Source: Escherichia phage vB_EcoM_SP13. From it: a DNA stretch of 64,000 nucleotides. The translations under genes were made by a program, and so were the position numbers. The DNA lies in the sequence record OP352608, one strand, 5' to 3'. Shown here one piece after another: positions 1-64,000 of the stretch. The notes beneath the pieces are model-generated. The model saw only the letters and a program-made list of their open reading frames with translations. It was not told where the DNA came from and searched no databases. The stretch's first letter is position 1, and each line of letters opens with the position of its first letter.

Positions 1-131
1 ATTTTAAAAACATTTATATTAATTTTTTTCATATCCTCATACTTATGTTAATTTATATATTTAACGTATCATCCGTAAGATATAAGTAAAAACAAAGACT
101 TGCGGCAATACGGATGATACGTCATGATACG
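1..131. repeat. AT-rich tract (1-60) followed by a perfect 14-bp inverted repeat ACGTATCATCCGTA, built from the same ATCCGTATC unit as the iteron locus near 16.1 kb
   Basis: Read directly: 64-77 acgtatcatccgta and 109-122 tacggatgatacgt (exact reverse complement); 1-60 is strongly A+T rich. Confidence 0.6.
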
Positions 132-360
132 CTTCAACCAGCCAGCAGCGGCTAAGTCGTTGATTTGCATAACAAGCGGCAAAAGGGATGGATTTCTTTT
201 ATACGTATCAAACAGTACACCACGCACCACGGTCCGTTATCCATTCAGCAATATGATTTGTGTACGTTTATAGCCATAATGAACATCAATCTGCACTTGA
301 ATATAATGTCCATCCATTGTATAATTCACACTATTAATTTGCACTATGGGATTTTGCACT

Positions 361-834
361 ATGAGTCAAGATTATGTAGCGATGCCTGAAGACTTTGAAG
401 ACCCGCGATTCGCAGAGCACAATCAGGCTTTATTCGATGAGTTCATTGACCTTGTTATTCAGGGTCATGACATGCGCGCAGCTTTTGCACTAGTATTTGG
501 AATGGAAGTTGCAACGGATAACTACACTGGCCAGCGAATCCTTTGCACGCAACGCAATCCATACTACAAGATGCGCTTCAAAAAGCGTATGGAAGAGATG
601 CCACTCAAGGATTTGTGGAGCGTAAAAGGTGCAATTCACAATTTGGTTAAGCTTGTTCGTGATCCAGAAGTCGCGGCGTCAGCCAAGCTTAATGCTATTC
701 GTGAACTGAATATCATCTACGGCATCACGATGATTGATGAAAACGGCAATAGTAAAATGGGCCGTTCCATGGACGATTTCTACAAGGATTTTGGAGAGGC
801 GGCCAAAGAAGGTGAGCAATTCTCCCGCCACTAG
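361..834 (+). CDS. hypothetical protein (about 158 aa)
   Basis: ORF 346..834 trimmed to the ATG at 361; an AATTTGCACTAT box ends on the start codon; no recognisable motif. Confidence 0.6.
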   Translation: MSQDYVAMPEDFEDPRFAEHNQALFDEFIDLVIQGHDMRAAFALVFGMEVATDNYTGQRILCTQRNPYYKMRFKKRMEEMPLKDLWSVKGAIHNLVKLVRDPEVAASAKLNAIRELNIIYGITMIDENGNSKMGRSMDDFYKDFGEAAKEGEQFSRH

Positions 835-948
835 CCAATTTGCACTATAAAACGGCCCTAGAACACATTTTCTCCAATTCTAGGGCCATCGGTAATACGA
901 CGGGGAAGGTTACAAACATAAACGCGTTAGAAAGTGTATTATTATAAG

Positions 949-1212
949 TCATCTTTTAGTCACCTTACGTAACAATTTACGACCTTCAACCGTCCAATCG
1001 AACGACTCCACCAGCAGATTCGCACTATAACCTAAGACGATGCGTCCCTTCTCGTTATCGACCCGCCAACAAGTCTCGAATAGCATTCGATTTGCACTAT
1101 TAACTATTGCCGCAACTCGCGTAGGATAAGCGCAATTTGAACTATGGTCGTAAAGGGATAAGGTGCGACCACTTCCGATGGACAACGTAGCGATGAGAAT
1201 GAGCGTATTCAT
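949..1212 (-). CDS. hypothetical small protein (coding status uncertain)
   Basis: 87-aa ORF with GGTGG RBS, but three AATTTGCACTAT-type boxes lie inside it on the opposite strand. Confidence 0.3.
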   Translation of the reverse strand: MNTLILIATLSIGSGRTLSLYDHSSNCAYPTRVAAIVNSANRMLFETCWRVDNEKGRIVLGYSANLLVESFDWTVEGRKLLRKVTKR

Positions 1213-1262
1213 AAGCCACCAATTTGCACTATGAAAAGCGACCCCGAAGGGCCGCCATTCGA

Positions 1263-1889
1263 TTAGATAATCTGGAAGGTATAGGATTTGTTGCCGAACT
1301 CAAAGTTCAAGCGCCCAGCTTCCTTAAGCTTCATGCGGAAGCGAATGTGCTTGCTATCCGGCAAGCCCAGCACGGCGAACGCTACGCGGACCGATTTGAA
1401 CTCGCCTACACCCTCGACCATAACGCCGTTACGGGTGAGACGCTTTTGCGCCACTTCCTTATTATCCCAACTTTTTGCAATACCTTCGCTATTCGAACGG
1501 CGATGGGAAGGAGTTCCATTTTGCACTACGCAATTTGCACTATCGTTTAGACCGCTCTTAACGAAGGCTTCATACTCTTCGTCGGTCATCGCGTCGAGTT
1601 CTTCCTGGGTCGGCTCGGCCTTTTTAACGACCGCACGCGCCTTATGCGTTTTTACATCGCTGGACACTTCCTCGCGCGACTTCGCTTCGGGGATGGGCGA
1701 TTCGTTGGACGGCTCATCGAGCGCGTTTAAGGACTCGATTAACGCGATTACGCGAGTCTCGGCGGTACGGCGGTCCGCAAATTTCTTAATCGGCTTCGAA
1801 CCGGAATTTGCATTATAAAATGCAACGAGGTCGGCGGTCTTAGTTGCGATAACGTCGCCGCTAGTCGAGAAACGATTTAAGCTAACCAT
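1263..1889 (-). CDS. hypothetical protein (208 aa)
   Basis: ORF with AGGAG RBS 7 nt before the ATG; GC-richer codon usage than most of the window; overlapping plus-strand ORFs judged less likely. Confidence 0.55.
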   Translation of the reverse strand: MVSLNRFSTSGDVIATKTADLVAFYNANSGSKPIKKFADRRTAETRVIALIESLNALDEPSNESPIPEAKSREEVSSDVKTHKARAVVKKAEPTQEELDAMTDEEYEAFVKSGLNDSANCVVQNGTPSHRRSNSEGIAKSWDNKEVAQKRLTRNGVMVEGVGEFKSVRVAFAVLGLPDSKHIRFRMKLKEAGRLNFEFGNKSYTFQII

Positions 1890-1969
1890 AATGAACTCCT
1901 ATTTGTTAGGGCGCTAGGCGCGAAAGAATTTTATTAAAGCGCCGCGCACGACGCTCTAAAAATCCTCTC

Positions 1970-2254
1970 TTACGCTTCGACGAGGGAGAAGGTCTCAAAT
2001 TCTTCTTCGCCCATAACGAGTAAGATGTTACCGATTTCGACCGCTTCGAAGAAGTATCCGTTAACGTTTACTTCGAAGGCTTCGCGGTCCGATTCCGGTA
2101 ACGCCGCGTAAAGTTTAAAAGCCTCGGCGACCGTTACCCCACCCGCCTCGATGGTCTGGTCTACGTTCGCGGCGTAGACTTCGGATAAAATTTGTTTTAC
2201 GCCGTAGTTCTCGACGATAGCGTTACGGATGGAAGAAACGTTAAGAATAGCCAT
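1970..2254 (-). CDS. small protein, paralog of the 2889..3179 product
   Basis: AGGAG RBS; shares VY-x-NVD-x-IE and VN-x-NG-F-x-E-IG segments with the 2889..3179 protein; preceded by promoter cassette copy A. Confidence 0.7.
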   Translation of the reverse strand: MAILNVSSIRNAIVENYGVKQILSEVYAANVDQTIEAGGVTVAEAFKLYAALPESDREAFEVNVNGYFFEAVEIGNILLVMGEEEFETFSLVEA

Positions 2255-2322
2255 TTTAAACTCCTAGTTGGGAGAGGCGTTAACGACCTATTCGCTAACT
2301 CATCCCGTCCCGATATGAGTAC

Positions 2323-2350
2323 ATTATAATATAGTGTAGAAAAAAGTAAA
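2323..2350 (-). promoter_or_regulatory. sigma70-like promoter (cassette copy A) for gene 1970..2254
   Basis: On minus strand: -35 TTTACT, 16-nt spacer, -10 TATAAT, then the conserved leader ATATCGGGACGGGATGAGTTAGCGAATAGGTCG shared with copies B and C. Confidence 0.55.
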
Positions 2351-2394
2351 GCACTTTTTCGATAAAAATGCGATAAATTATTTTATCTTTTTTC

Positions 2395-2422
2395 TTTACT
2401 TCTTCGTACACTCGCGTATACT
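2395..2422 (+). promoter_or_regulatory. sigma70-like promoter (cassette copy B) for gene 2479..2781
   Basis: -35 TTTACT (2395-2400), 16-nt spacer containing GTACACT, -10 TATACT (2417-2422), followed by TTGTTTATATCGAGACGGG. Confidence 0.55.
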
Positions 2423-2478
2423 TGTTTATATCGAGACGGGCGATGGCCCTTCCTTCTACTAGCATCGGGAGCTTTATT

Positions 2479-2781
2479 ATGACTACTTTAATCTCTTCCA
2501 TCCTTACTTACGACGAAGACCGTTTAACCGTTCGCTCTCTTATCGCCGCCGTTAACGCCGAACTAGAATCTAGCGCCATTAAGGTCCGCGCGGTTGCCTT
2601 CGTCGGTCTTTCCTTCGACGATATCAAGTACGCCGAACGTAGCGCCATCCGCTTCGCGAAGACCGACGACGAAGCCGTTACCCTTATCGAGACGGTTACT
2701 CCGCGCGGCGAAACGTTAATTATCGTCGAGTATATCGACGTAGAAGGCGATAAGGCTTATAAATATTTTATCGCAAAATAA
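2479..2781 (+). CDS. hypothetical small protein (100 aa)
   Basis: ORF 2422..2781 trimmed to ATG 2479 with GGGAG RBS; no recognisable motif. Confidence 0.65.
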   Translation: MTTLISSILTYDEDRLTVRSLIAAVNAELESSAIKVRAVAFVGLSFDDIKYAERSAIRFAKTDDEAVTLIETVTPRGETLIIVEYIDVEGDKAYKYFIAK

Positions 2782-2792
2782 CGAAAAAGTGC

Positions 2793-2821
2793 TTTACTTC
2801 TTAGTACACTAAGACTATAAT
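2793..2821 (+). promoter_or_regulatory. sigma70-like promoter (cassette copy C) with structured leader for gene 2889..3179
   Basis: -35 TTTACT (2793-2798), 17-nt spacer containing GTACACT, -10 TATAAT (2816-2821); leader 2837-2869 GGGATGAGGTAGCGAATAGGTCGCTACCCTCCC can form a stem-loop. Confidence 0.6.
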
Positions 2822-2888
2822 GTTTTATATCGAGAGGGGATGAGGTAGCGAATAGGTCGCTACCCTCCCGACTAACTAGGAGAATATT

Positions 2889-3179
2889 ATGATCACTTTA
2901 TCCGCTATCCGTGCCGCTCGCGTCGAAACTTCCGAAAACTCTAACGTATTTGGCGAAACCTTAGAGAGCGTTTATCTCTCTAACGTTGACGCGATTATCG
3001 AGTCTATTTATGAGCCGATCAACTTCCTCGACCTTTACAAGTATCGCGATGAGGACATCGTGTCCTACCGCGTAACGATTAACGGCTTCGTTTATACGAT
3101 TACCGAAATCGGCGGCGAATATCTCGCTGTACCGCAACTCGGCGGCGAAGTAACTTACTTTAAAATCGTAAGCCTTTAA
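2889..3179 (+). CDS. small protein, paralog of the 1970..2254 product
   Basis: AGGAGA RBS; paralogy visible in the translation. Confidence 0.75.
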   Translation: MITLSAIRAARVETSENSNVFGETLESVYLSNVDAIIESIYEPINFLDLYKYRDEDIVSYRVTINGFVYTITEIGGEYLAVPQLGGEVTYFKIVSL

Positions 3180-3190
3180 GGAGAAGAAAA

Positions 3191-3400
3191 ATGATTAATA
3201 TGAATAACTCTCTTAACGCGCGCGCCCATCGCACCGCCGTCATCGATATGTTCCGTGAGCTTAAGGACTTATGCGATAATATGAACGCGATGTTATCCAT
3301 CGGCGGCTGGGGATACGAAGAAGAAGTTAAATATGCGGTTATGCGTCGCCGTCGCGATAACGTCCTTGGGCAAATTAAACGCGCCGGATTATTCCTTTAA
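3191..3400 (+). CDS. hypothetical small protein (69 aa)
   Basis: AAGGAGAAG RBS; followed by a terminator. Confidence 0.65.
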   Translation: MINMNNSLNARAHRTAVIDMFRELKDLCDNMNAMLSIGGWGYEEEVKYAVMRRRRDNVLGQIKRAGLFL

Positions 3401-3426
3401 TTATAATCAACCACCGTTACTAATAG

Positions 3427-3451
3427 GCCGCGCTTAGTCGCGGCTTTTCTT
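3427..3451 (+). terminator. rho-independent terminator
   Basis: GCCGCG-cttagt-CGCGGC hairpin followed by TTTTCTT. Confidence 0.7.
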
Positions 3452-3570
3452 CGTCCCTATCTCGGTGCGCTCCTACGCGAAAACTCCTTTATCCTTCCCT
3501 TCGTCGTCGCATAATCTTCGTCGATATGCGCCTTAGTTCGCATAACAGGTATTACGTTAAATGGAGAACA

Positions 3571-3832
3571 TCGCGTAAGTCCTTGTTTTATATAGACACC
3601 TATATCGGACCGTTAGGGCGGGTCGCGTAAGTCGTTGTTTTATAAAGGCGCAAAACTTTCCCTTCGTTCCGAACTAAAACGAGGAATATGCCGACCCTTC
3701 GTCCGAAAATAGTACGCATGCGAAATTACATGCATCTAGAATAATCCCCACAGATATTATCCTACACGCAATCATTCGCTTTCGAATCATTATGCTTCAT
3801 ATTATTATGCGTCGAATCATTCGCTTTCGAAT
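3571..3832. repeat. Direct repeats in a roughly 700-bp non-coding stretch
   Basis: TCGCGTAAGTC(C/G)TTGTTTTATA at 3571-3592 and 3623-3644; AATCATTCGCTTTCGAAT at 3770-3787 and 3815-3832; no convincing ORF or tRNA cloverleaf found by eye. Confidence 0.5.
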
Positions 3833-3909
3833 TGTAACGCTGGAAACTGTAACGGCGATTGATTATTGCGTTCGTGTGGTTTTTATGGCATGGGTCTTTT
3901 TGGTGCGTT

Positions 3910-3938
3910 TTGCTACTTGATGGAATTTGCGGTACACT
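3910..3938 (+). promoter_or_regulatory. promoter-like element (-35 TTGCTA, 17 nt, -10 TACACT)
   Basis: Hexamers and spacing read directly; contains AATTTGCGGTACACT, related to the AATTTGCACTAT boxes; points into a minus-strand gene block. Confidence 0.35.
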
Positions 3939-4006
3939 AATCAAAATACGACACATTTAGTCTACTAACTTTTCAAAGAAAAAGTCCTGGACAGTACCGT
4001 ACTATT

Positions 4007-4035
4007 TTGTACCCACAGGAAATTTGCAGTACACT
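4007..4035 (+). promoter_or_regulatory. promoter-like element (-35 TTGTAC, 17 nt, -10 TACACT)
   Basis: Read directly; contains AATTTGCAGTACACT; followed by a short GC hairpin CCTGC-gcgcg-GCAGG at 4036-4050. Confidence 0.35.
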
Positions 4036-4115
4036 CCTGCGCGCGGCAGGCAAAATAAAGGGCCGCACCAAGCGACCCACGATTCACGATTCACGGTTAA
4101 AGCAACATCCACCCA

Positions 4116-4496
4116 CTATTCACTCTTATGGGCATCACCAAATCCATCAGCAATCTGGCTGATCAACGACTCAATGGACACAGTTTTACCAATTGATCGA
4201 GCGGTTATGGCGAGCATATTATCAATCAAACCATGATTGACACAATACTCTGGAGATTTAGAATCATCTTCAGAACAACCAAAAAGCTGGTCGCGCAGAC
4301 TTTCAAGAGAACGCTCAATATTTTCCAACTTCTCTTCTAAATCGGATTGGCGACGTAAAACCCATGTTAAGTCTCGGTTGCCGACTTCCAACCCATCAGA
4401 ATAGCAAGGTGGAGCGTCAATTTTGATGCTGGAACCAAAAGCAGTGCCGCTGCCTTTAGTATAAGTATGGCTCATAGAATCATTTTTATTTGACAT
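4116..4496 (-). CDS. hypothetical protein (about 126 aa)
   Basis: ORF 4116..4562 trimmed to the ATG with AAAGGT RBS. Confidence 0.55.
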   Translation of the reverse strand: MSNKNDSMSHTYTKGSGTAFGSSIKIDAPPCYSDGLEVGNRDLTWVLRRQSDLEEKLENIERSLESLRDQLFGCSEDDSKSPEYCVNHGLIDNMLAITARSIGKTVSIESLISQIADGFGDAHKSE

Positions 4497-4593
4497 ATCA
4501 TTACCTTTAATATTTGGGTGATTAACAATAACTATAATAAAGCCGCATAGCGCGGCATTCAAATCGATTTATTAATTGTGACGATTGGATTCA

Positions 4594-4788
4594 TCAATCG
4601 ATACCAACTGAGCCGATGTGCTGAAAGAACTCTGAATAAACTTCCTTCCAGTACTTACGCGCTGCTTTCTGGGCTTGTCCTTTGCGCTTGAAGCTTTTGC
4701 CTTGAAAGATGAAACGGTCGCTTGTCGCGCGATACTCCACCACACCTTCCAGCCATTGTAAGAATGCTACTGATTCATTTTTATTCAT
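4594..4788 (-). CDS. hypothetical small basic protein (64 aa)
   Basis: GAGGT RBS. Confidence 0.55.
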   Translation of the reverse strand: MNKNESVAFLQWLEGVVEYRATSDRFIFQGKSFKRKGQAQKAARKYWKEVYSEFFQHIGSVGID

Positions 4789-4795
4789 TTCAACC

Positions 4796-5194
4796 TCAAT
4801 ATTTTAATAAGAAAGCACCCAACCAACTTTCCTCAACCTCGCGGCCAGTAGCCACACGGTCGGTCTTGGCTATGGGTCTGGATTCGCCGCAGGGCAACCC
4901 GTCTTGTAGTTGTGTACTATTGCCAATTCTCACCAGAACCTTTCCATCAGGGTCGATATAAGCGCGACAACCCATGATTTCGAGTCGTTGTAGACACTGG
5001 CGAATCGTTTTCAGCTTCTCACCGGACCGGATAGAGCGCGGTCGCGACCGCTGACCGTTCTTATTTACTGTACGCTTGAAGACCGGAATATCATTGGTGC
5101 GTTGCGGCTTGGGTCGGTAGTAGGCTTCTTCGCCAGGAGTCGCACCTGGCGTCAATTCGCGCTTGAGCGCCTTTTCAATATCAATGATCATAAT
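4796..5194 (-). CDS. hypothetical basic protein, possibly nucleic-acid binding
   Basis: ORF trimmed to MIIDIEK start, which overlaps the stop of the upstream peptide gene (TAATG); Arg/Lys-rich centre. Confidence 0.5.
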   Translation of the reverse strand: MMIIDIEKALKRELTPGATPGEEAYYRPKPQRTNDIPVFKRTVNKNGQRSRPRSIRSGEKLKTIRQCLQRLEIMGCRAYIDPDGKVLVRIGNSTQLQDGLPCGESRPIAKTDRVATGREVEESWLGAFLLKY

Positions 5195-5292
5195 TATGCC
5201 GCAGCAGCGTGAATTATTGCGTAAACAATTCCTAACAGGGCGACAACGCAAACAGTGCCCCAAAATGCAAAGCGTCGTGCCTCTTTATCCAT
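5194..5292 (-). CDS. 32-aa single-pass membrane peptide
   Basis: MDKEARRFAFWGTVCVVALLGIVYAIIHAAAA; start overlaps the stop of gene 5285..5572 and stop overlaps the start of gene 4796..5194 (translational coupling). Confidence 0.4.
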   Translation of the reverse strand: MDKEARRFAFWGTVCVVALLGIVYAIIHAAAA

Positions 5293-5572
5293 TGTCCACC
5301 GCCCCAATATCCATGAAATTAAAAACCAATTTCGCCATTTCATCTTGTGAAATGACATTATAGTGCTTAGGCAAATCGCTTTCTGATAATACCTTCTGGG
5401 CTTCTTCTTTTGTCTCAAAGAGAGGGATGCACCAGTTTACTGCTTCACCAGATTCATTACTGTCTACTTGCTTTAAAAAGACCAAGCGGTTATCTTCAGG
5501 ATCAATGCCGCAGATGACGTATTTTGGCAATGCTTTTGCTTTTTGAGTCTTATCAATATCTTCAAATTTCAT
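5285..5572 (-). CDS. hypothetical protein (95 aa)
   Basis: ORF trimmed to MKFEDID with GAGGTG RBS. Confidence 0.6.
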   Translation of the reverse strand: MKFEDIDKTQKAKALPKYVICGIDPEDNRLVFLKQVDSNESGEAVNWCIPLFETKEEAQKVLSESDLPKHYNVISQDEMAKLVFNFMDIGAVDNG

Positions 5573-5653
5573 AATACACCTCACTTGTTAACGTATAATG
5601 AGTATAACTTAATAGCGCATAAAGTAAAGGCGCTTTTCAGCGCCTTGAGTGAA

Positions 5654-7963
5654 TTATTTTGCTGATTTCAGCGCGGCTATCTCTGCCTTGAGTTCACCTA
5701 TCTGATCCATGAGTGCAAGAATAGCCTCGTGGTGCAATGCCGCTGCCACTCCGTAAGTGTCGACTGATTTGACATCCTTGACCACGGTCCCATCAGCCAG
5801 TTCCATATCACCTGAAACAGAAACGGCTTCTGGGAAATCAACCTCAACATCTTGAGCCACGAATCCAAAACCTACTTTCGCGCCGTCAGTTTTCAATCGC
5901 CATGACACGCCATTAATCCTTTTCATCTTGGTCAATGGGTCTTGAATCTTGACAATCTCATCCTTGATTCTGACGTCTGAAGAAGTACCCCAACCGCCAG
6001 CGCAAACAGCATTACCTGCTTGCAGGAATTGGAAATACTTGTTGGTGCCTACACCGCCAGCAGTAGTGGTCATTATGGTCACATCGCCATTACGCTCAGA
6101 ATATACCCGACCATACGTTGCTGTGTTGGCACTGTTCTTAAAATCGATGAACGATTGGTTGTTGGTGTTTCCAATGAACGTCGCTTGACCGCCGCGAGTT
6201 ATCAACTGGCCTTTTGCATCAACGTTCCCAGAGCTGGTGATCAAGTTATTTGGCACAAGCAAGTTGCCGTTGTCGACAAAATCGAATGCCTGGCTGGCGG
6301 CAGTCGTCAAATTGGTAACGGTCAATCGCATGTAATAAGCGCCACCGATAACAGCGCGAATGCGCATGCGACCTTCAGCCTCAACAGCAGTCCCCACTCG
6401 ATACTCCGACATGACGCTGCCGCCGTCAGCGGTCGTGCCTGGACCTGGCATTGCCGTATCGCCGTTTATAACAGACCATTGCGTATTCGCCGCTGTGAAT
6501 CCACCGGATGCACGAATCACCCAAACGCCTGAAAAGTTGCGCGGCAATACTTCATCTGTTGCAAGGTTGTTACGACCGTAAGCTGGGCTTGAGTTAGAAG
6601 CTCTTAGCGCAACGCTTCCCAAAGAGTTCGCACCAGAACTTAAAAGCGAAACACCTCTTACATATCGCGGAATGGTGAATCCTTCTCCATTGATGAATGC
6701 GCCGCCAGCACCTGCGACAACCGTTCCTGATGCTGGTTCACTTGCAGGGCCGGACCCGTGGAAGTTGATGTTGCCAGTGATGTTTGGCAGGAAGGATTCC
6801 ATTATCATTCCGTCATTTGACGAGTTGCCGCCATCGCCACGGGCAAAAAGTGCACGAACACTTCCTGTCTGAACGCCGTTACGGTCTGGAACACGGAATG
6901 TTGTTGTTCCGTTGCCTAAAGAATACTTTCCGCGCTTCAGCGGGTCAGCCAACCAATCTGCATCAGCAATAGGCGTAAGCATTTGCGCATAAGCCCAAAG
7001 CTCAGGCCAGTCTGCACGGTTAAGCAATTGTCCGTCGGCAACAACTTCATACGACTGAATATAGGCGCGACTGTCGCGCAGGTGAAAGTCACCAACGCCA
7101 TAGTTCATTACGCCGTTCATGCTTGGGCCAACGGTGCCAGTATTTACTAAGTTCTCAACCCAACGCTTCGTCGCGGCATCATAATCATTGACGGGGTCGC
7201 CAGCCAGTGGTGTTGAGCCTTGTGGACGAATATTCAACCATGCTTGCGCATTGTCTGCTGATCCTGTGCCGCCCATGGAAGTTGGAACGATGCTCTGATC
7301 AGCAACAGGGCCAAATCCAAAGGCATCTTTCATTCCCTGAATAGTCGTTTGACCTGTGCCGCCGTTTGCAATTGGAATTGTGCTTTGTGAACTATAAATT
7401 TGCGCCCAAGGCGACCATGAAGATGTTTCAGCATTGTACCTTCTTTGGTACAAGTTATTTGAGTTGAATGTGGTGTATCTTTGAATGCAACTTTCCAAAG
7501 ATATGGCAGTCTGCAGGACTTCCAATATCCCAGCTTCCAAGGCTACTGGATAGTTGAGGGATGTCTGCGCAGCAGCATTTGAATATTGGTAATATTGCCC
7601 AAACCAAGTTCCAGTCAAAGAGTTCAGATTTATCCCCGACGGCAAAAGTCCAAAATTCCTGACAGTATTGGTCAAAGATGCGGCAGTTGTTCGAATGGAA
7701 AGCATGTCGCCTGCCGCCCATGCGCGCGCTGCAGTTCCTTCCTGTGCACGCTGCACAGTCAGGACGTTCCCAACCACGGCTGTTACAGTGATGATTTCAA
7801 ATTGGAGGCCTGTTGCAGCGTCGACGATTGTCGCCACTACACGCTCGTTTGCACCCAAGGTCGGAAAGCCCGACCCTGAGCGGATTGTGATTGTGGTGTC
7901 TGAAGTCGTCGCTGGCTGAGCGAGCGCGACCTCAAAGTTGTTTTTGAATATTAGCCTTGGCAT
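5654..7963 (-). CDS. tail fibre/tailspike protein with C-terminal self-cleaving intramolecular chaperone domain (peptidase S74-like)
   Basis: N-terminal TITIRSGSGF...VTAVVGNVLTVQRAQEGT fibre-anchor-like segment; Gly/Ser/Thr-rich repetitive body; C-terminal GGWGTSSDVRIKDEI ... FGFVAQDVE ... LKAEIAALK pattern as in endosialidase-type chaperone domains; CGAGGA RBS. Confidence 0.75.
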   Translation of the reverse strand: MPRLIFKNNFEVALAQPATTSDTTITIRSGSGFPTLGANERVVATIVDAATGLQFEIITVTAVVGNVLTVQRAQEGTAARAWAAGDMLSIRTTAASLTNTVRNFGLLPSGINLNSLTGTWFGQYYQYSNAAAQTSLNYPVALEAGILEVLQTAISLESCIQRYTTFNSNNLYQRRYNAETSSWSPWAQIYSSQSTIPIANGGTGQTTIQGMKDAFGFGPVADQSIVPTSMGGTGSADNAQAWLNIRPQGSTPLAGDPVNDYDAATKRWVENLVNTGTVGPSMNGVMNYGVGDFHLRDSRAYIQSYEVVADGQLLNRADWPELWAYAQMLTPIADADWLADPLKRGKYSLGNGTTTFRVPDRNGVQTGSVRALFARGDGGNSSNDGMIMESFLPNITGNINFHGSGPASEPASGTVVAGAGGAFINGEGFTIPRYVRGVSLLSSGANSLGSVALRASNSSPAYGRNNLATDEVLPRNFSGVWVIRASGGFTAANTQWSVINGDTAMPGPGTTADGGSVMSEYRVGTAVEAEGRMRIRAVIGGAYYMRLTVTNLTTAASQAFDFVDNGNLLVPNNLITSSGNVDAKGQLITRGGQATFIGNTNNQSFIDFKNSANTATYGRVYSERNGDVTIMTTTAGGVGTNKYFQFLQAGNAVCAGGWGTSSDVRIKDEIVKIQDPLTKMKRINGVSWRLKTDGAKVGFGFVAQDVEVDFPEAVSVSGDMELADGTVVKDVKSVDTYGVAAALHHEAILALMDQIGELKAEIAALKSAK

Positions 7964-8001
7964 TTTACGGTCCTCGTTTTGTCGACAACCGTATTATAAC
8001 C

Positions 8002-8343
8002 TTAATTTCTTTTGAGAGGAATATGACGGTGGCTGCCATTATTTGGTTTAATAATGAGCATAAAAACGATTAGAAAGATGATGGCTGATATACTTAATTC
8101 AATCAGCGCGGCTTGAGATATAGATTGATCTTCGTGATACTGCTTTTGCATTTCTGCTTTCTTCTGAGCGCAAACTTCAGGTGATATGTAATCGCCTTTT
8201 GAGTTGCCATAATAAATTTCGCCGTTTTCAGAAATCAGTCTGCCGCAAATATCCGTTTCAGCCTTTGCACTTGACATCATAATAACGGTGCCGATAATAG
8301 CGGCGATAGTCCAGATTAACAGTTGTGATAAAGTGTTGTTCAT
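8002..8343 (-). CDS. membrane or exported protein (signal-peptide-like N-terminus and C-terminal transmembrane helix)
   Basis: ORF trimmed to MNNTLSQ with AAGAGG RBS; hydrophobic LLIWTIAAIIGTVIMMSSAKA and ISAIIFLIVFMLII segments. Confidence 0.55.
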   Translation of the reverse strand: MNNTLSQLLIWTIAAIIGTVIMMSSAKAETDICGRLISENGEIYYGNSKGDYISPEVCAQKKAEMQKQYHEDQSISQAALIELSISAIIFLIVFMLIIKPNNGSHRHIPLKRN

Positions 8344-8539
8344 GATAACCTCTTTAAATTCCCTTCCCATATCGGGAAGGGTGATAATTATTTTACGCGA
8401 AAGAATAGGCGCGTGCCACACAGCGAGTCCCAACGGCCTTCACCATCCCATACCGACCCAACGCCAGCGGTGATGACACCAGCAGAATTGGCGGCATTGG
8501 CCCAGGCGAGTCGTTTCAGCTTCCAACTACACCAACGAT

Positions 8540-8773
8540 TCACAGTTCATCTCCAGATTGCAGAACAAGTCCCGCATAGAGGATTGCCAAGGCCAAAGGT
8601 GCACCACCACCAGCCTCTCTATTCTCTTTGATTTGAAGAGTATCCTTAAGGAATTGCAGCTGAACGTTGAATTCACTTTCAATTCCAAGCACTCTAGCCA
8701 ATTCTTTTACAGAATCTGCATATGCCTTGTCTAGCACTTCTTTTGGTACTGTTAAGGTTAATTCATTTGCCAT
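8540..8773 (-). CDS. hypothetical small protein
   Basis: ATG overlapping the upstream stop; GGAGTGG RBS. Confidence 0.5.
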   Translation of the reverse strand: MANELTLTVPKEVLDKAYADSVKELARVLGIESEFNVQLQFLKDTLQIKENREAGGGAPLALAILYAGLVLQSGDEL

Positions 8774-8984
8774 TTTCTTTCCACTCCACAAATGTGTTGC
8801 CGCTTGTTTCTCTGTTTAGCAGGTATCTGCCGCGCATCCCATGAAGGCTGAACTCAACCGTCGATGGATTAGATTTTGAAAGCCATATAGGCTGCCCGTC
8901 GAATGGACCGCCTACGCATGTATATTTCGCTTTTGGCTCACTCCTTTTGGGCCGTTTTGCCCGCTCTTTGATTGATAGTCTCAT
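8763..8984 (-). CDS. hypothetical small basic protein
   Basis: ATG overlaps the stop of gene 8984..9199 (ATGA). Confidence 0.5.
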   Translation of the reverse strand: MRLSIKERAKRPKRSEPKAKYTCVGGPFDGQPIWLSKSNPSTVEFSLHGMRGRYLLNRETSGNTFVEWKENGK

Positions 8985-9199
8985 CAGTCTTCACCTTGAG
9001 ATTCCAGACAAGTAAGGACAAGCCAAGTCATCGGAAGAATCAAAACCAGAGAAATGAGGGACCAGATAGACCAGCACAGGATGACAGACTTGAATGTGTG
9101 AACGTCGCCAAACGCAGCAGTAAAACAGAATCCCATTACAAATGCAATAGCGGTGGAATGGTTGTCTATGGCTTTGATGGCACGGTCGATGAGTTTCAT
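8984..9199 (-). CDS. small membrane protein with holin-like topology
   Basis: GGAGGT RBS; 71 aa with two or three hydrophobic helices; no adjacent lysin, so a holin role is speculative. Confidence 0.5.
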   Translation of the reverse strand: MKLIDRAIKAIDNHSTAIAFVMGFCFTAAFGDVHTFKSVILCWSIWSLISLVLILPMTWLVLTCLESQGED

Positions 9200-9348
9200 A
9201 TTACCTCCGGTTTTGAGTTAATATGATTATAACGCAGAGTCTCAGAAAGGCAAACTTTTTGTGAATTTTAATCAAAAAAAATGGCCAGAAAAAAATCTGG
9301 CCGAAAGATCACCCTTTATCCACTACTAAGCTGGAATCATAATTTTAC

Positions 9349-9378
9349 TTGATATAGCTTGTACAAGCAAACTATAAT
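9349..9378 (+). promoter_or_regulatory. promoter-like element upstream of the terminase gene
   Basis: -35 TTGATA, 18-nt spacer, -10 TATAAT abutting the ATG at 9379, which would favour the in-frame ATG at 9412 as the real start. Confidence 0.4.
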
Positions 9379-10839
9379 ATGAATAAAATATTAACACATA
9401 ATTGGAAATTCATGTACCAGTTGAATCCTGCTTTAAAAGAAGTCTGGAAGACAAAAGCGCGATACAAAGTAATATACGGCGGTCGTGCATCTTCCAAATC
9501 GCACGATGCCGCTGGTTTTGCTATTTATTTGGCGGCAAACTTCAAATTAAAATTCCTTTGCGTTCGACAATTCCAGAACAAAATTTCTGAATCTGTATAT
9601 ACTCTATTAAAAGACAAAATAGAGATTTCTGATTTCAAAGATGAGTTCAATTTATTAAAGAACTCTATTGAACATAAAAGAACTAAATCTGAATTTCTAT
9701 TTTACGGTATCGCACGTAACGTTGATGAAATTAAATCAACAGAAGGTGTTGACGTCCTTTGGCTGGAAGAAGCGCACGCGCTTACTGAAGAACAGTGGGA
9801 CATTATTGAGCCGACAATCCGTAAAGAAGGGTCCGAAATATGGATCATCTTTAACCCCGATGAAGAGGCCGATTTTGTCTACCAAAACTTTGTTATGCGA
9901 CCGCCGAAGAATGCCATTGTTAAAAAGATAAACTGGCAAGACAATCCATTTTTGTCGCAAACGATGCTGGACGTTATTGCAGGCATGTACGAGCGCGACC
10001 CGAAAAAGGCAGAGCACGTTTATGGCGGCGTGCCGAAGACTGGCGGCGATAAATCTGTAATCAACCGCGCATTCGTTAAGGCCGCGCTTAATCTCCACAA
10101 ACACCCTACGCTGGGATGGAGTTTGTCAGGGTCTAACCGTATAGGCTTTGACGTAGCGGACGATGGCGACGACCTTAACGCCACTGCATTCGTTACAGGA
10201 AACGTATTGCGCGGCATCAAGACATGGGAAGGTCTGGAAGATGAATTGTTAAAATCGGCAAGCGGAGTTTGGAAAGATGCGCTTACATTTGGCGCTTCTA
10301 TAACTTATGACGCCATCGGTGTCGGCGCTTTTGCTGGTTCAAAATTTGATGAACTGAACGAGTATGCAATACATGAAAATCCATCATTTCCAAGAATCGA
10401 ATTTAATGCGTTCAATGCGCAAGGGTCTGTTGATGATCCTGATGACGTTTTTCTTGAATTACCACACGTTGAAATACTCAATAAAGACCATTTCGCAAAC
10501 ATAAAAGCGCAAAAGTGGACTGAAATTGCAGAGAGATTCAGAAAGACATACGAATATGCAACTGGGCAAGCCGTATATCCGACTGATGAGTTGATTTCAA
10601 TCGACACCGATGGCATACCAGAACTTGGAATTCCAGCTTGGACTACTGAAGAGATTGAGACGTTTCTTTTTGAGATGTCAGCGCCGCGCAAAGATACGTC
10701 TGTTCTTGGCAAGTTCAAAGTTGAATCTAAAAAGGATATGGCAAAGCGTGGAGTCAAATCACCTAACAAAGCGGACGCGGCAATCATGGCATTAATGAAA
10801 CCAATCGTTGCAGCATCCGGCTTCTTCTCTAACCTTTAA
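9379..10839 (+). CDS. terminase large subunit
   Basis: N-terminal deviant P-loop RYKVIYGGRASSKSH typical of large terminases, acidic nuclease-type C-terminal half, position upstream of the portal; alternative start at 9412. Confidence 0.85.
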   Translation: MNKILTHNWKFMYQLNPALKEVWKTKARYKVIYGGRASSKSHDAAGFAIYLAANFKLKFLCVRQFQNKISESVYTLLKDKIEISDFKDEFNLLKNSIEHKRTKSEFLFYGIARNVDEIKSTEGVDVLWLEEAHALTEEQWDIIEPTIRKEGSEIWIIFNPDEEADFVYQNFVMRPPKNAIVKKINWQDNPFLSQTMLDVIAGMYERDPKKAEHVYGGVPKTGGDKSVINRAFVKAALNLHKHPTLGWSLSGSNRIGFDVADDGDDLNATAFVTGNVLRGIKTWEGLEDELLKSASGVWKDALTFGASITYDAIGVGAFAGSKFDELNEYAIHENPSFPRIEFNAFNAQGSVDDPDDVFLELPHVEILNKDHFANIKAQKWTEIAERFRKTYEYATGQAVYPTDELISIDTDGIPELGIPAWTTEEIETFLFEMSAPRKDTSVLGKFKVESKKDMAKRGVKSPNKADAAIMALMKPIVAASGFFSNL

Positions 10840-10842
10840 CAA

Positions 10843-11082
10843 TCAAAGCATTCCGTGCTGAAGGTCTAGTTTTCTTGCAGCAAATGACCTGGCACGGAAT
10901 CGCTTACCCGCCCTTACTGCCTGCCGAATCTTCTTTTGCATACACTTACGGTCAAAATCGTTGCGGTCAACGGCTTCGAGTAAATCCCGACGCAAAGCAC
11001 CTAGTGTCGCCTTTTCGGATAATTCTACGCCCAGCGCGGCTGCAACGTCTTTCAAAACATCGAGTTCGGTTAACGTTCTCAT
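10843..11082 (-). CDS. hypothetical small protein with basic C-terminus
   Basis: 79-aa ORF on the opposite strand between terminase and portal. Confidence 0.45.
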   Translation of the reverse strand: MRTLTELDVLKDVAAALGVELSEKATLGALRRDLLEAVDRNDFDRKCMQKKIRQAVRAGKRFRARSFAARKLDLQHGML

Positions 11083-11495
11083 TTGATAATCCCCTTGATG
11101 TCTGATTCTGCCATAAAGATTGGAGTGCCGCCGCCAGGAACAATCGAGCGCGTTACTTTGTCGAACATATCGTTTTCTTCAACTTGAATACGATAAAATT
11201 TATTCTTGGATGAAGATGGGCACAATTCCATAAATTTACCAATGCCGCGAACGCATTCATCTTCAAAGTATACTGTTTCACCTTGAATGGATTCGATGTT
11301 TTCAACCGGATACACCTTGCGACCTAAAAGCCATTCATCCATGGTCGCCTGCAACACGCTTCTCGCATCCAAAATCCAAGGGTCAACTGTGGCACCTTCA
11401 TATCGCGCAGCAGTGGCTTTTGCCAGCTCTTCATATTCGCATACGTTTACTACTTCGCCTTGATGAAGGACGACAAATACAATTGTTGTGCTCAT
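11079..11495 (-). CDS. hypothetical protein (138 aa)
   Basis: ORF on the opposite strand between terminase and portal; 4-nt overlap with the downstream gene. Confidence 0.5.
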   Translation of the reverse strand: MSTTIVFVVLHQGEVVNVCEYEELAKATAARYEGATVDPWILDARSVLQATMDEWLLGRKVYPVENIESIQGETVYFEDECVRGIGKFMELCPSSSKNKFYRIQVEENDMFDKVTRSIVPGGGTPIFMAESDIKGIIK

Positions 11496-11590
11496 TTCAA
11501 TCTCCTTTCGTTTGGTTAACTAAAATATAACTCAAAATGATACAAAAGCAAAATATTTTATGAACTATTTATGATTACTATACATATCAT

Positions 11591-11619
11591 TTGCTTACAA
11601 ACACATGAATATTTATAAT
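11591..11619 (+). promoter_or_regulatory. sigma70-like promoter upstream of the portal gene
   Basis: -35 TTGCTT, 17-nt spacer, -10 TATAAT in an AT-rich divergent intergenic region. Confidence 0.5.
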
Positions 11620-11657
11620 ATAGATTGATTCCCTTTCACTGTCAGGTGGCGTTAACA

Positions 11658-14033
11658 ATGAAAATTCTTGGCATAAAACTCTGGGAGAAGACGCGACCAG
11701 AAGCCGAACCAGCGGAGATGCCGCCAGGCGACCCATTGGCACCGTTTGAACGCCTTGAAAGGCGCGGCAGCGGTCAACGCTGGGAAAAGACTGAAAGCAA
11801 TCGACCGACCTTTAAAACGGTTGATGACTTCCCTTTATATGAGCCTGATATTAACGGGGACGGTGTTGCAATCATCAAAGGTCGCTCAGTAGATTCAGCA
11901 ACCGTATCCAAAAAAGTTATGGATAATGCCTTAAAGAACATCAGTTCAGAAGGGCAGGTGAATCCATACACAGTGCCTATTCAGTTGCAAAACTGGTACT
12001 TATCGCAATCATTTATCGGATATCAAGCTTGCGCCATCATCGCGCAGCACTGGCTAGTGAACAAGGCTTGTTCCATGGTAGGCCGCGATGCGGTCCGTAA
12101 AGGCTGGGAAGTCAAATCCAGTTCTGAGTCGGAATTGTCAGTACAGGCCAGCGAACGCTTAAAGCAAATTGATAAAGAATTTAACATCAAAGAGCACTTA
12201 GTTGAAGCCGAACGATTCAAGAATATTTTTGGCATCCGCGTCATCATATTTGATGTGCGCAGTGATGACCCAGAATATTATAGCAAACCTTTTAACATCG
12301 ATGGTGTGACAAAAGGGTCTTATAAGGGAATCATTCAGGTTGACCCTTATTGGATGATGCCATTCTTGACGTCTGAAAACACTGCAGACCCTGCGTCACA
12401 GCATTTCTATGATCCAGAATACTGGGTGATCAGCGGACAGCGTTATCATCGCAGCCACCTAATCATCTTGCGCAACGATGAGCCAGCTGATATTCTCAAG
12501 CCGACTTATATCTACGGCGGCATTCCTCTGACTCAGCAGATTTATGAACGTATCTATGCCGCTGAACGTACCGCTAACGAAGCGCCATTGCTGGCGATGT
12601 CTAAGCGTACAACCACGCTTCGGACCGACGTTGACAAGGCGATTGCCAATGAGCGGTCGTTTGCCGAACGTCTGATGATGTGGATTAAGTACCGCGACAA
12701 CTATGCAGTCAAAGTGCTTGGTCAGAAAGAAGAGATGGACCAGTTCGACATCAACTTGTCAGACTTCGACAGCATCATCATGAACCAGTACCAGCTGGTG
12801 GCCGCAATCGCAAAAGTTCCGTCGACAAAACTGTTAGGGACGTCACCTAAAGGCTTTAACGCCACTGGTGAGTTCGAAATGGTCAGCTATCACGAAGAAT
12901 TGGAGACTTGTCAACAGCACGATTTGACGAAGATTCTTGACCGCCACTATAAAATCCTTTTGAAGTCTGAAGGCGTGGAAGTCGACGTTAAAGTGGCATG
13001 GGAGCCAGTTGGTTCACTTACTGCTACTCAGCTTGCAGAGATTAACGACAAACGAGCGAATACTGGCAAGACTCTCATTGATGCTGGCGTAATCTCCCCT
13101 GATGAAGAGCGCGACCGCATCAAGGACGACAAAAACAGCGGCTACAACCGTTTGCCGGAAGATGCAGCAGAAGAAACCCCAGGGATGTCTCCAGAGAATA
13201 TGGCACTGCTTGGCAAGTCTGCTGGTGAAGTTCTGCAAGGCAAGGCCGATATTGAACAGGCCAAAGCTGATGTTGTCAAGATGGGCGGCCAGTTCTATAG
13301 CGAGACTGGTATTATGCCGGAAGGTGCCGCGCGTGGTGAGTTGGCGGAAAACCCTGACAGGGCACCAGTTGAGATTAACATGGATGATACCGATGACGAA
13401 TCAAGCCATCACGTTGATGTCCTAACGCAACTGAAAGAAGGTCTGGAGGGTATTGCTGACTATTACCTTAAAGAAGGTCAGGACGTGGATTTTGACCCTC
13501 AAAAAGATGCAAGGTCGGTGCAACCGTCTACGCTTCCAAGCGTAAAAGGAAATGTCGTGAACTTGCGACACAATGTAGGGAAGATGGATGCTGCATCGCT
13601 GCCTAAGATGAAGTTGCACGGGATGATTCTTGGTATTGAGAATCCTCGCAACAGCATTCGCAGGGGTAACAGCCTTGATGGTGAATGGGCAGTTAAGATG
13701 CCGCACCATTACGGATTTATCAAAGGCACCAAGGGCGCTGATGGTGATGAAGTCGACTGCTTTGTTGGACCAAACATGAAGTCGCCTAAAGTATTCATCA
13801 TTAACCAAAATGATAATTATTCTGGCGAATTTGATGAACACAAGTGTATGCTTGGATTTGATTCAGCAGAAGAAGCGAAAGAAGCTTATCAGGCGTCATT
13901 TGGTAACGGTTGGAACGGATTTGACTCAATCCACGAATTGGATGTAAACTCATTCAAGGAGTGGTTGAAGGGTGATTGCTCTCAAGCATATGGAGCACTC
14001 AACAATCCTACTAATTCACCGAAGCAAGGTTGA
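11658..14033 (+). CDS. portal protein (with extended C-terminal region)
   Basis: ORF trimmed to ATG 11658 after AGGTGG RBS; size and position between terminase and head-morphogenesis gene; no portal motif verified. Confidence 0.65.
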   Translation: MKILGIKLWEKTRPEAEPAEMPPGDPLAPFERLERRGSGQRWEKTESNRPTFKTVDDFPLYEPDINGDGVAIIKGRSVDSATVSKKVMDNALKNISSEGQVNPYTVPIQLQNWYLSQSFIGYQACAIIAQHWLVNKACSMVGRDAVRKGWEVKSSSESELSVQASERLKQIDKEFNIKEHLVEAERFKNIFGIRVIIFDVRSDDPEYYSKPFNIDGVTKGSYKGIIQVDPYWMMPFLTSENTADPASQHFYDPEYWVISGQRYHRSHLIILRNDEPADILKPTYIYGGIPLTQQIYERIYAAERTANEAPLLAMSKRTTTLRTDVDKAIANERSFAERLMMWIKYRDNYAVKVLGQKEEMDQFDINLSDFDSIIMNQYQLVAAIAKVPSTKLLGTSPKGFNATGEFEMVSYHEELETCQQHDLTKILDRHYKILLKSEGVEVDVKVAWEPVGSLTATQLAEINDKRANTGKTLIDAGVISPDEERDRIKDDKNSGYNRLPEDAAEETPGMSPENMALLGKSAGEVLQGKADIEQAKADVVKMGGQFYSETGIMPEGAARGELAENPDRAPVEINMDDTDDESSHHVDVLTQLKEGLEGIADYYLKEGQDVDFDPQKDARSVQPSTLPSVKGNVVNLRHNVGKMDAASLPKMKLHGMILGIENPRNSIRRGNSLDGEWAVKMPHHYGFIKGTKGADGDEVDCFVGPNMKSPKVFIINQNDNYSGEFDEHKCMLGFDSAEEAKEAYQASFGNGWNGFDSIHELDVNSFKEWLKGDCSQAYGALNNPTNSPKQG

Positions 14034-14034
14034 T

Positions 14035-14886
14035 ATGGCTTTTAAAGCTTCGAAAAAACGTGAACGCCGCTCACCCGATAGAATCGGGCGCGGCAGTCCG
14101 ATAATCCCATCCAACGCAATCGCGATGGCCTATCGTCGTGAGATGAAAGGTCTTTGCTATGCGATGATTGACGACTATCAAGAAGGAATTGCTGAGTGGC
14201 TTGAAAAGAAGCAGGTGAAAAAATTCTTTGCGCAAGACTCTGCTGATTCAACTTTTCAAACCTTGATGAAGCGACTGCAACTGAAATGGGCAAAAGCTTT
14301 CGCCCGTGTCGGGTCAAAGATTGCCGCAGATTTCATCAAGTCAGTTGAAAAGGGTGCCACTTCTGCTACATTTGCAAGTCTTAAATCTGCAGGAATAGAA
14401 GCGCCAAAAGCCACATATAATAAATTCGTTGAGAACACTCTTAAAACAAGCGAGACGTTCAACACGACTTTAGTGACTAAGGTTGGCGAGGATATTCACA
14501 ACAGGGTGTACGAAGCGGTGATGCTTTCGCTGACTTCGCCAGACCCAGCGCAACAAGGCACGTCCGGTATTCAGGCGGCATTAAGGAATGTAAAACACTT
14601 CTCTGCAAAGCGCGTAGACCTTATTGCAAAAGACCAAACGAGCAAACTTTATTGCGTATTAAGTGATGAAAGGATGCGACAGAATGGAGTCGAGGAATTT
14701 GAGTGGGCGCATTCAGGAGCAGGCAAAGAGCCGCGAATATCGCATGAGCATGTCGATGGAATGAGATTCAAGCTTGATGACAAACGCTTATGGGAAGTAG
14801 GTGGAGAACTTAAGTTCAAAAAGGGTGACATCGGTCCTCCTGGATGGGCGATACACTGCAAGTGCAGGAAAATACCAATTATCTGA
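14035..14886 (+). CDS. head morphogenesis protein (Mu F / SPP1 gp7-like minor head protein)
   Basis: C-terminal HEHVDG ... HCKCR pattern as in Mu F-like proteins; immediately after the portal. Confidence 0.65.
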   Translation: MAFKASKKRERRSPDRIGRGSPIIPSNAIAMAYRREMKGLCYAMIDDYQEGIAEWLEKKQVKKFFAQDSADSTFQTLMKRLQLKWAKAFARVGSKIAADFIKSVEKGATSATFASLKSAGIEAPKATYNKFVENTLKTSETFNTTLVTKVGEDIHNRVYEAVMLSLTSPDPAQQGTSGIQAALRNVKHFSAKRVDLIAKDQTSKLYCVLSDERMRQNGVEEFEWAHSGAGKEPRISHEHVDGMRFKLDDKRLWEVGGELKFKKGDIGPPGWAIHCKCRKIPII

Positions 14887-14893
14887 GGTCATT

Positions 14894-15814
14894 ATGACGA
14901 TACCAATCAACACATTCCCTCTATCTGGACAAACTCCAGTCTTGCCTGCGGTGTATGCTAATGGCTTGGCAATTGTCTCAGAATTCACTTCTGATAAAAA
15001 CTTGATTGTTCCACTGAGCCCGCCGCTTTCATCAGGGTATAACTCAGTAGGCCAGTTCTTTATGATTGGCAATGATGGCGATTCGACCAGCAAGCCTAAT
15101 CTGACATTGTCTGTACCTAAGATGAACATCACCGACGTTCAAACTGGCTTGACTGCATCAACAATCACCATTGCTTTTGGAGAAGCAGTGATTATAGGAA
15201 TGGAGTCTGGAGGGTCCAAGAATGCTGTCGCCGTTAAGGTAGTCAAATCCAGCGACAACCAATACACTTTACCAGCTGCGACGGCTTCCGTTCTCGGCGG
15301 CGTCAAAATAGGAAGCGGAATAAGCGTCGCAGGTGACGGTACAATTAGCGTAACTCAATACTCATTGCCGATTGCGTCAGCATCTACTTTAGGCGGCGTA
15401 AAGGTCGGTACAACTCTATCAATTGATGGTTCCGGTGTGCTTAACGCAGCAGCAAGCACCGTCCAGAATGCCACGAACAGTGTTAGCAATCCTCCAACCA
15501 CTTTGGTTAATCTGGCAACCTTAAACCTTCCTGCAGGAAAGTGGCTTGTGACGGCAAGCCAATTGACCGTTGCAACTGCAGGCATTCAAGCGAATACCGG
15601 AATCACTGTAAAATTATCAACAAGCAATTCAGATATTACGGATGATGCATTTACCATGTCAGCGGGTATTCGGGCTTCAGGACGTTTTGGCGGTAACGTC
15701 CCAACAAAAATGATTACTCTTGCCGCGCCTGGTAATGTGTATCTAAACTATCAGTGCACCGATGCGTTAACATCTACCGTTTACGGACAGATCACCGCAA
15801 TTAAGCTGAACTAA
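14894..15814 (+). CDS. virion protein with phage-fibre-type repeats (head fibre or decoration candidate)
   Basis: Two copies of LP-x-A-(S/T)-AS-x-LGGVK-(I/V)-G; Ser/Thr/Gly/Asn-rich composition; GAGGT RBS. Confidence 0.5.
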   Translation: MTIPINTFPLSGQTPVLPAVYANGLAIVSEFTSDKNLIVPLSPPLSSGYNSVGQFFMIGNDGDSTSKPNLTLSVPKMNITDVQTGLTASTITIAFGEAVIIGMESGGSKNAVAVKVVKSSDNQYTLPAATASVLGGVKIGSGISVAGDGTISVTQYSLPIASASTLGGVKVGTTLSIDGSGVLNAAASTVQNATNSVSNPPTTLVNLATLNLPAGKWLVTASQLTVATAGIQANTGITVKLSTSNSDITDDAFTMSAGIRASGRFGGNVPTKMITLAAPGNVYLNYQCTDALTSTVYGQITAIKLN

Positions 15815-15824
15815 AGAGGAAGTT

Positions 15825-15962
15825 ATGCAAAAGATTATTCAGTCACGTTATGTTAAAGTGCGAAATATTAATTGCAACTCTTTGCTTTCTTGGAAATGGG
15901 CTGTTTATGACTCGATGTTGATTGGCGTTTTAGTGGCAGGAGTGCTATTTAATATTCACTGA
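15825..15962 (+). CDS. 45-aa peptide with C-terminal hydrophobic helix
   Basis: Not in the ORF track (under 60 aa); strong AAGAGGA RBS 5 nt before the ATG; MLIGVLVAGVLF segment. Confidence 0.4.
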   Translation: MQKIIQSRYVKVRNINCNSLLSWKWAVYDSMLIGVLVAGVLFNIH

Positions 15963-16004
15963 ATTCATCGGCAAAGGATTGCCGCGAGTTTTATACGTAT
16001 AATG

Positions 16005-16270
16005 ACGTATCATCCGTATCAAGTAAGTTGTTGTTTTCAAAAGAATCTTACGGATGATACGGATGATACGCGTTGCCGCCGTACTATATAGGAATTCAAA
16101 TAAATTAATTTAAAATTATATATCTAATTTAATTTTATTTTTTTATAAACTCTTATATATATGAAAAGTATCCGTATCATCCGTATCATCCGTAGCACAC
16201 CAGTGATAGCGCGGCTTATACACCGATACGGATAAAAATACGCCTCATTTTATCCGTATCATCCGTATCA
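16005..16270. repeat. Iteron cluster (9-bp unit ATCCGTATC, direct and inverted) flanking an 85-bp AT-rich tract; candidate origin of replication or other protein-binding locus
   Basis: 16005-16020 direct; 16049-16072 inverted 2.5 units; 16081-16165 almost pure A+T; 16169-16194 direct 2.8 units; 16224-16233 inverted; 16251-16270 direct 2.2 units. Confidence 0.7.
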
Positions 16271-16385
16271 CACTAATAAAGGCGCGGCTATATCGGTTGT
16301 TATACATATTCAAACCATAATTATTGTTTGCCTAAGTTTTTTTCATTAGATATAATACACAATACTTATTTGAGGGTGGATGCGA

Positions 16386-17801
16386 ATGCAAACGGCACGC
16401 GAAATTGACAAAAATGGATTCTTGACGATTATGGGTTGTCCGATTTCGTCATTTGGCATTTTTGATTATTCTGCTGGTCAAGTTGGTCTTGATGGTGATC
16501 CGAATCGCATCGTAAAAGTCTATCGCCCTGAGTCAGCGGTGAAAGACCCCGAAGCGATAGATTCATTCAAAAATATCCCTTTCATCGACAATCACGAAAT
16601 GCTTTCTGGATTTGAAGGTGATGAGGATAACACAGCACCCGAAGAGTATGGCGTTGATGGCGTTCTGACTGGCAATGTTTATTATGACAAGCCATGGATG
16701 CGCGGCGACCTTAAAGTGTTTAGCCGTCGTCTGAAGAAGGCCATTGATTCTGGAAAGGTTGACTTGTCTTTGGGCTATGACTGTGAATTCATCATACAGT
16801 CTGGAGAGTTTGACGGGCAGCCGTATGAAGTGGTGCAGACAACTCTTCGCGGCAACCACATTGCTCTCGTGGACGTTGGTCGAGTACCAGGTGCACGGGT
16901 GCTGGATGGTCGTTGCTTTGACCATCTTTGTTTGACGACTGTAACACCATCCAACGAGGATTTAGACATGCCAAAACCGTTAAAAGGTAAAGCGCGTGAT
17001 AATGCTGTTGAACAGCTGAAATCACTGATCCCTGCGCTCGAACAATTTCTGAACGAAGAGAGTACTGAAGCTGCTCATCAGGACGAAGTTGAAGTGAAAG
17101 CAGAAGAGAAGGACTCAACCGAAAATCGTGAAGAAGTAATGGTTGATCCAGAAGTCAAGGCAGAAGCAGAAGAAACCCCAGAAGGTGAAGAGAAGTTTGA
17201 AGTTGAAACTGAATCTCACGCTGGCGGCGAACTTCCGCAATTGATCAGCCAAATCGAAGCACTTATTGCAAAACTGAAAGGTGGCGCGGTAGGTGATGAA
17301 GAAGAAGTTGAAGCCGAAGTCAAAGACGAAGAAGAAGTTGAAGTCAAGGCTGAAGATGTATCACCTTGCGACAAAGCTGAAGATGTGGTTAGCGGCCTGC
17401 AAAACAGCAACGTAAAGGGGGCTTCGGTCGAAAAAGATGACAAACCGACAAAAGCGGCGAAAGCGTCGCCAGGTCCAGCAAAAGGGGAACACTCAATGGC
17501 ATCTGATTCAGCAGTTGCTGCTTTCTACGCTGATTCTGCTCGTAAGAATAGCCTCTACCAGCGCCTGTCTAAAGTTGTTGGTGCCTTTGATCATGCAACT
17601 ATGGACTCCAAGTCCGTAGCGAAATATGGCGCTAAAAAGTTAGGCTTGAAGTGCGTTGATGGTGCTGAGTTTGACGTGGTGGATAATTATCTGCGCGGCG
17701 TTGAGCACGGTCAGAAACAGCGTGTAGTCGCAAAACAAAAGGCCGCTGCGGATTCTGCAGCAACTGACGAAGCATTTGAAGCTTGGTTGAAAGGGGAATA
17801 A
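16386..17801 (+). CDS. capsid scaffolding-like protein (N-terminal domain of unknown function plus acidic coiled-coil-like region)
   Basis: Position before the capsid gene; Glu/Lys/Ala-rich central third with EEVEVK-type repeats; start moved to ATG 16386 after GAGGGTGG. Confidence 0.5.
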   Translation: MQTAREIDKNGFLTIMGCPISSFGIFDYSAGQVGLDGDPNRIVKVYRPESAVKDPEAIDSFKNIPFIDNHEMLSGFEGDEDNTAPEEYGVDGVLTGNVYYDKPWMRGDLKVFSRRLKKAIDSGKVDLSLGYDCEFIIQSGEFDGQPYEVVQTTLRGNHIALVDVGRVPGARVLDGRCFDHLCLTTVTPSNEDLDMPKPLKGKARDNAVEQLKSLIPALEQFLNEESTEAAHQDEVEVKAEEKDSTENREEVMVDPEVKAEAEETPEGEEKFEVETESHAGGELPQLISQIEALIAKLKGGAVGDEEEVEAEVKDEEEVEVKAEDVSPCDKAEDVVSGLQNSNVKGASVEKDDKPTKAAKASPGPAKGEHSMASDSAVAAFYADSARKNSLYQRLSKVVGAFDHATMDSKSVAKYGAKKLGLKCVDGAEFDVVDNYLRGVEHGQKQRVVAKQKAAADSAATDEAFEAWLKGE

Positions 17802-17803
17802 AC

Positions 17804-18421
17804 ATGACTTTCCAAACTAGTGTAGGCCGTCAATATACAACTGGCTTTCCTGGCGACATCGTTCGCGACGGCCCACAGCGTGGGAAGCCAGGCCGAATCG
17901 TTAGCGCCAACGACGGTGCAAACGTAAACGCCATCAGCCGTGTGTTTGGTTTTAAGGCTGACGTGTCATTAATGGGTACTGGCCAGACCAAAACCTTGGG
18001 CGCGCAGGACTTTGAAGTTGAACTGGGCGGCACCAATTACTATGGCATCCTTGGCAACAGCAAGCGTTACGCTCTGTATGGCAACTCTACTGGTCCTTTG
18101 GGTGCCAGCATGGTTCTGCCTCAATATAGCGAAGGCGAGTTCTACGATATGTGCACGGGCCTCGTAGTTGAAGTGTTCAACCCAAGCACCAGTCCGCAGA
18201 CGCTGAACTACGGCGACCTGCTCGCTTATGTACCTAAAGGCATTTCCAGCGGTAACAACCCGAACAACTTGCCTATCGGTGCAATTATCGCCTATACTGG
18301 CTCACTGCCAACTGGCATGGTTGCCATTCCAGGCGGTATCGTGATTGACCCGACTGCTATTGCCCTTTCCGGCCCAAGCGTCCAGTCTTCCACTTATACC
18401 ATTGTACAATTGACTCGTTAA
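17804..18421 (+). CDS. hypothetical head protein
   Basis: ORF trimmed to ATG 17804 with AAAGGGGA RBS; Gly/Thr-rich; between scaffold and major capsid genes. Confidence 0.5.
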   Translation: MTFQTSVGRQYTTGFPGDIVRDGPQRGKPGRIVSANDGANVNAISRVFGFKADVSLMGTGQTKTLGAQDFEVELGGTNYYGILGNSKRYALYGNSTGPLGASMVLPQYSEGEFYDMCTGLVVEVFNPSTSPQTLNYGDLLAYVPKGISSGNNPNNLPIGAIIAYTGSLPTGMVAIPGGIVIDPTAIALSGPSVQSSTYTIVQLTR

Positions 18422-18435
18422 TAGGCAGGTGAATA

Positions 18436-19575
18436 ATGACTCGCATTAGCCAAACACACTCTCGCCTCCCAGCGAGCAAGGTGCGCCCTTTTGATATGCA
18501 ATCTGTTACCGACGCGGCTGTTTCCCAGCTTGCTCGTATCGGTATTGTGTTTGATTCCGCGATTGTGCGTGATCAGATTGAGCACTTAAACCGTGCAGGC
18601 GCTTTCCGCGTAGGTGACGCCGCGTTCACTGCACCGCAGACTACTCCGTCAATCCCGACCCCGCTGCAGTTCCTGCAGCAGTGGCTGCCTGGCTTCGTCA
18701 AAATCATGACCGCTGCTCGTAAAATCGACGAGCTGGTTGGTATTGATACCGTTGGTCAGTGGGAAGATGCAGAAATCGTTCAGGGTATCGTTGAACCAGC
18801 TGGCACCGCAGTTGAATATGGTGATTTCACCTCTATTCCTCTGGCAAGCTGGAACGTAAACTTTGAACGTCGTTCTATCGTTCGTGGCGAAATGGGCATG
18901 GCAGTTGGTATGCTGGAAGAAGGCCGCGCGTCTGCTATGCGTCTGAACTCCGCAGAAACCAAGCGCCAGCAGGCTGCTGTATCTCTGGAAATCATGCGTA
19001 ACGCAATCGGCTTCTATGGCTGGTACAACGGGAACAACCGCACATTCGGCTTCCTGAATGATCCAAACCTGCCAGCGGCGATGACTTCCAACACCACTTC
19101 CGGCTGGGCTACTGCGACTTTCCAACAGGTAACTGCAGACATCCGTTTGATGGTTCGTCAAATTCGTGTGAACTCTCAGGACCAGATTGATCCAGAGAAA
19201 GTTGACATGACTCTGGCGCTGCCGACTAACTCTATCGATTGGCTGTCCAACACCACTGACTTCGGTATTTCTGTACGTGACTGGATCACCCAGACCTATC
19301 CGAAGATGAAGATCAAATCTGCACCGGAACTCAACGGCGCACTTGGCAGTGACCCGACTTTCTTGAACGTGGCATACCTGTACGCTGATCACATCGATTC
19401 CTCAATCGATGGTTCAAGCGATGATGGTTCCGTATTCAGTCAGCTGGTTCAAACCAAGTTCATGACTCTGGGCGTTGAAAAGCGTGCTAAGAGCTACGTT
19501 GAAGACTACGCAAACGCAACAGCAGGCGTTCTGCTCAAGCGTCCGTTCGCAGTCGTCCGTATGACTGGCATTTAA
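18436..19575 (+). CDS. major capsid protein
   Basis: 379 aa; AGGTGA RBS; codon usage biased toward CGT/CTG/GGT/AAC as in highly expressed genes; followed by a strong hairpin; no capsid motif verified. Confidence 0.7.
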
Positions 19576-19600
19576 TTGCTGTGATTACACAGTAAAACAC

Positions 19601-19630
19601 ATGGGGCGTGGTCGAAAGGCTTCGCCCCAT
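19601..19630 (+). terminator. stem-loop after the capsid gene (terminator or RNA-stability element)
   Basis: ATGGGGCG-14 nt-CGCCCCAT perfect 8-bp stem; no T-tract follows. Confidence 0.4.
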
Positions 19631-19690
19631 ATCAATAGACCTCAAGGGCTGTAGGGGCTTATCTGAGGCTTATATAAATAGGACTACAAA

Positions 19691-20155
19691 ATGTCAAAAT
19701 ACATCGTTTCAACTATGTCTATGTCAGTTAACTACACTTTCTATACGGAAGTGAAAGAAAACCCGAATGCAAAAGCTGGTTCAGGCGCTCTTCCAAATAT
19801 TCGCAAACAGATTCTAATCAAGGGCGGCGCTGGTCTTACTTCAGCAACTTCCGGCTTTGGTGAAATGGCAAAAGGCGCTGACGGTGCACCTTTGTGGACT
19901 CCTGAAGGAATCGTCACCGTTGTAAGCGATGCAGATTTTGAGCATCTGAAAGATCATCACGTGTTTAAGCAGCATCTTGAAAAAGGTTTGGTGAAAGTCG
20001 TAAATCACGACATTGTTGGCAATCACAAAGCCGTCGCTAAAGAAGTTCGCAGCATGTCAGACGACCCGTTTGCGCCTATGACGCGCGAAACTGCTGACAA
20101 GCGCATCAAGGTAAAATTGAGCGGCGACCAAGAAGATGATTTGTTCCGCGTTTAA
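19691..20155 (+). CDS. hypothetical virion protein
   Basis: ORF in the head-to-tail joining region. Confidence 0.5.
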   Translation: MSKYIVSTMSMSVNYTFYTEVKENPNAKAGSGALPNIRKQILIKGGAGLTSATSGFGEMAKGADGAPLWTPEGIVTVVSDADFEHLKDHHVFKQHLEKGLVKVVNHDIVGNHKAVAKEVRSMSDDPFAPMTRETADKRIKVKLSGDQEDDLFRV

Positions 20156-20169
20156 ATAAGGTGAATGCC

Positions 20170-20625
20170 ATGTCATTAGATTACGAAAAGTTCAGAATTA
20201 AATTTCCACAGTTTGCTGATCAGGTTAAATTCCCTGACACAACACTTCAAGTATTCTATGACATGGCATGTGAATTTATTGAATCACAAGACAGTCCTTG
20301 TCGTGTTTTAAATGGCAGTAAATTGGAGCTGGCATTGGAATATATGACGGCTCATCTTTTATGCATAGCCGCAGACCAACAAGTGTCTGTGTCTTCTGGT
20401 GACGGAGTTGAACAAGGCGGCTTCGTGACTGGCGCAACAATTGGTGACATCACAGTGAACAAAGTCGCGCCGCCTGCGAGTGATGGCTGGGAATACTGGC
20501 TATCAAGCACTCCATATGGCATGGCGCTGTGGGCGCTTCTTCAAGCACTGGCCGTTGGCGGCTTGTCATTCGGCGGTCTTCCAGAGCGTGAAGGATTCCG
20601 TAAAATTGGTGGGGTATTCTGGTGA
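20170..20625 (+). CDS. hypothetical head-tail joining protein
   Basis: ORF trimmed to ATG 20170 after AAGGTG. Confidence 0.5.
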   Translation: MSLDYEKFRIKFPQFADQVKFPDTTLQVFYDMACEFIESQDSPCRVLNGSKLELALEYMTAHLLCIAADQQVSVSSGDGVEQGGFVTGATIGDITVNKVAPPASDGWEYWLSSTPYGMALWALLQALAVGGLSFGGLPEREGFRKIGGVFW

Positions 20626-21008
20626 GGATTCCTGGCGTAAACTTATATCGAGTTGCGACAAAGGTTATCGGTCGCCAACCGATTCAATATTACATGTACA
20701 AGGGGCGCACCCTTGATAAGATGCGCAACTATGTCACTACATATGAAGAACCAATCACCTTACTTGCTTCGGTGCAGGCTGTACTTCGAAACCAATACGT
20801 TGAGCTTGGTTTAGAGCTTCAAAAGAACTATGTCAAAATCTGGGTGGACAAAGACATTGTTGACCTTGACCGCGACGCTTCCGGCGACTATTTTGTGTTT
20901 GGTGGCAAAACATACAAGATGGAAGATGAAACGACATGGTTTGACCAAGATGGTTGGACGTCTTGCCTTGCCGTGGAAGTAAAACAAAGCTTTCCAGTGT
21001 CTACTTGA
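20622..21008 (+). CDS. hypothetical head-tail joining protein
   Basis: GTG start overlapping the upstream stop (GGTGA). Confidence 0.45.
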   Translation: MRIPGVNLYRVATKVIGRQPIQYYMYKGRTLDKMRNYVTTYEEPITLLASVQAVLRNQYVELGLELQKNYVKIWVDKDIVDLDRDASGDYFVFGGKTYKMEDETTWFDQDGWTSCLAVEVKQSFPVST

Positions 21009-21015
21009 GGTGTAT

Positions 21016-21591
21016 ATGACAGATGTCGACCTGATTGACATGCTGGCAACGCGAATTGAAGAAGGTCTGGCGGCGTATAGTCGTGCAGACCTTTCTGCTG
21101 TTCCGGTCCAGAAAAAATACCAACCGACTCAACAGGGCATTCCGACTGGTGATCAGATTTGGTTTAACCTTTTATTCTCAGTCCCATTCGGTTGGTCAAT
21201 GAGAAAGAATGAATTTGTCAATGATGAATCTCAATTCGTTAATGGCAAATTTAAAGATATTGAAGATCAGATATACGCAACACGTTTTCAAATTAGCGGC
21301 TTATTTCCAGAAGTTCCTGGCAATCCAGAAAAGCCTACGGCTAATGACGTTTTGACTTATTTAGCAAGATTCATAACCCACAAGGCTAATTTGAGGGATT
21401 GGTTTAAAAGGCATCAAGCTTCAGTATATAGAGTCGACATGAACAACAATGAAAAGTTCTATGACGACATGTCTCAGTTTGAATCGTTTCCTTCTTTTGA
21501 TTTGGTAATCCTTCACAGAAACGCAATTTCAATTGACACGCCTGCTGTTGCAAGAGCTGTTAATAACGATTTAGGCGATATTCCGGTGTGA
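21016..21591 (+). CDS. hypothetical neck/tail completion protein
   Basis: GAGGTG RBS; synteny. Confidence 0.5.
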   Translation: MTDVDLIDMLATRIEEGLAAYSRADLSAVPVQKKYQPTQQGIPTGDQIWFNLLFSVPFGWSMRKNEFVNDESQFVNGKFKDIEDQIYATRFQISGLFPEVPGNPEKPTANDVLTYLARFITHKANLRDWFKRHQASVYRVDMNNNEKFYDDMSQFESFPSFDLVILHRNAISIDTPAVARAVNNDLGDIPV

Positions 21592-21592
21592 T

Positions 21593-22078
21593 ATGACAAA
21601 ATCAAAAATGATAGAAAAACAGATAAAGGCGCTTCAATCGATGAAGGGTCTTACTGTTGAAGCAGGATGGTTTGATTCTACCAGATACCCTTCAGAAACT
21701 GGTGGGGAAGGCATGTTGGTGTCAGAAGTCGCGCGACTGAATGAATTTGGTCACATAGCCGTTTTGAACTTTGGGCAAGGGCCAGTCAGGGTAGAAGTGC
21801 CACCCAGACCATTCATGAGATATGCCTATGAATTATTCGTTAGTGAGCGCAGTGAAATAGAGAATAAAATTGCTAAAAAGATTTTTTCCGGTAAAATAGA
21901 CGCTAGACAGGCATTAGGTCAGATTGGGCTTGCGATGGAAGCAAAGATTGTCGAATCAATTAAAAACGGACCTTGGCAAAGAAACGCCAGATATACCGTG
22001 CGTGTGAAAGGATTCGACAAACCTTTAATTCACAGCAGCCTTATGTGGCAATCTGTCAACAGCCAAGTCATTAAATAA
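21593..22078 (+). CDS. hypothetical virion morphogenesis/tail completion protein
   Basis: Synteny immediately upstream of the sheath gene. Confidence 0.45.
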   Translation: MTKSKMIEKQIKALQSMKGLTVEAGWFDSTRYPSETGGEGMLVSEVARLNEFGHIAVLNFGQGPVRVEVPPRPFMRYAYELFVSERSEIENKIAKKIFSGKIDARQALGQIGLAMEAKIVESIKNGPWQRNARYTVRVKGFDKPLIHSSLMWQSVNSQVIK

Positions 22079-22090
22079 GAGGACACCGAC

Positions 22091-23629
22091 GTGATCAGTC
22101 AATCTCGTTATATTAAAATTGTATCAGGGGTCGGAGCAGGCGCGGCTGTTGCAGTTCGCAAACTGTCGCTTCGCATCATGACTTCCAATACAGTTCTGCC
22201 GCCAGGCATTGTAGCAGAATTTTCAACTGCTGATGCCGTTGGATCATATTTCGGTTTTTCTTCCGAAGAATACAAGCGTGCAGCACTGTATTTCGGATTC
22301 ATCAGCAAGCAAATCAACTCGCCTGATTCAATCAGCTTTTCTCGCGTTGTATCCACGGCGATTCCTGCAATGGTTATCGGCGACACTGAGCCTAAAACGC
22401 TTGCTACTTTCCAGGCATTCACTGGCGCTATCTTAAGCATCACTTATGACGGCACAGACTACCTGACTGACGCCATCAACCTTTCAGCGGCAACAAGTCT
22501 TGCCAACGTAGCGGAACTTTTGGAAACGGCAATCAACACCAAGTTTGCAGCAGAAGGTGGCACGTCGGTGCCTGCACTTGCTGATGCAGAAGTGTATTGG
22601 AATGCCAACACCCAGCAGTTCACTTTGGAAGCCGCTCCGTCGACCGCTGGTGCTGGAAACCTTTCGATTAACGTCACAGGTCAACCGACAGACCCATCTC
22701 AGGCGCTTGGTTGGACGACTACTGGCACCGTTACGGTTGCTGGACAGGGTGTAGCAAGTCCGGTAGAAGCCATCGCGGCATCTGTGGAGATTTCCAACAA
22801 CTTTGGCTCATTCCTTTTCGCTGGAGCAGACCGAACGCTGGAAGAAATCACAGCCGTTGCAGCTTGGACTCACTCGCAGAACAACATGTACATGTATCTG
22901 TTCTCGACTGCATTCGCCAACATCGGCTCATACTATACCGCGTTGAAAGGTTACTCAGGCGTTGGTATGATGATCCGTGCAACTAACCTCGCGAATGATT
23001 ACATCGACCAGGCGCCTGCTGAAATTCTTGCGGCGACAAACTATAACACTGTAAATGCAACTCAAAACTACATGTATTATCAGTTTGAAACGCGAAATGT
23101 AACCGTATCGACTGATTCACGCGCAGATACTGCTGATCAAAACCGTGCAAACTATATCGGTGCGACTCAGCAAGCTGGTCAAACTCTCGCGTTCTTCCAG
23201 CGTGGTGTTCTGATGGGCGGGTCTACCGCAGCAGTTGACATGAACACTTATGCCAACGAGATGTGGCTTAAATCTGCTATCACTTCTCAGCTGTTCAGCA
23301 TGTTCTTGAATCTTGGTCGCGTGCCTGCAAACGAAGAAGGCAAAGCGACTGTCCAAGCCATGATTCAAGTTGCTGTTGACAATGCGAAGGTTAACGGCAC
23401 CATCTCTGTCGGTAAGGCGCTGACGGAAATTCAGAAACAGTACATCACGCAAACCTCCGGTGACAACACTGCTTGGCGGCAGGTTGAGACTATCGGTTAT
23501 TGGTTGACTGTCGATTTTGACACTGAAACCACTTCCGATAACCGCACCGAATACTATGCAACATACACGCTAATCTACTCTAAAGATGATGCTGTGCGTC
23601 GCGTTGAAGGTCGTGACGTTCTTATTTAA
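22091..23629 (+). CDS. tail sheath-like protein
   Basis: 512 aa; AAGAGGA RBS with GTG start; placed just before the tube-like genes and tape measure; Ala/Thr/Gly-rich composition. Confidence 0.55.
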   Translation: MISQSRYIKIVSGVGAGAAVAVRKLSLRIMTSNTVLPPGIVAEFSTADAVGSYFGFSSEEYKRAALYFGFISKQINSPDSISFSRVVSTAIPAMVIGDTEPKTLATFQAFTGAILSITYDGTDYLTDAINLSAATSLANVAELLETAINTKFAAEGGTSVPALADAEVYWNANTQQFTLEAAPSTAGAGNLSINVTGQPTDPSQALGWTTTGTVTVAGQGVASPVEAIAASVEISNNFGSFLFAGADRTLEEITAVAAWTHSQNNMYMYLFSTAFANIGSYYTALKGYSGVGMMIRATNLANDYIDQAPAEILAATNYNTVNATQNYMYYQFETRNVTVSTDSRADTADQNRANYIGATQQAGQTLAFFQRGVLMGGSTAAVDMNTYANEMWLKSAITSQLFSMFLNLGRVPANEEGKATVQAMIQVAVDNAKVNGTISVGKALTEIQKQYITQTSGDNTAWRQVETIGYWLTVDFDTETTSDNRTEYYATYTLIYSKDDAVRRVEGRDVLI

Positions 23630-23636
23630 ATAATTG

Positions 23637-23654
23637 CCGCCGTAAATGGCGGCC
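23637..23654 (+). terminator. stem-loop between sheath and tube genes (attenuator candidate)
   Basis: GCCGCC-gtaaat-GGCGGC; no T-tract. Confidence 0.35.
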
Positions 23655-23676
23655 ATCTCTCTGAGAGGAATCTGTA

Positions 23677-24144
23677 ATGATTAACGTTTCCGGTTTTGGC
23701 GCTTCGATTCGTTTGGTAGCATCAAACACTTTTCCGAATGGTGTGACTCTTTCTGATTTTGCAGATGATGCTGATCCGATTGACGCGCCGGACCTGCAAA
23801 TCTCTGAGGCTGCAATGGGCCTTAACGGTGACTTAGTAGTATGGAACCGTGCAAACCCGCTTGAAGTAGGTGTGAACATCATCCCTACTTCTGAAAGTGA
23901 TGTCAACTTGGACGTTCTTGCAGCTGCAAACCGCGTAGGCAAGCGTAAGAACTCTGCAAAAGACGTGATCACACTTGTGCTGACTTATCCTTCTGGAATG
24001 GTTATCACGCTAAACAAAGGCACCTTGACAACTGGTTCAGTAATTCCTGGCATCCAGTCTCAAGGTCGTGTGAAAACACGTCAATATCGCTTCAAGTTTG
24101 AGAACGTAGTCAAAACTGGCGTGAGCAACCAAGAGATTTTATAA
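23677..24144 (+). CDS. tail tube-like protein, paralog 1
   Basis: 155 aa directly after the sheath gene; N-terminus MINVSGFGASIRLVASNTFPNGV mirrors the 25095..25592 product. Confidence 0.5.
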   Translation: MINVSGFGASIRLVASNTFPNGVTLSDFADDADPIDAPDLQISEAAMGLNGDLVVWNRANPLEVGVNIIPTSESDVNLDVLAAANRVGKRKNSAKDVITLVLTYPSGMVITLNKGTLTTGSVIPGIQSQGRVKTRQYRFKFENVVKTGVSNQEIL

Positions 24145-24473
24145 TGTATCAAATACCACTTGACAGCGTACCTAACCAGAATATCAGCTTTAACGTTGAC
24201 GGTGCATATTGGCAGTTGCACATTTTTGCCGCTATCGAGCACATGTGCGCCGACGTATACCGCAACGGTGAACTTTTGATTCAAGGGGTGCGCTGTTTTG
24301 GTGGTATCCCAATGGTGCCTTATAAGTATCTCATGATTGGGTACGGTAATTTCATTTTCGACAGCGTACCTGATTATGAAAGTTTTAACTCTGGCGGCTG
24401 TAATCTATATTACATGTCAGAATCTGAGTTGGCTGAATTCCAGGCAACTGCTGAAGCGGAGTTTGCAATTTGA
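24144..24473 (+). CDS. hypothetical tail protein
   Basis: Start overlaps the upstream stop (TAATG). Confidence 0.5.
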   Translation: MYQIPLDSVPNQNISFNVDGAYWQLHIFAAIEHMCADVYRNGELLIQGVRCFGGIPMVPYKYLMIGYGNFIFDSVPDYESFNSGGCNLYYMSESELAEFQATAEAEFAI

Positions 24474-24826
24474 CAACTCTAACAATTGAAGTTAACGAAA
24501 ATAATGACCTTTTTCTGCCTGATGGAAGAAACTTAAATATTCTTTCAGGAGAAAAAGCGATGGTGCAAGTAATCAAGGCCGCGCACCAGATGCGACTTGG
24601 TGAAGACTTGTACGATATAGAAAACGGTGTCGATTATTTGGGGACCGTTTTCAAGTCGCCCGTTGACGAAGACGGTGCGCGAAAGTCGATTGCAGATGCT
24701 ATTCTGAAGAAAGCAGACGTTGCCGGAATCGACTCGTTGACTGTCACCATCCAAAACGGTATCCTTGGATTCACTGCAGAAGTGGTGACTATTTATGGCG
24801 AACGTATAAAGGTGAGTAATCAATAA
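24470..24826 (+). CDS. hypothetical tail protein
   Basis: ORF with overlapping start. Confidence 0.5.
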   Translation: MTTLTIEVNENNDLFLPDGRNLNILSGEKAMVQVIKAAHQMRLGEDLYDIENGVDYLGTVFKSPVDEDGARKSIADAILKKADVAGIDSLTVTIQNGILGFTAEVVTIYGERIKVSNQ

Positions 24827-25092
24827 TGGCACAAGTAATTCATTTTGCAAATGGCGTCATGAAATTTGGCGAAAAATTTGAAGACGCATCAGAGCTGTTT
24901 AATAAGAAGGTTGATCCTGTTGCAGAAATCAAAGAGCAGGTCGAAGAAAAATCCGTTGAACAAAAACTAGATTTTGATTCCATGAGCGTTTCAGAATTGA
25001 AGTCTTATGCTAAAGAAAATGGCATTGACATCAAGGGTCTTTCTTATAAGGATGAAATTCTTGCTGCAGTTAAATCTGCATCTGCGGAGTAA
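24826..25092 (+). CDS. small protein with C-terminal SAP/Rho-N-like helix-hairpin-helix motif
   Basis: SVSELKSYAKENGIDIKGLSYKDEILAAV resembles SAP-type motifs. Confidence 0.45.
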   Translation: MAQVIHFANGVMKFGEKFEDASELFNKKVDPVAEIKEQVEEKSVEQKLDFDSMSVSELKSYAKENGIDIKGLSYKDEILAAVKSASAE

Positions 25093-25094
25093 AC

Positions 25095-25592
25095 ATGGTC
25101 AATATTAGTGGATTTGGCACAAGCATTAGAATTGTCGCTCTTCAATCTTTTCCTGTTGGGCTGAATATCAGTTCTTTGTCTGATGACCAGGATTCGCTAA
25201 TCATTGAGGAAGTTGAATCAGTAGGTTATCAACTTACTTACGACGGCGGCATTTGCATATACGACAAAGCCGCCGTCGTTCGCGTATCCATTGCGGTCAT
25301 TCCAAACACTGAAGACGACATAAATCTTAAGCTTTTATTATCTGCCCGTAAAGGTGGATTCAAGTGGTTGCCAATTCAGGATGTGACATCGATGCTCATT
25401 ACATATCCTGACGGTGGAAGGGTGGCATTCTCTAACGGAACGATAATCAGCGGTCCGCTTGGTGACTCCATAGAGCAATCAGGCCGTCGCAAGACAAACC
25501 GATACACATTTGTGTTTGCCAGCTACGGTGGCGCACAGAGCACGTCTCAAATTGCCAAGGGCGTGGTGCAGAGCATATTGGGGTCCATTTAA
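25095..25592 (+). CDS. tail tube-like protein, paralog 2
   Basis: N-terminus MVNISGFGTSIRIVALQSFPVGL and central ITYPDGG segment parallel the 23677..24144 product. Confidence 0.45.
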   Translation: MVNISGFGTSIRIVALQSFPVGLNISSLSDDQDSLIIEEVESVGYQLTYDGGICIYDKAAVVRVSIAVIPNTEDDINLKLLLSARKGGFKWLPIQDVTSMLITYPDGGRVAFSNGTIISGPLGDSIEQSGRRKTNRYTFVFASYGGAQSTSQIAKGVVQSILGSI

Positions 25593-26125
25593 TGGCTATC
25601 GATTTACTGTCATATAGTCTATCAAACAGAAGCTTCACGATAAAGAGCTTCAACCTTGGAGAAGTATCCACGCTTGGATGGGCCATAGTCAACGTCAAAA
25701 TAAGACTCCAAGCAAAGATATTCAAAAACCAAAGGGAAGACGGCAGCTATATTGTCGATGGCAGAGTAAAGATGCCGCGAATACTCACTGTCACCGTGAT
25801 AGCTCAGACGAAAAGCGCATCAGATGCAATAGCTAAGATGTTGCAAAACAGGTCGACTATATACACAATTAATTCCCGTGGTCTAATATTCGAACGTATG
25901 GTGCTGCAAAATAACAACTTCAGCCAGGACGCTGACAATATAACGTCTCAGCCCATACAATTGGTCTTCCATGAGATATTAACACAGCAGGATGTGTCTA
26001 TTCAAACAGCGCAGGCAGGCGACTCAACAGTAATAGAGCGCGGCATTGCATACATAAAAGAAACTTCTGCCAGCGTCACCGGCGTCGCTACAAAGGTGAT
26101 GAATGGTATCAAGGGGATGTTCTGA
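25592..26125 (+). CDS. hypothetical tail protein
   Basis: ORF in the tail module. Confidence 0.5.
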   Translation: MAIDLLSYSLSNRSFTIKSFNLGEVSTLGWAIVNVKIRLQAKIFKNQREDGSYIVDGRVKMPRILTVTVIAQTKSASDAIAKMLQNRSTIYTINSRGLIFERMVLQNNNFSQDADNITSQPIQLVFHEILTQQDVSIQTAQAGDSTVIERGIAYIKETSASVTGVATKVMNGIKGMF

Positions 26126-26685
26126 TGGACTTCGTTTCGATTCTGCTTTCTGGTCAATCTTTGACCATAACGAATGAGTCAACAGGTCTTCCTGTCTGGA
26201 CAAGGCTTTCACCTGTTTCTGCAGAAATAACATCCCCAGCAGAAACAACTCAATTCCCTCTTGCTGGCACAGCCATGCAGGTTGTCGAAGTATCAAGCAC
26301 GTCATCAGTAAGCAATTTACAGGCAGCAAAGGTTGTAATGCCAGCCCATATGGCGTTAAACGTAATTTGCAATGACCAGTCTACAATTGAAAATATCATA
26401 AATTCATTTGATGATGACGAAGTCACATTTTCAATAACTTCTCGAAGCATCATTGCCAGTAAAATGTCGATGTCCGACGTTGAAATAACCCAGTCAGAAG
26501 AAAACTTGAATGGAGTCTCAATAGTAATAACTTTCGAGCAAACGTCATTTAGCATTCAAGGAAGCTTCGACCCTAAACAATCTGCAGACGAATCATCAAA
26601 TGGTGTTGCTATTAAAGAACCAGTCAGTTTGACTACAACTGTGAGTTCGTTATATAATAAAATAAAATCAACAGTAGGAATATAA
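26125..26685 (+). CDS. hypothetical tail protein (Ser/Thr-rich)
   Basis: ORF in the tail module. Confidence 0.5.
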   Translation: MDFVSILLSGQSLTITNESTGLPVWTRLSPVSAEITSPAETTQFPLAGTAMQVVEVSSTSSVSNLQAAKVVMPAHMALNVICNDQSTIENIINSFDDDEVTFSITSRSIIASKMSMSDVEITQSEENLNGVSIVITFEQTSFSIQGSFDPKQSADESSNGVAIKEPVSLTTTVSSLYNKIKSTVGI

Positions 26686-26686
26686 A

Positions 26687-27103
26687 ATGAAGATCACCAA
26701 CAAACAAACTGGTCGTACAGTAGAAATTAAAATCAGCAAAATGACTGCGATGGAAGGCTGGAATATTCAGCGTCGCTTTGTCGAATTTGCAATGTCGAAA
26801 GACCCTGCGTTTCGTTCAGAGTATACGATGGAAGTGTTGAGCTTCGCAAAAGTCGAGCTTGATGTGGGTCAAGAAATCCCATTAAGCACTGGTGCACTAA
26901 TTGACAACCATCTTGGTGACTGGGAAAACCTTAAAGAAGTCTTCGAAGCAGTCCTCATGGAGAACGGTATAAACCCAGATACTCACGCCGAGCGTGAAGG
27001 CTACTGGGAACAAGCTGGCGGCGAAATGGCTGCAGCATTCATCGGCGAATCGATGCGATTAATCGCGCCATTCCTCAGCGGCGAGACTCCAAACAAGGGG
27101 TAA
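26687..27103 (+). CDS. tail assembly chaperone candidate
   Basis: Position immediately upstream of the tape measure gene; same reading frame as the tape measure, so no frameshift product is evident. Confidence 0.4.
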   Translation: MKITNKQTGRTVEIKISKMTAMEGWNIQRRFVEFAMSKDPAFRSEYTMEVLSFAKVELDVGQEIPLSTGALIDNHLGDWENLKEVFEAVLMENGINPDTHAEREGYWEQAGGEMAAAFIGESMRLIAPFLSGETPNKG

Positions 27104-27106
27104 ACT

Positions 27107-29287
27107 GTGTCTGACTCATTAGAAAAATTTGTGCTTCAATATACGGTGGACTTGAAAGAGTCCATCAATCGTCTTGAGCAATTGCAAGATAAAGTTGATC
27201 AGACAAACAAAAAGGCGAAATCCGCTGGAAAAGATTTCTCTGGAGCATTCAAAGATGTTTTTGGCGAGCTAAAGCCGCTCACTGGTGAGCTAGGGTCAAT
27301 CGACGGAATACTTGCGCGGCTGACATATCGTTTTGCCGCGCTTGTTCCTGTGGTAGCAGGATTGGCTGTCGTTGTCAAATCCATCGTTGATGTTCGAAAA
27401 GAATACGAAGCGCAAAGAAAGCTTGGTTTTGAAGCCGGACTCTCTCCAATGGGTGTCGAACAACTACAACGACAGTTGAATGAAAGTTCAGGTGGCATCC
27501 TTGGCGCACAGGGGTCGCGCGATTTAATCAGCAAAGCTTCTAATTTGGCATTCAATGCATACACCAACCCTGATGTGATGAACAAGGACAACTTGTTGCT
27601 GAACAAGATGGGGACAAGTCCTTTCAATAGTAACGGCGGCATCAAAGACACGAATCAGCTGCTTGATGAAATTGGAACAAAGCTGAGAAGTGTTAATGAG
27701 CAAACCGCTCGTGCCATTGGTGCTCTGGCAGGATTCACGGCTGATGAAGTCCGCGCCCTTCGTGAGCGCAACCAGTCTGTGAAAGAAAGCACGCGCATAA
27801 GTGACGAAGAAACCGCGAAGCTGCAAAGACAGCAAGCTGCTCTTGAGACTATACGAAATAGTATGGGGCAAATTCAAGAAGATTGGCGGCGTATTGAACT
27901 GGTCATCGGTGAAAACGTTATGCCTGCATTCTCGACGCTTGTCAGCAAAACCGCCGATACAGTCGAAGGATTCCAGATGATGTTCCAAAGAATGTCCGAT
28001 GGGTGGTCTGAATTCGTCGACAATTTCATCGCTGACTTGAAACATCCGTTCGACAAGCAGGCCGCTGTCAACGAGCGTCACGAGCGTGCCGTTGATAGAT
28101 GGATCACGCAGATGGCAGACGGCGATGTGAAACGCCAGAGGAACCAGGAGCAAAACGCTGCTGAACAACGCTCTGCACAGGCTCTTTTTACTCGCGATAT
28201 CAACCTGTTTTCAAGTGCCGTTTCAACCTTTGCTGGCGTGATTGATGAGCGTCAAGCTTGGGCGGCATGGGCAGGTGAAATCGGGCGCAGCGCAGGGCAA
28301 TCCGCGATGCCTGGAACACCAGCATTGAATACTGGCGCGACCGTAGGGAATAATCTTGGGTCAGGGAATCCGACAGCATACGACTCAATATATGAGGAAG
28401 CTTCAAAACGCTATGGTATACCTGTTGCGATGATGAAGGCCGTAACAGAAGTCGAATCTGGATTCAACCCCAATGCCGTAAGCGGAGCAGGTGCGACCGG
28501 ACTGATGCAAATCATGCCTTCCAACTTCAAGGGTCTTGGTATCACAGACGGCAACGACCCTAGACAAAACATTATGGGCGGCGCTCAACTGTTGAAAGAG
28601 TATTTAAACGCTGCCAACGGCGATTGGAATCTTGCGCTGACGATGTATCACGGTGGCTACGACCGCAGCGGCTGGGGCAAGAATACACGCGCTTATCCTG
28701 GAAAGGTCATGGCAGCTCTCGACCGACAATCCAATGGTGAGTATGCCACGGCAGCGCCGCAAGGTGCACCAGTTACTCCAGTACTTAGCGGTAGCGGAGC
28801 GGAAGCACCAAAGGGCCGTTATGCACCAGTACAAGGTCAATCGCGCCAAACGGTGCAATACAGGCAATTGCAAGAAGCCATTGCAGGATACCTGAACGTA
28901 CCAGTTGAGCAGTTGATGCAGGGACAAGTCAACAAAGGTGATATTGACTTTGCTCAAACTTACCTTAAGCTTGGAACGCAAAGGGATTATATTAAAAACA
29001 TGCAACTGGCTTCAACTCCAGGTGTAAGACCGAACATTCAAGCCGAAGCGATGAAAAACGCTCGTCTTGCTGCATTCCAACTTGAAGCATTCCAGAAATA
29101 CGGCGGCGACCTTTCCGCGAATAGTCGACCTGGTGGGCGTGATATTACTATGGGTCAGAAAAACGTTGTCATCAACGTCAACGGCGCTCAAGACCCACGC
29201 AGCACGGCATTCGAAACGAAACGAGTGCTTGAACAAGATGATATCAACGACATAAACAACCTTACTGCTACACCTTTGAAGTGGTGA
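27107..29287 (+). CDS. tail tape measure protein with lytic transglycosylase (SLT) domain
   Basis: 726 aa; coiled-coil-like N-terminal half; AMMKAVTEVESGFNPNAVSGAGATGLMQIMPSNF matches the SLT-domain E-S ... GLMQ pattern. Confidence 0.8.
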   Translation: MSDSLEKFVLQYTVDLKESINRLEQLQDKVDQTNKKAKSAGKDFSGAFKDVFGELKPLTGELGSIDGILARLTYRFAALVPVVAGLAVVVKSIVDVRKEYEAQRKLGFEAGLSPMGVEQLQRQLNESSGGILGAQGSRDLISKASNLAFNAYTNPDVMNKDNLLLNKMGTSPFNSNGGIKDTNQLLDEIGTKLRSVNEQTARAIGALAGFTADEVRALRERNQSVKESTRISDEETAKLQRQQAALETIRNSMGQIQEDWRRIELVIGENVMPAFSTLVSKTADTVEGFQMMFQRMSDGWSEFVDNFIADLKHPFDKQAAVNERHERAVDRWITQMADGDVKRQRNQEQNAAEQRSAQALFTRDINLFSSAVSTFAGVIDERQAWAAWAGEIGRSAGQSAMPGTPALNTGATVGNNLGSGNPTAYDSIYEEASKRYGIPVAMMKAVTEVESGFNPNAVSGAGATGLMQIMPSNFKGLGITDGNDPRQNIMGGAQLLKEYLNAANGDWNLALTMYHGGYDRSGWGKNTRAYPGKVMAALDRQSNGEYATAAPQGAPVTPVLSGSGAEAPKGRYAPVQGQSRQTVQYRQLQEAIAGYLNVPVEQLMQGQVNKGDIDFAQTYLKLGTQRDYIKNMQLASTPGVRPNIQAEAMKNARLAAFQLEAFQKYGGDLSANSRPGGRDITMGQKNVVINVNGAQDPRSTAFETKRVLEQDDINDINNLTATPLKW

Positions 29288-29291
29288 TAAT

Positions 29292-30164
29292 TTGAAAAAG
29301 AGAATCCTTAAAGTCACCTTATCTATGCCGGATGGCACAAGCCAAGTGCTTGATGAAGGATTGATGCTTAGATGCCGAATCAAAAAGGCAGCACTTTCCG
29401 TGCAAAATAAGGCCACAATCGAAGTCGCAGGATTGACAGGGTACTTGAGAGAGTACCTGCTTTCCAACTTCACCGCATTCAACAAACGTCTGCGTGATCA
29501 AGGTCAATTGGCGGCGAATTATGTCAACGTAACAATTGAAGCTGGATATAGAGAAGGCAACGTTGTTAGTAGCAACTTAGTCTACAAGGGGCAAGTCACA
29601 ACGGTCGAGATAACAGCGCCGCCGCCGAACATCGTCATACGCATCACTTGCTACACCAACCAGATAAACAGGACTAAGTTTATCACTCAAGCTGCACCGT
29701 CAAACCCAACATTCAAAGAGTTTGTGGAGTGGTCGGCAAAGCAAATGGATATTGATACTGTTATATGCGATACTTCGATTAACAATCAGCGCCTTGTTAA
29801 CCCAGGCCGCACAACATATGTTGCAGCCGCCTTGTTGCTTGAGATTCAGAACTATCAAAGGAACTCTATTGCGGCATATATCGATGATGATACGCTCATC
29901 GTCAAGGATAAAGACAAAATTCTGAATCCAGAACAGATAACGGTGATTGAGGAATTTGTCGGAATACCGATGTGGAACGAGTGGGGCGCTGACTTCACTT
30001 GCATGTATAACGCGGATTTGAAGCTTGCCCAAGGTGTGAAATTCAAATCAGTCTTAAACCCAAGCTTGAACGACACCACATTCGTCATCATGCAACTTGA
30101 ATATGATTTAGCAAGTCGTGATGACATATTTACGGTGACGGGCGGCGTTGCACCATCGGCCTAA
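29292..30164 (+). CDS. baseplate/distal tail protein candidate
   Basis: Synteny after the tape measure; TTG start as in the ORF track, alternative ATG at 29324. Confidence 0.45.
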   Translation: MKKRILKVTLSMPDGTSQVLDEGLMLRCRIKKAALSVQNKATIEVAGLTGYLREYLLSNFTAFNKRLRDQGQLAANYVNVTIEAGYREGNVVSSNLVYKGQVTTVEITAPPPNIVIRITCYTNQINRTKFITQAAPSNPTFKEFVEWSAKQMDIDTVICDTSINNQRLVNPGRTTYVAAALLLEIQNYQRNSIAAYIDDDTLIVKDKDKILNPEQITVIEEFVGIPMWNEWGADFTCMYNADLKLAQGVKFKSVLNPSLNDTTFVIMQLEYDLASRDDIFTVTGGVAPSA

Positions 30165-30166
30165 AT

Positions 30167-30688
30167 ATGAGAAAGAATAAAGTAATTGATTTGTTTGGAG
30201 TTACTTATGAAATACATCAATTCAGCGCAATAGATGCGTTTGAAATGGTTGATGCGATAAGCATATTAACTCCACTTGAATTATTAAGTGAATGTCATGT
30301 TATTAAATATGACGGAACTAAAGTCAGATTAAATTCTGAGAAGGCCATCAGTGAAGAAGTGAAAAGTGTGCCAAATCACTTGCCGCCCAACCTTGTATTG
30401 AAAGTTCTAATGGAAGCGGTAAAGAAGCACAATTTTGGATTCCTCAGTGATTGGAAAGGCACTAAGATTCCAAATAGATTCTTGGCTGACGTTCCGACCG
30501 TGGAGCCTAATTATCTTGAGCCGATGGTTGCAAGCCTAATAAACAATGGTCTTGCTTCGTTAAAAGAATTGGAAGAATATTATTCATTGCGTGATGCATT
30601 CGCTATGTTTGATGGACTAATAGCAAAATCACTTAATGAAGCCTACTCAAACGAAGCTGCCATTAAAGAATCAAAGTCAAATCGCTAA
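30167..30688 (+). CDS. hypothetical tail protein
   Basis: ORF; lower GC than its neighbours. Confidence 0.45.
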   Translation: MRKNKVIDLFGVTYEIHQFSAIDAFEMVDAISILTPLELLSECHVIKYDGTKVRLNSEKAISEEVKSVPNHLPPNLVLKVLMEAVKKHNFGFLSDWKGTKIPNRFLADVPTVEPNYLEPMVASLINNGLASLKELEEYYSLRDAFAMFDGLIAKSLNEAYSNEAAIKESKSNR

Positions 30689-30745
30689 AATATTGCTTAT
30701 AGACTCCTTATAGATTATAATTTGTTGATCAGATATAAGGAGTCT

Positions 30746-31474
30746 ATGATGGCAGAAAAGTTAACCCAACTTACAAGCCCCAACCAAACTGACAAATCAA
30801 GTATGTTTGCCGCGCTGCAGGGAATGCTGGACCGTGGCAAGTATACCACTGACGGCATGATTCCTGCACAAGTAATATCTTATGACCGCAAACAGAATTT
30901 AGCAGTCATAAAGCCTGTTATTCATTTCGTAAGTCTTGATGATAAACCAGTGGAGCGTCAACCCCTGGTGTCAATTCCTGTGTTGGCAATCGGCGGCGGC
31001 GGCTTTGTAATCAACTTTCCTCTGAAAGAGGGTGATTTGGGCTGGATATTCGCTGGCGACCGCGAGTTGTCGACATTCCTTGAAGAATTGAAGCCGACCG
31101 CGCCTACCAATGGTCGCGCGAAAACTTTCGCTGATGGACTGTTCATACCGGATGTATTTCGAAAATACACCATAAGCGGAGAGGATGCAGGCTCAATGGT
31201 AATCCAGTCACTCAGCGGCGCTGTCCGCATTGCATTAAGTGATGACTCGATAAACATAACTGCATCCGCTGGAGTAAATGTGAAAACACCAATAACCACT
31301 ATCGACCAACAATTGATAGTTAATGGAAAGGCAACGTTCAATGGTGGTATAGAAGGGAAAGAAGGAACGACGGCAACGCTTCCGACTGGCACAACAATCG
31401 GCGGCATAAATGTATCCACTCACGGTCACATAGGTAACGGACCTGGAAACAGAACTGGGGATATGATAGAATGA
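30746..31474 (+). CDS. baseplate central spike/hub protein candidate (gpV / gp138-N-like)
   Basis: ORF trimmed to MMAEK after AAGGAG RBS; synteny before the baseplate J-like gene. Confidence 0.45.
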   Translation: MMAEKLTQLTSPNQTDKSSMFAALQGMLDRGKYTTDGMIPAQVISYDRKQNLAVIKPVIHFVSLDDKPVERQPLVSIPVLAIGGGGFVINFPLKEGDLGWIFAGDRELSTFLEELKPTAPTNGRAKTFADGLFIPDVFRKYTISGEDAGSMVIQSLSGAVRIALSDDSINITASAGVNVKTPITTIDQQLIVNGKATFNGGIEGKEGTTATLPTGTTIGGINVSTHGHIGNGPGNRTGDMIE

Positions 31475-32742
31475 GTGCACAATATTCTTACATAGTAAGC
31501 ACTGGTGTAATAACCATCGACACAGCCGATTTGCTGGCTGACGTTCAAAGTGAATGGATTGAGTCATTAGGGGTCGGGCTTGACGTTGATGCATCGACAC
31601 CGCAAGGCACCCTAATCGCGACAGAGACTTTGGCAAGAACTTCAGTCATGAAGAACAACGCCGAGCTGGGAAGTCTCATCAACCCTAATTATTCATATGG
31701 CGTATACCTTGATGCCATCGCGGCATTGCTTGGTATTGAGCGAACGAAAAACATCAGCACGATGTTGAAAGGAATTACCGCAGAAGGAACGCCGCTGTTG
31801 GAAATTCCTGCTGGAAGTTTGCTGACGGATTCAAACGGCACATACTGGTATGTTCTTGAAGACGTTCAAATCACTTCGACTGGCAAGACAAGCAACATGA
31901 CTCTTGCATCAAAAGATTATGGCTCATTTACTGTTGCCCCTGATGAAGAGTTTACAGTGGTGCAAGGATATGACGTCATCGGATGGTCAAGAACGTATTC
32001 AACATCAGCAACGACGACCGTACCAGGTACGCAATACATGGGCGACGGAGCGTTAAAGGCCGCTCGCGTAAAGCGCCTTTACCAGCAGGGAATTGCATCG
32101 CTTGGTGCTATTCGCGCTCGCGCCATGTCGGTCGACGGCGTGGAATCGGTGATGGTCGTGGAGAACGACACGGGATTGCCTGGAACGGTGCGCGGCATCA
32201 CCTTTTCAACGCCTAACGGTGTCTGGGTGTGCGCAAGCGGAACGTTCGATAAGCAAGTTTTTGCTGAGACTATTTTCAAGGCAAAGATGGGCGGCCAGCC
32301 GTGGGACTTTGGTGCTACCAACCAGGGTGATCCAGTCAACTCGCCTGATGGAATAGAAGTTGTCGACGAAGAATCGCAACTGTCTTATTTCGTAAAGTTC
32401 AACACTGCTGTCATATATGACTTGTATGTCGATATTACTGTTGTAAGAGGCACCGCAACCGCCGATGCCGAATCTATTATTGCCGCTGTGTTGAATTACG
32501 GTAATGGAAATTTTAACGGCGAGCAAGGATATGCAGTGGGCCAATCTCAATCTTCTTTTGAGATTGCTTCAGCAGTGTCTTGCGAGTATCCAGGTCTGTA
32601 CATTAAAGATTGCAAAATTGCAGCAGTAAAAAGCGGACAGGCAGCGCCAAATTATCCATCCGATTACGGCAGCGAGTGGATTGCCAATCCTTGGGATAAG
32701 GCTAATACTATGCGCGGCTTCATCAACGTTAAATTTGTGTGA
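31471..32742 (+). CDS. baseplate J-like wedge protein
   Basis: 423 aa; synteny; N-terminal region pattern resembles baseplate J family proteins (unverified). Confidence 0.5.
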   Translation: MSAQYSYIVSTGVITIDTADLLADVQSEWIESLGVGLDVDASTPQGTLIATETLARTSVMKNNAELGSLINPNYSYGVYLDAIAALLGIERTKNISTMLKGITAEGTPLLEIPAGSLLTDSNGTYWYVLEDVQITSTGKTSNMTLASKDYGSFTVAPDEEFTVVQGYDVIGWSRTYSTSATTTVPGTQYMGDGALKAARVKRLYQQGIASLGAIRARAMSVDGVESVMVVENDTGLPGTVRGITFSTPNGVWVCASGTFDKQVFAETIFKAKMGGQPWDFGATNQGDPVNSPDGIEVVDEESQLSYFVKFNTAVIYDLYVDITVVRGTATADAESIIAAVLNYGNGNFNGEQGYAVGQSQSSFEIASAVSCEYPGLYIKDCKIAAVKSGQAAPNYPSDYGSEWIANPWDKANTMRGFINVKFV

Positions 32743-32748
32743 GGAACT

Positions 32749-35487
32749 ATGCAAAAGTTTGACACAAACCTGTTGCAAAACCTTAAGTGGATGCAGAACA
32801 ATGCGCCAAACATTACATCTTTGGTGCAAAAGAAAAGTGACTGGTATGAAAGATACCAAGATCAGTTTTGGACTGACTGGTACAATAACATTTTTAACAT
32901 TGACACTTGTGATGCAATGGGCATTTATATTTGGTGCGACATTCTTTGCATACCAAGAGACTTTGTGGACTTAAGCAATTATGAGCACAACTGGGCGTTT
33001 GGACCGACGCGCGACAACTTTGAAGGTGCGGACAACATCGGCGGCAACTTCTTTGGTGCTGGCGGGAAGGTTGTAAAGAATATCGAAGAAGCGCGCATAC
33101 TTCTTAAGCTTCGTTATCTGACGCTTACAAGTGATGGCCGCATCGAAAGTATCAATCGCATGCTTAAGTGGATTTTCAACCGTGGAGAGGCTTGGGATTA
33201 CTCTTCATCACGCTACGCATATGTGACCGACAATACTCAAGGCGCAGTGTCTTCGTCTGAATCAACCAATGGCTCATTCCTTCTGTACGACTGGCAAGGG
33301 TCAACTGAGATTCAGCACGATTATAAGCAGATACTTTTAAGCCATGGCAACAACGCCGGACTGACCATCAGCGGAGTATCAGGCACCGTGTCACGGATGG
33401 CGCATCCAGATTGGTACTCATGGGGGAATGGCTCCGGCACAGGTCTTGTCGGCGGCGACACCAGACAGTATGGCGGCCCTGATTACTATGGACAGTTGTG
33501 TGGTGATTACCCAGGCGAGGCCATAGAGAATTTTGCCAACGCAGTAAGGGTAGTCAAGACTGCTTCAAGCGGTGAGCCTGTGTATTCTTTGGCAGATAAT
33601 CCAAGCGCCCAATCCATTGCGCTTCCTTCGCAGGCTGGCGTTAACGTTTGTTATAGCTTCTACATAAAGGTGCTTTCTGAAAATGTCGCTTCTGTTTCGG
33701 TTACAGAGAATAGTGATGCATCTAGTAATGGAAAGTTGTTTGACCCAGTCACTGGGCAGTTCAACTTGGACCCGTATTTGAGCTATTTCATCACAGGCAA
33801 ATTCGATGGAGTAAGAAGGGAATCAAGCCGTGGTGGCATCAAAGCAATCGGCGGCGATTGGTATCGAATCTGGATTGTAGAGCAGACGGCAACCGCTGCG
33901 TCTGGAGTAAGTACCAGCTTTTCAATAGAGTTGAAGGCGACTGCCGCTGGATCAACTCAAACTCGTGAATTGCCTGAAGGGTCTGATGCACTTCTTTTTG
34001 GATACTCGATTTGCGTCTGCGACCCTGTTCAGAATCCAAATGGACCTGAGCCTTATTTTTATGGAACGCAAAACCCTCCTTCTGACGGAACAGCAATACT
34101 GTCTGTAACGGCGGGAACGCTCAACAACATCTCCTGTGCAAACGGACCGCTGACGACAAGAAACGGTGTGGTTGGCGAGTCATTCATGCAACCTGGCTCA
34201 TCACTTGCATACTCTGGCTCAATCGGCGGCTACCCGTACCCAGGGAACGCCACATTGATTGCAGAGACTGACGGCATCAGACGCTCATGGAACGTTAGCA
34301 GGCTTGATGGAGTACCGCCGCCGCCGACCGCTGACTATTACATGGAATACGTCATCGGACCTTATTTCGCCAACAACCTGTCAGACAACTTTAAGACGCT
34401 AGTTGGCGACAGGGATGAAGGATTCTTGCCAGCAAATGCCGGAATACGCTGGCAGCTTTACCAAGAAGTCGCAGACTTATCTGATATTGATTTGACTGTC
34501 AGCAACATAACAGACACGCGAGTAGGATTTGAAACGGAAGGTGTTGCTTGGATTAACACTGACGGTATCATCAGAGTTGGCGGCATTAACGAGTGGCCGC
34601 TGAACAACTTCAACGGTGTGATACGCCAGCTTGAATCTTTGAAAGGTGTAAACCAGGTCATCGACGGCGCGCTTGTCAACGACTATTCAATCTCAAAAGC
34701 ATCAAGAGATGACTTTGGTCGTGAAATCCCACGTGCCGCAATCACTAACTACTGGAGATACACACAGCCCAATGACGGCACATCTTTTGGCAATATCATT
34801 GAGGATGGCGCAAACACGGTCACAGCGACGCCAATCAGCGGTGTACCCAACCAGTTCCCATCATTCAAGCTTTCCGCTACAATAGGGACTGTGCCAGCGT
34901 CCGGTTATGCACGCGCTGTACTTGCTACTAAATACACTGGCACCCTGACTGGTCCTTTATCATTCATTGCGGTAGTCAAAAACAACACGGTTAACGGTCA
35001 AAAACTTTTTGTAACTGTACCGGATGGGATGGGTGGCTATATCCCTAAATTCTACAACATAGGCGCAGGTGATTTGCAACGTATCGAAATTGACCTTGCC
35101 GCTGAGATTGTTGAAGGCGCTACCTGGGATGGATCAACAGGCGGCATCAGCATCGGTTTGATATCAGGGAAAGACTTGCCGACCGAAGTTGGTACGACTC
35201 TTGAACTTGATATTTTAAGCTTGATGCTTGTGTCTGGTAATACGATGAATGCGCTTGCAATTTCAACAAGCGAAGATTTCGCAAAGAAGACTGCGACTTC
35301 TATATACATCAAAAACCCAGGATCACTTGCCACTGGAGTTCAATTGATTGCTTCTAATGGTGATGTTGTAGCAACAGTAAACTTTCCGAGAAGTGCTGCT
35401 GGTGGTTATGTTTCAAGCATGAACATAACTGACTTAACTGGTGATTGGGCATCAACCCTTTTATCAAAAATTAAATACATCGTGTAG
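32749..35487 (+). CDS. tail fibre / baseplate wedge protein
   Basis: 912 aa; Gly/Ser/Thr/Asn-rich; GAGGAA RBS; synteny. Confidence 0.55.
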   Translation: MQKFDTNLLQNLKWMQNNAPNITSLVQKKSDWYERYQDQFWTDWYNNIFNIDTCDAMGIYIWCDILCIPRDFVDLSNYEHNWAFGPTRDNFEGADNIGGNFFGAGGKVVKNIEEARILLKLRYLTLTSDGRIESINRMLKWIFNRGEAWDYSSSRYAYVTDNTQGAVSSSESTNGSFLLYDWQGSTEIQHDYKQILLSHGNNAGLTISGVSGTVSRMAHPDWYSWGNGSGTGLVGGDTRQYGGPDYYGQLCGDYPGEAIENFANAVRVVKTASSGEPVYSLADNPSAQSIALPSQAGVNVCYSFYIKVLSENVASVSVTENSDASSNGKLFDPVTGQFNLDPYLSYFITGKFDGVRRESSRGGIKAIGGDWYRIWIVEQTATAASGVSTSFSIELKATAAGSTQTRELPEGSDALLFGYSICVCDPVQNPNGPEPYFYGTQNPPSDGTAILSVTAGTLNNISCANGPLTTRNGVVGESFMQPGSSLAYSGSIGGYPYPGNATLIAETDGIRRSWNVSRLDGVPPPPTADYYMEYVIGPYFANNLSDNFKTLVGDRDEGFLPANAGIRWQLYQEVADLSDIDLTVSNITDTRVGFETEGVAWINTDGIIRVGGINEWPLNNFNGVIRQLESLKGVNQVIDGALVNDYSISKASRDDFGREIPRAAITNYWRYTQPNDGTSFGNIIEDGANTVTATPISGVPNQFPSFKLSATIGTVPASGYARAVLATKYTGTLTGPLSFIAVVKNNTVNGQKLFVTVPDGMGGYIPKFYNIGAGDLQRIEIDLAAEIVEGATWDGSTGGISIGLISGKDLPTEVGTTLELDILSLMLVSGNTMNALAISTSEDFAKKTATSIYIKNPGSLATGVQLIASNGDVVATVNFPRSAAGGYVSSMNITDLTGDWASTLLSKIKYIV

Positions 35488-35497
35488 AGGAACGGCA

Positions 35498-37282
35498 ATG
35501 CCAACACTTATTAACAGACCTTTCGCGCAAAGCGGTGATGTATCCGTGGTGCCGGATGCAAGTCCAAGCGGTTATGTGAACTTCCAGCGCGGCTACACCC
35601 CTGACTATGCACTTGCGCTGGAAGCCGGAAACGTCGCCGCGAAAGCAGTTGAACGTGAGTCGATGAACTGGTTGCTGAATCTGATCACCGACAACCTTAT
35701 GTTCATCCAGGACCACGGCGCTCAACAGTATTTCTCGTCTGACTTGAAGCCAGATGGATACCCGAAAAATGCCATCGTTGTCAGCAACTCTGGCACCCCT
35801 TCAGCGCCTGAATGGCGCATTTTCCAGAGTGTGGTAGACGGCAACACCAGCGCAGTCCCAGCTAACGGCGAAACGGAATCTTGGCAGGAATTGACGCTGC
35901 CTAGCGAAGCGAGAAAATATATTCCTATGCCTGCTGGCGGCGATGCGCAAAACCCGTATTTTGTTCGCGGACTGATTTCAAACTTTGTGGACTTTGATAA
36001 TATCACGACTTCCACAACTATTGTCATTCAATCTGATGCCGTTGCCGCTCTCTGCTCTAACATCCCGAACGCGGTTGGTGCGACGAAGGTTGCAGGTCGT
36101 CTCCAGGTTTGCGCTTGGCAGGTTGATGCGCAGACTTTCGCCCTGCAACAATACACGTCAATGAACGGATATGTTTTCACCCGCTCTTATACTTCTGGTG
36201 CTTGGAGTGCTTGGATTCAAAATGCAACTGTTCAAGACGTGCAAATCGGCACGCCGAATCTTGCATCAGGTAAAGGCGCACAAGATATAATCCTTACCGT
36301 TCCGGCAGGTTATGCATGGCCGCCGTCAGCAGGTAGTCGCCTGACAATTGTCAATGATGTAACGACTACCGGACCTGTTACCGTGACCATTGGTGCAAAC
36401 AAAGTTGCAGTCCTTGGATTCGACGGCGGCGAGCTGCCAGCAGGGTCCATCGTCGGTCTTCTTCCTTTTACTATTATTTATGACGGCACCGTTTGGCGTC
36501 TTCTTCAAGCATTCGGCGCGGCGCAAATCGGTGTCGATGCTAGTGAGCCGCAACAGTTTGTTACAAAGCGCCAACTCGATGCTTTGGCTGCGAAATTGAT
36601 AACTATGGGTGATGTATTCGAAGTCGGTGAGACTCGATTCTTGACTAATGGCACTAACCCAAATACTAAACTGGGCGCTTATGGACAGGTTTGGACCAGA
36701 TTGCCTGACAACATGGTCATCAGGACATCTGGCACAGCAAGAAACGGCCTTGCCACTGGCGGCGCGGACTCTGTTACTCTTACCGCCGCCATGCTTCCTC
36801 TGCACAATCACAGCGTGAACATAACTACGCGACAGAGCGGTCCATGGTCCAATACCACTGGAGGCGCAGGCAACCATAACCACACAGGCGATACCAGTCA
36901 AAACGGCGCTCACGTGCACGGAATGGATGCTGCTGGTAATCATCATCACGACAGTGGCTGGGGTGAGGCTTATGCAGACCAGGCTAGATACGGGGTGTAT
37001 GATGGCACGCACAATAACCTTGGAAGTGCAAGGTCTGATTATGACAACTACAAATACAACACCTCGACTAACGGTAGCCACGTCCACAATATTCAATCTT
37101 CTGGGTCACACACCCATGGGTTGAATATAAATTTCGCTGGCAATCACAGCCATAGCTATACCCTTCCCGCTCACACTCACGATGTGGTCGGTAACACTGG
37201 CAATGCAGGGCAGTCCGTCCCAACGGCTGTTTCAACTCTGCCGCGATATGTCGTCTTGAACGGCTGGTACAGAAGCGCATAA
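35498..37282 (+). CDS. tail fibre protein with His-x-His repeat-rich C-terminal tip
   Basis: ORF trimmed to MPTLINRP after GAGGAACGG; C-terminal 150 aa carry many HNH / HxH triplets, reminiscent of metal-binding HxH tips of T4-type fibres. Confidence 0.7.
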   Translation: MPTLINRPFAQSGDVSVVPDASPSGYVNFQRGYTPDYALALEAGNVAAKAVERESMNWLLNLITDNLMFIQDHGAQQYFSSDLKPDGYPKNAIVVSNSGTPSAPEWRIFQSVVDGNTSAVPANGETESWQELTLPSEARKYIPMPAGGDAQNPYFVRGLISNFVDFDNITTSTTIVIQSDAVAALCSNIPNAVGATKVAGRLQVCAWQVDAQTFALQQYTSMNGYVFTRSYTSGAWSAWIQNATVQDVQIGTPNLASGKGAQDIILTVPAGYAWPPSAGSRLTIVNDVTTTGPVTVTIGANKVAVLGFDGGELPAGSIVGLLPFTIIYDGTVWRLLQAFGAAQIGVDASEPQQFVTKRQLDALAAKLITMGDVFEVGETRFLTNGTNPNTKLGAYGQVWTRLPDNMVIRTSGTARNGLATGGADSVTLTAAMLPLHNHSVNITTRQSGPWSNTTGGAGNHNHTGDTSQNGAHVHGMDAAGNHHHDSGWGEAYADQARYGVYDGTHNNLGSARSDYDNYKYNTSTNGSHVHNIQSSGSHTHGLNINFAGNHSHSYTLPAHTHDVVGNTGNAGQSVPTAVSTLPRYVVLNGWYRSA

Positions 37283-37290
37283 GGTGATTT

Positions 37291-37935
37291 ATGATTAATG
37301 CAAACGTAATATCTAAAGGGACCGGATGCAGCATGGATGTTGCTGAAAAATGGGTCGACCCCTTCAAGCAGGCTTGTGAGCACTACGGAATCAAAAGCAA
37401 GAATGCCATCGCGGCGTTGCTTGCAAACGTAGGAGTAGAAACAGGCAGTATGAAGACTTTTGTGGAGAACTTGAATTACTCCGCTCAAGGTCTTGCGAAT
37501 ACATGGCCTAGCCGTTACAGCGCCAGCGGTCGTTTCGGTGGCGCACCAAACTCCTTGGCATTGTCTATTGCCCGTAAACCAATGGAAATCGCCAATAATA
37601 CATATGCAAACCGAATGGGCAATGGTTCGGTAGCATCTGGCGACGGTTGGAAGTACCGTGGCCGTGGTGCCATTCAGCTGACTGGAAAGGCTAACTATGC
37701 AGAGTATTCAAAGCAATCAGGGTATGATGCATTGAATAACCCTGACATTTTGACTGAGCCGAAACACATCGCTGACAGCGCGGCATGGTTCTTCAAGAAC
37801 AGCGGTTGCATCCCACTTGCTGATGCTGGCGCATTTGATTCGACTGTGAAGCGGATTAACGGGGCCGCGCCGAATACGGCTAACCATGGAGATTTGCGAC
37901 GGAAGCGTTACAAGGATGCACTAGCAGTTATGTAA
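37291..37935 (+). CDS. endolysin, glycoside hydrolase family 19 (chitinase-like)
   Basis: AALLANVGVETGS and KYRGRGAIQLTGKANY match the two conserved GH19 catalytic-region segments; no transmembrane segment. Confidence 0.85.
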   Translation: MINANVISKGTGCSMDVAEKWVDPFKQACEHYGIKSKNAIAALLANVGVETGSMKTFVENLNYSAQGLANTWPSRYSASGRFGGAPNSLALSIARKPMEIANNTYANRMGNGSVASGDGWKYRGRGAIQLTGKANYAEYSKQSGYDALNNPDILTEPKHIADSAAWFFKNSGCIPLADAGAFDSTVKRINGAAPNTANHGDLRRKRYKDALAVM

Positions 37936-37937
37936 GA

Positions 37938-37967
37938 AAAAGGCCCATATGGGCCTTTGTTTATTTT
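37938..37967. terminator. bidirectional rho-independent terminator
   Basis: AAAGGCCCATATGGGCCTTT perfect hairpin followed by GTTTATTTTA; lies between convergent genes. Confidence 0.8.
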
Positions 37968-38173
37968 ACGGCTTCAACCTGGACGGGCGGCGCGGAACTT
38001 GTATCAATGTCTGGCAAGTCGAAGTAATACCCCGCCATGCCAATCACGCCAACAATCGCGGCCCGTGCCACCTTGTTGCTGATTGACTCCCCAATAAGCT
38101 TTACCAACAGGGACAAGATTTGAGACGTCAAAGCCTTTTTCAGCCTTTTGTTTTCTTCCAAATCTTTCTGCAT
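37961..38173 (-). CDS. small membrane protein (single transmembrane helix)
   Basis: ORF trimmed to MQKDLEEN after GGTGG; hydrophobic AIVGVIGMAGYYF segment. Confidence 0.5.
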   Translation of the reverse strand: MQKDLEENKRLKKALTSQILSLLVKLIGESISNKVARAAIVGVIGMAGYYFDLPDIDTSSAPPVQVEAVK

Positions 38174-38187
38174 AACTACCACCCATG

Positions 38188-38730
38188 TCAACGCACTTCC
38201 TGTGTCTTAACATTACCTGAAGCATCTCTTAAGGGCAGTGGATAGTAGGCCATTTGGTAGTCTGATACGCCTTCAACATGATAAAACACGATTACGTCTT
38301 TGCTGTTGATGAGCATGTTAACGACATCTGATTTATCTTCTGGAGTGAGTATGAGTGCGCCGCCTGTCCTGCTGTCTACTGCAACAGGGTATGTCTTATC
38401 GACAAGGCCGCTGTCCAATGTATTATACCTGACAACGATTTCAGGGGCATCAACTTTTGCAATTGACATTCCGAACACAAACGACACGACTTGGCGACCG
38501 CGATCATTCATTACGCACATCTTTTCCTTATCAAACCTTTCCTTTATCACATCATATTTGTTCCAACAAAATTCGAACGATTGGCCGTTGTTAAAATATC
38601 TCGTTAATACTTTTGCATTGCTGTTTGGCGGCGTAAACATACTTTCAGCCGCTGCACTTTTGGTGAAGAACAAAACTGTCAGCATAGCCATGATGATGAT
38701 CAAAACAATCTTTAAGTTTTTCGATTTCAT
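38188..38730 (-). CDS. secreted/periplasmic protein with N-terminal signal peptide
   Basis: AAAGGTG RBS; MKSKNLKIVLIIIMAMLTVLFFTKSAAAE signal-peptide-like N-terminus. Confidence 0.6.
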   Translation of the reverse strand: MKSKNLKIVLIIIMAMLTVLFFTKSAAAESMFTPPNSNAKVLTRYFNNGQSFEFCWNKYDVIKERFDKEKMCVMNDRGRQVVSFVFGMSIAKVDAPEIVVRYNTLDSGLVDKTYPVAVDSRTGGALILTPEDKSDVVNMLINSKDVIVFYHVEGVSDYQMAYYPLPLRDASGNVKTQEVR

Positions 38731-38813
38731 TATAATTCACCTTTTGATTACGAATATTAATAGTATAGGCCGAAGGTTTTGAAAGTAAATAAGGCGAAAG
38801 GTAAATAAAAGAA

Positions 38814-38833
38814 AAGCCGGAGATTTCCGGCTT
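38814..38833 (-). terminator. rho-independent terminator for the minus-strand unit ending with the ligase gene
   Basis: AAGCCGGAGATTTCCGGCTT hairpin; on the minus strand it is followed by a T-rich run. Confidence 0.65.
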
Positions 38834-38906
38834 TATGTATACACTGTATATTAAATTCTATAAAACGACGAGATAGATTATCCGCACCAATTATTTATCT
38901 AGTGTC

Positions 38907-39884
38907 TTAGAAATACTCCATATCGGTAATATCACGGAAGCATTTATACAAAGCAGAGCGCGGCACGTCAACGATGCCAAAGTTAAAGAATTTATACGTA
39001 AGGTATTTATCGCGATAGTTTTCGCGATTCTCCCAAAGCATTTTACGCTCTGCCATAGGCATTGAACCAGCGGAGACGCGGAAAGGAATCATTTCACCTT
39101 TCTCATCCACATATTTTGGATTGACGACTACGAATGAGCCAAGGTATCCTTTCGCAACTAAACCTTCAGCCTCTTTTGAACGCTTGGTGCGACCCAATTC
39201 GTCAATGAATGCTTCGTTGTTGTTCTCCATCATCTCAACGAAGTCTATGATCAATCCTTCTTCATCGGTCCACGGCTTGTCCTTCCACACATCACGTGAC
39301 TTCGGCGTCGCGCGGCCATGCTTGTATTTGCCCGTCCAAGACTTGCCATACAAGCCTTCATATCCAAGCTGGTCCGCTTCGATTTGCATCGCCGCGTACT
39401 GTTCCATATTTTCGATGTTTCGATATTCGAGAGCGCGAAGGAATGGGCGTCGACCATGGTTGATGAGATGTTGATTAACTTCAGCAACTCTAGCTCGATA
39501 GTTCGCATAACGCTTTTCAAAAGGCAAATCAGGGTCGCTGAAGTCATCAAACACCCACCATGTAAAGTTAGTGATTGCATCAGTATTCATGCACGCAGTA
39601 TAGGCCTGTTGCATGACGTTCTTGTCATTTGGATTGCCGTCGATTAGCTCTCCATCAAGTCCGTGAATTAGTTCACCCAAAAAGAGGAATTCTTTTTTGA
39701 TTTGAACGTTTCTCAGCGCCATGCCGGACGTGCCCATTGGCAAGTTGTCATACGCCATTGCGCGTATTCCATCGACCTTGAATGACAATCCGCAAGGCAG
39801 CGGCACGTCTTCGCCGCGCTCGATTATTTGCTTACGCTGGCAACCCTTCATTGGTTTTAATGCTTTGATTTCTCCTGCCATCAC
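38907..39884 (-). CDS. ATP-dependent DNA ligase
   Basis: Nucleotidyltransferase motif I FKVDGIR (KxDGxR) and motif IV-like EGLVAK; start overlaps the upstream stop. Confidence 0.8.
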   Translation of the reverse strand: MMAGEIKALKPMKGCQRKQIIERGEDVPLPCGLSFKVDGIRAMAYDNLPMGTSGMALRNVQIKKEFLFLGELIHGLDGELIDGNPNDKNVMQQAYTACMNTDAITNFTWWVFDDFSDPDLPFEKRYANYRARVAEVNQHLINHGRRPFLRALEYRNIENMEQYAAMQIEADQLGYEGLYGKSWTGKYKHGRATPKSRDVWKDKPWTDEEGLIIDFVEMMENNNEAFIDELGRTKRSKEAEGLVAKGYLGSFVVVNPKYVDEKGEMIPFRVSAGSMPMAERKMLWENRENYRDKYLTYKFFNFGIVDVPRSALYKCFRDITDMEYF

Positions 39885-40474
39885 TCAAACTCCTTATTCA
39901 TCACTTGTTCCAGCGCATAGGCGTAAGCCTGATCAGTAGATTTGATGAACGTTCCGTTGTACATGACACCTTTGCGGTCCTTGATGTCTTCGTAGGCCGC
40001 TTGCGCACAGTCGGATAAGCGAAGGCCATAATCATGAGCTACGCCGGAAAGGTAATCGACTGCGGCCATGATGGTGACGTCAATATCCATGGTCTGATTC
40101 TTAGCAATAGCATCACCAAGCCGTCCAAGGGTCTTTGCCAGGCGAAGGATGAATGAATGAGGGTGAGCGCCTTTATCAGCACAACCGCCGCCATTAATGT
40201 TTTCGATTTCAGTACCGTTTTGCGCCGCCAGGATGGTCAACACAACAAGACAATCGCCAATGTCGTCCTTGATTGCAGCTTGCAAGTCACAGATGGCCTG
40301 CTCTGTATATCCAATTTCAGGGTCGAAGAACACAAGGTCATGGAGTTGATCAACGTGGTCGGTTAACTCCCCAAACTCGCTGATAAGCTTCGGGTATTGG
40401 TCCTTAAGGTCGCAACCTTGGATGATGTTACGGTCAGAAGCCCACTGGCGAATGTTTGCATAAATCTGTTTCAT
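39881..40474 (-). CDS. MazG-like nucleoside triphosphate pyrophosphohydrolase candidate
   Basis: 197 aa acidic helical protein with EFGEL-type segment; assignment tentative. Confidence 0.35.
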   Translation of the reverse strand: MKQIYANIRQWASDRNIIQGCDLKDQYPKLISEFGELTDHVDQLHDLVFFDPEIGYTEQAICDLQAAIKDDIGDCLVVLTILAAQNGTEIENINGGGCADKGAHPHSFILRLAKTLGRLGDAIAKNQTMDIDVTIMAAVDYLSGVAHDYGLRLSDCAQAAYEDIKDRKGVMYNGTFIKSTDQAYAYALEQVMNKEFE

Positions 40475-40990
40475 TTATTTTTCCTTTGATGCATTGAATT
40501 GATCGATTTTTATTTTAGCCTGATTATAAGTATCAATCAAGCTATTAACTTTCTCTTTTAATCGATTTGTTTCTGCGGCGAACTGAACAAGAAATCTGAC
40601 ATCCTCTTCTGATAGTCCACAGTTTCCTTCTGGGATAGAGAGGCGTCCAGTGGTCGCAGAGTCGGGCACACTCCTGAGTAACTCACGGGAGCAGCTGAGT
40701 TGCTCGCGCAACTTGACATTCCCAGACTTGTAACGAGCAATAGTGTCATCAGCAACCAGTTGCGCTTCCTGGCGACCCTTCTCATATGCCGATGCCGATT
40801 CAACCTGTAAAGTTGCAATTTGCTCTTCGAGTGCATTTATCTTGTCCTTACGCTCATTAAGCGATGTCAGATATTGATTATCCTTGGCCAGTGATGCGTT
40901 GGTTTGCTGCAGGTCTTCAACGTATGATCCAGCGGCAAACGCGCCAACAAGGGCCAGAATCTTCAGGAGCGGTACAATTCTTTCTATCAT
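40475..40990 (-). CDS. i-spanin (Rz-like)
   Basis: N-terminal transmembrane helix IVPLLKILALVGAFAAGSYV followed by coiled-coil-like region; contains an embedded lipoprotein ORF in another frame. Confidence 0.55.
   Translation of the reverse strand: MIERIVPLLKILALVGAFAAGSYVEDLQQTNASLAKDNQYLTSLNERKDKINALEEQIATLQVESASAYEKGRQEAQLVADDTIARYKSGNVKLREQLSCSRELLRSVPDSATTGRLSIPEGNCGLSEEDVRFLVQFAAETNRLKEKVNSLIDTYNQAKIKIDQFNASKEK
40558..40785 (-). CDS. o-spanin (Rz1-like outer-membrane lipoprotein) embedded within the i-spanin gene
   Basis: MRRVARKRNWLLMTLLLVTSLGMSSC: basic n-region, hydrophobic core, lipobox-like MSSC; short Pro-containing mature part with a second Cys. Confidence 0.55.
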   Translation of the reverse strand: MRRVARKRNWLLMTLLLVTSLGMSSCASNSAAPVSYSGVCPTLRPLDASLSQKETVDYQKRMSDFLFSSPQKQID

Positions 40991-41000
40991 GATGCACCAG

Positions 41001-41030
41001 ATAAATAAAAGGCCGCCAATCGGCAGCCTT
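41001..41030 (-). terminator. rho-independent terminator
   Basis: AAGGCCGCC-aatc-GGCAGCCTT hairpin (one mismatch); T-rich on the minus strand after it. Confidence 0.6.
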
Positions 41031-41047
41031 GTTGATTTGATTGTCGA

Positions 41048-41908
41048 TTAAAACTCTTCTGCGTCGGTCGGAGTTTCATTGACAGGGCCAGCGGCACCGC
41101 TTGCTTCTTCCTGCTTGCTGCGGTCAATGTTAACGTTGCCGCCAACTACGTCGTTGTGGAATGCCTTGGCGACTTCGTACAGACCTTTGTCCTGCACCAG
41201 ACCTTCCAGCTCAAACTTCAGAACTGACCATGTATTGCCGTCTTTGGACTGGGATGCAGTGCCCATGCGAACGATGTTCATAAAGGTCGGCGGCGTTTTC
41301 AGACCCTGCGGAGTCTGAACTTTCTTCTGCTGCAGAGCTGTCATCAGCATGCGAGACGGCTTGATCATGGAAGAAGTCAGAGACAGCATTGCGCTACCAA
41401 ATTCACCAGTTTCTTCGTTCAACAGAATTACGAAGTGGTTACGTGTATCTGCGTAGTAAGGCGATTTCTTCTCGTGCACCTTGCCGTTTTCGTCCGGCAC
41501 AAACACTTTACCGTTGATCTCAACAGCGCGCCCTGCCGCGACTTCTGCATCAACGTGCTCTTTGGTGAATTCACCTTTAAAGCCTTTATCGTCGGACTCG
41601 CGACCGCCCCAAAGGATGAAGGTGCGTTTGAATGCACAAGGGATGATCTGCACGCCTTTCTTGCCGTCATACAACTCACCAGTGACGGTGTTGTAAAGCA
41701 TGCCAGCTTTTGCGCCAGGAACGTGTTTCGGATCATCTTCGTCGACCATAGGTGACATCTTCTGCAGGACGACGATAAAAGGAATGGCATACGCATCGGC
41801 ATCGGCACCTTCAAAACCAGCGCCAAAATCGGTCATGTCGACAAAATCGGCCATAGCGGACATCTGGGTGTTTTTCACTGCAACTTCGGTGGTTTCTTTC
41901 TTAGACAT
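41048..41908 (-). CDS. ssDNA-binding protein candidate (T7 gp2.5-like acidic C-terminal tail)
   Basis: C-terminus NETPTDAEEF is acidic and ends in Phe, the hallmark of gp2.5-type SSB tails; otherwise unverified. Confidence 0.35.
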   Translation of the reverse strand: MSKKETTEVAVKNTQMSAMADFVDMTDFGAGFEGADADAYAIPFIVVLQKMSPMVDEDDPKHVPGAKAGMLYNTVTGELYDGKKGVQIIPCAFKRTFILWGGRESDDKGFKGEFTKEHVDAEVAAGRAVEINGKVFVPDENGKVHEKKSPYYADTRNHFVILLNEETGEFGSAMLSLTSSMIKPSRMLMTALQQKKVQTPQGLKTPPTFMNIVRMGTASQSKDGNTWSVLKFELEGLVQDKGLYEVAKAFHNDVVGGNVNIDRSKQEEASGAAGPVNETPTDAEEF

Positions 41909-41967
41909 TTGATATTTTCCTATAGTATCAAGTTTCGTGGCAACCTGATTTCAAGATAAAGGTTAAA

Positions 41968-42525
41968 TTACTTTTTGCTTTTAGGCAAGGTTATTTTAGC
42001 TTCTTTGTATTCAAAAACGCTAATATCTTCACTAACTGGATTGCCTGCTTCCAGCTGTTCTTTTACAAATGACTTCAGTGTAGCAGAATGAACGCCTTGT
42101 TTCAATGTGGCTTCAACGCCATCTTCACGCAGCGCGGCAACAATCTCTTGCGCCTGTTCGATTTCTTCGCGACCGAACTCAGCCGTGACGCTGGACTTGA
42201 TCAAGCCGCCGTAACCGTTGTTGACAAGCCAATCGAAAACTTTTAATTCGTTTTCTTTCTTGATTGAAGCATTCACCTTGGACTCGACCTTGATTTTGGT
42301 CTTGTCCTCAAGCTTGATTTCAGACACACCAAGCTCATCCATTACGCCAGGAAGCAAAACAGTTTTGATTTCACTGATGCGCTGCTTTTGCATATCAGCT
42401 TCATCTTCAAGCTCTGTCAAAGCTTCTTGACGTTCTGCAAGTTCAGATACTAAGCGCGCAAGGCGCTCTTGAATGCTCTCAGGAGCGACCTGCGGCAAAT
42501 CATCTTCCCAATTAATATTGCTCAT
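41968..42525 (-). CDS. hypothetical acidic coiled-coil protein
   Basis: ORF in the replication module. Confidence 0.55.
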   Translation of the reverse strand: MSNINWEDDLPQVAPESIQERLARLVSELAERQEALTELEDEADMQKQRISEIKTVLLPGVMDELGVSEIKLEDKTKIKVESKVNASIKKENELKVFDWLVNNGYGGLIKSSVTAEFGREEIEQAQEIVAALREDGVEATLKQGVHSATLKSFVKEQLEAGNPVSEDISVFEYKEAKITLPKSKK

Positions 42526-42785
42526 ATTTTACCTTCTTGCATTAGCCCTTCAACACGGGTCATTTGATAACGTTCAGGTTTCCAAGCCGCCAAAGCCTTC
42601 TCAGCGCCTTTTAAGGTTTTATATGCCTTGATGCCAGGCACAATAACGGTATTCACCCCAGCGCCGTTGCCATAATCAAACTCTTTAACAACGCGGAACA
42701 TCCCGTCAATTTCTTTGACCAAAAGACGTTTGAAAGCGATTGCGCCAGTAGCTTCATTTTTGTAACGTTCAAGGATGCGTACCAT
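42522..42785 (-). CDS. hypothetical small protein
   Basis: AGAGGA RBS; conserved upstream element at 42805-42830. Confidence 0.55.
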   Translation of the reverse strand: MVRILERYKNEATGAIAFKRLLVKEIDGMFRVVKEFDYGNGAGVNTVIVPGIKAYKTLKGAEKALAAWKPERYQMTRVEGLMQEGKI

Positions 42786-42804
42786 TTTGTGTTCCTCTGT
42801 TTCG

Positions 42805-42830
42805 TTTCGATGAAGTAATTATGACTCATC
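42805..42830 (-). promoter_or_regulatory. conserved element TTTCGATGA(A/G)GTAA(A/T)TAT(A/G)ACTCATC, copy 1
   Basis: Near-identical to the element at 49636-49669; both sit just upstream of a minus-strand gene start. Confidence 0.4.
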
Positions 42831-42859
42831 TTCCATGACAAGTCAAATTATTTTTGATA

Positions 42860-44383
42860 TTAATTCATCTTTTTGCCGTCGAGGATGTGATCAGCAAGCA
42901 TAGATTTCATGCTCAGTGAACGCTGAATTTCTTCATCGATGGTATCAACACCAATAAAATCAACATACAACACACTTGATTTGGTGCCGATGCGGTGATT
43001 TCGGTCTTCGGATTGCTTGCGCAGCTCGTTGTCATAGTTGCAAGAATAATAGATTGCCAAGTCGGCGGCGGTAAGCGTGATTCCGATGCCTGCCGCTGCA
43101 GCGTGGCAAACCAAAACTTGTGTTCCACCGTTCTCGACTGTGTTTTTCTGGAAGTCATCAATCAAGAACTCTCGCTGCTCTTTCGACGTTTCACCGTTGT
43201 ATACACCAGTGACCACGCCTTCAGACTCAAGCCAATCCTTAATCTGGTTCATCTCTTCCTTAAAGATGGCCCACACAATGAATTTGCGCTCTGGGTCGTC
43301 TTCCAGCACCCCTTCCACATAGTCCTTAAAGGCCGTGAATCGTGGGTTGTCTTCCATGTAGACCATCTCATCATACACCTTAACAAAGCCTGATGTCACC
43401 TGCTTCATCTTGGTGCGAGATGCGATCATCTCAAACTTAACGTTTTCTTCTTCGCCTTTGTACTCCATCAGATAGTTGTACTCATTCTTGAGTTCATCAT
43501 ATACATCGCGCTGCTTAGGCGACAACTCGAAGTCGATAAACTTGTACACCTTCTCTGGAAGGTCCGGCAAGTATTCCGCTTTTGTCGCGCGGAAATAGTG
43601 CGGTTCCATCAGCCGGATAAGCTTGTCAAGGTTCTTGTACATCGGTCGGCCAAACTGGTCTTTGCGAGGCACTTGCGGAATGCCATAACCGTTGCCGCCG
43701 ATTTTCTTGAGAATGGCCTGCATCTCTGGGTCGTGCGCTTCAAGCAGGACTGTAAATTCAGAGTTGAATGCACGGAACGATTTGGTGCCAAGCAAGCCAG
43801 CTTCAAGGAAGTGATATTGCATGTAAATATCAGCAGGCGAGCGCGGCAGCGGCGTACCGGAAAGGATTCGACGGGCCTTTGCCAGCCGTCCCAATTCCAC
43901 AACCTTGATGGAGCGTTTGGCTGTGTTATTTTTGATACGCGTCGATTCATCAATGATCATCAAACAGCGGTATTTCTTCAAGACCGACTCAATGTGTTGA
44001 TAACCGACTGGTGTGTTGACGGTATCAATGTTGAATGAGAAGATGCGCGCAGGCACTTCGCCTTCAGGGTAGTGATCAGCAAACATCTTCTCCCAAATCG
44101 CCTTGCCCTTTTTAGTCTTCATCTTGTCATTGCCGCGCCAGTAATGCCCAATCCACTTGATGGAAAGGTGTTCTGGTGCTTCACGACGAATCCAGTTTGA
44201 GTGCACACCGTTAGGAGCGATGACAACCATGGCATCAAATGCGCCAGCGGCGAAGTGTTTTTCAAACTCTGCCAAAGCAGTCCAGGTTTTGCCAAGACCC
44301 TGCTCCATAAAATAAGCAAAGTATTTTCTGCGGCCTGCTTTATCAAGCGCCAATAATTGGTGGCGCATTCCTTGTGTTTTCAT
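42860..44383 (-). CDS. SNF2-family DNA helicase/translocase
   Basis: Motif I MEQGLGKTW and motif II IIDESTRIKN, with C-terminal helicase domain. Confidence 0.8.
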   Translation of the reverse strand: MKTQGMRHQLLALDKAGRRKYFAYFMEQGLGKTWTALAEFEKHFAAGAFDAMVVIAPNGVHSNWIRREAPEHLSIKWIGHYWRGNDKMKTKKGKAIWEKMFADHYPEGEVPARIFSFNIDTVNTPVGYQHIESVLKKYRCLMIIDESTRIKNNTAKRSIKVVELGRLAKARRILSGTPLPRSPADIYMQYHFLEAGLLGTKSFRAFNSEFTVLLEAHDPEMQAILKKIGGNGYGIPQVPRKDQFGRPMYKNLDKLIRLMEPHYFRATKAEYLPDLPEKVYKFIDFELSPKQRDVYDELKNEYNYLMEYKGEEENVKFEMIASRTKMKQVTSGFVKVYDEMVYMEDNPRFTAFKDYVEGVLEDDPERKFIVWAIFKEEMNQIKDWLESEGVVTGVYNGETSKEQREFLIDDFQKNTVENGGTQVLVCHAAAAGIGITLTAADLAIYYSCNYDNELRKQSEDRNHRIGTKSSVLYVDFIGVDTIDEEIQRSLSMKSMLADHILDGKKMN

Positions 44384-44802
44384 GACAATTCCTCTAAATA
44401 CTTGATGATGTGATGAATAGTTCCCTTCACGATTATCTCACGTTGAACGTCTGCAGTATTATAACGCTTTAATTCAATAGAAGGGTGGACTAAATAAAAC
44501 ATCTTCTCAGAATCAACCTTAAGCAGAACAAATGATGGGTATTTCCAATCATTCCACGAAGAAAGAAAGCTGCATTGGCCTTTCTCAAATGCATTTCTGA
44601 AAGGTGCAGTGGTGGCCCTTGCAGGCCACGATTCAAAGAACTTCATTTCAAGCCAAAAGCCGCGCCCTTTCCGGTTGGTGCCGATTACGTCCGGCACGCC
44701 ATCACCAGTCATCGACTCGATTCGTTGAAGCTTCAATACCGATTCTGAATGCTTCTTCAAAGGCACGAATATGTATTTCTGCTCACGGTTATTTGTTGCC
44801 AT
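44380..44802 (-). CDS. VRR-NUC-type PD-(D/E)xK nuclease
   Basis: GVPDVIG ... FWLEMKF fits the PD ... E-x-K signature; typical partner of SNF2 helicases in phages. Confidence 0.6.
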   Translation of the reverse strand: MATNNREQKYIFVPLKKHSESVLKLQRIESMTGDGVPDVIGTNRKGRGFWLEMKFFESWPARATTAPFRNAFEKGQCSFLSSWNDWKYPSFVLLKVDSEKMFYLVHPSIELKRYNTADVQREIIVKGTIHHIIKYLEELS

Positions 44803-47686
44803 CTGGATACACCTGTTTGATCACGTCAACGATGAACATGTCAATGCCTTCAAGCTTACGACCTTTCATCAGGAAGAATGCGCCGTTCCCGACGTTTTCA
44901 GCGATGTACTTCCCGTACTTCTGGAATTTCTCTGGACGAATCCTGAAGCGCATTGGCGAGTCGGTCGAGTCATCCTTGCACATAAGGTCGATGAACTGAG
45001 TCTCAAGCTTGTTCCCGTACTGGTCAAACTCTGCGTAGCGGCCATCAGCTTGAAGACCCTTTTTAAGCTTGCCGTGCTTTGTATAGATGCCGCGCTCAAG
45101 TCGTTTACGGATGCGTGTTGCTTCGTTCTCGTCCGCAAGCACTTTCTTTGTCAACTTGCCGATTACTATTGCGCGCTCGTCATCACCGACTTCCTTCATC
45201 TGGCGTATTGAAGCGCCGGACGTCACGCCAATCAGATAAGGGTCATTATATGCCCATCCGAACTTTGTGTGCATCTCTGTCAGGTCGCCATATTTAACTT
45301 CAGCATTGGCCAATGCATCCTTCTGCTTTTGCGTTAAGGTTCCGGCTTCACGCGCTTCGATATATTTCATCGCCTTCACCATGCCGTACCCTTTCGCGTT
45401 CATGATGCCGCCGATTAGCTTTCCGTTCGCGATGGTCCAGTTCATTGAAGAGTGATCAGGGTCGATTGGCACATAATCCACGCCTTCCTTCGCAAGTTCA
45501 CGTAATATCGCAATCGTCTGGTCTTCGTCCTTAGCAGCGCGTAAGCAGGCTGCGGCAAATTCCAACGGGTAGTGTCGCTTAAGCCACAAGGTCCAGTAGG
45601 TCACGACCGCGTATGACACGGAGTGTGACTTGTTAAAGCCCCATGACCCGAACGTGGCCATCGCTTGCCAAAGCTTTCTTGCATCCGCTTCCGGTACGCC
45701 ATTATTTATTGCGCCTGCAACAAAGTCCTCTCCAAGCTTGTTAAAGTATTCTTCACCCTTACGGCCTGACATTGCCTTACGTACAGCGGATGTTTTCGCC
45801 CAGTCGAATGAACCAATCTCTTTAACCACGGCCATGATTTGCTCTTGGTAAAGAAACACGCCGTAAGTCTCTTTTAGGTACGGCTCAATCTGCGGCACGT
45901 CGTACTCAATCGGCGCACGCCCTGCCGCGCGTTCAATGTATTTCTGGGCCATACCGGATGACAACGGGCCAGGTCGACCCAAAGCCGTCAGGTTGTCGAT
46001 TTTGTTAAAGTTATCGACGTGCACAAAGTTTGTTACTGAGCGTACAGCGTCGCCTTCAAACTGGAAGATGCCTGACATCTTGTTTTCGTTAAGAATGTCA
46101 AGGACGCTTTGATCATCAAGCTTGATGCCGTAGAGCGTTTCAGCATCAATAACGCCTGTATCAGAAATAATTCCGAGAGTACGAAGGCCCAACGCATCAA
46201 GCTTCAAAAGGTTAAGGTATTCGCTGTCAGGCTTATCAATTTGTGCAATCCCTTCTGCAGTTACAGTACAGTAATCAGAGATTGGGTCATTACACACAAT
46301 GATTCCCGCTGCGTGAACACCTGTGTGGGACGGGTGAATCTCAAGGTCGCCCATGCAACGCGCGGCATCAGGATATTTGGCCACGAACTCTTGACCCGTG
46401 GTTGTTGTTGCAAAGGTATCCTCCAGGCCGTGACCATAACGGGCGTCACCGGATGAGTATTCAAGCAGTGCGTTTTTAATGTTGGCCGTTTCGTGGTATC
46501 CAATGTTGAACTTCTTACCAACCTGCGCCATTACTGAGTTGGCCTTAAGCGTGTTGATGTTGCCAAGCTTTGCAACGTTCATTTCGCCGTATTTCTCTTT
46601 AAGGTAATCAAACACCATGTAGCGTTTGGTATCTTCAAAGTCGATGTCGATGTCAGGAAGGTCGGCGCGGCTTACGTCGATGAATCGGGCAAACAGCAGC
46701 TTATACGGGATTGGGTCCACTTCCGTGATGCCAAGGCAATAGCAAACAAGTGAACCAGCCGATGAGCCGCGAGCAGGACCGACGAGCATTTTTGTTTTTG
46801 CGAATCGTACAAGGTCCGCTACTACCAGAAAGTATGAGTCGAAATCTTTCAGCTGAATCTGGTGAATTTCTTCGTTGAAGCGGTCCTCATATTCCTGAGT
46901 CCATTCTTTGATGTGACCTGCTTTGAGACGGTACTCCATCCCCTCACGCGCAAGCTTTACCATATCACCAGCAAGGTGAATAATCGGTGCCTTGCGTAAT
47001 TTCAGGTCAAGTCCGACTATGCCGTTTGCTATGTCAACAGCATTGGCCGTTGCCTGATTCAGCTCATCTTCCGTCAAGATGCCTTTAAGCTGTTTGCGCA
47101 AGTCTTCCGCGTCAACGATGCAGTGCGGCTTGACCGTGTCGCGCACTTCCCAAGCATAAGCAAAGTCAACGTGCTCAGGTGAAGGCATGTGGTTGTATCC
47201 GGTTAAAACCAGCGGCCTTCCGTTGCTGCGGTGAGCCAACACCTGGCGCTTAGCCAAAAGGAACGATGATGGGTTGACGTCTATATAATCGTAGTCCTCT
47301 GGCCGCAGCAACTCCACGGCACCGCCACAGAATTTAACGACGCCATCGAGCGCACCGAACTCTGCACGGGTAAGCCCGCCGCGCTGCGTTGAAAGTGTTG
47401 TAGCGTTGTAAAAAGATTTTAAGTCAAGGGCCAATATCCAAGCCTTCGGTTTGAATCCCTTTTTCGGGTCCGCATCAGGGTCGATGATTGGAATCTCCAT
47501 CCCAAACATAGGCTTAATATCATTTTTCTGGCATTCCTTTTCCCAGCGAACGTGACCCCATGTATTGTTATCAACTAATGCCGCGACTTCGCAGCCCAAC
47601 TCTTTGAGCCGTGCTATAATTTCAGGATGCCGTCCATAAACTTCTTTGAACGTGTAACCGCTGCGAACTCTCAATTGTGGAAACAT
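44789..47686 (-). CDS. DNA polymerase III alpha-like (DnaE/C-family) replicative polymerase
   Basis: 965 aa; catalytic ADLPDIDIDFE segment matching the DnaE PDxDxDF active site; N-terminal PHP-like domain with degenerate histidines (QLRVRSGYTF). Confidence 0.85.
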   Translation of the reverse strand: MFPQLRVRSGYTFKEVYGRHPEIIARLKELGCEVAALVDNNTWGHVRWEKECQKNDIKPMFGMEIPIIDPDADPKKGFKPKAWILALDLKSFYNATTLSTQRGGLTRAEFGALDGVVKFCGGAVELLRPEDYDYIDVNPSSFLLAKRQVLAHRSNGRPLVLTGYNHMPSPEHVDFAYAWEVRDTVKPHCIVDAEDLRKQLKGILTEDELNQATANAVDIANGIVGLDLKLRKAPIIHLAGDMVKLAREGMEYRLKAGHIKEWTQEYEDRFNEEIHQIQLKDFDSYFLVVADLVRFAKTKMLVGPARGSSAGSLVCYCLGITEVDPIPYKLLFARFIDVSRADLPDIDIDFEDTKRYMVFDYLKEKYGEMNVAKLGNINTLKANSVMAQVGKKFNIGYHETANIKNALLEYSSGDARYGHGLEDTFATTTTGQEFVAKYPDAARCMGDLEIHPSHTGVHAAGIIVCNDPISDYCTVTAEGIAQIDKPDSEYLNLLKLDALGLRTLGIISDTGVIDAETLYGIKLDDQSVLDILNENKMSGIFQFEGDAVRSVTNFVHVDNFNKIDNLTALGRPGPLSSGMAQKYIERAAGRAPIEYDVPQIEPYLKETYGVFLYQEQIMAVVKEIGSFDWAKTSAVRKAMSGRKGEEYFNKLGEDFVAGAINNGVPEADARKLWQAMATFGSWGFNKSHSVSYAVVTYWTLWLKRHYPLEFAAACLRAAKDEDQTIAILRELAKEGVDYVPIDPDHSSMNWTIANGKLIGGIMNAKGYGMVKAMKYIEAREAGTLTQKQKDALANAEVKYGDLTEMHTKFGWAYNDPYLIGVTSGASIRQMKEVGDDERAIVIGKLTKKVLADENEATRIRKRLERGIYTKHGKLKKGLQADGRYAEFDQYGNKLETQFIDLMCKDDSTDSPMRFRIRPEKFQKYGKYIAENVGNGAFFLMKGRKLEGIDMFIVDVIKQVYPDGNK

Positions 47687-48228
47687 TATTTACTCCAGAT
47701 GTCATATACGCCAATTTGTTGGCAGACTTTGTGCAGTAATATTACGTCGTCTAATGCACGGTGCTTCTGTTCATATTTTCCGAAATATAATTCATACAAC
47801 TCTTGAAGCTTAACTCTTCGGCCAAAAATAGGCAAGGTTTGCTCAACTGTACATATGTTTATTTCTGGAAAATTAACATCATCAAGCGTAAGTCCTTCGC
47901 GCTGTAGTGCATAATCAAGAATGTTTTTATCGAACGCATGGTTGTGCGCGATAGTTGCATCAGTCTTCTTGAAGATTTCTTTTAGCTGCGGGACGAAATT
48001 GATGAACGGTGGATTGCACTCAAGGTCTTCATTTGTTAATCCGGTAATCTTTGTGATGATTTCTTCGATCACAATTTCAGGATTAATTATGAATTCAAAA
48101 GTTTCAAGAATCTCTTTGCCGTCTGTCAACAGACCTGCAAATTCAATAGGGCGCGGCTGCATCCCAAGCGGCGCTTTCGGGTGCACTGTCAATCCGGTTG
48201 TTTCGAAGTCATAAGGGAGAAATAACAC
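47686..48228 (-). CDS. DnaQ-like 3'-5' proofreading exonuclease (DEDD family)
   Basis: Exo I YDFETTG, Exo II HNHAFD, Exo III HRALDD; AGGAGG RBS. Confidence 0.85.
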   Translation of the reverse strand: MLFLPYDFETTGLTVHPKAPLGMQPRPIEFAGLLTDGKEILETFEFIINPEIVIEEIITKITGLTNEDLECNPPFINFVPQLKEIFKKTDATIAHNHAFDKNILDYALQREGLTLDDVNFPEINICTVEQTLPIFGRRVKLQELYELYFGKYEQKHRALDDVILLHKVCQQIGVYDIWSK

Positions 48229-48240
48229 ATTAGCCTCCTA

Positions 48241-48268
48241 CAAAAAGGCCGCCCATTAGGACGGCCAC
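48241..48268 (-). terminator. rho-independent terminator closing the flavoenzyme operon
   Basis: GGCCGCCC-atta-GGACGGCC hairpin (one mismatch); TTTTTG on the minus strand after it. Confidence 0.65.
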
Positions 48269-48282
48269 AGATTCACGATTCG

Positions 48283-48834
48283 TTATACAGTGTACGGAGT
48301 ACCGTCTTGATTCAAGCGCACGATAAACTTCAAATCAACGCCGATGATTTCACGCGTATCAAAGATCACATAGTTGTAACGACGTTGACCAGCAATGTTC
48401 GGGTTGGTATGAGAGTCAGTTACAACTTCCTGTGCAACCTGAATACCTTCTTCTTTAAAGAACTTACGCCATTCAGCAAGTTCAGCGGCAGTCACGTGCA
48501 TGCCAAGGTGGCTGACCTGATTGTCATGCGCATCGATATATTCGATGTTTTCGTTAATCCAGTTGCAGCCCATTGTGTAGTCAAGGATTTCAAGCTCAAG
48601 AGGCTTACCAGCGCCGCCATCAGTACCGTTGCCAGCCTGATAGTTGAAGCGCAAGTCAGCTTCATTGGTGCAATCGTCGCGACGACCTTTAAAGTCATCA
48701 GCTTCAAATACGCGACCAGTAGCAACAACATGATCATGGAACCATTCTGTCAGGCCGATTTTAGCCAAGAAATCCTGTGCGCGCTGAGCATCTGGAATTG
48801 ACAGGGCGATTTGTTCAATTTTAAAATGTGGCAT
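48283..48834 (-). CDS. VOC-family (glyoxalase/dioxygenase-like) protein candidate
   Basis: Two beta-alpha-beta-type modules starting IEQIALSIPDAQRAQDFLAKIGL and VSHLGMHVTAAELAEWRKFFKEEG resemble VOC repeats; tentative. Confidence 0.35.
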   Translation of the reverse strand: MPHFKIEQIALSIPDAQRAQDFLAKIGLTEWFHDHVVATGRVFEADDFKGRRDDCTNEADLRFNYQAGNGTDGGAGKPLELEILDYTMGCNWINENIEYIDAHDNQVSHLGMHVTAAELAEWRKFFKEEGIQVAQEVVTDSHTNPNIAGQRRYNYVIFDTREIIGVDLKFIVRLNQDGTPYTV

Positions 48835-48930
48835 TTTGTTTCCTTAATTAAATATTATTGATTAATTACTGCGTTGTCTTCGTCCTGTTTCTTTTCAGGA
48901 GCGGGTGTGACAACTTCAAGTGTTCGTGAT

Positions 48931-49614
48931 TTATTTACCAAATGGAATATCAGTGCCAGACATAAAGCGCCATGCGCCCGTAATTAAGATATGGCGAATG
49001 AAGTCAGCAATTACTTGCGGCTCAGTCTCCAATCCATTCATCAGTGCCTTTTTCTGGTATTCAGCGGCGTATTCAGGAGTCCAGCCGCGAGTCGCGCAAA
49101 CGGCATCTTCAATCTGTTTAGACATGCCAGTGCCGCGCAACTTGTTAGGACTAATAGAGAATACCGTGATGCCGTACTTAGGCGTAAGTTCGTGAGCCAT
49201 CTGCTTGCTGATCATAAGCGCAGCGGCCTTGGATGCATTATAACACAAGCTGGACGTCATAGGAATATGCGCAGCATTTGAAACGATGTTGATCACAAAA
49301 CCTTTGTTTTCGATAAGACCTTTCAGCGCGGCCTGAGTCGTGTTAACGAAAGAGAATGCATTGGTGTGCATAACGCGGTTAAACTCTTCATAGTTTACAT
49401 CTTCAAACCAATTGTTAGAGTTGACACCAGCACAGTTGATCAAGCCTTCAACATCATATGGGCTTAAAATTTCTTTCATCTGTTTAGCATCGCGGACGTC
49501 ATATCCGTATGCTGAATCGATGCCAAGCACGTTATGACCGTAAGCGCCAAGGGTGTCAAAAATAGATTTACCAAGACCGGAATTGGAACCTGTTACAACA
49601 ATTACTTTTTTCAT
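48931..49614 (-). CDS. short-chain dehydrogenase/reductase (classical SDR)
   Basis: Cofactor motif VTGSNSGLGKS (TGxxxGxG), NAAH, catalytic YNASK (YxxxK). Confidence 0.8.
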   Translation of the reverse strand: MKKVIVVTGSNSGLGKSIFDTLGAYGHNVLGIDSAYGYDVRDAKQMKEILSPYDVEGLINCAGVNSNNWFEDVNYEEFNRVMHTNAFSFVNTTQAALKGLIENKGFVINIVSNAAHIPMTSSLCYNASKAAALMISKQMAHELTPKYGITVFSISPNKLRGTGMSKQIEDAVCATRGWTPEYAAEYQKKALMNGLETEPQVIADFIRHILITGAWRFMSGTDIPFGK

Positions 49615-49635
49615 TTATTTATCCTTTTTGGACTT

Positions 49636-49669
49636 CGTTTCGATGAGGTAAATATAACTCATCGAAACG
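49636..49669 (-). promoter_or_regulatory. perfect 12-bp palindrome CGTTTCGATGAG-10 nt-CTCATCGAAACG, copy 2 of the conserved element
   Basis: Read directly; lies between the HAD and SDR genes. Confidence 0.45.
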
Positions 49670-49679
49670 AACAAGTAAA

Positions 49680-50552
49680 CTATTTATTGAAATTAATATT
49701 ATGGGTGTTTACAAGACGTTCACACATGGCGCTATAAACACCATCGTCGTGTATTGAGTCTTCGTGCTTCAGGCCGCTGATTGCGAAGCGTGTAAGCTTG
49801 ACAATCTTAAGCTCGAACAGATGCCACATGTGGTAGTCTTCCGGCGTTTTCAACGTTACGCCATTAGGGAAAAGCACCTGCATAACCTGACCTACCATCA
49901 CAGCGTTATCGCCATAGACAGCGTTGCGCTCACGGAAGGTCGCTGCCATTGCATCAAGAATATCGGCGGCAGTTGCCGGAGATTGTTCAACTTCCACAGC
50001 CTTAGTCTCTTCTTGCCCTGTTGCGCTTGGATCAATTGCTAATTGTTGCACCACTTCACCTGCTTTGCAAAGATTAAATGTAAAAGCGATTTTATTTTGA
50101 GCAACGGAGTTATAATACAATGCTTCATCTTGCATCCGCGCGAGTACGTCTTGTCGGTCGTCGAATACATTGATGATTCGATAATCGCCGTGCCGCAAAG
50201 CGTGCGATAGCCATGCAGATTTCATAATAGTTGATGGACGTTTGTCGCCATAGTCTCTCATCTTGATTGTAAATTCATCAAAAGGGAAAACATTGTCCAG
50301 ACGTTCAAAAGTCACTTGTCTGTATTTTTCTGGCCTTGCAGTCCAATATTCAACCGCCTCACCGCGAAGAGATGCCGACTCTACTGCTGATGCAATGTGA
50401 GGATAGAACTGATCATAACCAATACCGCTGTGATAGTCATCATAGTCTGACAACGGACCTGCCACCTTGATGCGGTCTAAGCGCCAACGGTCATCAAACA
50501 GAGTTCCGTCAAGGTCGAATACGTTTAAGATTTGGTTATTTTTGATACTCAT
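49680..50552 (-). CDS. HAD-superfamily phosphatase
   Basis: Motif I FDLDGTLFDD (DxDGT) and a downstream VFDDRQD (DD) motif; no kinase P-loop. Confidence 0.55.
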   Translation of the reverse strand: MSIKNNQILNVFDLDGTLFDDRWRLDRIKVAGPLSDYDDYHSGIGYDQFYPHIASAVESASLRGEAVEYWTARPEKYRQVTFERLDNVFPFDEFTIKMRDYGDKRPSTIMKSAWLSHALRHGDYRIINVFDDRQDVLARMQDEALYYNSVAQNKIAFTFNLCKAGEVVQQLAIDPSATGQEETKAVEVEQSPATAADILDAMAATFRERNAVYGDNAVMVGQVMQVLFPNGVTLKTPEDYHMWHLFELKIVKLTRFAISGLKHEDSIHDDGVYSAMCERLVNTHNINFNK

Positions 50553-51352
50553 CCTTTTGATACTCCATCTTTGGCAACCGGATTATTGGTGATTGGCATC
50601 GCATCCCAAAACTGGATGCGCAACTCTTCTTGCTGTGCAGTGGTATCCATCCAATCACGATACCAAGGGCAATGGGCCTTGCCATGGCGAGGGAATGCGC
50701 ACTTGCCCATACCGATGCATTGCGGCTGTAGTAAAGGATTAGCCCACGGGTGCACCTTGAGGACTTCCGCTACCATCGCACGGAAAACTTCCTGATACTC
50801 GCCTTGAGTACGCGTGCACAAGCGGTTAGAGGCCATTTGTTGTAGAGTGCGCAAGTTGAACTTTGCCATGATATGCGTTTGCATATTAGAAGGCAACACG
50901 GCACGTGCATCTTGAATCTCTGCGCCAGCCGCGCGAAGTTCTTGGTATAGGGCGTCAATGGTTGCCATTGCATCATCCCATTTCTCTGCCAGTTCAGCAG
51001 CCTTCTCGTCATGACGAGTCCATCCCTTTGGATCATCCTCTGGGTAAGTGAATTTGGCAGGACGAATCGCATCAAACGCTGACGACTCCTGAGCGCGGCT
51101 TGTTCGTTCTTGATATGCACCTGTTCGTGTGCGCACCATCTGATGAGTCATATTCTTTGATACATCAGTGATGTCAAAGATATAGTCAACAAAGTCGAAA
51201 GGTGACTTTATGGTGTCAAGCATGTAGCGCCAGTGCTCTTGCTTCTCTGATTCTGTCATCTCAGAGACTGGCTTACCAGCCATGCGCGTATTCTTTGTTT
51301 CCAGCAGAAGGTCAAGTGCATCTTGGGTGTATCGAATTAATTCAACTTTCAT
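50549..51352 (-). CDS. ThyX-family flavin-dependent thymidylate-synthase-like protein with divergent signature motif
   Basis: SPFDFVDYIF ... RTRTGAYQERTSR aligns by eye to the ThyX HETPFEH ... RHR-x7-S region but with His->Thr and Ser->Thr; downstream QDARAVLPSN ... NLRTL retains ThyX-like segments; Cys/His-rich C-terminal extension. Confidence 0.7.
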   Translation of the reverse strand: MKVELIRYTQDALDLLLETKNTRMAGKPVSEMTESEKQEHWRYMLDTIKSPFDFVDYIFDITDVSKNMTHQMVRTRTGAYQERTSRAQESSAFDAIRPAKFTYPEDDPKGWTRHDEKAAELAEKWDDAMATIDALYQELRAAGAEIQDARAVLPSNMQTHIMAKFNLRTLQQMASNRLCTRTQGEYQEVFRAMVAEVLKVHPWANPLLQPQCIGMGKCAFPRHGKAHCPWYRDWMDTTAQQEELRIQFWDAMPITNNPVAKDGVSKG

Positions 51353-51365
51353 TTTAATTATCCTA

Positions 51366-51812
51366 TTAACGGTAGTTAACTAGTTGCTGATCACCAGAGA
51401 AGGTGCAATGATAAACGAATTGTGCGTTATAAAGCAACTGAAAACTTTTCTTTGGTTCATTATTAGAACTCATTGATGTAAAGATTTCTGCACCAGAACG
51501 GTTTTCACCAATCAGGTTGATAAAGCCGCCAGTTGAACGAGGCTGAACGAAAGTGAAACGTTGCATCCACGGAGTGCGGTTGGCACCTTTCCCTGTGAAT
51601 CCTTGAATCTGAATATTCAGGCCTTCTTGCTCGTTCACACCGATGTAAGTGGTAATTGTTGCGCCAGTCGTTGCTGCAGTCTTGCCGTCCATCGCTTCGC
51701 AATCGTAAACAGCGATTGAATCGGAAGTACGGACAGCGGCTTCAGTCGCTTCCATATACATGGTTCCGAGAATAGCAGTTGCGGCAAGCGCGATTCCAGT
51801 GATTCGTTTCAT
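51366..51812 (-). CDS. exported protein of unknown function (signal peptide)
   Basis: MKRITGIALAATAILGTMYMEATEA signal-peptide-like N-terminus. Confidence 0.55.
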   Translation of the reverse strand: MKRITGIALAATAILGTMYMEATEAAVRTSDSIAVYDCEAMDGKTAATTGATITTYIGVNEQEGLNIQIQGFTGKGANRTPWMQRFTFVQPRSTGGFINLIGENRSGAEIFTSMSSNNEPKKSFQLLYNAQFVYHCTFSGDQQLVNYR

Positions 51813-51832
51813 TTTCGTTTCCTCTATGAGTT

Positions 51833-51869
51833 CTGCTTCAATGATTAAAGTATACGCCCATTGAAGCAG
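51833..51869 (-). promoter_or_regulatory. intercistronic stem-loop (10-bp perfect stem, 17-nt loop)
   Basis: CTGCTTCAAT ... ATTGAAGCAG; no T-tract, so more likely a processing or stability element than a terminator. Confidence 0.3.
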
Positions 51870-51877
51870 AAAGCAAA

Positions 51878-52873
51878 TTATTTATTAGCAATATAAGCAA
51901 ATTTTTGATAGTTATTTGCTTTGATGAGTTTTTCAACTTCAACAAGGTCATGAGCAACGTCATCAAGCAAAATGTTTCGCCAAGTAGCAAAGCGACCGAC
52001 ACTAAATACGTTCAAATCCATGGTCAGCTGTAGGAGTAGAGCGTGTCGCAAGTCTTTCGGAATGTCGACAATCTTGCCATACTTCTGGTCGACCTTTTCA
52101 ACTTCTTCGAGATCGATGTCACTCCATGATAGGCCAAAGGCTGTCAATACTTCGTCAACTTCTGCACGCAACTTAATGTCACGGTAACGAGTAATGCCGC
52201 CAGCGGCTTCAACTGCGGCTTCACTTACGCTAACCAAAGGAATTGTTTCAATGATCAGTGTGTCACCAGTGATTGATGCGCGGTAAGTTCTGACGGAGTA
52301 GTCAGGAAAGTAAATGGTTTGATACAGTGCACACTTGCGCTTAATCTTAAAGCGGTAAACACGAATGTTTGCCTTATCGAATGAGAAATCAATCTTTTGA
52401 TCAATCCCAGCAAGCTTCATCATGACTGGCAGCGGCGACGTGTTGATGATTGGCGTCTCGCTATAGCCGCAAAGAGTATCAACAGGAGTATTAAAGAATA
52501 TGCGGTCACCCAGTTTGTCGACAAGCTGATCATAAAAGTCATCAGGCGCAATATAACGCGTTGCAGTTTTAAGCTTCATGATTGAGCGGCTACCGAATTG
52601 ATTAGTGACCTTCATGGAATACATATTGGCAAGGTTGATTGGGCAATGGTCGTGGTAGTAGTTGCCGCGAAAATACACAGCCTTGTCAACTGTCACGGCC
52701 TTAAAAGGGATTCCGGTAATACGGCTTACTTCTTCGCCGCGAAATCGTAGCAAAGCCTTGTGCTGTGGCGCTCGTTCCCCTGCTTCGTACACAATGGAGT
52801 TCGGGAAGTGACACGCGGTAATAAGTCCTGCCAAACCGCCGCCGATAATCATTACAGGTTGTTTCATGTTCAT
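51878..52873 (-). CDS. FAD/NAD(P)-binding oxidoreductase (UDP-galactopyranose-mutase-like flavoenzyme candidate)
   Basis: N-terminal dinucleotide-binding VMIIGGGLAGL; C-terminal FSVGRFATWRNILLDDVAHD resembles the G-R-x-A-x-Y ... D segment of the UGM/amine-oxidase superfamily; subfamily tentative. Confidence 0.55.
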   Translation of the reverse strand: MNMKQPVMIIGGGLAGLITACHFPNSIVYEAGERAPQHKALLRFRGEEVSRITGIPFKAVTVDKAVYFRGNYYHDHCPINLANMYSMKVTNQFGSRSIMKLKTATRYIAPDDFYDQLVDKLGDRIFFNTPVDTLCGYSETPIINTSPLPVMMKLAGIDQKIDFSFDKANIRVYRFKIKRKCALYQTIYFPDYSVRTYRASITGDTLIIETIPLVSVSEAAVEAAGGITRYRDIKLRAEVDEVLTAFGLSWSDIDLEEVEKVDQKYGKIVDIPKDLRHALLLQLTMDLNVFSVGRFATWRNILLDDVAHDLVEVEKLIKANNYQKFAYIANK

Positions 52874-52897
52874 TTGTCCTTTGTGGGTGATATGAGA

Positions 52898-52926
52898 AGT
52901 ATAATAGCTAAATTATTTTACAGCAA
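52898..52926 (-). promoter_or_regulatory. sigma70-like promoter for the flavoenzyme operon
   Basis: On the minus strand: -35 TTGCTG, 17-nt spacer, -10 TATACT, about 25 nt before the ATG at 52873. Confidence 0.5.
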
Positions 52927-52950
52927 CAAGTCATTTCTATTTAGTACAGA

Positions 52951-52978
52951 CGAAAAAGACCCACAACAAGTGTGGGTC
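52951..52978 (-). terminator. rho-independent terminator after the Lys/Ala/Glu-rich gene
   Basis: GACCCACA-acaag-TGTGGGTC perfect hairpin followed on the minus strand by TTTTTCG. Confidence 0.75.
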
Positions 52979-53006
52979 AATTACCGCTATATAACCGTCC
53001 TACAGG

Positions 53007-53852
53007 TTATTCCGCTTGATCACCGTCTTCGGCATTGTCGTTGGATTCAACATCGACAAACTCGATGTGGCCCATCTCTTCCAGCTTGCTCAGGTAGGAG
53101 CGAACGGAAGCGCCAAACAGTTGATCTTTAACTTTTTCGCCCAGCTCATCGATAGACTGCGCCACGCCAACTTCGCCTTCTTTGATCGCCGCCAGAACGC
53201 GTCCACGGGTGGAATGCTCTTGCGGCTGGCTCAGGCCATTGCCGGTGTAGATGAAGTGAGTGGCTTTTGCACGACGCTGACCGTTTGCCTTTTTAGCAGC
53301 CTTGCGCTCTGCGATGGCTTTGCGACGTTCTTCAGCTTCTTTCTTACGCTGTTCTTTCTGCTGTTCTGCAGCTTCTTTAGCCGCAATCTTAGCAGCTTCA
53401 CGCTCTGCCTTGCGTTTCGCTTTAGCTTCTTCTTTGGCCTTCTCTTTTTCGGCCTTCGCTGCAGCACGGGCTTGATCACGCTCTGCTTTCTTGGCCGCAG
53501 CCTGCTCAGCTTTCAGGCGCTTGGCTTCTTCTTTAGCCTTTGCCTTTTCGATTTCTTTTGCTGCTTTAGCGGCTTCACGCTCTGCTTTCTTAGCAGCAGC
53601 CTTTTCTGCACGCTCTTTAGCTTTCTTAGCTGCTTCTTCAGCACGCTTCTGCGCCTTCTCATCAGCAGCCTGCTTGCGTTTCAGCGCAGCTTCTTCACGC
53701 TTGGCTTGTTTTTCCTGCTCACGCTTCTGGCGCTTCTCTTCGGCTTCTTTCTTTTTAGCCAGGCGTTTTTCTTCAGCCACGCGACGACGTTCTGCTGCGG
53801 CTGCTTGTTTTTCTTCTTTAGATAATACTTTGATTGCTTCGGCCATATTCAC
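53007..53852 (-). CDS. Lys/Ala/Glu-rich low-complexity protein with a globular C-terminal domain
   Basis: About 200 aa of KAEEAAKKAKERAEK-type repeats (TolA-, histone-H1- or IF2-like composition) followed by an 80-aa non-repetitive tail. Confidence 0.6.
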   Translation of the reverse strand: MNMAEAIKVLSKEEKQAAAAERRRVAEEKRLAKKKEAEEKRQKREQEKQAKREEAALKRKQAADEKAQKRAEEAAKKAKERAEKAAAKKAEREAAKAAKEIEKAKAKEEAKRLKAEQAAAKKAERDQARAAAKAEKEKAKEEAKAKRKAEREAAKIAAKEAAEQQKEQRKKEAEERRKAIAERKAAKKANGQRRAKATHFIYTGNGLSQPQEHSTRGRVLAAIKEGEVGVAQSIDELGEKVKDQLFGASVRSYLSKLEEMGHIEFVDVESNDNAEDGDQAE

Positions 53853-54005
53853 AGTCCTTAAATAAATTAGTTTATTTTATATTCCCCGTTTGGGATAACT
53901 TAATTATGCCTTCAGTTGCCGCCAGTAGCAACTAAAAACTATGGCGGCAATGCCACTTTAATTAAACTGATTTTCAGTTTTATTTTTCGTAAATTTACGT
54001 CAACA

Positions 54006-55190
54006 TTAACGCGCTTTCAAATCACGGTACACGGTCAGATTCTTCTTAGCACGGGTGATAGCGGTGTACATCATCTTGGAGTACGGAACGCCGCGCAAGA
54101 TTTCTTCCAGCACGCACACATTATCCCACTCGCTGCCTTGCGATTTGTGCACCGTGATGACATAGCCATAGTCCATCCCGCCAACAGCGCGTTGCGCTTC
54201 TTTGCGCACTTCCTGATCAGTAGAGAAGGAAAGAGGATTGATCTTCACCTTTATATCTTTACCATCAGTTAATGAACGCAAGTTGACATACATTATTTCA
54301 TTCGACTCATCTTCATCCCTTTCAAAGTCCGGCACTGGCTCATAGCTAATAACAATCCCTTGCTCGCCATTACAGAATCCTGGACCGTGTTGGTTGAATG
54401 TGCAAATAACCTTCTCGCCGATTCCTGGCATTGGCGTTATACGTCCGCTCACTTGCCGTAATAATGAATTCCATTTATCTTTGGTGCTATTATAGGAGCA
54501 AATAATTTGATCATCTTCGCCCATGAATTTCTTCAATGCAGTAACGCGCGGCGATTCTGCCAATACTTTGACGTCATCGTATTCACGCGGGGGAAGGCGG
54601 TTGCCTTGGCGCACGAAGAAGGAGGCGCGGATTATATTGGACTCTTTCCCTTGCCGCATGATTTCGGTTAACAGCACGTCAACGGCATCTTCAGTAAAGT
54701 AGGCGGCGGCTTTTACCGGAGGGACTTGTCCAATGTCGCCTAATGCCAGGACAGGGATGCGGTGATCAAGAAGGCGCTCTGTGTCCCACTCGCCAACCAT
54801 CGACGCTTCATCGAGTACAACAAGGTGCGGCCTTTCATCCAGCTTTGACTTTCTCGAAAAGATTGGCTCATTGTCGTCATTTACGCCGCGCACGTTATAG
54901 ATGAACTGGTGAAGGGTCTTAGCGCCACGACAGCCTTTTTGCTTTAATCGGCTTGCAGCCTTTCCGGTCGGCGCAATATAGATAGCTCCATACTCACCGA
55001 CACAACGGCGCACAATCTCGCGAGCAATAGAGGTTTTACCAGTCCCTGCATAGCCAGCGATGAAAAACACGCGCTTCGTCGTTTTACCGTCCTGCAATCG
55101 CTTGTACCATGCAACGGCTTTCTCGATGGCGTCGATTTGTTGCGCGTTAAACTGAATCACTGGCTCATCATTAAATTCTGGAATGTTCAT
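54006..55190 (-). CDS. Dda/RecD-like SF1 DNA helicase
   Basis: Walker A AGYAGTGKTS, Walker B VVLDEASMV, and the C-terminal VITVHKSQGSEWDNV motif typical of RecD/Dda/Pif1 helicases. Confidence 0.8.
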   Translation of the reverse strand: MNIPEFNDEPVIQFNAQQIDAIEKAVAWYKRLQDGKTTKRVFFIAGYAGTGKTSIAREIVRRCVGEYGAIYIAPTGKAASRLKQKGCRGAKTLHQFIYNVRGVNDDNEPIFSRKSKLDERPHLVVLDEASMVGEWDTERLLDHRIPVLALGDIGQVPPVKAAAYFTEDAVDVLLTEIMRQGKESNIIRASFFVRQGNRLPPREYDDVKVLAESPRVTALKKFMGEDDQIICSYNSTKDKWNSLLRQVSGRITPMPGIGEKVICTFNQHGPGFCNGEQGIVISYEPVPDFERDEDESNEIMYVNLRSLTDGKDIKVKINPLSFSTDQEVRKEAQRAVGGMDYGYVITVHKSQGSEWDNVCVLEEILRGVPYSKMMYTAITRAKKNLTVYRDLKAR

Positions 55191-55516
55191 TATAACTCCA
55201 CTACGCTTTCAAGGTCCAGATATACTGGAATAAAATGGCAATCTTCTTTTCGTTCAAACATCTCACCATCAACATGGCTGAAGAAAACAGTTGTGTTTGG
55301 TATCTTCCATCCTTTCTCGTCGCGCACTAAGTACGCCATGGATTCAACAGGGATGTACAGCGATACCGGATTTGCGGCAAAAATAAATTTGATTCTGTCT
55401 GGTTGGCCCAGAAATCGCATGATTGTTAGGCTTGAATTCAATCTTGTATTAAGGAAGGACTCAACGATTCCGACGTGTGTTGCACGTTCGCGTTGCTTCG
55501 TCTCTTTTTCGTTCAT
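55190..55516 (-). CDS. hypothetical protein (108 aa), first gene of the minus-strand unit
   Basis: ORF; 1-nt overlap with the helicase gene. Confidence 0.55.
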   Translation of the reverse strand: MNEKETKQRERATHVGIVESFLNTRLNSSLTIMRFLGQPDRIKFIFAANPVSLYIPVESMAYLVRDEKGWKIPNTTVFFSHVDGEMFERKEDCHFIPVYLDLESVVEL

Positions 55517-55554
55517 TTCAGGCGACCTTTGTTAGTGCGGAAATATTTTCTGAT

Positions 55555-55583
55555 AGTATAATTGCAGATATAGTATAAAGCAA
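55555..55583 (-). promoter_or_regulatory. sigma70-like promoter for the minus-strand replication unit
   Basis: On the minus strand: -35 TTGCTT, 17 nt, -10 TATACT; divergent from the primase promoter. Confidence 0.45.
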
Positions 55584-55619
55584 AGTAAATCGAAATTGTG
55601 AACTAAATGGTAAATATTG

Positions 55620-55647
55620 TTGACTTTGTATCACTCAATATTATACT
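55620..55647 (+). promoter_or_regulatory. sigma70-like promoter for the primase unit
   Basis: -35 TTGACT, 16-nt spacer, -10 TATACT, then AAAGGAAAGAAAG RBS and ATG 55677. Confidence 0.55.
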
Positions 55648-55676
55648 GCAGGTATTGATCACCAAAGGAAAGAAAG

Positions 55677-56759
55677 ATGGCTAGTTTAAGAGAAGAAGCA
55701 AAAATAATTGAAGAGTTTTTAACAGAACTCCAGAGAGGCATCCCAGAAGATGAGCGCGTCATGACGGTGTTTGCTCCTGAAGCAACGGTGCAGACTGACG
55801 AGCGCGGAAAGAAGATTAACAGCAGCTTCTGGCCTAAGCCTTGGAAGTTGGGCAAGCCGCTCATGCAGCACCAAAACGGCTATGCTTGCATCAGTTCAAT
55901 GCGTAAGTCTCCCAACCCAAAGACGGGTGAGATGCGATACTGGCGTACAGAGTCGGCCTTTGGTCACGGTATGGCGATGATGGTCGACGACATCGGTCAC
56001 GGTAAAGGGTCCAAAGGCGATTTAGATTTGGAATTCTTTTTTGAGCGACTGAAGCCGACTGTCATCGTCGAGACTTCACCGAACAACCACCAGCTTTGGT
56101 ACTTCTTTAAAGAACCGATTGACCATCTTATTCAGTTCAAAGCGTTCCTTGGGTCTTTCGTTAACATGGTACTCAAGAAGGGCGGCGACAACACGATTAA
56201 AGACGTAACGCGCGTGGGCCGTGTTCCTGGGTGCATCAATAACAAGCGTGTGACTCACGACGGCCCCTATAAATATGTCGATGAGAACGGCGACCCGTTC
56301 CGCTGCCGACTTGTCCATGCAGACTACTCCTTGCGCTACACCATCGAAGACATTTGTCACGCATTTGGCTTTCACGTCGTCATGCCGCAAAAGCGTGAGA
56401 TTCAAATTGACGTCGATGAATACAAGTATGATGCCGTTTGGTATAAAATAGCCCAGCAGATTCTGGCGCGCAACAAGATGGGTGAAGGGTCTGATGGCGA
56501 CGTCATCGAGAATATGTCAGGCAAGTGCCGCATAATCTGTCCTTGGGGTGAAGAGCACACCAACGGCGACCCGTATGGCGCGTACTTTCGCGGCCCTATC
56601 CCTGGTGCAGAACATGAATTTGTGTTCGGTTGCGCCCACGACTGTCACCGGAAAGGGGAAGGCAAGAAAGGTTGGACTGCTTTTGTTGAAGCAATCGTCA
56701 TGCCTTATATTGAGAATCAACTTGACATGATAAATCGTCGTGCAGGTGGCATAAAATAG
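55677..56759 (+). CDS. DNA primase, archaeo-eukaryotic (AEP / prim-pol) type, with C-terminal zinc-binding region
   Basis: AMMVDDIGHG, ETSPNNHQLWYFF (S-x-x-H-x-W motif) and VGRVPGCINNK segments resemble AEP motifs I-III; C-terminal CPWGEEH ... CAHDCH. Confidence 0.6.
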   Translation: MASLREEAKIIEEFLTELQRGIPEDERVMTVFAPEATVQTDERGKKINSSFWPKPWKLGKPLMQHQNGYACISSMRKSPNPKTGEMRYWRTESAFGHGMAMMVDDIGHGKGSKGDLDLEFFFERLKPTVIVETSPNNHQLWYFFKEPIDHLIQFKAFLGSFVNMVLKKGGDNTIKDVTRVGRVPGCINNKRVTHDGPYKYVDENGDPFRCRLVHADYSLRYTIEDICHAFGFHVVMPQKREIQIDVDEYKYDAVWYKIAQQILARNKMGEGSDGDVIENMSGKCRIICPWGEEHTNGDPYGAYFRGPIPGAEHEFVFGCAHDCHRKGEGKKGWTAFVEAIVMPYIENQLDMINRRAGGIK

Positions 56760-56817
56760 TTTGCTTTTATTTTCATAGCAACTATAATCATTTTATGAAC
56801 TGAAGCAGAGGTGATTT

Positions 56818-56964
56818 ATGCAAAGCGAAGAATTGAACATCGAGGTTGAAGGACTGTTAAAGTCGTTAGAACCTAAACCAGTAGAGCTTCCGACCCTTCA
56901 AGGCGTCATGGCTCACCATCAATCGGCTGCGGCCCAACACTACTCTGAATTTGTTAAGGAATAA
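56818..56964 (+). CDS. 48-aa hypothetical protein
   Basis: Not in the ORF track; GCAGAGGTGA RBS 6 nt before the ATG. Confidence 0.4.
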   Translation: MQSEELNIEVEGLLKSLEPKPVELPTLQGVMAHHQSAAAQHYSEFVKE

Positions 56965-56966
56965 AA

Positions 56967-57257
56967 ATGAACGAACCAAAAATGATGACCGTTGAAGAAG
57001 CACAAAAGCTTCGTGTTGAAAACGAGCTTAAGCTTGTCAACCAGATTCTTCCTTTGTTTGCAGGCTACGCAGTGGAGGAAGTTGTTGGGGCAATCCTTAA
57101 CGTATCCACGCATGTCGCTATGAATCTTCAGGCCGAGCGATTCAACACACTGCTGACTATTAAAGACCTTACCGTCAGCGCAACGTTCACTGTTGAGCCA
57201 GTCAATTTTGACGAAGCTTCAGCCGCGATTCAACAGCAAAGAGATCAAGAGGTGTAG
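56967..57257 (+). CDS. hypothetical protein (96 aa)
   Basis: ORF with AAGGAA RBS. Confidence 0.55.
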   Translation: MNEPKMMTVEEAQKLRVENELKLVNQILPLFAGYAVEEVVGAILNVSTHVAMNLQAERFNTLLTIKDLTVSATFTVEPVNFDEASAAIQQQRDQEV

Positions 57258-57258
57258 C

Positions 57259-57522
57259 ATGGGCGCTTTCCGTAACGAGTTCACCTGGAACGTTACCAGC
57301 AATCTCTCGACTTGTCCTAACTGTGCAAGCGATGTTATCAAGGTGCGGCAGCATCGCAACGCGGAGGAAGGTGCCTGGGAAGATGGCGACCTTGTAGAGT
57401 GCCAGTGCTGCTCTCATGAAGGTGTTGTTGAGCTTCAAGCTGGTGAAGGTTGCCCACCAGCAGAGCGCACAGCACGCGTTGAATGGGATGCAACAGACTC
57501 CATTGGTGATCCTCAACAGTAA
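57259..57522 (+). CDS. small zinc-ribbon protein
   Basis: ORF 57193..57522 trimmed to ATG 57259 after AAGAGGTG; CPNCAS and CQCCSHEG cysteine clusters. Confidence 0.5.
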   Translation: MGAFRNEFTWNVTSNLSTCPNCASDVIKVRQHRNAEEGAWEDGDLVECQCCSHEGVVELQAGEGCPPAERTARVEWDATDSIGDPQQ

Positions 57523-57540
57523 ATTTAGGTATAGATACTT

Positions 57541-57645
57541 ATGAAAGCCGTAAAGAAATACACATTAATCATTTCCCTTGTCATCATCCTGGGGCTATTA
57601 TATGTATTGGATATGGCATATTATTTGGCAGGGGTGAGTGGATGA
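57541..57645 (+). CDS. 34-aa hydrophobic membrane peptide
   Basis: MKAVKKYTLIISLVIILGLLYVLDMAYYLAGVSG; stop overlaps the start of the next gene (ATGA). Confidence 0.35.
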   Translation: MKAVKKYTLIISLVIILGLLYVLDMAYYLAGVSG

Positions 57646-57932
57646 ATATTGTAATTCTTTATGGTGAAAATATCAGCGATGACGACATCGAAGTTGCCGT
57701 TGATGTTTACGGTATCGATGAGGTGAAACGTGTTGAAGAAATTAGTGGCGCAAATCTCAATGAGATTGTCAAAGAAGCTTGCTGCCCTTCGGAAGAGATT
57801 CTGGTGGTTACTAACGATGACCTGTCTTCTATGGATCATTTGCGCCGCATCTTCACCGATTGCCAATACCTTCATGCTGTTCAATCAGTAAACAAATTGA
57901 GAAAGGCATACGCCAACCAATTTCCTTGCTGA
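57642..57932 (+). CDS. hypothetical acidic protein (96 aa)
   Basis: ORF. Confidence 0.5.
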   Translation: MNIVILYGENISDDDIEVAVDVYGIDEVKRVEEISGANLNEIVKEACCPSEEILVVTNDDLSSMDHLRRIFTDCQYLHAVQSVNKLRKAYANQFPC

Positions 57933-58068
57933 TAGTTCACCAGTTATATTGCTTTAAATTGAGTTTTACTATATTAATATACAACGCCAGATTTCTGGCG
58001 TTTATTTACCGCACCCTGAAAGGATATATCCATGCAACAATATAACAAAGCCGTATCAGGAGGATTAA

Positions 58069-59739
58069 ATGTCAATTAATAATGACAATCTTCCAGAGGA
58101 TACAGGTGATGAATTTGGTGCAATCTTTGACGAAATTCAAGATGCAGGCGTTTCGGAAGAAATGCAGGCAGCAGAGCAGCAAGGCACCAGAGCTAAAATC
58201 AGCCTTCAACATAAAGCCGTTGAAAAAGATTCAGAGCGCATGGAATGCTACGGTGAAGAAGACTTGGTTGAAAGAGCACGCTTGCTCGCCTCACTTCAGG
58301 TAATCAAGTTCCCTCACTACAAGCCGACCAAAGATGACTTCGTTCTACAGGCAGACCGGACGAGTGACATGAACCGTTATGCGGTTTTCGACGCGTTGTT
58401 TGATAAGGGAAGTGGCGTTGTTCCATTCCCTCACAAAGATACTTTTCGTGGGCGCTTAGTCGACCATCGCGGCGAAACATTCACCGACCGTACTTTGGAA
58501 GTCACAGAGATAGTTGCCGCTGTCGACGCAGCAGGATTGTCCAACCCAAACTCACGTCAGGTCGCTCAATCCTATAAGGAATGGGCCATGCGTTATCAGC
58601 GCGACGACCTGATGGACTTCTTCTACAAGAAGCTGCCTGAATGGGACGGTACTGCGCGCATCGAGAAATACCTTATCGAGCTATTCCGACCGTTCGATAC
58701 AGAGTTAAACCGACAAATCGGTGTGTATTTTTGGCTATCGCTCTACAACCGCCTGACCAACCCTGGCTGTCAAGCGCCAATTTCTATCGCGCTCATCGGC
58801 GGCCAGAACGCAGGGAAGAGTTATTTTAGCAAGCTGCTTTGCGAAGCTATTATGAACGACCGCCACGCAACACCGATTCCGTTGAACTTAGCCGCGCAAA
58901 ACTTCAACCCGTTCTTGCGAGCTATTACGGGTCGCTCAATTATCGCGAACGTTGGCGAGATGACAGGCTTTAAAAAGGCCGACATCGAAAACATGAAAGC
59001 ATTCCTGACTAAGACGGAAGATGACCTGGACTTCAAATTTGAAGATACGCAGGTTAAACCACGCCAGTGGATTGCGATAATGGACGGCAACGAATACGCA
59101 GGTATGCAGCGTGATGACACGGGCAACCGTCGTGTGTATCCTATCTTTGTTGGCCAACTCGCCGACAAGGACGGGCAACCGAACTGGTCGAAAGACTTCC
59201 AAGCTGACCTTTCCACTTTGAAAGAAGACGTTTGGCAATTGATGGCTGAGTGCGCTGCTTGGATGGAGAAGCACGGCGAAGCAGGTTACAACGCGTTTGT
59301 TGGTGAAACATCTCGCATGCTCACTGAGTTTAGTAAGAACGAAATGGAACGTGCACGCGGCGTTATTCGTGATGAGATGGTTGACAACGACCTTGTTGAA
59401 GTCGTCATTACCGCGCCTTATGACCGACATCACAGCGGACGCTGGCACATAACCAGTGGTGCTATTGCTATGGGATTCAGAGCGAAGTGCGGCAAGTCGC
59501 CTTTCTCTCGTACCCTTGCGCCGCACATGTCGAAGCTTGGTTTTGAGCCTGCAACCTATCGCAACCAGCGCGGTTACTTTACGCCGCTGATTAAGAATGA
59601 AGCAGGAGAATACATTTCTGATTTGATGACCATCTTAGCGTATCTTATCCGCGATGAGTCTGACCCTGAAGATATTGAATTCTTGAAGAAGGTTATTGAG
59701 CGTAAACGTTCTTTGGGAAGAGATAAGGATGAATTCTGA
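58069..59739 (+). CDS. P-loop NTPase, VirE/D5-like primase-associated helicase candidate
   Basis: Walker A IALIGGQNAGKSYFSKLL; strong AGGAGG RBS; synteny with the AEP primase. Confidence 0.55.
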   Translation: MSINNDNLPEDTGDEFGAIFDEIQDAGVSEEMQAAEQQGTRAKISLQHKAVEKDSERMECYGEEDLVERARLLASLQVIKFPHYKPTKDDFVLQADRTSDMNRYAVFDALFDKGSGVVPFPHKDTFRGRLVDHRGETFTDRTLEVTEIVAAVDAAGLSNPNSRQVAQSYKEWAMRYQRDDLMDFFYKKLPEWDGTARIEKYLIELFRPFDTELNRQIGVYFWLSLYNRLTNPGCQAPISIALIGGQNAGKSYFSKLLCEAIMNDRHATPIPLNLAAQNFNPFLRAITGRSIIANVGEMTGFKKADIENMKAFLTKTEDDLDFKFEDTQVKPRQWIAIMDGNEYAGMQRDDTGNRRVYPIFVGQLADKDGQPNWSKDFQADLSTLKEDVWQLMAECAAWMEKHGEAGYNAFVGETSRMLTEFSKNEMERARGVIRDEMVDNDLVEVVITAPYDRHHSGRWHITSGAIAMGFRAKCGKSPFSRTLAPHMSKLGFEPATYRNQRGYFTPLIKNEAGEYISDLMTILAYLIRDESDPEDIEFLKKVIERKRSLGRDKDEF

Positions 59740-60386
59740 TGAATAAAGCAATCAACATCGCTAAATTCTTTCAACATCTTGGTGAACTGAACAAAGAAAG
59801 TGACGTTCACGGCGAAGAAATGAACCGGATGATTTCAACCGTGTTGCGTGGCTTTGGTTATGATAAGGACTCCATCACTTGCAAGCGTACAAAACTTGTC
59901 GATGAGTCTTATCTTTACTACGTAGAGCTGCGCATTGGTAAAGATGTAATGATTATTGACCCTAAACTGGAAGGGGCGCACTGTTTTGGCGCTCATCCTC
60001 GTGCGAGTGAATTCAAGGGTCGCGGTCGCAACCGAATCCAGAAGCTTGATGACGCAGGCGACTTGAACATTGCCATGTTCCTCAAAGAGTTCCTTGCGCT
60101 ACCGAAGGTTGCATCATCCACTGGCCGTGATGACCCTTGCAAGATTGGATTCAGAACTAAAGATTTGCGCAATGCGCTACGCAAGAAGGGATTTGTGCCT
60201 TCTTATGACAACGTCGCCGCGCTGATGGCTTCAATGGAGGAAGCTGAAGCGATGGACAAGGTGCGCGGCTATTTCCTGAATACAGGCTTCACCATGTATG
60301 AATGGCACACGAAGGGATTGACTGTCGCCGACTTCATCTATTCATTAGAGCAGAAGTATGTACGCAATATGCAGGCCACAGGATAA
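59739..60386 (+). CDS. hypothetical protein (215 aa)
   Basis: Start overlaps the upstream stop (TGATG). Confidence 0.55.
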   Translation: MNKAINIAKFFQHLGELNKESDVHGEEMNRMISTVLRGFGYDKDSITCKRTKLVDESYLYYVELRIGKDVMIIDPKLEGAHCFGAHPRASEFKGRGRNRIQKLDDAGDLNIAMFLKEFLALPKVASSTGRDDPCKIGFRTKDLRNALRKKGFVPSYDNVAALMASMEEAEAMDKVRGYFLNTGFTMYEWHTKGLTVADFIYSLEQKYVRNMQATG

Positions 60387-60425
60387 TTATCATCAAAATA
60401 TTTGCTTTTCTGACGAGGTGATATT

Positions 60426-60650
60426 ATGATTAATTTAGACAGGATTGAGTTAGCACTTAGTACCTTAATCAAATATTACCAGTTTGCTTTTAAGGCTAGT
60501 TTGTTTGGCTTGTTCAATCCTCATCAAGCAGCAAAGGCGAGAAGCAATGCCAACCGCCTGCGCTGCACTGGTATAGTTATCCACGACCGGATATTGACAG
60601 AGGGTAGATTCAGCCATGAATACACAGGGGAGAATAACAAATCAACGTAG
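60426..60650 (+). CDS. hypothetical small protein
   Basis: GAGGTGA RBS. Confidence 0.45.
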   Translation: MINLDRIELALSTLIKYYQFAFKASLFGLFNPHQAAKARSNANRLRCTGIVIHDRILTEGRFSHEYTGENNKST

Positions 60651-60825
60651 GGCTTTACAAGTCCTCATCCACTACCTGTCACGCCTTTATCCAACGGCGC
60701 ACGAGCAGAATCCAGCGACTGGTAATCTGTTTAAGCGCCGTAACCTTTCGTTAAAAACATTCGCTTTAATCCAATATGACCGCTACCTGGACGGGCGCTA
60801 CTGCGGCCCGAAGGATTCTCTATGA
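60616..60825 (+). CDS. hypothetical small basic protein
   Basis: ORF overlapping the previous one by 35 nt; either may be the real gene. Confidence 0.35.
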   Translation: MNTQGRITNQRRALQVLIHYLSRLYPTAHEQNPATGNLFKRRNLSLKTFALIQYDRYLDGRYCGPKDSL

Positions 60826-61100
60826 TTACTACATACAAAGTATTCTTTGTCAAGTGCACATCATCTATTGATGACCAATTTACTGCTGGCAAGAATTATC
60901 CCGTGATTTCTGAGTCAAAGCTAGATATAATCTTGAACGATCATGAAATCTATGAGCCGATGCCAGCGACTGCGTTTGATGTTATCGGTCACGTTCGGAT
61001 CAAGACGAATGTTGAGACGATGCATGACCCGTTGTTCAAGAAGCAAATCAAGAATGCCATGCAAGACTTTTGCGCGGCCATGTTTAAATATTATAAGTGA
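60822..61100 (+). CDS. hypothetical protein (92 aa)
   Basis: ORF with overlapping start. Confidence 0.5.
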   Translation: MITTYKVFFVKCTSSIDDQFTAGKNYPVISESKLDIILNDHEIYEPMPATAFDVIGHVRIKTNVETMHDPLFKKQIKNAMQDFCAAMFKYYK

Positions 61101-61107
61101 GTTGAAG

Positions 61108-61329
61108 ATGAGCAAGAAAACCCTTAAGGCTGGCGACCGTATCCGTTGGATGTCAGGACAGAATATGCGCGCAGGCACCATCCTTGAGCTGGACCAGTAC
61201 CTTACCGATTCACGCGGTCGCAATCATTACCGCGTTCGAATCGATACAGTAAAAGAAGATGACAAGTCACTGGTTGGTGAAGTCGTCATCGTAACTCCAC
61301 GTCAAATCAAGGCGGCTTGTGAAGCGTGA
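61108..61329 (+). CDS. hypothetical small protein (73 aa)
   Basis: ORF 60943..61329 trimmed to the ATG at 61108 after GAGTTGAAG. Confidence 0.5.
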   Translation: MSKKTLKAGDRIRWMSGQNMRAGTILELDQYLTDSRGRNHYRVRIDTVKEDDKSLVGEVVIVTPRQIKAACEA

Positions 61330-61481
61330 ATAAATATCAATTTAACGATAATAAAATCAGTAAGGCAGACGCAATCAAGCAGCTTCGTCGCGTACTTGAA
61401 GCCAGCGGTCACACGAAAGAGCGTGCACGCGTCCTGGCCAAAGAGCATTATAAACGTTTTGTGTCACAAATCAGAGGTTAA
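61326..61481 (+). CDS. 51-aa hypothetical protein (GTG start)
   Basis: Not in the ORF track; GTG overlapping the upstream stop fills the gap to the next gene. Confidence 0.3.
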   Translation: MNKYQFNDNKISKADAIKQLRRVLEASGHTKERARVLAKEHYKRFVSQIRG

Positions 61482-61483
61482 TT

Positions 61484-61966
61484 ATGATCATCCATCGCCC
61501 TTTAATGTTAAGTAAAACAGAAGCAGCAATTATTTTAGCGGCAGCAAGTCAATGTAACGTTCCAATTCCATTAAGGATGAAAATAAATAAATTCATCGAC
61601 AGCGAGTTTGCAGATGTTGAGTCATTCGATATTTTACCGCCAACCAAAAGGCATGTTGAAAGACTTGTACATCACCAATCACGTTGCGCAAAAGTTCCTA
61701 TTCAAACTTATGTTGATAAAAAGCCGCGCCTTAAACCTGTTCCGGCTGATAAGATAGAAGTTGGTGACGTTATTGTTTGCGTATATTACGGCAGTCAGAT
61801 TTTCAATGCTGTTGTAGTAAGGCGATACAGCATGAACGGTTGCCAATACATGGAAGTGACGAACGCAAAGAAAGAACCTGGCAGCTTGAACGTGGCTTAC
61901 GCATTAAGGGAATTCAGCAGTCCTTCTTGCACTCTTTATAAGGTACTCGACCATGGCTCATGTTAA
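61484..61966 (+). CDS. hypothetical protein (160 aa)
   Basis: CAGAGGT RBS. Confidence 0.55.
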   Translation: MIIHRPLMLSKTEAAIILAAASQCNVPIPLRMKINKFIDSEFADVESFDILPPTKRHVERLVHHQSRCAKVPIQTYVDKKPRLKPVPADKIEVGDVIVCVYYGSQIFNAVVVRRYSMNGCQYMEVTNAKKEPGSLNVAYALREFSSPSCTLYKVLDHGSC

Positions 61967-62300
61967 AGACGAAGTGTTGTTTGGCGCAGAGATTAAGAAA
62001 CGTGTCAGAGAAATGGCAGGAGAAGAAAGAGTGAAGTCGCTGCGAAAAGGTTTTGATCACATCAATGGTGTATCCGGCACGAAGGAGATGGGCGTGTTGG
62101 TAAAAGACATTCGCATTGGCGATGTCATGGTCATCGACCGACAAGCACGAGTCGTTATCCAGGTGCAACCGAACGATGATGAAGGATGTGTCCTATTGAA
62201 GCTGAAGAAGCTTTCATCCAGCCCAGCAAAAGCCGTCATCAAGAAGGTCTGGCCCGAAGGATTACGCAAACTCATTCGTCGACCCGTGGAGAATGTATAA
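61953..62300 (+). CDS. hypothetical protein (115 aa)
   Basis: ORF with overlapping start. Confidence 0.5.
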   Translation: MAHVKDEVLFGAEIKKRVREMAGEERVKSLRKGFDHINGVSGTKEMGVLVKDIRIGDVMVIDRQARVVIQVQPNDDEGCVLLKLKKLSSSPAKAVIKKVWPEGLRKLIRRPVENV

Positions 62301-62536
62301 TGGAAGATTATATCAATGCGATGTACATGGCATTCTATGTCGTGCAACTTCCCAATGGCGCGGTATTTTATGGCGAGTATACCTTTGACGTTCAATATGA
62401 CGTTTCAGAGCGTACAGTGTTAACAAGGGAGTTGATTGCGGACCTTAAGGACGACATAAAACGCGTCGCGCGGCAGCAGTTCAATTTGGATGACACCGTC
62501 ATCGTTCGAATTACCGGAATAACAGAGGTGCAGTGA
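62300..62536 (+). CDS. hypothetical small protein (78 aa)
   Basis: ORF 62186..62536 trimmed to the ATG overlapping the upstream stop (TAATG). Confidence 0.45.
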   Translation: MEDYINAMYMAFYVVQLPNGAVFYGEYTFDVQYDVSERTVLTRELIADLKDDIKRVARQQFNLDDTVIVRITGITEVQ

Positions 62537-62865
62537 TGACCCGTGATCAGATACTCGCCGCGCATGAGCGTGAGAAGGTGAAAGAGATTTGTAAAAGGCA
62601 CGCATTATTTGCTGACTCTTATGTGTTCTTAAAGTCTTGCATCAAACAAAACGCAAGGATGGATAACACTGTATTGACATTCAACCTTTTGTCTAACGGA
62701 GCAAAGCTTGATGCAATATGCGGGTGCAGAATTGCCAGCATGACGTTTGAACGAGGTGCTCACAAAGACTCTTTCTTCTATCAATTCTCCCACCGGACGG
62801 GTGATACAAAGATAACAAGGACAAGGCACGAGATAGAGATTGACCTACTCCACTATGTAAAATGA
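62533..62865 (+). CDS. hypothetical protein (110 aa)
   Basis: ORF with overlapping start. Confidence 0.5.
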   Translation: MMTRDQILAAHEREKVKEICKRHALFADSYVFLKSCIKQNARMDNTVLTFNLLSNGAKLDAICGCRIASMTFERGAHKDSFFYQFSHRTGDTKITRTRHEIEIDLLHYVK

Positions 62866-62881
62866 ATGTCAAAGGTGATTT

Positions 62882-63076
62882 ATGAGTGTTAAACTAGACA
62901 TACAGAAAACTCTTGATAAGGCCGCTGCAATAAAGAACTTCATGGATTGTTATGCCAGTTGCACGCTTTATGGAAGCGTGCCAAACGGCGACGTAAGGCC
63001 GGAAAGCATGCTTGAGTGGCTTGTTGAACATCGTTACATCATCGACATAGTTGATGAATACATAAAGCAGAAATGA
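62882..63076 (+). CDS. hypothetical small protein (64 aa)
   Basis: AAAGGTGA RBS. Confidence 0.5.
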   Translation: MSVKLDIQKTLDKAAAIKNFMDCYASCTLYGSVPNGDVRPESMLEWLVEHRYIIDIVDEYIKQK

Positions 63077-63160
63077 ATATCAAAAAGGTGAGCTAAATGC
63101 TTGCCTTTTCTTTTATCAATACTTATACTCTTTTCATCAAGACGAAAAGTGAGGTGAATT

Positions 63161-63478
63161 ATGATTTACTTAGGCATCGACAAGGAACAAGACGAGCGGT
63201 TAGGAAGCGTGTTAAACGTAGACTTGAACACAGCTGTACACATCAAGCCTTGGCCAGATGGCCACCCCGACGTAGTTGTACCCGTTGCGCCTTGGACGCG
63301 TTACGTTGCCATTGACAATAACGGCCTTGTTCATTGTTATTCAGAAAGGCCAACGTATTTCGAGATGTACCGCGAATGGCTCATGACTGGATGGGCAAAG
63401 GTGCGCTGTTGCGGCGAAGTCGGTCTGGATGGCTGGAGCTTCGAGGCTAGTGAATCGTGTGTCGAGGTGCAATTATGA
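63161..63478 (+). CDS. hypothetical protein (105 aa)
   Basis: GTGAGGTGA RBS. Confidence 0.55.
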   Translation: MIYLGIDKEQDERLGSVLNVDLNTAVHIKPWPDGHPDVVVPVAPWTRYVAIDNNGLVHCYSERPTYFEMYREWLMTGWAKVRCCGEVGLDGWSFEASESCVEVQL

Positions 63479-63693
63479 ATGGCGCGCTGGGTAAGTTGTC
63501 TTTCAACAAGCGTAATGAGCTGCGCATGGTGTCGCGCTTTCAGTTTGTATTGAACGCAATGTCGAATATTGCCATCACGATGCTTCGCGCTGATTGCCCT
63601 GCTGAAAAGCGTGAGACTTTATTTGAACGTCACAACCAATTACGAAAGGCTGCTTATAAGCTGCAGCAATATGCTATGGAGTATGCAAAATGA
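63475..63693 (+). CDS. hypothetical small protein (72 aa)
   Basis: ORF 63457..63693 trimmed to the ATG overlapping the upstream stop. Confidence 0.45.
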   Translation: MNGALGKLSFNKRNELRMVSRFQFVLNAMSNIAITMLRADCPAEKRETLFERHNQLRKAAYKLQQYAMEYAK

Positions 63694-64000
63694 GAATGAA
63701 GCGTTGCCCTTACTGCCACGATGTGATGCACCTTCCACACGAAGAGTTTGTGCAGCACATGACTAACTGTGATAAGAATCCTAATAGCGAAAGCCAGCTT
63801 GAAGAAAGAATGTTCTTGGTGTCATTCAAAGCTTCTGCTTATGAAGTGCAACGTTCTTACGGCGCACCAAGTACGATTTACTGTCCAACAACATTGAGAA
63901 GTGATATCGACTCAATTCAGCTTGCTGCCTGGATTAACGTTAAGGAAGGAATCACGCCGCACTTTATTGCGCGCATCCAATCTCAGATTCTACAAATGAA
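63690..64000 (+). CDS. zinc-ribbon-containing protein, 3'-truncated by the window edge
   Basis: ATG overlapping the upstream stop (ATGA); N-terminal CPYCHD ... H ... C cluster; frame stays open to position 64000. Confidence 0.4.
   Translation, partial: MRMKRCPYCHDVMHLPHEEFVQHMTNCDKNPNSESQLEERMFLVSFKASAYEVQRSYGAPSTIYCPTTLRSDIDSIQLAAWINVKEGITPHFIARIQSQILQM

Follow-up and report, generated by a model that had tools for sequence, protein, structure and literature searches.

The non-coding gap in front of the head maturation protease gene of Escherichia phage vB_EcoM_SP13 very probably holds a true paralogue of the phage's pac module, the module at the left genome end that contains the packaging start. 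The module combines opposed 9-bp iterons, strand-polar GCGGCA motifs and an AT-rich palindromic centre within ~300 bp, and it is present exactly twice per genome, the two copies lying ~16 kb apart. Judging from the comparison of sequences, we tentatively favour a model in which the copy in the head gap would act as an auxiliary terminase or TerS-binding site and not as a major cut site, a reading to which we give somewhat less than an even chance.

The DNA analysed here, hereafter the window, is a stretch of 64,000 nucleotides from sequence record OP352608. Its segment 15000-17500 matches Escherichia phage F13 at 100% identity and a further 27 records of the Wifcevirus group at 93-98%, WFC, WFH, ECML-117, FEC19, Mansfield and Bas98-101 among them. 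Wifcevirus comprises E. coli myoviruses of ~68 kb, to which the PB1-like Pbunavirus phages of Pseudomonas are distant relatives. As had been predicted, the gap is a non-coding interval among head genes; it measures 417 bp, the annotations of F13, Bas99 and Mansfield place no gene in it, and a Pfam search of the 45-aa ORF that precedes it gave no match. The genes that matter for the argument are arranged as follows.

361-834, plus strand: small terminase TerS, directly 3' of the pac module (Mansfield annotation, PDB 7UXE match)
~9412-10839: terminase large subunit TerL
~11658-14033: portal
between portal and fibre-like protein: MuF-like head protein
14894-15814: fibre-like protein
15825-15962: 45-aa ORF, the last ORF 5' of the gap
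15963-16379: non-coding gap of 417 bp, preceding the head protease gene
16380-17801: head maturation protease, candidate start codons at 16380 or 16386
between head maturation protease and major capsid protein: virion protein
18436-19575: major capsid protein

TerS, for which a Pfam search gave no match, was identified via PDB 7UXE, the TerS decamer of the Pbunavirus E217 (E=7e-34); the Mansfield annotators likewise call the gene TerS and report HHpred similarity to SF6 TerS. The head-gap locus at 16 kb is thus placed far from both terminase genes. The replication genes are found at 42-60 kb of the window. Their products include a RepB-type primase, a VapE-like protein and a Pol III alpha subunit, and no recognised initiator was found among them.

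The gap carries seven exact copies of the unit ATCCGTATC, distributed over both strands (16012, 16056 on the minus strand, 16170, 16179, 16225 on the minus strand, 16252 and 16261). All exact copies in the 64-kb window are confined to 16012-16269, and these seven compare with 0.51 expected by chance under a zero-order model for 64 kb. Tandem Repeats Finder returned three period-9 arrays with 100% match (16049-16070, 16170-16194 and 16252-16270), and a perfect 22-nt inverted repeat (16049-16070 / 16173-16194) places one arm on each side of an AT tract at 16081-16165, which is 89% A+T and tops all 85-nt stretches of the window for A+T content. On these points the original prediction was sound, in that its iteron positions hold to within 1-2 nt, its AT-rich tract lies between the iteron clusters where it had been placed, and opposed short iterons around an AT-rich tract is a correct description of the architecture. 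From 5' to 3', the gap contains the following elements.

15969-15994, plus strand: terminator-like hairpin CGGCAAAGGATTGCCG with a T-run, right after the stop of ORF 15825-15962 (consensus scan)
15995-16021, plus strand: outer left iterons TACGTATAATGACGTATCATCCGTATCA, one degenerate and two good CGTATC-ATC units
16049-16070, minus strand: inner left iterons, 2.4 tandem 9-bp units, inverted; left arm of the 22-nt inverted repeat
16074-16079, minus strand: GCGGCA-class motif, minus-strand reading CGGCGGCAA, at the left edge of the AT tract
16081-16165, no strand: AT tract with an imperfect central palindrome, 16085-16107 / 16125-16147
16170-16196, plus strand: inner right iterons, three tandem 9-bp units; right arm of the 22-nt inverted repeat
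16211-16216, plus strand: GCGGCT
16225-16270, no strand: outer right set, an inverted unit (16225-16233) and two tandem plus-strand units (16252-16270)
16284-16289, plus strand: GCGGCT, near the core end at ~16292
16328-16356, plus strand: sigma-70-like promoter TTGCCT-N17-TATAAT, 10/12 matches (consensus scan)

Degenerate iteron copies carry the left cluster out to 15995, and the paralogous core of the head-gap module runs from there to ~16292. The third of the inner right units is degenerate (CGTAGC) and is perfect in Bas99, and the outer right set forms a hairpin with a 13-bp stem (16225-16237 / 16248-16260). As single-stranded DNA the core folds well above shuffled sequence (z = -7.6), pointing to cruciform or hairpin potential. 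A structured-RNA reading was rejected because the sole Rfam match, to a plant miRNA hairpin, was sub-threshold and at chance level.

The array is not unique in the genome. The sole other match in a BLAST search of the gap against the window was at 65-131, within a paralogous array at window 1-215, and the second module in full consists of this segment and the DNA just upstream, its left half corresponding to ~6330-6552 of the F13 record. Within the window it comprises the following parts.

1-215, no strand: right half of the pac module, with its AT tract at 1-62 (89% A+T)
65-77 (plus strand), 109-131 (minus strand) and 199-213: iterons of the pac module
102, 148 and 176, plus strand: GCGGCW motifs of the pac module

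When the F13 sequence is aligned, the parts of the pac copy follow one another in the same order as those of the head-gap copy: cttACGGATGATACGGAT, an AT tract starting TATATAG(G)AATTC..AATTAATT, and then CGTATCATCCGTA, with iterons on both sides. The 13-mer CGTATCATCCGTA is found in exact form six times in the head-gap copy, three times in the pac copy and nowhere else in the genome, and the outer left iterons TACGTATAATGACGTATCATCCGTATCA have a counterpart in CGTATCATGACGTATCATCCGTA on the minus strand of the pac locus (window 109-131). The AT tracts of the two copies are homologous, and that of the pac module, from base 1 onward, is the second most AT-rich stretch of the window. Conservation between the two copies is lowest right at the cut in Wifcevirus and Pbunavirus; the two copies of Kyle agree well there (ACTTAAAAAAAATAC vs ACTACAAAAAAATAG).

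The genome has its physical left end at window base 1, which falls inside the AT tract of the pac module. The record of Mansfield, for which PhageTerm gave a direct terminal repeat of 1-3673, begins with ATTTTAAAAACATTTATATT, identical to window 1-20, as does the WFC record, which contains both copies of a ~3.7-kb terminal repeat; for Ro157lw, a terminal repeat of 3,533 bp has been reported. A hint of headful-like termination comes from the right ends of the Mansfield and WFC repeats, which are at non-homologous positions. In Pbunavirus, the first base of the PS44 record corresponds to JG024 position 59,377, and Ipoutcha et al. reported that 36 of 161 long reads of JG024 start at 59,376 +/-5, homologous to the end in the pac copy, found a matching pac fragment in digests and gels and concluded that packaging is headful. 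For Ab27-29, Essoh et al. described a single fixed read end and the absence of a terminal repeat, and the Ab27 record, like that of PS44, starts ~616 bp 5' of its TerS gene. For the Serratia phage MyoSmar, PhageTerm placed the boundary (3559) ~390 bp upstream of TerS, inside the corresponding AT tract. Because the ends of Wifcevirus, Pbunavirus and Myosmarvirus all map to it, the second module contains the packaging start, and the head-gap locus is its internal twin.

None of the 28 Wifcevirus records starts at the head-gap locus. PhageTerm or coverage analyses of Mansfield, Ro157lw, WFC, WFH and MyoSmar gave no second left end, and no second start site was named in the long-read study of JG024 or the analysis of Ab27-29. 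A scan of IMG/VR for contigs ending in the AT tract returned four genomes. The earlier suggestion of a packaging site thus holds in part: the locus is a paralogue of the module with the mapped genome end, but since the termini map to the other copy, at window base 1 and not at 16.1 kb, it is pac-like and is not the pac site, and the genome termini do not coincide with the head gap.

We examined both loci in the window and in four further syntenic genera, Kylevirus, Pbunavirus, Myosmarvirus and Bcepfunavirus. Both copies are kept in all five genera with the same synteny and orientation, the TerS gene lies directly 3' of the pac copy in 5/5 genera, and the gap before the head protease gene measures 417-515 bp.

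Wifcevirus (window): gap of 417 bp, unit common to both loci ATCCGTATC
Kylevirus (Kyle): gap of 515 bp, unit common to both loci GGTTATT / GGATATT
Pbunavirus (PS44, JG024): gap of 513 bp, unit common to both loci TAATTTGG / GGTAATT
Myosmarvirus (MyoSmar): gap of 470 bp, unit common to both loci CTTTTCGTTTT
Bcepfunavirus (Maja): gap of 457 bp, unit common to both loci GATAGTTAAC

The iteron differs from genus to genus, yet it is common to both loci of each genome: the two loci of one genome have 30-40 canonical 9-mers in common, compared with 0-14 for loci of different genera. The iteron period also varies by genus, from 8 to 11 bp, and the Pbunavirus copies align with ~75-80% identity over ~320 bp. 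Because the iteron is common within a genome and different between genera, the two copies have changed together since the genera diverged; as far as can be read from the sequences, this joint change could reflect gene conversion, selection for one common binding protein, or both.

A second motif class is invariant where the iterons vary. GCGGCA is the only 6-mer that is not A/T-rich and is found in all eight loci scanned, which represent four genera. Each of these eight loci contains four to seven copies of GCGGC, with minus-strand copies to the left and plus-strand copies to the right of the AT tract, the one exception being a copy in the terminator hairpin of Kyle. By eye, this polarity rule also holds in the pac-like locus of Maja; in the head-gap copy of Maja, the right side is less clear-cut. 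The head gap of the window has four GCGGCW motifs, at 15980 (minus), 16074 (minus), 16211 (plus) and 16284 (plus), where local composition predicts 0.07 and the genome-wide frequency amounts to 1.04 per 400 bp.

Both modules are flanked, in equal orientation, by a terminator-like hairpin on the 5' side and the promoter of a head or packaging gene on the 3' side. In the head gap, the terminator hairpin includes the first GCGGCA motif (15980-15985, minus strand), and its stem is the only freely varying part of the gap among nine Wifcevirus genomes, with substitutions that look compensatory. The promoter at 16328-16356 drives the head protease, scaffold and capsid genes, and 86 of the 87 columns of 16293-16379 are invariant across the nine genomes. 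The pac copy has a similar setting, in which a terminator is followed by the module, a sigma-70-like promoter (297-325) and TerS. The similarity between the two copies ends 5' of the promoters, which therefore lie outside the duplicated unit, and we rejected the explanation that the region is a duplicated promoter on this ground.

In the model that we favour, the head-gap module would bind the same sequence-specific packaging protein or proteins as the true pac, the prime candidate being the decameric TerS. TerS or a TerS-TerL complex would read the iterons, and the internal copy would recruit the same protein as pac while being cleaved rarely or not at all. Such a copy might serve as a synapsis partner for pac, in the manner of the twin-ring model for T4 discussed below, or as a loading or reservoir site. 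A terminase site is favoured because the sister module has the cut at its centre and always precedes TerS, and because the pac sites of SPP1 and P1 are likewise laid out as repeats flanking a cleavage region. That it would not be a major cut site is favoured by the single start reported in every terminus study and by the bases at the cut, which are the least conserved between the copies in Wifcevirus and Pbunavirus. Several observations pull the other way. No terminus is reported at the head-gap copy, which argues against a terminase site, as does the low conservation at the cut in Wifcevirus and Pbunavirus, and a review states that E217 TerS has no appreciable DNA binding in vitro (PMC9611059), which argues against binding by TerS. 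The variation of the iteron period between 8 and 11 bp among genera does not fit the expectation from a fixed ring geometry. Moreover, the internal copy is odd as a mere auxiliary site because it has six exact 13-mers compared with three in pac, and the pac copy would suit an origin equally because it lies downstream of the primase-helicase gene in 3/5 genera.

The auxiliary terminase site that we favour has partial precedents. The pac site of SPP1 and SF6 consists of pacL, pacC and pacR (pacL-pacC-pacR) bound by the TerS protein G1P, and in the pac site of P1, hexamer repeats flank the cut. The present module resembles these sites in having short repeats on both sides of a central cleavage region, a pac copy at the TerS gene and one defined packaging start. 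It is unlike SPP1 and P1 pac in that the module is duplicated, with the head-gap copy away from the terminase genes and not a mapped terminus, and in that tandem units of 7-10 bp are opposed and accompanied by the strand-polar GCGGCA, the binding by TerS being putative here. T4 provides a parallel for the pair, since it too has two homologous pac-like sequences, one at the TerS gene and one among structural genes; the T4 pair is a short similarity within coding sequence, whereas both copies here are dedicated 300-bp non-coding modules conserved in five genera. For this T4 pair, in gene 16 and gene 19, Black and co-workers put forward the 'twin ring pac synapsis' model, in which two stacked TerS rings bridge two apposed pac sites (PMC9611059). 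The same text presents the C-terminal helix of E217 TerS as proposed to insert into another ring (PMC9611059), and this helix and the twin-ring model together provide a concrete mechanism for a two-site system. By analogy, the two modules might be obligate partners, with two stacked TerS decamers, each wrapping one module, and the first terminase cut licensed only by the resulting synapsis between pac and its twin; we regard this stricter version as distinctly unlikely. Stacking would then occur via the C-terminal helix seen in E217 TerS, and the checkpoint of the T4 'twin-ring pac synapsis' would here have a conserved version with sites dedicated to it. In a related scenario, each module might have a dual nature, in which the genus-specific iterons would serve TerS and the invariant strand-polar GCGGCA a replication helicase; if so, origin firing and packaging initiation would be physically coupled.

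The locus had originally been taken for a replication origin, and for the pair of modules the corresponding alternative, which we consider fairly unlikely, is that both are replication elements of a two-site origin like P4 ori/crr or SPP1 oriL/oriR. A phage initiator, with the VapE-like SF3-type primase-helicase and the RepB-type primase as examples, would recognise the iterons and/or GCGGCA in opposed orientation and melt the AT tract, and the packaging cut would merely have been placed inside one module. In P4 (alpha primase-helicase) and SPP1 (G38P), two-locus iteron origins have one locus just downstream of the primase-helicase gene and one locus in a non-coding gap of the late region, respectively. 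The likeness lies in common short iterons, direct and inverted, at two distant loci beside AT-rich DNA; the difference is that here the packaging start lies within one of the copies, the one that always precedes TerS, so that a mapped start at the module centre would be a coincidence if the modules were origins. The architecture of iterons with an AT-rich centre is what such an origin would have, as is the strong cruciform or hairpin potential of the core, and the GCGGCA motifs, minus on the left and plus on the right of the AT tract in eight loci from four genera, are reminiscent of the pentanucleotides that stand in inverted orientation in origins of SF3 helicases, for example the SV40 core origin. 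The pac copy directly follows the primase-helicase gene in Pbunavirus, Myosmarvirus and Bcepfunavirus, the position that P4 crr has relative to the alpha gene, but this adjacency is lost in Wifcevirus and Kylevirus. The VapE-like protein, RepB-type primase and Pol III alpha subunit are encoded alongside no recognised initiator, which also counts in favour, and a second copy distant from the terminase genes would need no special explanation. The identity between Wifcevirus and Pbunavirus (44% for the VapE-like protein, 41% for TerS) does not discriminate between the two as the binder of GCGGCA. The repeats beside an AT-rich tract of the unwinding type also recall lambda-type and plasmid iteron origins, from which the locus differs in its abutting 9-bp units, as opposed to helically spaced units of ~19-22 bp, in the symmetry of the units around the AT tract, in the lack of a skew signal and in that no Rep or O-type gene overlaps or adjoins it. 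The core gave no homology match to plasmid origins, E. coli chromosomes or prophages. Cumulative GC skew climbs steadily from 13 to 18 kb and turns only at gene-orientation switches; because skew tracks gene orientation only, and is weak evidence in phages, it tells us nothing beyond the absence of an inflection at 16 kb. A published skew analysis of Pbunavirus placed the minima, and with them putative origins, in the replication module. With no adjoining initiator gene and no skew inflection, the origin initially proposed for the head gap is left without positive support.

The context of the modules bears on two further alternatives. If the array acted upstream of late promoters to regulate or insulate them, which we think quite improbable, a phage DNA-binding protein would sit on the iterons at P(terS) and P(head), iteron occupancy would time or boost the expression of packaging and head genes, and the cut would be incidental to one region. 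Each copy does have a terminator-like hairpin on one side and, on the other, a strong sigma-70-like promoter of a head or packaging gene, and near-consensus sigma-70 promoters before late genes imply some temporal control. Additional phage-encoded transcription factors were proposed in an ONT-cappable-seq study of 14-1, the main text of which is silent on the head-protease gap. This explanation has to contend with promoters that are outside the duplicated unit, with iterons 60-330 bp upstream of them, and with other late operons (TerL, portal, tail) that have no such array, and it leaves the central palindrome and the location of the cut unexplained. Still less probable, and in our view very unlikely, is a fully functional second pac site that is cut appreciably and starts its own headful series, an arrangement that would be harmless for a terminally redundant genome and would cut concatemer waste. 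The internal copy has all recognisable features of pac, including the central palindrome, and more perfect iterons than pac itself; the cut sequence of Kyle is well conserved between copies, and the non-homologous right ends of the Mansfield and WFC repeats hint at the headful-like termination that such a series would involve. What speaks against it is the one left end each in the PhageTerm or coverage analyses of Mansfield, Ro157lw, WFC, WFH and MyoSmar, the one fixed start in the analyses of JG024 and Ab27-29, and the divergence of the cut-proximal sequence in Wifcevirus and Pbunavirus.

Pac sites and iteron origins are known kinds of element. What is new is a dedicated non-coding pac twin in the head operon that is conserved and co-evolving with pac in five genera; the literature that we searched contained no description of the repeat structure of the pac region, of an internal twin or of the GCGGCA motif. 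In personalised therapy, Pbunavirus phages belong to the most used Pseudomonas phages, and the packaging mode of these phages is disputed, with defined ends, terminal repeats and headful packaging as the contending views. The structure of E217 TerS has been solved, and the protein has no known DNA target (PMC9611059). Our results place the packaging start inside a defined repeat module and give candidate recognition sequences for five genera. They also identify in the structural operon a 300-bp cis element that genome engineers would otherwise treat as a disposable spacer. If the twin is a second terminase site, the long-standing idea of a two-site synapsis could be put to the test in these phages, for which rebooting from synthetic DNA is possible; the alternative to a terminase site would be a replication element with sequence common to pac.

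The argument for selection on the module rests on the cross-genus comparison and not on the within-genus one. The core is 90% invariant among nine Wifcevirus genomes, but the protease gene reaches 88% at its third codon positions, and because the adjacent synonymous sites are nearly as conserved, conservation within the genus is not proof of selection. Across the nine genomes, the AT tract is invariant save for a T-run and a TA indel, and in the inner left iterons (16049-16070) Bas101 is short of exactly one 9-bp unit.

The terminal repeat that begins at window base 1 ends at different places in close relatives, as seen at the following right boundaries in two other members of the Wifcevirus:

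Mansfield terminal-repeat right end: record position 3673, about window 3900; junction between GGGTCTTT and TGGTGCG
WFC terminal-repeat right end: record position 3784, about window 3981; junction between TTCAAAGAAA and AAGTCC

The WFC boundary lies roughly 80 nt beyond that of Mansfield, at a non-homologous position within the region corresponding to window 3480-3990, and the lengths reported for the repeat also differ (3533, 3559, 3673; about 3.7 kb). Together, these non-homologous right ends and varying lengths hint that what is termed a DTR may be terminal redundancy of the headful type, ~5% in size, whose left end is sharp and whose right end is loose. Because the small terminase gene (361-834) lies within the repeat, each virion DNA carries two copies of it. 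About 8.6 kb separate this gene from the large terminase gene (about 9412-10839), and two oppositely oriented gene blocks occupy the intervening DNA.

Two direct-repeat pairs are present in non-coding DNA near the right boundary and are unrelated to the ATCCGTATC iterons:

Direct-repeat pair 1: CGCGTAAGTC(C/G)TTGTTTTATA, two copies
Direct-repeat pair 2: AATCATTCGCTTTCGAAT, two copies
Both pairs: window 3573-3650 and 3769-3832

Further to the left, colinearity between the window and F13 breaks down: the F13 record has about 302 additional bases between window 1889 and 3191. The ORF at 3191-3400, annotated in F13 as a transcriptional regulator, has no Pfam match and is apparently missing from Mansfield.

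The iterons of the head-gap, the 417-bp non-coding stretch (15963-16379) before the head protease gene, vary in number by whole units among Bas101, Bas99 and the window. Bas101 (L017) has one 9-bp unit fewer, at window 16049-16070, while in Bas99 (L001) the third unit is perfect at 16188-16196, where the window has CGTAGC. The flanks of the gap differ sharply in divergence: across nine Wifcevirus genomes, 47% of third codon positions are invariant in the fibre-like gene (14900-15814) versus 88% in the protease gene (16380-17400), placing the gap at a mosaic boundary. Immediately 5' of the gap, a 45-aa ORF (15825-15962; MQKIIQSRYVKVRNINCNSLLSWKWAVYDSMLIGVLVAGVLFNIH) with a hydrophobic C-terminal half and no family match is kept across the Wifcevirus, and other genera have one to three small ORFs at the equivalent position. 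Cumulative GC skew over the whole window bottoms out near 11-12 kb, peaks near 38 kb and falls to a second minimum near 55 kb; all three turning points match switches in gene orientation, and no extreme falls at any repeat locus.

Public records also place small ORFs over the pac iteron module, the paralogue of the head-gap module at the left genome end:

F13_0020: window 69-230, minus strand; 53 aa
JG024 gp77: JG024 59205-59786 (L010 606-1187)

Probably neither is a real gene. In some records, for example that of kaset, hypothetical proteins are also listed across a stretch that takes in the head-gap.

Follow-up and report, generated by a model that had tools for sequence, protein, structure and literature searches.

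The closest described counterparts of the tail locus analyzed here are found in the Pseudomonas aeruginosa phages E217 and Pa193 (Pbunavirus), whose contractile tails have been solved by cryo-EM. In Pa193, the 34 rings of the tail tube are built from 204 copies of gp33, the sheath likewise comprises 204 copies of its subunit, and gp37, termed the 'baseplate tube', forms one hexameric ring in the baseplate cap that is coaxial with the tube (PMC11456595). In E217, one hexameric ring of gp36 ('tail tube-B') separates the tube from the 'ripcord' ring composed of gp37 and gp38, and after contraction the cap including the tail tube-B ring remains on the tip of the tube. The annotation of Wifcevirus has already drawn on this cryo-EM work.

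The DNA that we analyzed (the window) is a stretch of 64,000 nucleotides from Escherichia phage vB_EcoM_SP13 (OP352608). Its tail module is 100% identical to that of Escherichia phage F13 (Wifcevirus), and the phage itself is an E. coli myophage of this genus, essentially F13. The window phage thus belongs to another host and another genus than E217 and Pa193.

Two genes of the tail module are paralogs of the tail tube family

A preliminary description of the window had pointed to two paralogous tail-tube-like genes separated by three small genes. Both open reading frames are present on the plus strand at 23677–24144 and 25095–25592, encoding proteins of 155 and 165 amino acids, and the three small genes lie between them (24144–24473, 24470–24826 and 24826–25092). 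Pairwise alignment of the two products by BLASTP yielded 47 identical residues in 143 (33%; 61% positives, 0 gaps, E 2e-32), and the positions common to both groups of homologs span G8 to F141 in the clade alignment. The similarity is full-length and extends well past the first 20 residues. Both proteins also belong to the Pfam family PF22764 (E217_Gp32, gathering score 27 bits), which the E217 and Pa193 proteins share: the first paralog matches with 203.8 bits (residues 2–144, 143 of the 144 profile positions, E 1e-60) and the second with 180.4 bits (residues 3–144, 142 positions, E 2e-53). Pfam names this family 'Tail fiber protein gp32'; structurally, it is a tail tube family.

The N-terminal motif quoted in the preliminary description is exact in both proteins, reading MINVSGFGASIRLVA in the first and MVNISGFGTSIRIVA in the second. 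Its shared central segment 'ITYP(D/S)GG' was slightly misquoted: with LTYPSGM in the first protein and ITYPDGG in the second, the common core is TYP(S/D)G.

The first paralog is the major tail tube protein

When compared to solved structures using phmmer, the 155-residue protein encoded at 23677–24144 matched the tube chains with E-values of 1.4e-48 (9b42_M) and 4.4e-42 (8fuv_T), and reached only 2.5e-25 and 3.6e-25 against baseplate-tube chains. Its AF2 model (pLDDT 84.7) adopts the tube fold of a beta-sandwich with one helix and superposes on the solved tube, with Foldseek TM-scores of 0.86–0.92 and an rmsd of 1.7 Å to 8fuv_A. In a tree of homologs the protein groups with the tube clade. The gene is located directly downstream of the gene for a DUF3383-type tail sheath protein of 512 amino acids (22091–23629, plus strand; PF11863, E 7e-119), which matches E217 gp31 and Pa193 gp32 in the PDB over its full length (E ~1e-166), and the same order of sheath and tube genes is found in PB1, MyoSmar, XcP1, Karil-Mokiny-1, Bm1 and IFTN1. 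The first paralog is the major tail tube protein, orthologous to Pa193 gp33 and E217 gp32. Judging from Pa193, it would form a stack of hexamers that extends over the entire tail, in a 1:1 ratio to the sheath protein.

The second paralog is the baseplate tube protein

The 165-residue protein encoded at 25095–25592 showed the reverse preference, with E-values of 1.1e-52 (9b45_M) and 2.2e-49 (8env_I) against solved baseplate-tube chains and weaker ones of 1.4e-21 and 3.2e-16 against solved tube chains. For each paralog, the E-value to its own solved counterpart is better by at least 16 orders of magnitude than that to the other paralog. The AF2 model of the second protein is of moderate confidence (pLDDT 72), decreasing to 51–58 in the last 20 residues, and its top Foldseek matches are again 9b45_M and 8env_I, so that structure prediction, too, returned for both proteins their own solved ortholog as top match. 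In the tree the protein falls into a baseplate-tube clade that is separate from the tube clade. Its gene follows the sheath-initiator group and precedes both the ripcord pair and the tape measure gene, a position that it also has in PB1, MyoSmar, XcP1 and Karil-Mokiny-1.

The second paralog is orthologous to the 'baseplate tube' gp37 of Pa193 and to the 'tail tube-B' gp36 of E217. Taken together, E217 gp32/gp36 (8fuv, 8env, 8eon) and Pa193 gp33/gp37 (9b42, 9b45) are direct orthologs of the pair, with full-length identities of 51–54% in the Foldseek alignments; from this homology, at about 52% identity, the location, copy number and assembly order of the proteins in the window phage are inferred to be the same. 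The assignment also supports the suggestion of the preliminary description that the genes might encode a tube protein and a tube initiator, as each of them has its own solved ortholog, one in the tube and one in the baseplate tube.

A position at the opposite end of the tail is extremely unlikely for the second paralog. Tube-fold proteins do act as terminators in other contractile systems, and some of the Foldseek matches are cap or neck chains (9mt4, 9c39, 6rap, 8v3t), which would fit a head-proximal tube cap, i.e. a terminator or neck adaptor. However, the best matches in both sequence and structure are the baseplate chains named above, the neck end of Pa193 is made of separate collar and gateway proteins, and 25095–25592 is located among baseplate-cap genes, away from the neck genes, which precede the sheath gene.

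The preliminary description had alternatively considered a tail structure built from two homologous subunits. A tube made of both paralogs over its whole length, either alternating or mixed, would be compatible with their common tube fold and the many residues conserved in both between G8 and F141, and cyanophage A-1(L), which is among the fold matches, possesses several distinct tube chains (8kee). We nevertheless consider such a hetero-polymer very unlikely, since the helical tube of E217 and Pa193 contains the first paralog only, the other being seen solely as one ring of the baseplate, and since the split into two clades holds in at least five phage groups, with each window protein orthologous to one role.

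At the C-terminus, the baseplate tube protein exceeds the tube protein by about 10 residues and extends beyond the tube core; residues G146, A147 and Q148 therein (G-A-Q motif) are nearly invariant in the baseplate-tube clade. The alignment to 9b45_M covers residues 1–162 of the window protein and 1–164 of the chain. The E217 paper lists gp36 as residues 1–167, and the C-terminal segment is missing from the matched deposited chains of E217 and Pa193, which hold 151–152 residues of the 167-residue protein.

The pair is embedded in a module of mostly known tail parts

The three genes between the paralogs and those that follow are all encoded on the plus strand. The first small gene (24144–24473, 109 amino acids) encodes the baseplate adaptor or 'helical bundle', orthologous to E217 gp33 and Pa193 gp34 and similar to Pam3 gp18 (PF22479, E 2.5e-16; 9b45_A, E 1e-26; 8env_G, E 2e-26). 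The second (24470–24826, 118 amino acids) encodes a T4 gp25-like sheath initiator, the ortholog of E217 gp34 and Pa193 gp35 (9b45_G, E 6e-23; 8env_H, E 2e-21). It matches phrog_120, a baseplate wedge subunit, and the annotation of phage Mansfield records an HHpred match to T4 gp25 for this protein.

The third small gene (24826–25092, 88 amino acids) encodes a protein with a C-terminal SAP-like motif (PF02037, E 7e-6; 26.0 bits, with the cut-off at 23.9). Its slot is kept among the relatives and its sequence is variable, with a dN/dS of 0.11 that is the highest in the module; as judged by eye in five phages, the N-terminal strand xFANGxM is the sole part common across genera. The protein has no relative in the PDB and no counterpart among the modelled virion proteins of E217 and Pa193. 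In PB1 the same slot is taken by gp34, a protein of 142 amino acids that is unrelated in sequence; a homology between the two was rejected as the BLASTP match is not significant (E 0.18). It is conceivable, yet unlikely, that this variable neighbor and the C-terminal segment of the baseplate tube protein (residues ~146–165 with the G-A-Q motif) have an undescribed function in assembly or triggering that is specific to this phage group; such a function could be, for example, a contact to the tape measure protein or that of a transient assembly factor.

Downstream of the second paralog follow ripcord-1 (25592–26125, 177 amino acids; 9b45_S, E 1e-20; 8eon_A, E 3e-20; PF22760 and Dit-like matches) and ripcord-2 (26125–26685, 186 amino acids; 9b45_V, E 1e-27; PF22760, E 2e-71). 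Ripcord-1 is the ortholog of E217 gp37 and Pa193 gp38 and represents one half of a tube-like 3+3 heterohexamer, and ripcord-2 is the ortholog of E217 gp38 and Pa193 gp39. With 21% identity (E 2e-4), the ripcords constitute a second, far more diverged paralog pair. The next gene (26687–27103) encodes a protein of 138 amino acids without a Pfam match that belongs to phrog_4627 (unknown function, E 4e-63). Since it is located directly upstream of the tape measure gene, it may be a tail assembly chaperone, and an equivalent slot exists in PB1, MyoSmar, XcP1 and Karil-Mokiny-1. The tape measure protein itself (27107–29287, 726 amino acids) carries a lytic transglycosylase (SLT) domain (PF01464, E 3e-24) and matches phrog_2013, a lytic tail protein (E 5e-139), as well as tape-measure PHROGs. 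The baseplate or tail hub (29292–30164, 290 amino acids) is the ortholog of E217 gp41 and Pa193 gp42 (8eon_E and 9b45, E 2.5e-85). The neighbors of the pair, namely adaptor, sheath initiator, ripcords, hub and sheath, all map to solved tail parts of E217 and Pa193. Hence, the region 22091–30164 can be labelled part by part, except for the 88-residue and 138-residue proteins.

The spacer between the sheath and tube genes contains a GC-only 6-bp hairpin (GCCGCC-gtaaat-GGCGGC; 23636–23653, plus strand). PB1, MyoSmar, XcP1 and Karil-Mokiny-1 possess hairpins of different sequence at the same spot (z-scores −2.7 to −5.4), making it a conserved feature of the module outside the paralog pair. Plausible Shine-Dalgarno sequences precede both paralogs (GAGG and GGAG), and matches to promoter-like (20 against 18.6 expected) and terminator-like consensus sites (12 against 11.9 expected) occur at chance level. 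The expected ratio of tube to baseplate tube protein of about 30:1 is therefore not explained by these signals. Scans of the window for Rfam families, tRNAs and tandem repeats revealed nothing relevant.

Both paralogs are conserved under purifying selection

In a neighbor-joining tree, 79 homologs form two clades, one of tubes and one of baseplate tubes, with a mean identity of 53–57% within and 35% between the clades; the homologs of the second paralog were a set of 30 proteins from a word-indexed search, which was sufficient for the alignment. A tblastn search retrieved 735 places in 379 phage records, corresponding to about two per genome. The gene order is identical in Wifcevirus, Pbunavirus, Myosmarvirus, Carpasinavirus and one Burkholderia phage, and the baseplate-tube clade is kept in phages of Pseudomonas, Serratia, Xanthomonas, Burkholderia and Pantoea. 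In the 12-kb stretch examined of Bordetella phage IFTN1 (40 kb) we found a single copy, and in Burkholderia phage Bm1 a second copy, which has diverged, immediately precedes the tape measure gene. The duplication is thus typical of PB1-like phages of 60–72 kb and not family-wide.

When compared to phage Mansfield, the tube gene has a dN/dS of 0.013 and the baseplate tube gene one of 0.010 at a dS of about 0.5, demonstrating purifying selection on both paralogs. Several further Wifcevirus genomes, including that of ECML-117, also encode the second protein with 100% identity, and their module DNA is about 89–98% identical to the window. That the second gene is labelled 'hypothetical protein' in the GenBank records of both F13 and Mansfield might suggest a redundant or decaying duplicate without a distinct role. 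This reading is effectively refuted by the selection data and by the conservation of protein and clade. With high probability, the two genes are ancient paralogs with divided labor in a PB1/E217-type contractile tail.

Proposed tail assembly and comparison with other contractile systems

Transferred to the window phage, the E217 and Pa193 structures suggest the following assembly. Six copies of the baseplate tube protein per virion would assemble into one hexameric ring within the baseplate cap. The lower face of this ring would rest on the three-fold ripcord-1/ripcord-2 heterohexamer (25592–26685), which in turn would rest on the trimeric hub (29292–30164). Since its upper face is expected to resemble a tube ring, the major tube protein could stack on top and polymerize into hexameric rings inside the sheath, with the tape measure protein determining the final length. 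Around the cap, the wedge ring of the baseplate and the first ring of the sheath would be held in place by the adaptor and the gp25-like sheath initiator. The tape measure protein of the window phage is shorter than that of PB1 (726 versus 860 amino acids), and its tail is therefore probably shorter, with fewer tube rings.

The term 'initiator' for the second paralog is an interpretation, because names for the ortholog differ: PDB entry 8env has 'Ripcord gp36', the E217 paper uses 'tail tube-B', and for Pa193 the name is 'baseplate tube'. It also needs qualification: the protein forms the first fully six-fold tube-like ring, and this ring itself rests on the ripcord heterohexamer and the hub, so that it is one of several stacked layers of tube-fold adaptors. 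In the literature on these tail proteins we found no assembly experiment.

In phage T4, gp19 is the tube protein, and gp48 and gp54 are the proteins of the baseplate-tube junction that start the tube. The logic is alike in that tube-fold proteins of the baseplate provide a platform of rings for polymerization of the major tube protein, but T4 has two different junction proteins, and its baseplate is far more complex. There is no detectable sequence relationship to the T4 proteins, and a weak fold match was obtained for the tube only (9mkb).

Further Foldseek matches of both models are tube and tube-initiator proteins from other contractile systems, for example Pam3, AFP, PVC, pyocin R2, Mu and Hcp. 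The anti-feeding prophage (Afp1/Afp5/Afp7) and PVC (Pvc1/Pvc5/Pvc7) similarly combine a major tube protein with tube-fold paralogs as first rings of the baseplate. Their chains (6rao, 6j0n, 9qgl) are remote fold matches with only 7–12% sequence identity, and these extracellular injection systems are not phages and differ in their layers and domain additions. Afp7 and Pvc7 carry a LysM-type extension. With siphophage Dit and the type VI secretion protein Hcp with VgrG, the pair shares the principle that tube-fold modules adapt a six-fold tube to a three-fold tip. Hcp is among the fold matches, and the relation to Dit and Hcp is remote and at the level of the fold only; the Pfam Dit_like match belongs to the ripcord pair and not to the tube/baseplate-tube pair.

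Since cryo-EM of E217 and Pa193 already showed the same two-gene arrangement, its presence in the window is real but ordinary, and the tube/baseplate-tube pair adds no new biology. The main value lies in the correction of annotations. The GenBank record of F13 labels both paralogs and most of the module 'hypothetical protein', and RefSeq, PHROGs and Pfam label the tube, the baseplate tube and both ripcord proteins 'tail fiber protein', which is contradicted by the solved structures of the Pseudomonas relatives. Such a correction concerns a genus of applied interest, as Wifcevirus comprises phages of E. coli O157 and Shigella, whose replication was reported to be very fast in one earlier study to which the BASEL paper refers.

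The two proteins are tube-fold paralogs with different structural orthologs

The module at 22091-30164 lies within a long series of + strand genes and contains both open reading frames that the preliminary description regarded as a tail-tube-like pair. They encode proteins of 155 aa (23677-24144) and 165 aa (25095-25592) and are, as described, separated by three short open reading frames (24144-24473, 24470-24826 and 24826-25092). In a single comparison the two proteins align without gaps over 143 residues with 33% identity and 61% similarity (E 2e-32). The N-terminal motif reported earlier is exact, and a shared central motif is present in both proteins, although its wording has to be corrected to LTYPSGM in the first and ITYPDGG in the second. 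Since the columns conserved in both paralog lineages span G8 to F141, the similarity extends beyond the N-terminus, and the observation of a paralogous pair is confirmed.

Both proteins match Pfam PF22764 (E217_Gp32; 204 bits for the first and 180 bits for the second, cut-off 27) as well as PHROG 2420. Their best partners in the PDB differ, however, when compared to the solved tails of the Pseudomonas phages E217 and Pa193. The 155-aa protein is closest to the tube chains (Pa193 gp33, 9b42_M, E 1.4e-48; E217 gp32, 8fuv_T, E 4.4e-42) and more distant from the baseplate-tube chains (Pa193 gp37, 9b45_M, E 2.5e-25; E217 gp36, 8env_I, E 3.6e-25), whereas the 165-aa protein shows the reverse order, with the baseplate-tube chains (9b45_M, E 1.1e-52; 8env_I, E 2.2e-49) ahead of the tube chains (9b42_M, E 1.4e-21; 8fuv_T, E 3.2e-16). 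AlphaFold2 models built from homolog alignments (pLDDT 84.7 and 72.3 for the first and second protein) retrieved these same chains as top matches in Foldseek, the tube model with TM-scores of 0.86-0.92 and an rmsd of 1.7 Å to 8fuv_A. Remote matches, to Hcp and to the tubes and tube initiators of Pam3, AFP, PVC, pyocin R2, Mu and diffocin, ranked below them.

A midpoint-rooted neighbour-joining tree of 79 homologs places the tubes in a clade apart from the baseplate tubes, with one exception, a 144-aa protein found with the second query that groups with the tubes. Identity averages 53-57% inside the clades and 35% between them. Hence, the duplication is old and each gene is the ortholog of one structurally defined role. 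The two proteins are tube-fold paralogs whose orthologs are two different proteins of known place in the solved structures.

Both paralogs are conserved and under purifying selection

Across 22091-29287, Escherichia phage F13 (OP745617.1, genus Wifcevirus) shows 100% identity, other Wifcevirus genomes (among them WFC, Bas98-101, Mansfield and ECML-117) show 89-98%, and hundreds of Pseudomonas Pbunavirus genomes show about 60-80%; the sequence outside this stretch also matches these phages. Besides one further mismatch, the first 22 kb differ from F13 in a 303-bp unit, present once at 2587-2889 and as a perfect tandem duplication in OP745617.1 (about 9139-9441 and 9442-9744), which may reflect a difference in assembly or a genuine variant of F13.

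The gene order is the same in Wifcevirus, Pbunavirus PB1, Serratia phage MyoSmar, Xanthomonas phage XcP1 and Burkholderia phage Karil-Mokiny-1, and a tblastn search with the second paralog returned 735 places in 379 phage records, or about two for each genome. With phage Mansfield as reference (about 90% DNA identity), every module gene is under strong purifying selection; at a dS of about 0.5, the tube has a dN/dS of 0.013 and the baseplate tube one of 0.010. These selection and conservation data contradict the idea that the second paralog is a decaying duplicate.

The second paralog corresponds to the baseplate tube

The neighbouring genes, all on the + strand, were compared to the solved tails. 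The sheath gene (22091-23629) maps to a solved part of the E217 and Pa193 tails, and the first two small genes correspond to a helical-bundle adaptor (24144-24473; E217 gp33/Pa193 gp34, Pam3 gp18-like) and a gp25-like sheath initiator (24470-24826; E217 gp34/Pa193 gp35). Directly downstream of the baseplate tube lie ripcord-1 (25592-26125) and ripcord-2 (26125-26685), corresponding to the E217 gp37/gp38 pair; both match Pfam Gp38_E217 and Dit_like and are themselves adjacent paralogs, far more diverged than the tube pair (21% identity, E 2e-4). The tape measure protein with an SLT domain (27107-29287) and the hub (29292-30164) follow. A 138-aa protein encoded before the tape measure gene, a putative chaperone by position only, is without a solved counterpart in the E217 and Pa193 tails. 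With the ripcord pair and the hub, the module thus carries a stack of tube-fold layers, as remarked on by the E217 authors.

In E217, three gp37/gp38 heterodimers rest on the surface offered by gp36 and reduce the symmetry towards that of the trimeric hub gp41 and the tip gp43; once contraction has taken place, gp36 remains at the distal tube tip together with gp37/gp38 and gp41 (PMC10329688). The Pa193 counterpart of gp36 was named baseplate tube gp37, and the Pa193 tube consists of gp33 alone, in 34 hexameric rings with 204 copies (PMC11456595). Of the two readings offered initially, a tube with its initiator therefore agrees with each protein having its own solved ortholog, whereas the E217 and Pa193 tube reconstructions contradict a tube made jointly of both homologous subunits. 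A role of the second paralog as neck-end terminator is likewise contradicted, both by its best matches to baseplate-tube chains and by the placement of its gene among baseplate-cap genes.

By homology, the 165-aa protein would form a single six-membered ring atop the ripcord heterohexamer and the hub, with a tube-like upper face onto which the 155-aa protein would pile, ring after ring, up to the end of the tape measure, while the sheath initiator would begin the sheath around this tube. The expected ratio of tube to baseplate tube would be a few dozen to one. Since the tape measure is shorter than in PB1 (726 versus 860 aa), a rough guess would be about 29 tube rings in this phage instead of 34.

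The paralogs also differ in the loop of residues 42-59, where N50 and W56 are invariant in the aligned tube homologs and the baseplate-tube clade carries D50. In this clade the C-terminus is also extended by about 10 residues that include a conserved G-A-Q motif; this extension is of low confidence in the AlphaFold2 model and absent from the matched deposited chains (151-152 residues of a 167-aa protein), whereas the E217 paper gives gp36 as residues 1-167.

A variable small gene and a conserved hairpin

The third small gene (24826-25092, + strand) encodes an 88-aa protein with a C-terminal SAP-like motif (PF02037, a weak 26.0 bits versus a cut-off of 23.9; phrog_10541), for which no relative was found in the PDB and whose pairwise similarity to PB1 gp34 is not significant. 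The gene in the same slot of relatives encodes 71-150 aa and shares across genera only a short N-terminal strand (x-F-A-N/G-G-V/I-M); the tail behind this strand is variable, acidic and of low complexity. The 88-aa gene has the highest dN/dS versus Mansfield in the module (0.11) and is the least constrained; gp35 goes unmentioned in the main text of the E217 paper.

The sheath-tube spacer (23630-23676) contains a GC-rich hairpin at 23636-23653, directly after the sheath stop codon and ahead of the tube ribosome-binding site. A GC-rich hairpin occupies this position in all five phage groups examined, namely Wifcevirus, PB1 (L003:2879-2941), MyoSmar (L004:3055-3123), XcP1 (L005:2828-2882) and Karil-Mokiny-1 (L006:3041-3122; L003-L006 denote the compared stretches). 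As the stems (6 to 13 bp; fold z-scores -2.7 to -5.4) differ in sequence in each group, structure and position are conserved rather than sequence. The XcP1 hairpin was annotated by its authors as a bidirectional terminator; no clear U-run follows the hairpin on the coding strand. It could stabilise transcript ends, mark a processing site or act as an attenuator; what makes its role puzzling is that the tail requires as much sheath as tube.

Database labels and divergent layouts

PHROG 2420, PHROG 2580 and Pfam PF22764 are named 'tail fiber protein', while their members are tube, baseplate tube and ripcords according to the E217 and Pa193 structures; for PF22764 and PHROG 2420 this label is a historical misnomer. 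Owing to this naming, RefSeq and BASEL records show 'tail fiber protein' four times in the module. PDB 8env labels gp36 'Ripcord', at odds with both papers, and the F13 GenBank record lists the pair as 'hypothetical protein'. As the tube and baseplate-tube arrangement is already known, the contribution left is to correct the labels 'hypothetical protein' (F13) and 'tail fiber protein' (RefSeq, PHROGs and Pfam).

Two more distant phages with this tube family depart from the common layout. For Bordetella phage vB_BaM-IFTN1 (40 kb), the stretch examined holds only one gene of the tube family (L007 6001-6462), followed by a chaperone-like gene and then the tape measure gene. Burkholderia phage Bm1 carries a diverged second tube paralog (L008 8132-8629) directly upstream of the tape measure gene and lacks a ripcord pair between the two. 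These divergent layouts may help to date the duplication.

What the first reader, a model, noticed from the sequence alone, without database searches (positions are those of the whole stretch)
36780..37200. Histidine-triplet-rich tip of the distal tail fibre
The last 150 residues contain many H-x-H motifs (LPLHNHSVNI, GNHNHTGD, GAHVHGMD, GNHHHDSG, GSHVHNIQ, GSHTHGLN, GNHSHSYT, AHTHDVV). Regularly spaced HxH motifs coordinate metal ions in the receptor-binding tips of T4-type long and short tail fibres, so this region is the probable receptor-binding tip and a likely host-range determinant.
Basis: partly seen in the sequence, partly recalled or inferred. Interest (0 to 1): 0.4.

Follow-up and report, generated by a model that had tools for sequence, protein, structure and literature searches.

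The report
Metal-binding needle tip of conserved tail fibre
The histidine pairs are real and mark a T4-gp37-like, probably metal-stapled needle at the end of a phage tail fibre, but this has already been described for near-identical phages, and this fibre is the conserved one, not the main host-range determinant.

Summary
The window is a Wifcevirus myophage, 100% identical to Escherichia phage F13 over this gene. All eight HxH motifs exist exactly as quoted (aa 436-561 of a 594-aa protein, nt 36803-37180). They are far more frequent than chance and are invariant in 19 orthologues. A family profile matches the T4 gp37 needle (PDB 2XGF, E=2e-20) and the gp10-type collar.

The motifs fall into two groups of four around a 43-residue His-poor, aromatic-rich insert (aa 485-527). 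That is the collar-needle-head layout, so the histidines are most likely structural metal ligands. The insert is the likely receptor-contacting head.

First, this is not a T4-type "distal" half-fibre. Its N-terminus is the baseplate-binding domain of Pbunavirus gp47, and it sits next to a gp46-like wedge gene. Second, it is the conserved fibre of the genus (C-terminus at least 90.8% identical on O157, O16 and Shigella hosts). A second fibre (5654-7963, minus strand) is the variable one.

Humolli et al. 2025 already described the Bas99 orthologue's gp37-like tip with HxH motifs. This analysis adds that the head is the local hot spot of variation and is exchanged as a cassette.

The parts
35498..37282 (+). 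Complete tail-fibre gene (594 aa plus stop). It equals F13_0068 and is the orthologue of Bas99_0031 and Bas100_0031. This is the 'conserved' fibre of Wifcevirus.
   Evidence: phrog_5717 'tail protein' E=1.7e-174. SD GAGGAA lies upstream of the ATG.
35498..36613 (+). N-terminal baseplate-binding domain and shaft (aa 1-372), Pbunavirus gp47-like.
   Evidence: phmmer versus PDB 9b45 chain 2, gp47 tail fiber: E=9.1e-32, query 2-372 to chain 4-368. Only 6% of sites vary among 19 orthologues.
36614..36802 (+). N-terminal half of the collar domain (aa 373-435; gp10 C-terminal-domain-like). It ends in the ...TLTAAMLP motif that leads into the first HxH.
36803..36949 (+). Descending needle strand with four HxH motifs (H436/438, H460/462, H472/474, H482/484).
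   Evidence: Three of them align to gp37 H883/885, H915/917 and H929/931. The histidines are invariant in 19 orthologues.
36950..37078 (+). His-poor, Trp/Tyr-rich insert (aa 485-527, DSGWGEAYADQARYGVYDGTHNNLGSARSDYDNYKYNTSTNGS). This is the predicted head domain, the turning point of the chain and the candidate receptor-contact surface. It is also the variation hot spot.
   Evidence: 15 of 43 sites vary, against 44 of 551 elsewhere (Fisher p=2.8e-6). dN is 0.10 against 0.009 in the N-terminus. F13 versus Bas100 has 36 mismatches in nt 36929-37077. The same head motif occurs in other fibre scaffolds.
37079..37180 (+). Ascending needle strand with four HxH motifs (H528/530, H538/540, H550/552, H559/561).
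   Evidence: Three of them align to gp37 H980/982, H989/991 and H998/1000. The histidines are invariant.
37181..37279 (+). C-terminal segment that returns to the collar and completes it (aa 562-594, ...STLPRYVVLNGWYRSA).
   Evidence: W590 and R592 are invariant in the family alignment (W223 and R225 in segment numbering). The profile aligns this tail to the last strand of gp10 (...IQPYITVYRWIRI). AF2 pLDDT is 75-93.
32749..35487 (+). Upstream baseplate wedge/triplex protein (912 aa, DUF2612), the probable attachment site of this fibre.
   Evidence: PF11041 E=3.8e-16. Pa193 gp46 'baseplate wedge 2' (9b45) E=2e-41 and E217 triplex gp45 E=7e-41. The gp46 loop binds gp47 in Pa193 (PMC11456595).
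5654..7963 (-). Second, variable tail fibre of the same phage (769 aa, orthologue of Bas99_0109). This is the 'T-shaped' fibre with a C-terminal intramolecular chaperone and is the better host-range candidate.
   Evidence: phrog_6921 tail fibre E=9.5e-206. Peptidase_S74 domain at aa 662-714. Only nt 1-~1100 are conserved across the genus. Described in PMC11990801.
37291..37935 (+). Endolysin immediately downstream. It is context only: no gp38-like adhesin or chaperone gene follows the fibre.
   Evidence: PF00182 Glyco_hydro_19 E=2.4e-7. phrog_181 endolysin E=1.9e-69.

Best explanation
The region is the C-terminal 'collar-needle-head' module of the conserved, baseplate-attached tail fibre of a Wifcevirus myophage (phage F13). 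The chain leaves a gp10-like collar domain and runs down a long, thin needle carrying four HxH motifs. It turns in a 43-residue aromatic-rich head (aa 485-527) and runs back up with four more HxH motifs. It then finishes by adding the last strand to the collar.

In the homotrimer, each HxH level would contribute six imidazoles to one octahedral metal site. That gives up to eight ions, Fe2+ by analogy with T4 gp37, stacked along the needle axis. The ions would staple the six intertwined strands into a rigid rod. On this reading the histidines are structural ligands, and receptor contact is made by the head.

The whole module is nearly invariant across phages that infect hosts with different O-antigens, while a second fibre is hypervariable. 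This fibre therefore most likely recognises a conserved surface structure, or transmits a conserved triggering signal, after the variable fibre has dealt with the O-antigen.

Shown here: the motifs, their invariance, the homology to the gp37 needle and the gp10 collar, the split collar, the N-terminal gp47 homology, and the conservation contrast between the two fibres. Inferred: trimer geometry, metal occupancy and identity, the head as receptor contact, and the order in which the two fibres act.
For: Motifs and statistics. Invariance of all 16 His in 19 orthologues. Invariance in orthologues 51-55% identical.

Homology: the profile of 13 homologues hits T4 gp37 tip 2XGF at E=2e-20 over the needle, and gp10 C-domain 2FKK at E=1e-4 on both collar halves. 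The pairwise match to gp37 785-1026 has E=7e-5 at 31% identity. An HMM-guided alignment pairs six of gp37's seven HxH motifs with motifs here. Homologues carry Pfam Gp10_C, whose match spans from before the HxH block to the C-terminus, so the needle is an insertion in the collar.

Layout: across 123 family members the HxH motifs split near-symmetrically around the largest gap (5+4, 6+5, 4+4, 3+3, 2+2), as a down-and-back hairpin requires. The AF2 monomer folds the N- and C-terminal pieces of the module with pLDDT 83-93 and leaves the needle below 50, as expected for a strand-swapped trimer.

Literature: Felixounavirus fibres, which are 27-33% identical homologues, were seen by cryo-EM to have exactly this collar/HxH-needle/head tip, with the chain doubling back (PMC12609058). 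An AlphaFold-Multimer model of the Bas99 orthologue has an elongated gp37-like tip with HxH motifs (PMC11990801).

Attachment and conservation: N-terminus equals Pa193 gp47, and the upstream gene equals gp46. Conservation compared with the variable second fibre.
Against: The F13 protein itself has no Pfam hit, even at E<=10, and no direct phmmer hit of the C-terminus to any PDB chain. The link to gp37 and gp10 therefore rests on a family profile whose score carries a high compositional bias (32 bits).

The head is the most variable part of the protein, with two or three old alleles exchanged by recombination. That leaves room for a specificity role, which the 'conserved receptor' reading plays down.
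Confidence: 0.75

Rival explanations
1. One reading: this tip is the phage's main receptor-binding site and the determinant of host range. Differences in it would decide which strains are infected.
For: It is a gp37-like tip, and in T4 the corresponding head contacts the receptor (as cited in PMC12609058). The head insert is the variation hot spot of the protein: 35% of its sites vary against 8% elsewhere, p=2.8e-6. Head alleles are shuffled between lineages. F13 and Bas100 are 98.4% identical in the N-terminal part but 75% identical in the head.
Against: The module is at least 90.8% identical in all Wifcevirus records, whether the phage was isolated on O157:H7, K-12 with O16, or Shigella flexneri. 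Both head alleles occur on O157 phages and on O16-dependent phages (with the hosts given). dN/dS in the head is 0.095, which indicates purifying selection. The other fibre loses all detectable nt similarity over its C-terminal half between isolates. Humolli et al. reach the same conclusion.
Confidence: 0.15
2. A purely mechanical fibre, as suggested by Humolli et al. The gp37-like tip has no specific ligand and acts only as a rigid strut or trigger lever during baseplate rearrangement.
For: Conservation is high across the genus. The authors' suggestion is in PMC11990801.
Against: A strut with no ligand gives no reason for the head alone to carry 12-fold higher dN than the N-terminus, to exist as deep alleles (dS 1.06 against 0.39), or to be exchanged as a cassette. 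It also gives no reason for the same head motif to be grafted onto unrelated fibre scaffolds. Homologous tips in T4 and Felixounavirus are treated as receptor-binding.
Confidence: 0.15
3. The HxH array is not a structural metal core. It might be surface-exposed histidines acting as a pH or metal sensor. It might be a 'Ferrojan horse' that displays iron to hijack siderophore receptors. Or it might be a compositional accident.
For: Metal binding was not measured, and no trimer model was made here. Iron-bait ideas for HxH fibres exist in the literature (PMC11705849, listed but not read).
Against: Chance is excluded by the shuffles and by complete invariance. [quoted passage not shown] The symmetric n+n layout across the family fits a paired-strand core, not a surface patch.
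Confidence: 0.04

Closest known systems
Conserved tail fibre of Wifcevirus phages (called 'Gp32 of ManiWeber/Bas99' in Humolli et al. 2025, PLoS Biol, PMC11990801; locus tag Bas99_0031 in the GenBank record)
   Same: It is the orthologue. The gene sits in the same position, between the DUF2612 wedge gene and the endolysin. The C-terminal 227 aa are 93.4% identical. The paper describes an AlphaFold-Multimer model with an elongated T4-gp37-like tip and conserved HxH motifs, high conservation across the genus, and a proposed non-specificity role.
   Different: The F13 copy is annotated only as 'hypothetical protein'. F13 carries head allele A, while Bas99 carries the A' variant and Bas98, Bas100 and Bas101 carry allele B. 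The paper's gene number (32) differs by one from the deposited locus tag (0031). Orthology is therefore inferred from it being the only fibre gene in the tail/baseplate gene cluster.
T4 gp37 long-tail-fibre receptor-binding tip (PDB 2XGF; Bartual et al. 2010)
   Same: It has the same collar, HxH needle and small head, with the chain doubling back. The profile match is E=2e-20. Six HxH motifs align one to one. gp37 has seven HxH motifs arranged 3+4, and they coordinate Fe along the needle.
   Different: F13 has eight motifs arranged 4+4 and an unrelated head sequence. Pairwise identity is only 31% over 117 aligned columns. gp37 is the distal half of a four-protein fibre and needs gp38/gp57A. 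F13's protein is a complete fibre with its own baseplate-binding N-terminus, and no adjacent chaperone gene is present.
Felixounavirus long and short tail fibres (Bas63 gp27/gp26, cryo-EM, PMC12609058; Sf14 gp53)
   Same: [quoted passage not shown]
   Different: They have a different N-terminal shaft and baseplate adaptor, different head sequences and a different genus. In F13 only one of the two fibres has this tip.
Pbunavirus tail fibre gp47 (Pseudomonas phage Pa193, PDB 9b45; PMC11456595)
   Same: The N-terminal ~370 residues are homologous (E=9e-32), and the neighbouring gp46-like wedge gene is homologous too (E=2e-41). The mode of attachment to the baseplate triplex is presumably the same.
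   Different: gp47 is 962 aa with a different C-terminal part. No significant match was found beyond residue ~372, and no HxH needle was matched.
T4 gp10 C-terminal domain / Pfam Gp10_C (PF21939), and the phage tail Collar domain (PF07484)
   Same: The two halves of the F13 collar align to the beginning and end of the gp10 C-domain. Family members are assigned PF21939 or PF07484.
   Different: gp10 has no HxH needle inserted. F13 itself scores below Pfam thresholds.

Membership tests
T4 gp37-type receptor-binding tip (collar-needle-head) | Sequence homology to the gp37 needle region | tested here: met
   The profile of F13 plus 12 homologues matches 2XGF at E=2e-20, profile positions 102-248 to chain 90-238. 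Pairwise BLASTP gives E=7e-5 at 31% identity. Caveat: the score carries a high compositional bias.
T4 gp37-type receptor-binding tip (collar-needle-head) | Several HxH motifs on both a descending and an ascending strand, flanking a small head insert | tested here: met
   There are 4+4 motifs around a 43-aa His-poor insert. gp37 has 3+4. The symmetric split is general in the family.
T4 gp37-type receptor-binding tip (collar-needle-head) | A collar domain formed from sequence before and after the needle | tested here: met
T4 gp37-type receptor-binding tip (collar-needle-head) | A homotrimeric six-stranded needle with axial His6 octahedral metal (Fe2+) sites | not testable with these tools
   Only monomer prediction is available, and the needle has pLDDT below 50. 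A published AF-Multimer model of the orthologue is consistent. Metal content needs experiment.
T4 gp37-type receptor-binding tip (collar-needle-head) | The head domain contacts the host receptor | not testable with these tools
   Only indirect evidence exists: the head is the hot spot of variation and is exchanged as a cassette.
T4-type long tail fibre, distal half-fibre (gp37 as partner of gp34/35/36, assembled with gp38/gp57A) | The protein is the distal segment of a multi-protein fibre, joined through hinge proteins | tested here: not met
   The N-terminus is a baseplate-binding domain homologous to Pa193 gp47 residues 4-368. The flanking genes are a gp46-like wedge and an endolysin. The annotated neighbourhood contains no proximal-fibre or hinge genes.
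T4 gp12-type short tail fibre | Homology to the gp12 receptor-binding domain, with a single Zn-binding HxH | tested here: not met
   No gp12 chain was recovered at E<=10, with either the single sequence or the profile. There are eight HxH motifs, not one. According to PMC11990801, the gp12-like RBD of this phage group is on the other (T-shaped) fibre.
Pbunavirus/Wifcevirus baseplate-attached fibre (gp47-like) | An N-terminal gp47-like domain, with an adjacent gp46-like wedge subunit | tested here: met
   E=9.1e-32 to 9b45 gp47. E=2e-41 to 9b45 gp46 for the upstream ORF.
Pfam Phage_fiber_2 (PF03406) repeat proteins | A match to the 42-residue repeat model | tested here: not met
   F13 has no Pfam hit. 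In homologues P0001 and P0007 the PF03406 repeats lie upstream of the collar, not in the HxH block.

The most novel reading that the evidence does not exclude
The 43-residue head (aa 485-527) may be an independently mobile receptor-binding cassette. Two or three old alleles circulate within Wifcevirus by recombination, with breakpoints at the collar start (~nt 36589) and around the head (nt 36929-37077). The same rare head type has only 8 cluster representatives among 1.84 billion. It is grafted onto unrelated fibre scaffolds with anywhere from no HxH rungs up to 4+4. If so, the 'conserved' fibre would still tune host specificity, for example by discriminating LPS-core or other conserved-glycan variants. 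The HxH needle would then be a length-adjustable stalk.
Probability: 0.3. Interest if true: 0.45.

Novelty: already known. Interest (0 to 1): 0.2.

Why it matters
The practical value is in annotation and engineering. F13_0068 and many orthologues are still labelled 'hypothetical protein', and they can now be labelled as the conserved gp37-like-tipped tail fibre. Anyone trying to retarget Wifcevirus phages should start with the other fibre (5654-7963, minus strand). If a conserved secondary receptor is the target, the head cassette at aa 485-527 is the place to work, not the histidines. The histidines should be left intact because they probably hold the needle together. The finding does not open a new biological question. 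The only mildly new point is the modular exchange of the head inside an otherwise conserved fibre.

Tried and rejected
- Direct Pfam scans of the whole protein and of two C-terminal fragments, up to E=10, gave nothing.
- A direct phmmer search of the C-terminus against PDB returned only a His-tag artefact (5ufy, E=0.77), which was rejected.
- An AF2 monomer model of aa 368-594 with a 67-sequence alignment was confident only for the collar. The needle and head had pLDDT below 50, so the model says nothing about His stacking.
- I prepared linker-joined pseudo-trimer sequences but did not submit them.
- The T4 gp37 structure paper (PMC2996694) is not held in the library. Statements about Fe in gp37 therefore rest on its description in PMC12609058 and on general knowledge.
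- Positive selection in the head was tested and rejected: dN/dS is 0.095.
- A recent DNA duplication as the origin of the repeats was rejected: TRF finds nothing.
- The genomic context of the Xenorhabdus protein that shares the head showed an orphan gene in an island, which was uninformative.

Full report
**Identity of the window and the gene.** The finding lies in the ORF at 35498-37282 (+), which encodes 594 aa. The ATG at 35498 follows a GAGGAA Shine-Dalgarno sequence, 10 nt after the stop codon of the upstream gene. Megablast shows the gene is 100% identical to Escherichia phage F13 (OP745617, genus Wifcevirus). It is 87.5-96.4% identical, over its full length, in all 27 other matching records, all of them Wifcevirus-type E. 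coli/Shigella myophages. In F13 the gene is annotated 'hypothetical protein'. In the BASEL phages Bas98-101 it is annotated 'tail protein'. In all of them it sits between a baseplate wedge gene and the endolysin.

**Check of the observation.** The first histidines are at aa 436, 460, 472, 482, 528, 538, 550 and 559, spanning nt 36803-37180. Eighteen of the protein's 19 histidines lie in the last 170 residues. With the composition of the 141-aa segment held fixed, 18 of 100,000 shuffles reach eight HxH. Shuffling the whole protein never gives more than five. There is no nucleotide-level tandem repeat. All 16 motif histidines are invariant in 19 Wifcevirus orthologues. They are also invariant in metagenomic orthologues that are only 51-55% identical overall.

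**What the region is.**
- The F13 sequence alone gives no Pfam hit. PHROGs places it among tail, tail-collar and tail-fibre families.
- Database homologues of the last 227 aa are 31-40% identical. They include fibres of Pantoea phage AAM37, Xanthomonas phage DIBBI and a Xenorhabdus fibre, and they carry Pfam Gp10_C (PF21939) or Collar (PF07484). In them the Gp10_C match starts before the HxH block and ends at the C-terminus.
- A profile of these sequences matches the crystal structure of the T4 gp37 receptor-binding tip (2XGF) at E=2e-20 over the needle. It matches the gp10 C-terminal domain (2FKK) at E=1e-4 on both collar halves.
- Pairwise, F13 against gp37 785-1026 gives E=7e-5.
- In an HMM-guided alignment, gp37's seven HxH motifs are at 883, 915, 929 | 966, 980, 989, 998. 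Six of them pair with F13 motifs 436, 460, 472 | 528, 538, 559.
- The F13 motifs form two groups of four, separated by a 43-residue His-poor, Trp/Tyr-rich insert (aa 485-527).
- Across 123 family members the HxH motifs split almost symmetrically around the largest gap (5+4, 6+5, 4+4, 3+3, 2+2). A down-and-back needle requires exactly this.
- Cryo-EM of the Felixounavirus Bas63 shows this architecture directly. Its fibres belong to the group that tblastn finds at 27-33% identity to the F13 module. The structure shows a collar, an HxH needle and a small head, with the chain doubling back at the head (PMC12609058).

**Structure prediction.** My AF2 monomer model was confident for the two collar pieces (pLDDT 83-93) and not for the needle and head (below 50). 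That is expected for a strand-swapped trimer, but it leaves His stacking unshown here. Fold searches ranked gp10, gp11 and gp37 among the top hits at non-significant scores.

- This is not a T4-type distal half-fibre. Residues 2-372 match the baseplate-attached N-terminus of Pseudomonas phage Pa193 gp47 (9b45, E=9e-32). The upstream 912-aa DUF2612 protein matches Pa193 gp46 (E=2e-41), whose loop holds gp47 on the baseplate (PMC11456595). The protein is therefore a complete fibre: a gp47-like base carrying a gp37-like tip.
- It is not the obvious host-range determinant. Its C-terminal 227 aa are at least 90.8% identical in phages isolated on O157:H7, K-12 with O16, and Shigella flexneri (hosts).
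- The phage has a second fibre at 5654-7963 (minus strand). It is 769 aa with a Peptidase_S74 intramolecular chaperone domain. Only its N-terminal ~48% is conserved across the genus.

**Prior description.** Humolli et al. 2025 (PMC11990801) already describe both fibres.
[quoted passage not shown] - The T-shaped fibre carries variable gp12-like and T5-like receptor-binding domains.
- All four BASEL Wifcevirus isolates depend on O16 O-antigen.

The core of the finding is therefore already known for a 93%-identical orthologue.

**What this analysis adds.**
- Within the otherwise conserved fibre, variation is concentrated in the predicted head. Fifteen of its 43 sites vary, against 44 of 551 elsewhere (Fisher p=2.8e-6).
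- dN in the head is 0.10, against 0.009 in the N-terminus. dS is also raised (1.06 against 0.39) and dN/dS is 0.095. This points to old alleles under purifying selection, not to ongoing positive selection.
- Two main head alleles occur on both sides of the genus's main split and on phages of different hosts. Allele A is ...GWGEAYADQ...LGSAR-SDY... and allele B is ...SWGEANTND...FGSRKGGDW.... There is also an A' variant.
- F13 and Bas100 differ at 4 positions in the first 1080 nt. They differ at about 4-5 positions per 60 nt from nt 36589, which is the start of the collar. They differ at 36 positions within nt 36929-37077. This is a nested mosaic whose breakpoints coincide with domain boundaries.
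- The head type is rare. A head-only search found 8 cluster representatives among 1.84 billion.
- The same head appears on other scaffolds. These include a Xenorhabdus fibre (73% identical in the head, 37-40% over the whole module), fibres with only 2+2 HxH, and a classic Collar-type protein with essentially no needle.
- These points fit the head being the functional ligand-binding unit and the HxH needle being a stalk of adjustable length. They argue mildly against a purely mechanical role.

**Mechanism proposed.** In the trimer, each HxH level supplies six histidines to one axial metal ion. That gives up to eight ions, Fe2+ by analogy with gp37, which rigidify the six-stranded needle. The head at the far end binds a conserved surface structure after the variable T-shaped fibre has engaged the O-antigen. 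Binding is then relayed through the gp47-like base to the gp46-like wedge. The trimer geometry, the metal, the ligand and the order of events are all inferences.

**Verdict.** The feature is an ordinary member of a known fibre-tip family and has already been described for its orthologue. Interest is low, and the only modest new angle is the head cassette.

Noticed in passing
window 5654-7963 (-): This is the second tail fibre of the phage (769 aa), with a Peptidase_S74 intramolecular chaperone domain at aa 662-714. Only its N-terminal ~1100 nt are conserved across Wifcevirus. One segment (query nt 778-1191) matches a fibre of the unrelated 112-kb phage KookSpook at 82% identity, which suggests horizontal exchange of receptor-binding modules.
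   Followed up: partly
window 36929-37077 (head) and ~36589 (collar start): Comparison of F13 with Bas100 shows a nested mosaic pattern. The two are nearly identical upstream of 36589, about 7% diverged across the collar and needle, and about 25% diverged in the head. Head alleles are distributed incongruently with the rest of the gene across 19 phages.
   Followed up: yes
L022 6001-6933 (Xenorhabdus bovienii GCA_051062955.1): A 310-aa tail-fibre protein carries a head 73% identical to F13's, but with only 2+2 HxH. It sits alone in a genomic island, next to an AlpA fragment, a transposase and DndB, with no other phage tail genes within 6 kb. It looks like an orphan remnant.
   Followed up: partly
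P0129 (345 aa, metagenomic): This is a classic MdpB/Collar-type protein in which the same head motif (GWGEVF...WRYGVTD...DHDNYLYNTS) is inserted with essentially no HxH needle, only 'KHHH'. It shows that head and needle are separable modules.
   Followed up: no
window 32749-35487 (+): In this 912-aa DUF2612 protein, only residues 4-185 match the ~500-aa Pbunavirus wedge/triplex subunit (gp46/gp45). The remaining ~700 residues have no PDB or Pfam match and could be an additional baseplate-displayed domain.
   Followed up: no
window 38188-38730 (-): This 180-aa ORF has an N-terminal signal-peptide-like hydrophobic segment (MKSKNLKIVLIIIMAMLTVLFFTKSAAAE). It has no PHROG match and lies just downstream of the endolysin on the opposite strand. 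Its function is unknown.
   Followed up: no
window coordinates versus the F13 record: Window position 35441 corresponds to F13 record position 42295. A 64,000-nt window starting at that offset would run past the end of the 68,786-nt linear record. The window may therefore come from a differently permuted assembly or from a closely related genome. This was not checked outside the two fibre genes.
   Followed up: no
PMC11990801 versus GenBank PQ850618: The paper's gene numbers for Bas99 (Gp32 for the conserved fibre, Gp114 for the T-shaped fibre) do not match the deposited locus tags (Bas99_0031 and Bas99_0109). Readers mapping the paper onto the record need to allow for this.
   Followed up: yes

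Follow-up and report, generated by a model that had tools for sequence, protein, structure and literature searches.

A probable Rz/Rz1-type spanin pair with an embedded o-spanin gene among the replication genes of a Wifcevirus phage

Introduction

The closest described relatives of the locus that we present here are the spanin genes of other Wifcevirus phages, and the embedded pair is therefore already known. Kongari et al. 2018 (BMC Bioinformatics 19:326) catalogued phage ECML-117 among the embedded two-component spanins, with both subunits as singleton families. Their supplement gives the i-spanin sequence, the coordinates and an unannotated 75-aa o-spanin with the signal MRRVARKRNWLLMTLLLVTSLGISS. 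The Mansfield record (2019) annotates CPT_Mansfield_057/058 as i-/o-spanin, complete with ribosome-binding sites, both spanin genes are annotated in the BASEL phages Bas98-101, and RefSeq names the i-spanin in WFC, WFH, FEC19 and ECML-117. With a catalogue entry from 2018 and annotations in sister phages for the same pair, the locus is an ordinary one. The literature that we searched held no experiments on any Wifcevirus spanin. Unusually fast lysis has been reported for Wifcevirus phages, in one study that is cited in the BASEL paper.

In this work we analysed a window of 64,000 nucleotides, by which we mean the whole stretch of DNA that was examined. The genome is a circular permutation of the Escherichia phage F13 record OP745617.1 (genus Wifcevirus), with 100% identity over a 5.6-kb stretch around the spanin locus, and it is referred to as F13 below. 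The F13 GenBank record calls the i-spanin a 'hypothetical protein' and lacks the o-spanin.

The pair is orthologous to that of ECML-117, where it has the same genomic position and the same embedded +1-frame o-spanin. The two i-spanins are 98.8% identical, and identity across the genus is 96-100%. F13, like WFC, differs from ECML-117, Mansfield and Bas98-101 in having Met for Ile at position -3 of the lipobox and an i-spanin of 171 aa for one of 172 aa.

Results

Gene anatomy of the locus

The features of the locus are collected in Table 1. Within the 516-nt i-spanin gene the o-spanin ORF takes up nt 155-433 in its long form, stop codon included, or nt 206-433 in its short form, the start of which is Met18 of a stop-free 92-aa ORF. 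The coordinates that a first-pass annotation of this DNA had assigned to the i-spanin, the embedded ORF and the endolysin were all exact in our ORF check.

Table 1. Coordinates of the spanin locus, its presumed partner and a syntenic gene of other phages. Positions are those of the window unless another sequence is named.
Feature	Position	Strand	Basis
i-spanin (Rz-like) gene, 171 aa, 516 nt	40475..40990	(-)	ORF; PHROG 1327; annotated 'Rz-like spanin' or 'i-spanin' in relatives
i-spanin predicted membrane anchor, codons 5-23, IVPLLKILALVGAFAAGSY	40922..40978	(-)	Kyte-Doolittle
o-spanin (Rz1-like) ORF, short form, 75 aa	40558..40785	(-)	+1 frame, wholly within the i-spanin gene
o-spanin ORF, long form, 92 aa, first ATG upstream	40558..40836	(-)	start in Mansfield/BASEL annotations
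AAGGA Shine-Dalgarno-like element, 8 nt 5' of ATG 40836	40845..40849	(-)	spacing kept in 5/5 lineages; RBS in the Mansfield record
o-spanin lipobox codons Met-Ser-Ser-Cys	40708..40719	(-)	Cys codon at 40708-40710; Cys invariant
o-spanin second (predicted periplasmic) Cys, in the invariant motif GVCPTL	40666..40668	(-)	alignment of lineages
Terminator-like hairpin and T-run, ending about 10 nt 5' of the i-spanin start codon	40999..41030	(-)	also in 5/5 lineages
GH19-type endolysin, 214 aa, presumed functional partner	37291..37935	(+)	Pfam PF00182; PHROG 181, E=1.9e-69; annotation
201-aa protein in the syntenic slot	GoodVibes 17666-18271 (L015 2167-2772); MTx L016 6940-7545		synteny

The two proteins

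The product of the outer gene matches PHROG 1327, 'Rz-like spanin' (E=1.9e-26). Neither this protein nor the o-spanin has a Pfam family match at E <= 0.01, Rz/Rz1 models included, so the link to lambda Rz/Rz1 is one of structure and remote homology only. Only one hydrophobic segment came out of a hydrophobicity scan of the i-spanin; it covers residues 5-23 and scores 1.80 over 19 residues and 2.33 over 15 (Kyte-Doolittle). The AlphaFold model, which rests on six homologues and has a mean pLDDT of 77.8, predicts a helix at residues 5-106, an unstructured linker at 107-127 and a further helix at 128-170. The predicted build, TMD-helix-linker-helix, is the one described for lambda Rz. According to the Kongari et al. 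2018 supplement, the ECML-117 i-spanin is 63% helical, with a coiled coil spanning roughly residues 25-77. All of the lineages that we aligned keep both Cys100 and Cys124. Together, the PHROG match, the hydrophobic segment and the AlphaFold helices support the first-pass description of the 171-aa protein as i-spanin-like with an N-terminal transmembrane helix.

Remote homologues found by tblastn include the annotated i-spanins of phages PY54 and P840 and of Burkholderia phage Mica. A partial homologue is also present in Pantoea phage Nafs113 (L017 4467-5234; 46.5% identity over residues 83-153). There, a putative o-spanin gene is annotated directly upstream of the i-spanin homologue and is not embedded in it.

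In its short form the o-spanin starts with MRRVARKRNWLLMTLLLVTSLGMSS, which would be cleaved ahead of CASNSAAPVSYSGVCPTLRPL. This 25-residue signal is canonical, with four K/R among the first 7 residues and the Cys at position 26, and the 75-aa form satisfies the PROSITE-type lipoprotein pattern. After cleavage 50 aa would remain, among them 4 Pro and a second Cys (mature position 15, C57 in the numbering of the long form), which is invariant in all lineages aligned. These properties agree with what had been proposed for the embedded ORF, i.e. a basic n-region and a lipobox-like signal followed by a short, Pro-containing mature part with a second Cys, and we class its product as a predicted lipoprotein. 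Under the standard Lol sorting rule, Ala at position +2 directs a lipoprotein to the outer membrane. Residue +2 is Ala here (CAS follows the predicted cleavage site), not Asp, and the o-spanin would consequently sort to the inner leaflet of that membrane.

The Met at lipobox position -3 in F13 (40717-40719 (-)) is allowed by the PROSITE-type pattern and lies outside the strict consensus [LVI][ASTVI][GAS]C quoted by Kongari et al. 2018. WFC shares this Met, while the other Wifceviruses aligned have Ile and the diverged relatives Ile or Thr. The nucleotide change that gives Met in the o-spanin puts Val for Ile in the i-spanin. No second hydrophobic segment was found in the o-spanin, the next-best stretch scoring 0.59 over 15 residues (Kyte-Doolittle), so the protein is not a unimolecular spanin of the T1 gp11 or PB1 type.

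Genomic context and transcription

Upstream of the pair, on the same strand, are the genes for DNA polymerase III alpha, an SNF2-type helicase and Pam3 gp33-like and gp34-like proteins. Downstream on this strand follow a MazG-like pyrophosphatase, whose gene abuts that of the i-spanin (TAA then ATG), an ATP-dependent DNA ligase, a 180-aa secreted protein and a 70-aa protein. The GH19 endolysin gene is 2540 bp away on the opposite strand. It is the last gene of a rightward structural (tail-fibre) operon that converges on the spanin strand, and its product has no N-terminal hydrophobic (SAR) segment.

The hairpin 5' of the i-spanin gene, whose stem-loop lies at 41009-41030, is an annotated terminator in WFC and Mansfield. 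It leaves no room for a promoter ahead of the i-spanin ATG, from which we infer that the pair is expressed by read-through together with the replication genes. Further terminator-like hairpins are found after the ligase gene, at 38813-38834 (-), and at 37939-37958 (+). The three hairpins bracket a unit of spanin, MazG-like and ligase genes, with the endolysin kept apart from the converging operon.

The coordinates and the annotation agree with the first-pass account of this layout, in which the pair sits among replication genes, 2.5 kb from the endolysin and on the opposite strand, and no holin, annotated or detectable, lies beside either gene. The locus is thus not a contiguous holin-endolysin-spanin cassette, the endolysin being on the other strand and a recognisable neighbouring holin being absent. 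That account also called the layout 'atypical'. This is true relative to the lambda cassette only. Within the phage group the layout is conserved throughout the clade, and T4 and GoodVibes offer precedents for it.

The endolysin gene can be exchanged within this layout. In two diverged relatives (L011 9065-9520 and L012 9078-9530) a 151-aa enzyme (PHROG 90) occupies the exact position of the 214-aa GH19 enzyme of F13 and L013; the spanin locus stayed.

Holin and other spanin candidates

Holin annotations are absent from Bas100 and from the Mansfield features that we examined. The 145-aa multi-TMD protein that is annotated as holin in Pbunavirus has no homologue in the window, and the F13 genome outside the window encodes no strongly hydrophobic protein. 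The window holds weak membrane-protein candidates at 8002-8340 (-), 37961-38173 (-), 15825-15962 (+) and 57541-57645 (+), none of which matches a holin family.

Two of these deserve a description. The first (8002-8340) is a 112-aa protein that is found in Wifcevirus only and is 'hypothetical' in every annotated record. Two segments, residues 8-26 and 80-98, are strongly hydrophobic, the 55-residue loop contains two Cys, and the C-terminal tail is basic; the protein is possibly a holin or an exclusion protein. The second (37961-38173) is the 70-aa protein, which belongs to PHROG 5165 (function unknown); its gene adjoins and converges on that of the endolysin. It is conserved in Wifcevirus, in the diverged relatives and in about 290 Pseudomonas phage (Pbunavirus-type) records. 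Two of its 15-residue segments are moderately hydrophobic, and its tail is variable and rich in Pro. By position only, it is a weak holin candidate.

Searches of the window for other spanins were negative, both for homologues of the Pbunavirus u-spanin and for further credible lipoprotein ORFs. In GoodVibes, an ORF that is missing from the annotation and lies between the genes for tail fibre and endolysin was considered as a u-spanin and rejected, as it encodes a soluble 142-aa protein. The phage JJ01 paper labels ORF85 (621 nt, beside the SNF2 helicase) as 'U-spanin'. By position and length, ORF85 is the Pbunavirus counterpart of the DUF7307 (Pam3 gp33-like) gene. The window copy of this gene, at 41968-42525 (-), encodes a protein that was not flagged as hydrophobic in our membrane-protein scan, and we do not take the label as evidence for a spanin. 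The label is apparently a mis-annotation, one that may spread to other records.

In GoodVibes and Serratia phage MTx, the syntenic slot between the gp34-like and MazG-like genes, which holds the Rz/Rz1-like pair here, is filled by a non-homologous 201-aa protein (Table 1). The N-terminus of this protein is rich in Gly, its central region looks helical, and its C-terminal part has two hydrophobic segments. It belongs to PHROG 1544 (unknown function) and has a sub-threshold Pfam match to GTA_holin_3TM (E=0.018).

The pair might instead be a genuine complex of an inner-membrane protein and an outer-membrane lipoprotein that serves a non-lytic role in the envelope, e.g. in superinfection exclusion or an early step of infection. 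This would account for its place among early/middle replication genes, away from the endolysin. The genome has no recognisable holin, so the lysis pathway can be traced in part only. We nevertheless consider such a role very unlikely. The i-spanin is homologous to Rz-like spanins that lie within canonical cassettes, and all the architectural hallmarks of spanins are present, conserved periplasmic cysteines included. The T4 spanins are equally unlinked from the T4 holin and endolysin genes. Furthermore, phages of Gram-negative hosts whose endolysin is soluble do not normally manage without a spanin, and the genome offers no other candidate.

Conservation and selection of the embedded frame

An IMG/VR scan of the locus returned four near-identical loci only. 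We compared the locus in five lineages, namely F13 and four metagenomic relatives obtained by protein search and contig look-ups, whose i-spanins are 52-65% identical. The +1-frame ORF is open at the same place in all five, and gene order is also kept on the contigs of the four relatives. Without exception, these lineages share the motifs CPTL.PL and ET.DYQ, the lipobox Cys and the second Cys.

Each third codon position of the i-spanin gene falls on a second position in the embedded frame, so raised identity at these sites is the signature to be expected of a translated and selected frame. Over the 75-codon overlap the pairwise third-position identity among the five lineages is 0.72. It is 0.40 upstream of the overlap, 0.51 downstream of it and 0.47 in the 17-codon extension of the long form (Met1 to Met18). 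The difference between 0.72 in the overlap and 0.40-0.51 outside it indicates that the second frame is under selection.

A sceptic could hold that only the 171-aa protein is functional and that the embedded ORF is never translated, having arisen as a side effect of the residues that make up a coiled-coil protein. Some of our results could be read in this way. A long open alternative frame (at least the observed length) arises by itself in 2-16% of synonymous-codon shuffles. The PROSITE pattern is not specific either, as a six-frame scan of the whole window matched three other ORFs, although these are without a Leu-rich core and none lies within a spanin-like gene. Within Wifcevirus there are only 25 variable sites, with no difference between overlap and non-overlap, a level of variation that is too low to be informative about constraint.

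When frame length and signal are taken together, the picture is different. Alternative-frame ORFs that match or exceed the observed length and also carry a lipoprotein signal were seen in 15/5000 shuffles of the F13 i-spanin gene and in 3-48/5000 for each of the four diverged relatives, i.e. in at most 1% of shuffles per lineage. With the ORF, both cysteines, the two starts and the Shine-Dalgarno element all kept in relatives with 52-65% identity, and with i-spanin third positions markedly more conserved within the overlap only, an untranslated by-product is scarcely credible. The earlier proposal of an Rz/Rz1-like embedded pair is thus strengthened by the PHROG match, the TMD-helix-linker-helix model and a lipoprotein ORF that is conserved and selected in diverged relatives.

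Two conserved start codons for the o-spanin

The o-spanin frame has two in-frame ATGs, at 40836 and 40785, which are 17 codons apart and conserved in 5/5 lineages. The upstream ATG is retained in spite of changes in the i-spanin residue that overlaps it, which may be N, Y, H or D (always xAT then G). It has the Shine-Dalgarno sequence AAGGA in every lineage and gives a 42-residue, very basic signal peptide that breaks the PROSITE position rule. The internal ATG is without a Shine-Dalgarno sequence and yields the textbook lipoprotein signal, and the third-position constraint on the i-spanin sets in at about this codon.

Published start choices differ accordingly: the Mansfield and BASEL records use the upstream ATG, whereas the table of Kongari et al. 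2018 gives the internal ATG for ECML-117 (75 aa), as did the first-pass annotation. We tentatively raise the idea, which we think improbable, that the o-spanin is made from both starts, with differing efficiencies of export or lipidation that set the amount or timing of active spanin. Dual starts of this kind would loosely resemble the dual-start motif of holins.

Discussion

We conclude that the locus is very probably a two-component spanin of the Rz/Rz1 type. The mechanism that we propose for it follows the lambda Rz/Rz1 model, as summarised in Kongari et al. 2018. The i-spanin would be anchored in the inner membrane by residues 5-23, with its mostly helical domain reaching into the periplasm. 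The o-spanin would be translated from the +1 frame of the same mRNA, exported, lipidated on the lipobox Cys and cleaved, leaving a 50-residue lipoprotein on the inner leaflet of the outer membrane. By analogy with lambda, the two subunits are expected to bind via their C-terminal parts, forming a complex that spans the periplasm, and the invariant cysteines (C100 and C124 of the i-spanin, mature C15 of the o-spanin) may allow covalent homodimers. The complex would be trapped in the peptidoglycan mesh until holin and GH19 endolysin remove the wall, and could then fuse or disrupt the inner and outer membranes.

The position of the genes is easily accommodated by a lytic spanin. The pair is part of the leftward replication operon, directly after the conserved terminator and abutting the MazG-like gene. 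Spanins do not act before the wall has been removed, so co-transcription of the pair with the endolysin is not required, and the distance between them would be harmless.

The significance of the locus beyond annotation is small. The F13 record could be improved by naming the i-spanin and adding the o-spanin CDS, which it lacks. Of the lysis system of Wifcevirus only a part is known, in that the endolysin and the spanin pair can be named and the holin cannot. The locus is also a clean genetic handle, since mutations that leave the i-spanin sequence unchanged can abolish each of the o-spanin starts.

How does the pair compare with known systems? It resembles lambda Rz/Rz1 in the o-spanin gene, which is wholly embedded in the +1 frame of the i-spanin gene and encodes a small outer-membrane lipoprotein (here a predicted one). 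The i-spanin is predicted to share with Rz the type II topology in the inner membrane and a periplasmic part in which a linker joins two helical segments, and periplasmic cysteines occur on both subunits. Unlike mature lambda Rz1, which has 40 aa with 10 Pro, the mature o-spanin has 50 aa with 4 Pro; the F13 pair also lies outside a holin-endolysin-spanin cassette and is without a Pfam family match.

Unlinked spanin genes have several precedents. Genes 18.5/18.7 of T7 are likewise far from the gene 3.5 lysozyme. PseT.3/PseT.2 of T4 form a two-component spanin that is encoded away from the holin and endolysin genes (Kongari et al. 2018, Fig. 8 legend). They differ from the F13 pair in being separated, non-overlapping genes, and we detected no sequence similarity. 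In the related Pbunavirus group, the u-spanin of GoodVibes (51970-52353) is also unlinked, 31 kb from the endolysin (20345-21007), and is unlike our pair a single protein with an AWAC lipobox and a C-terminal TMD. Finally, one of the nearest annotated homologues from beyond the clade is that of Burkholderia phage Mica (33% identity, E=9e-7). Its i-/o-spanin pair is embedded, as in F13, and forms part of a contiguous class II holin / SAR endolysin / i-spanin / o-spanin cassette, in a record that cites PF03245.
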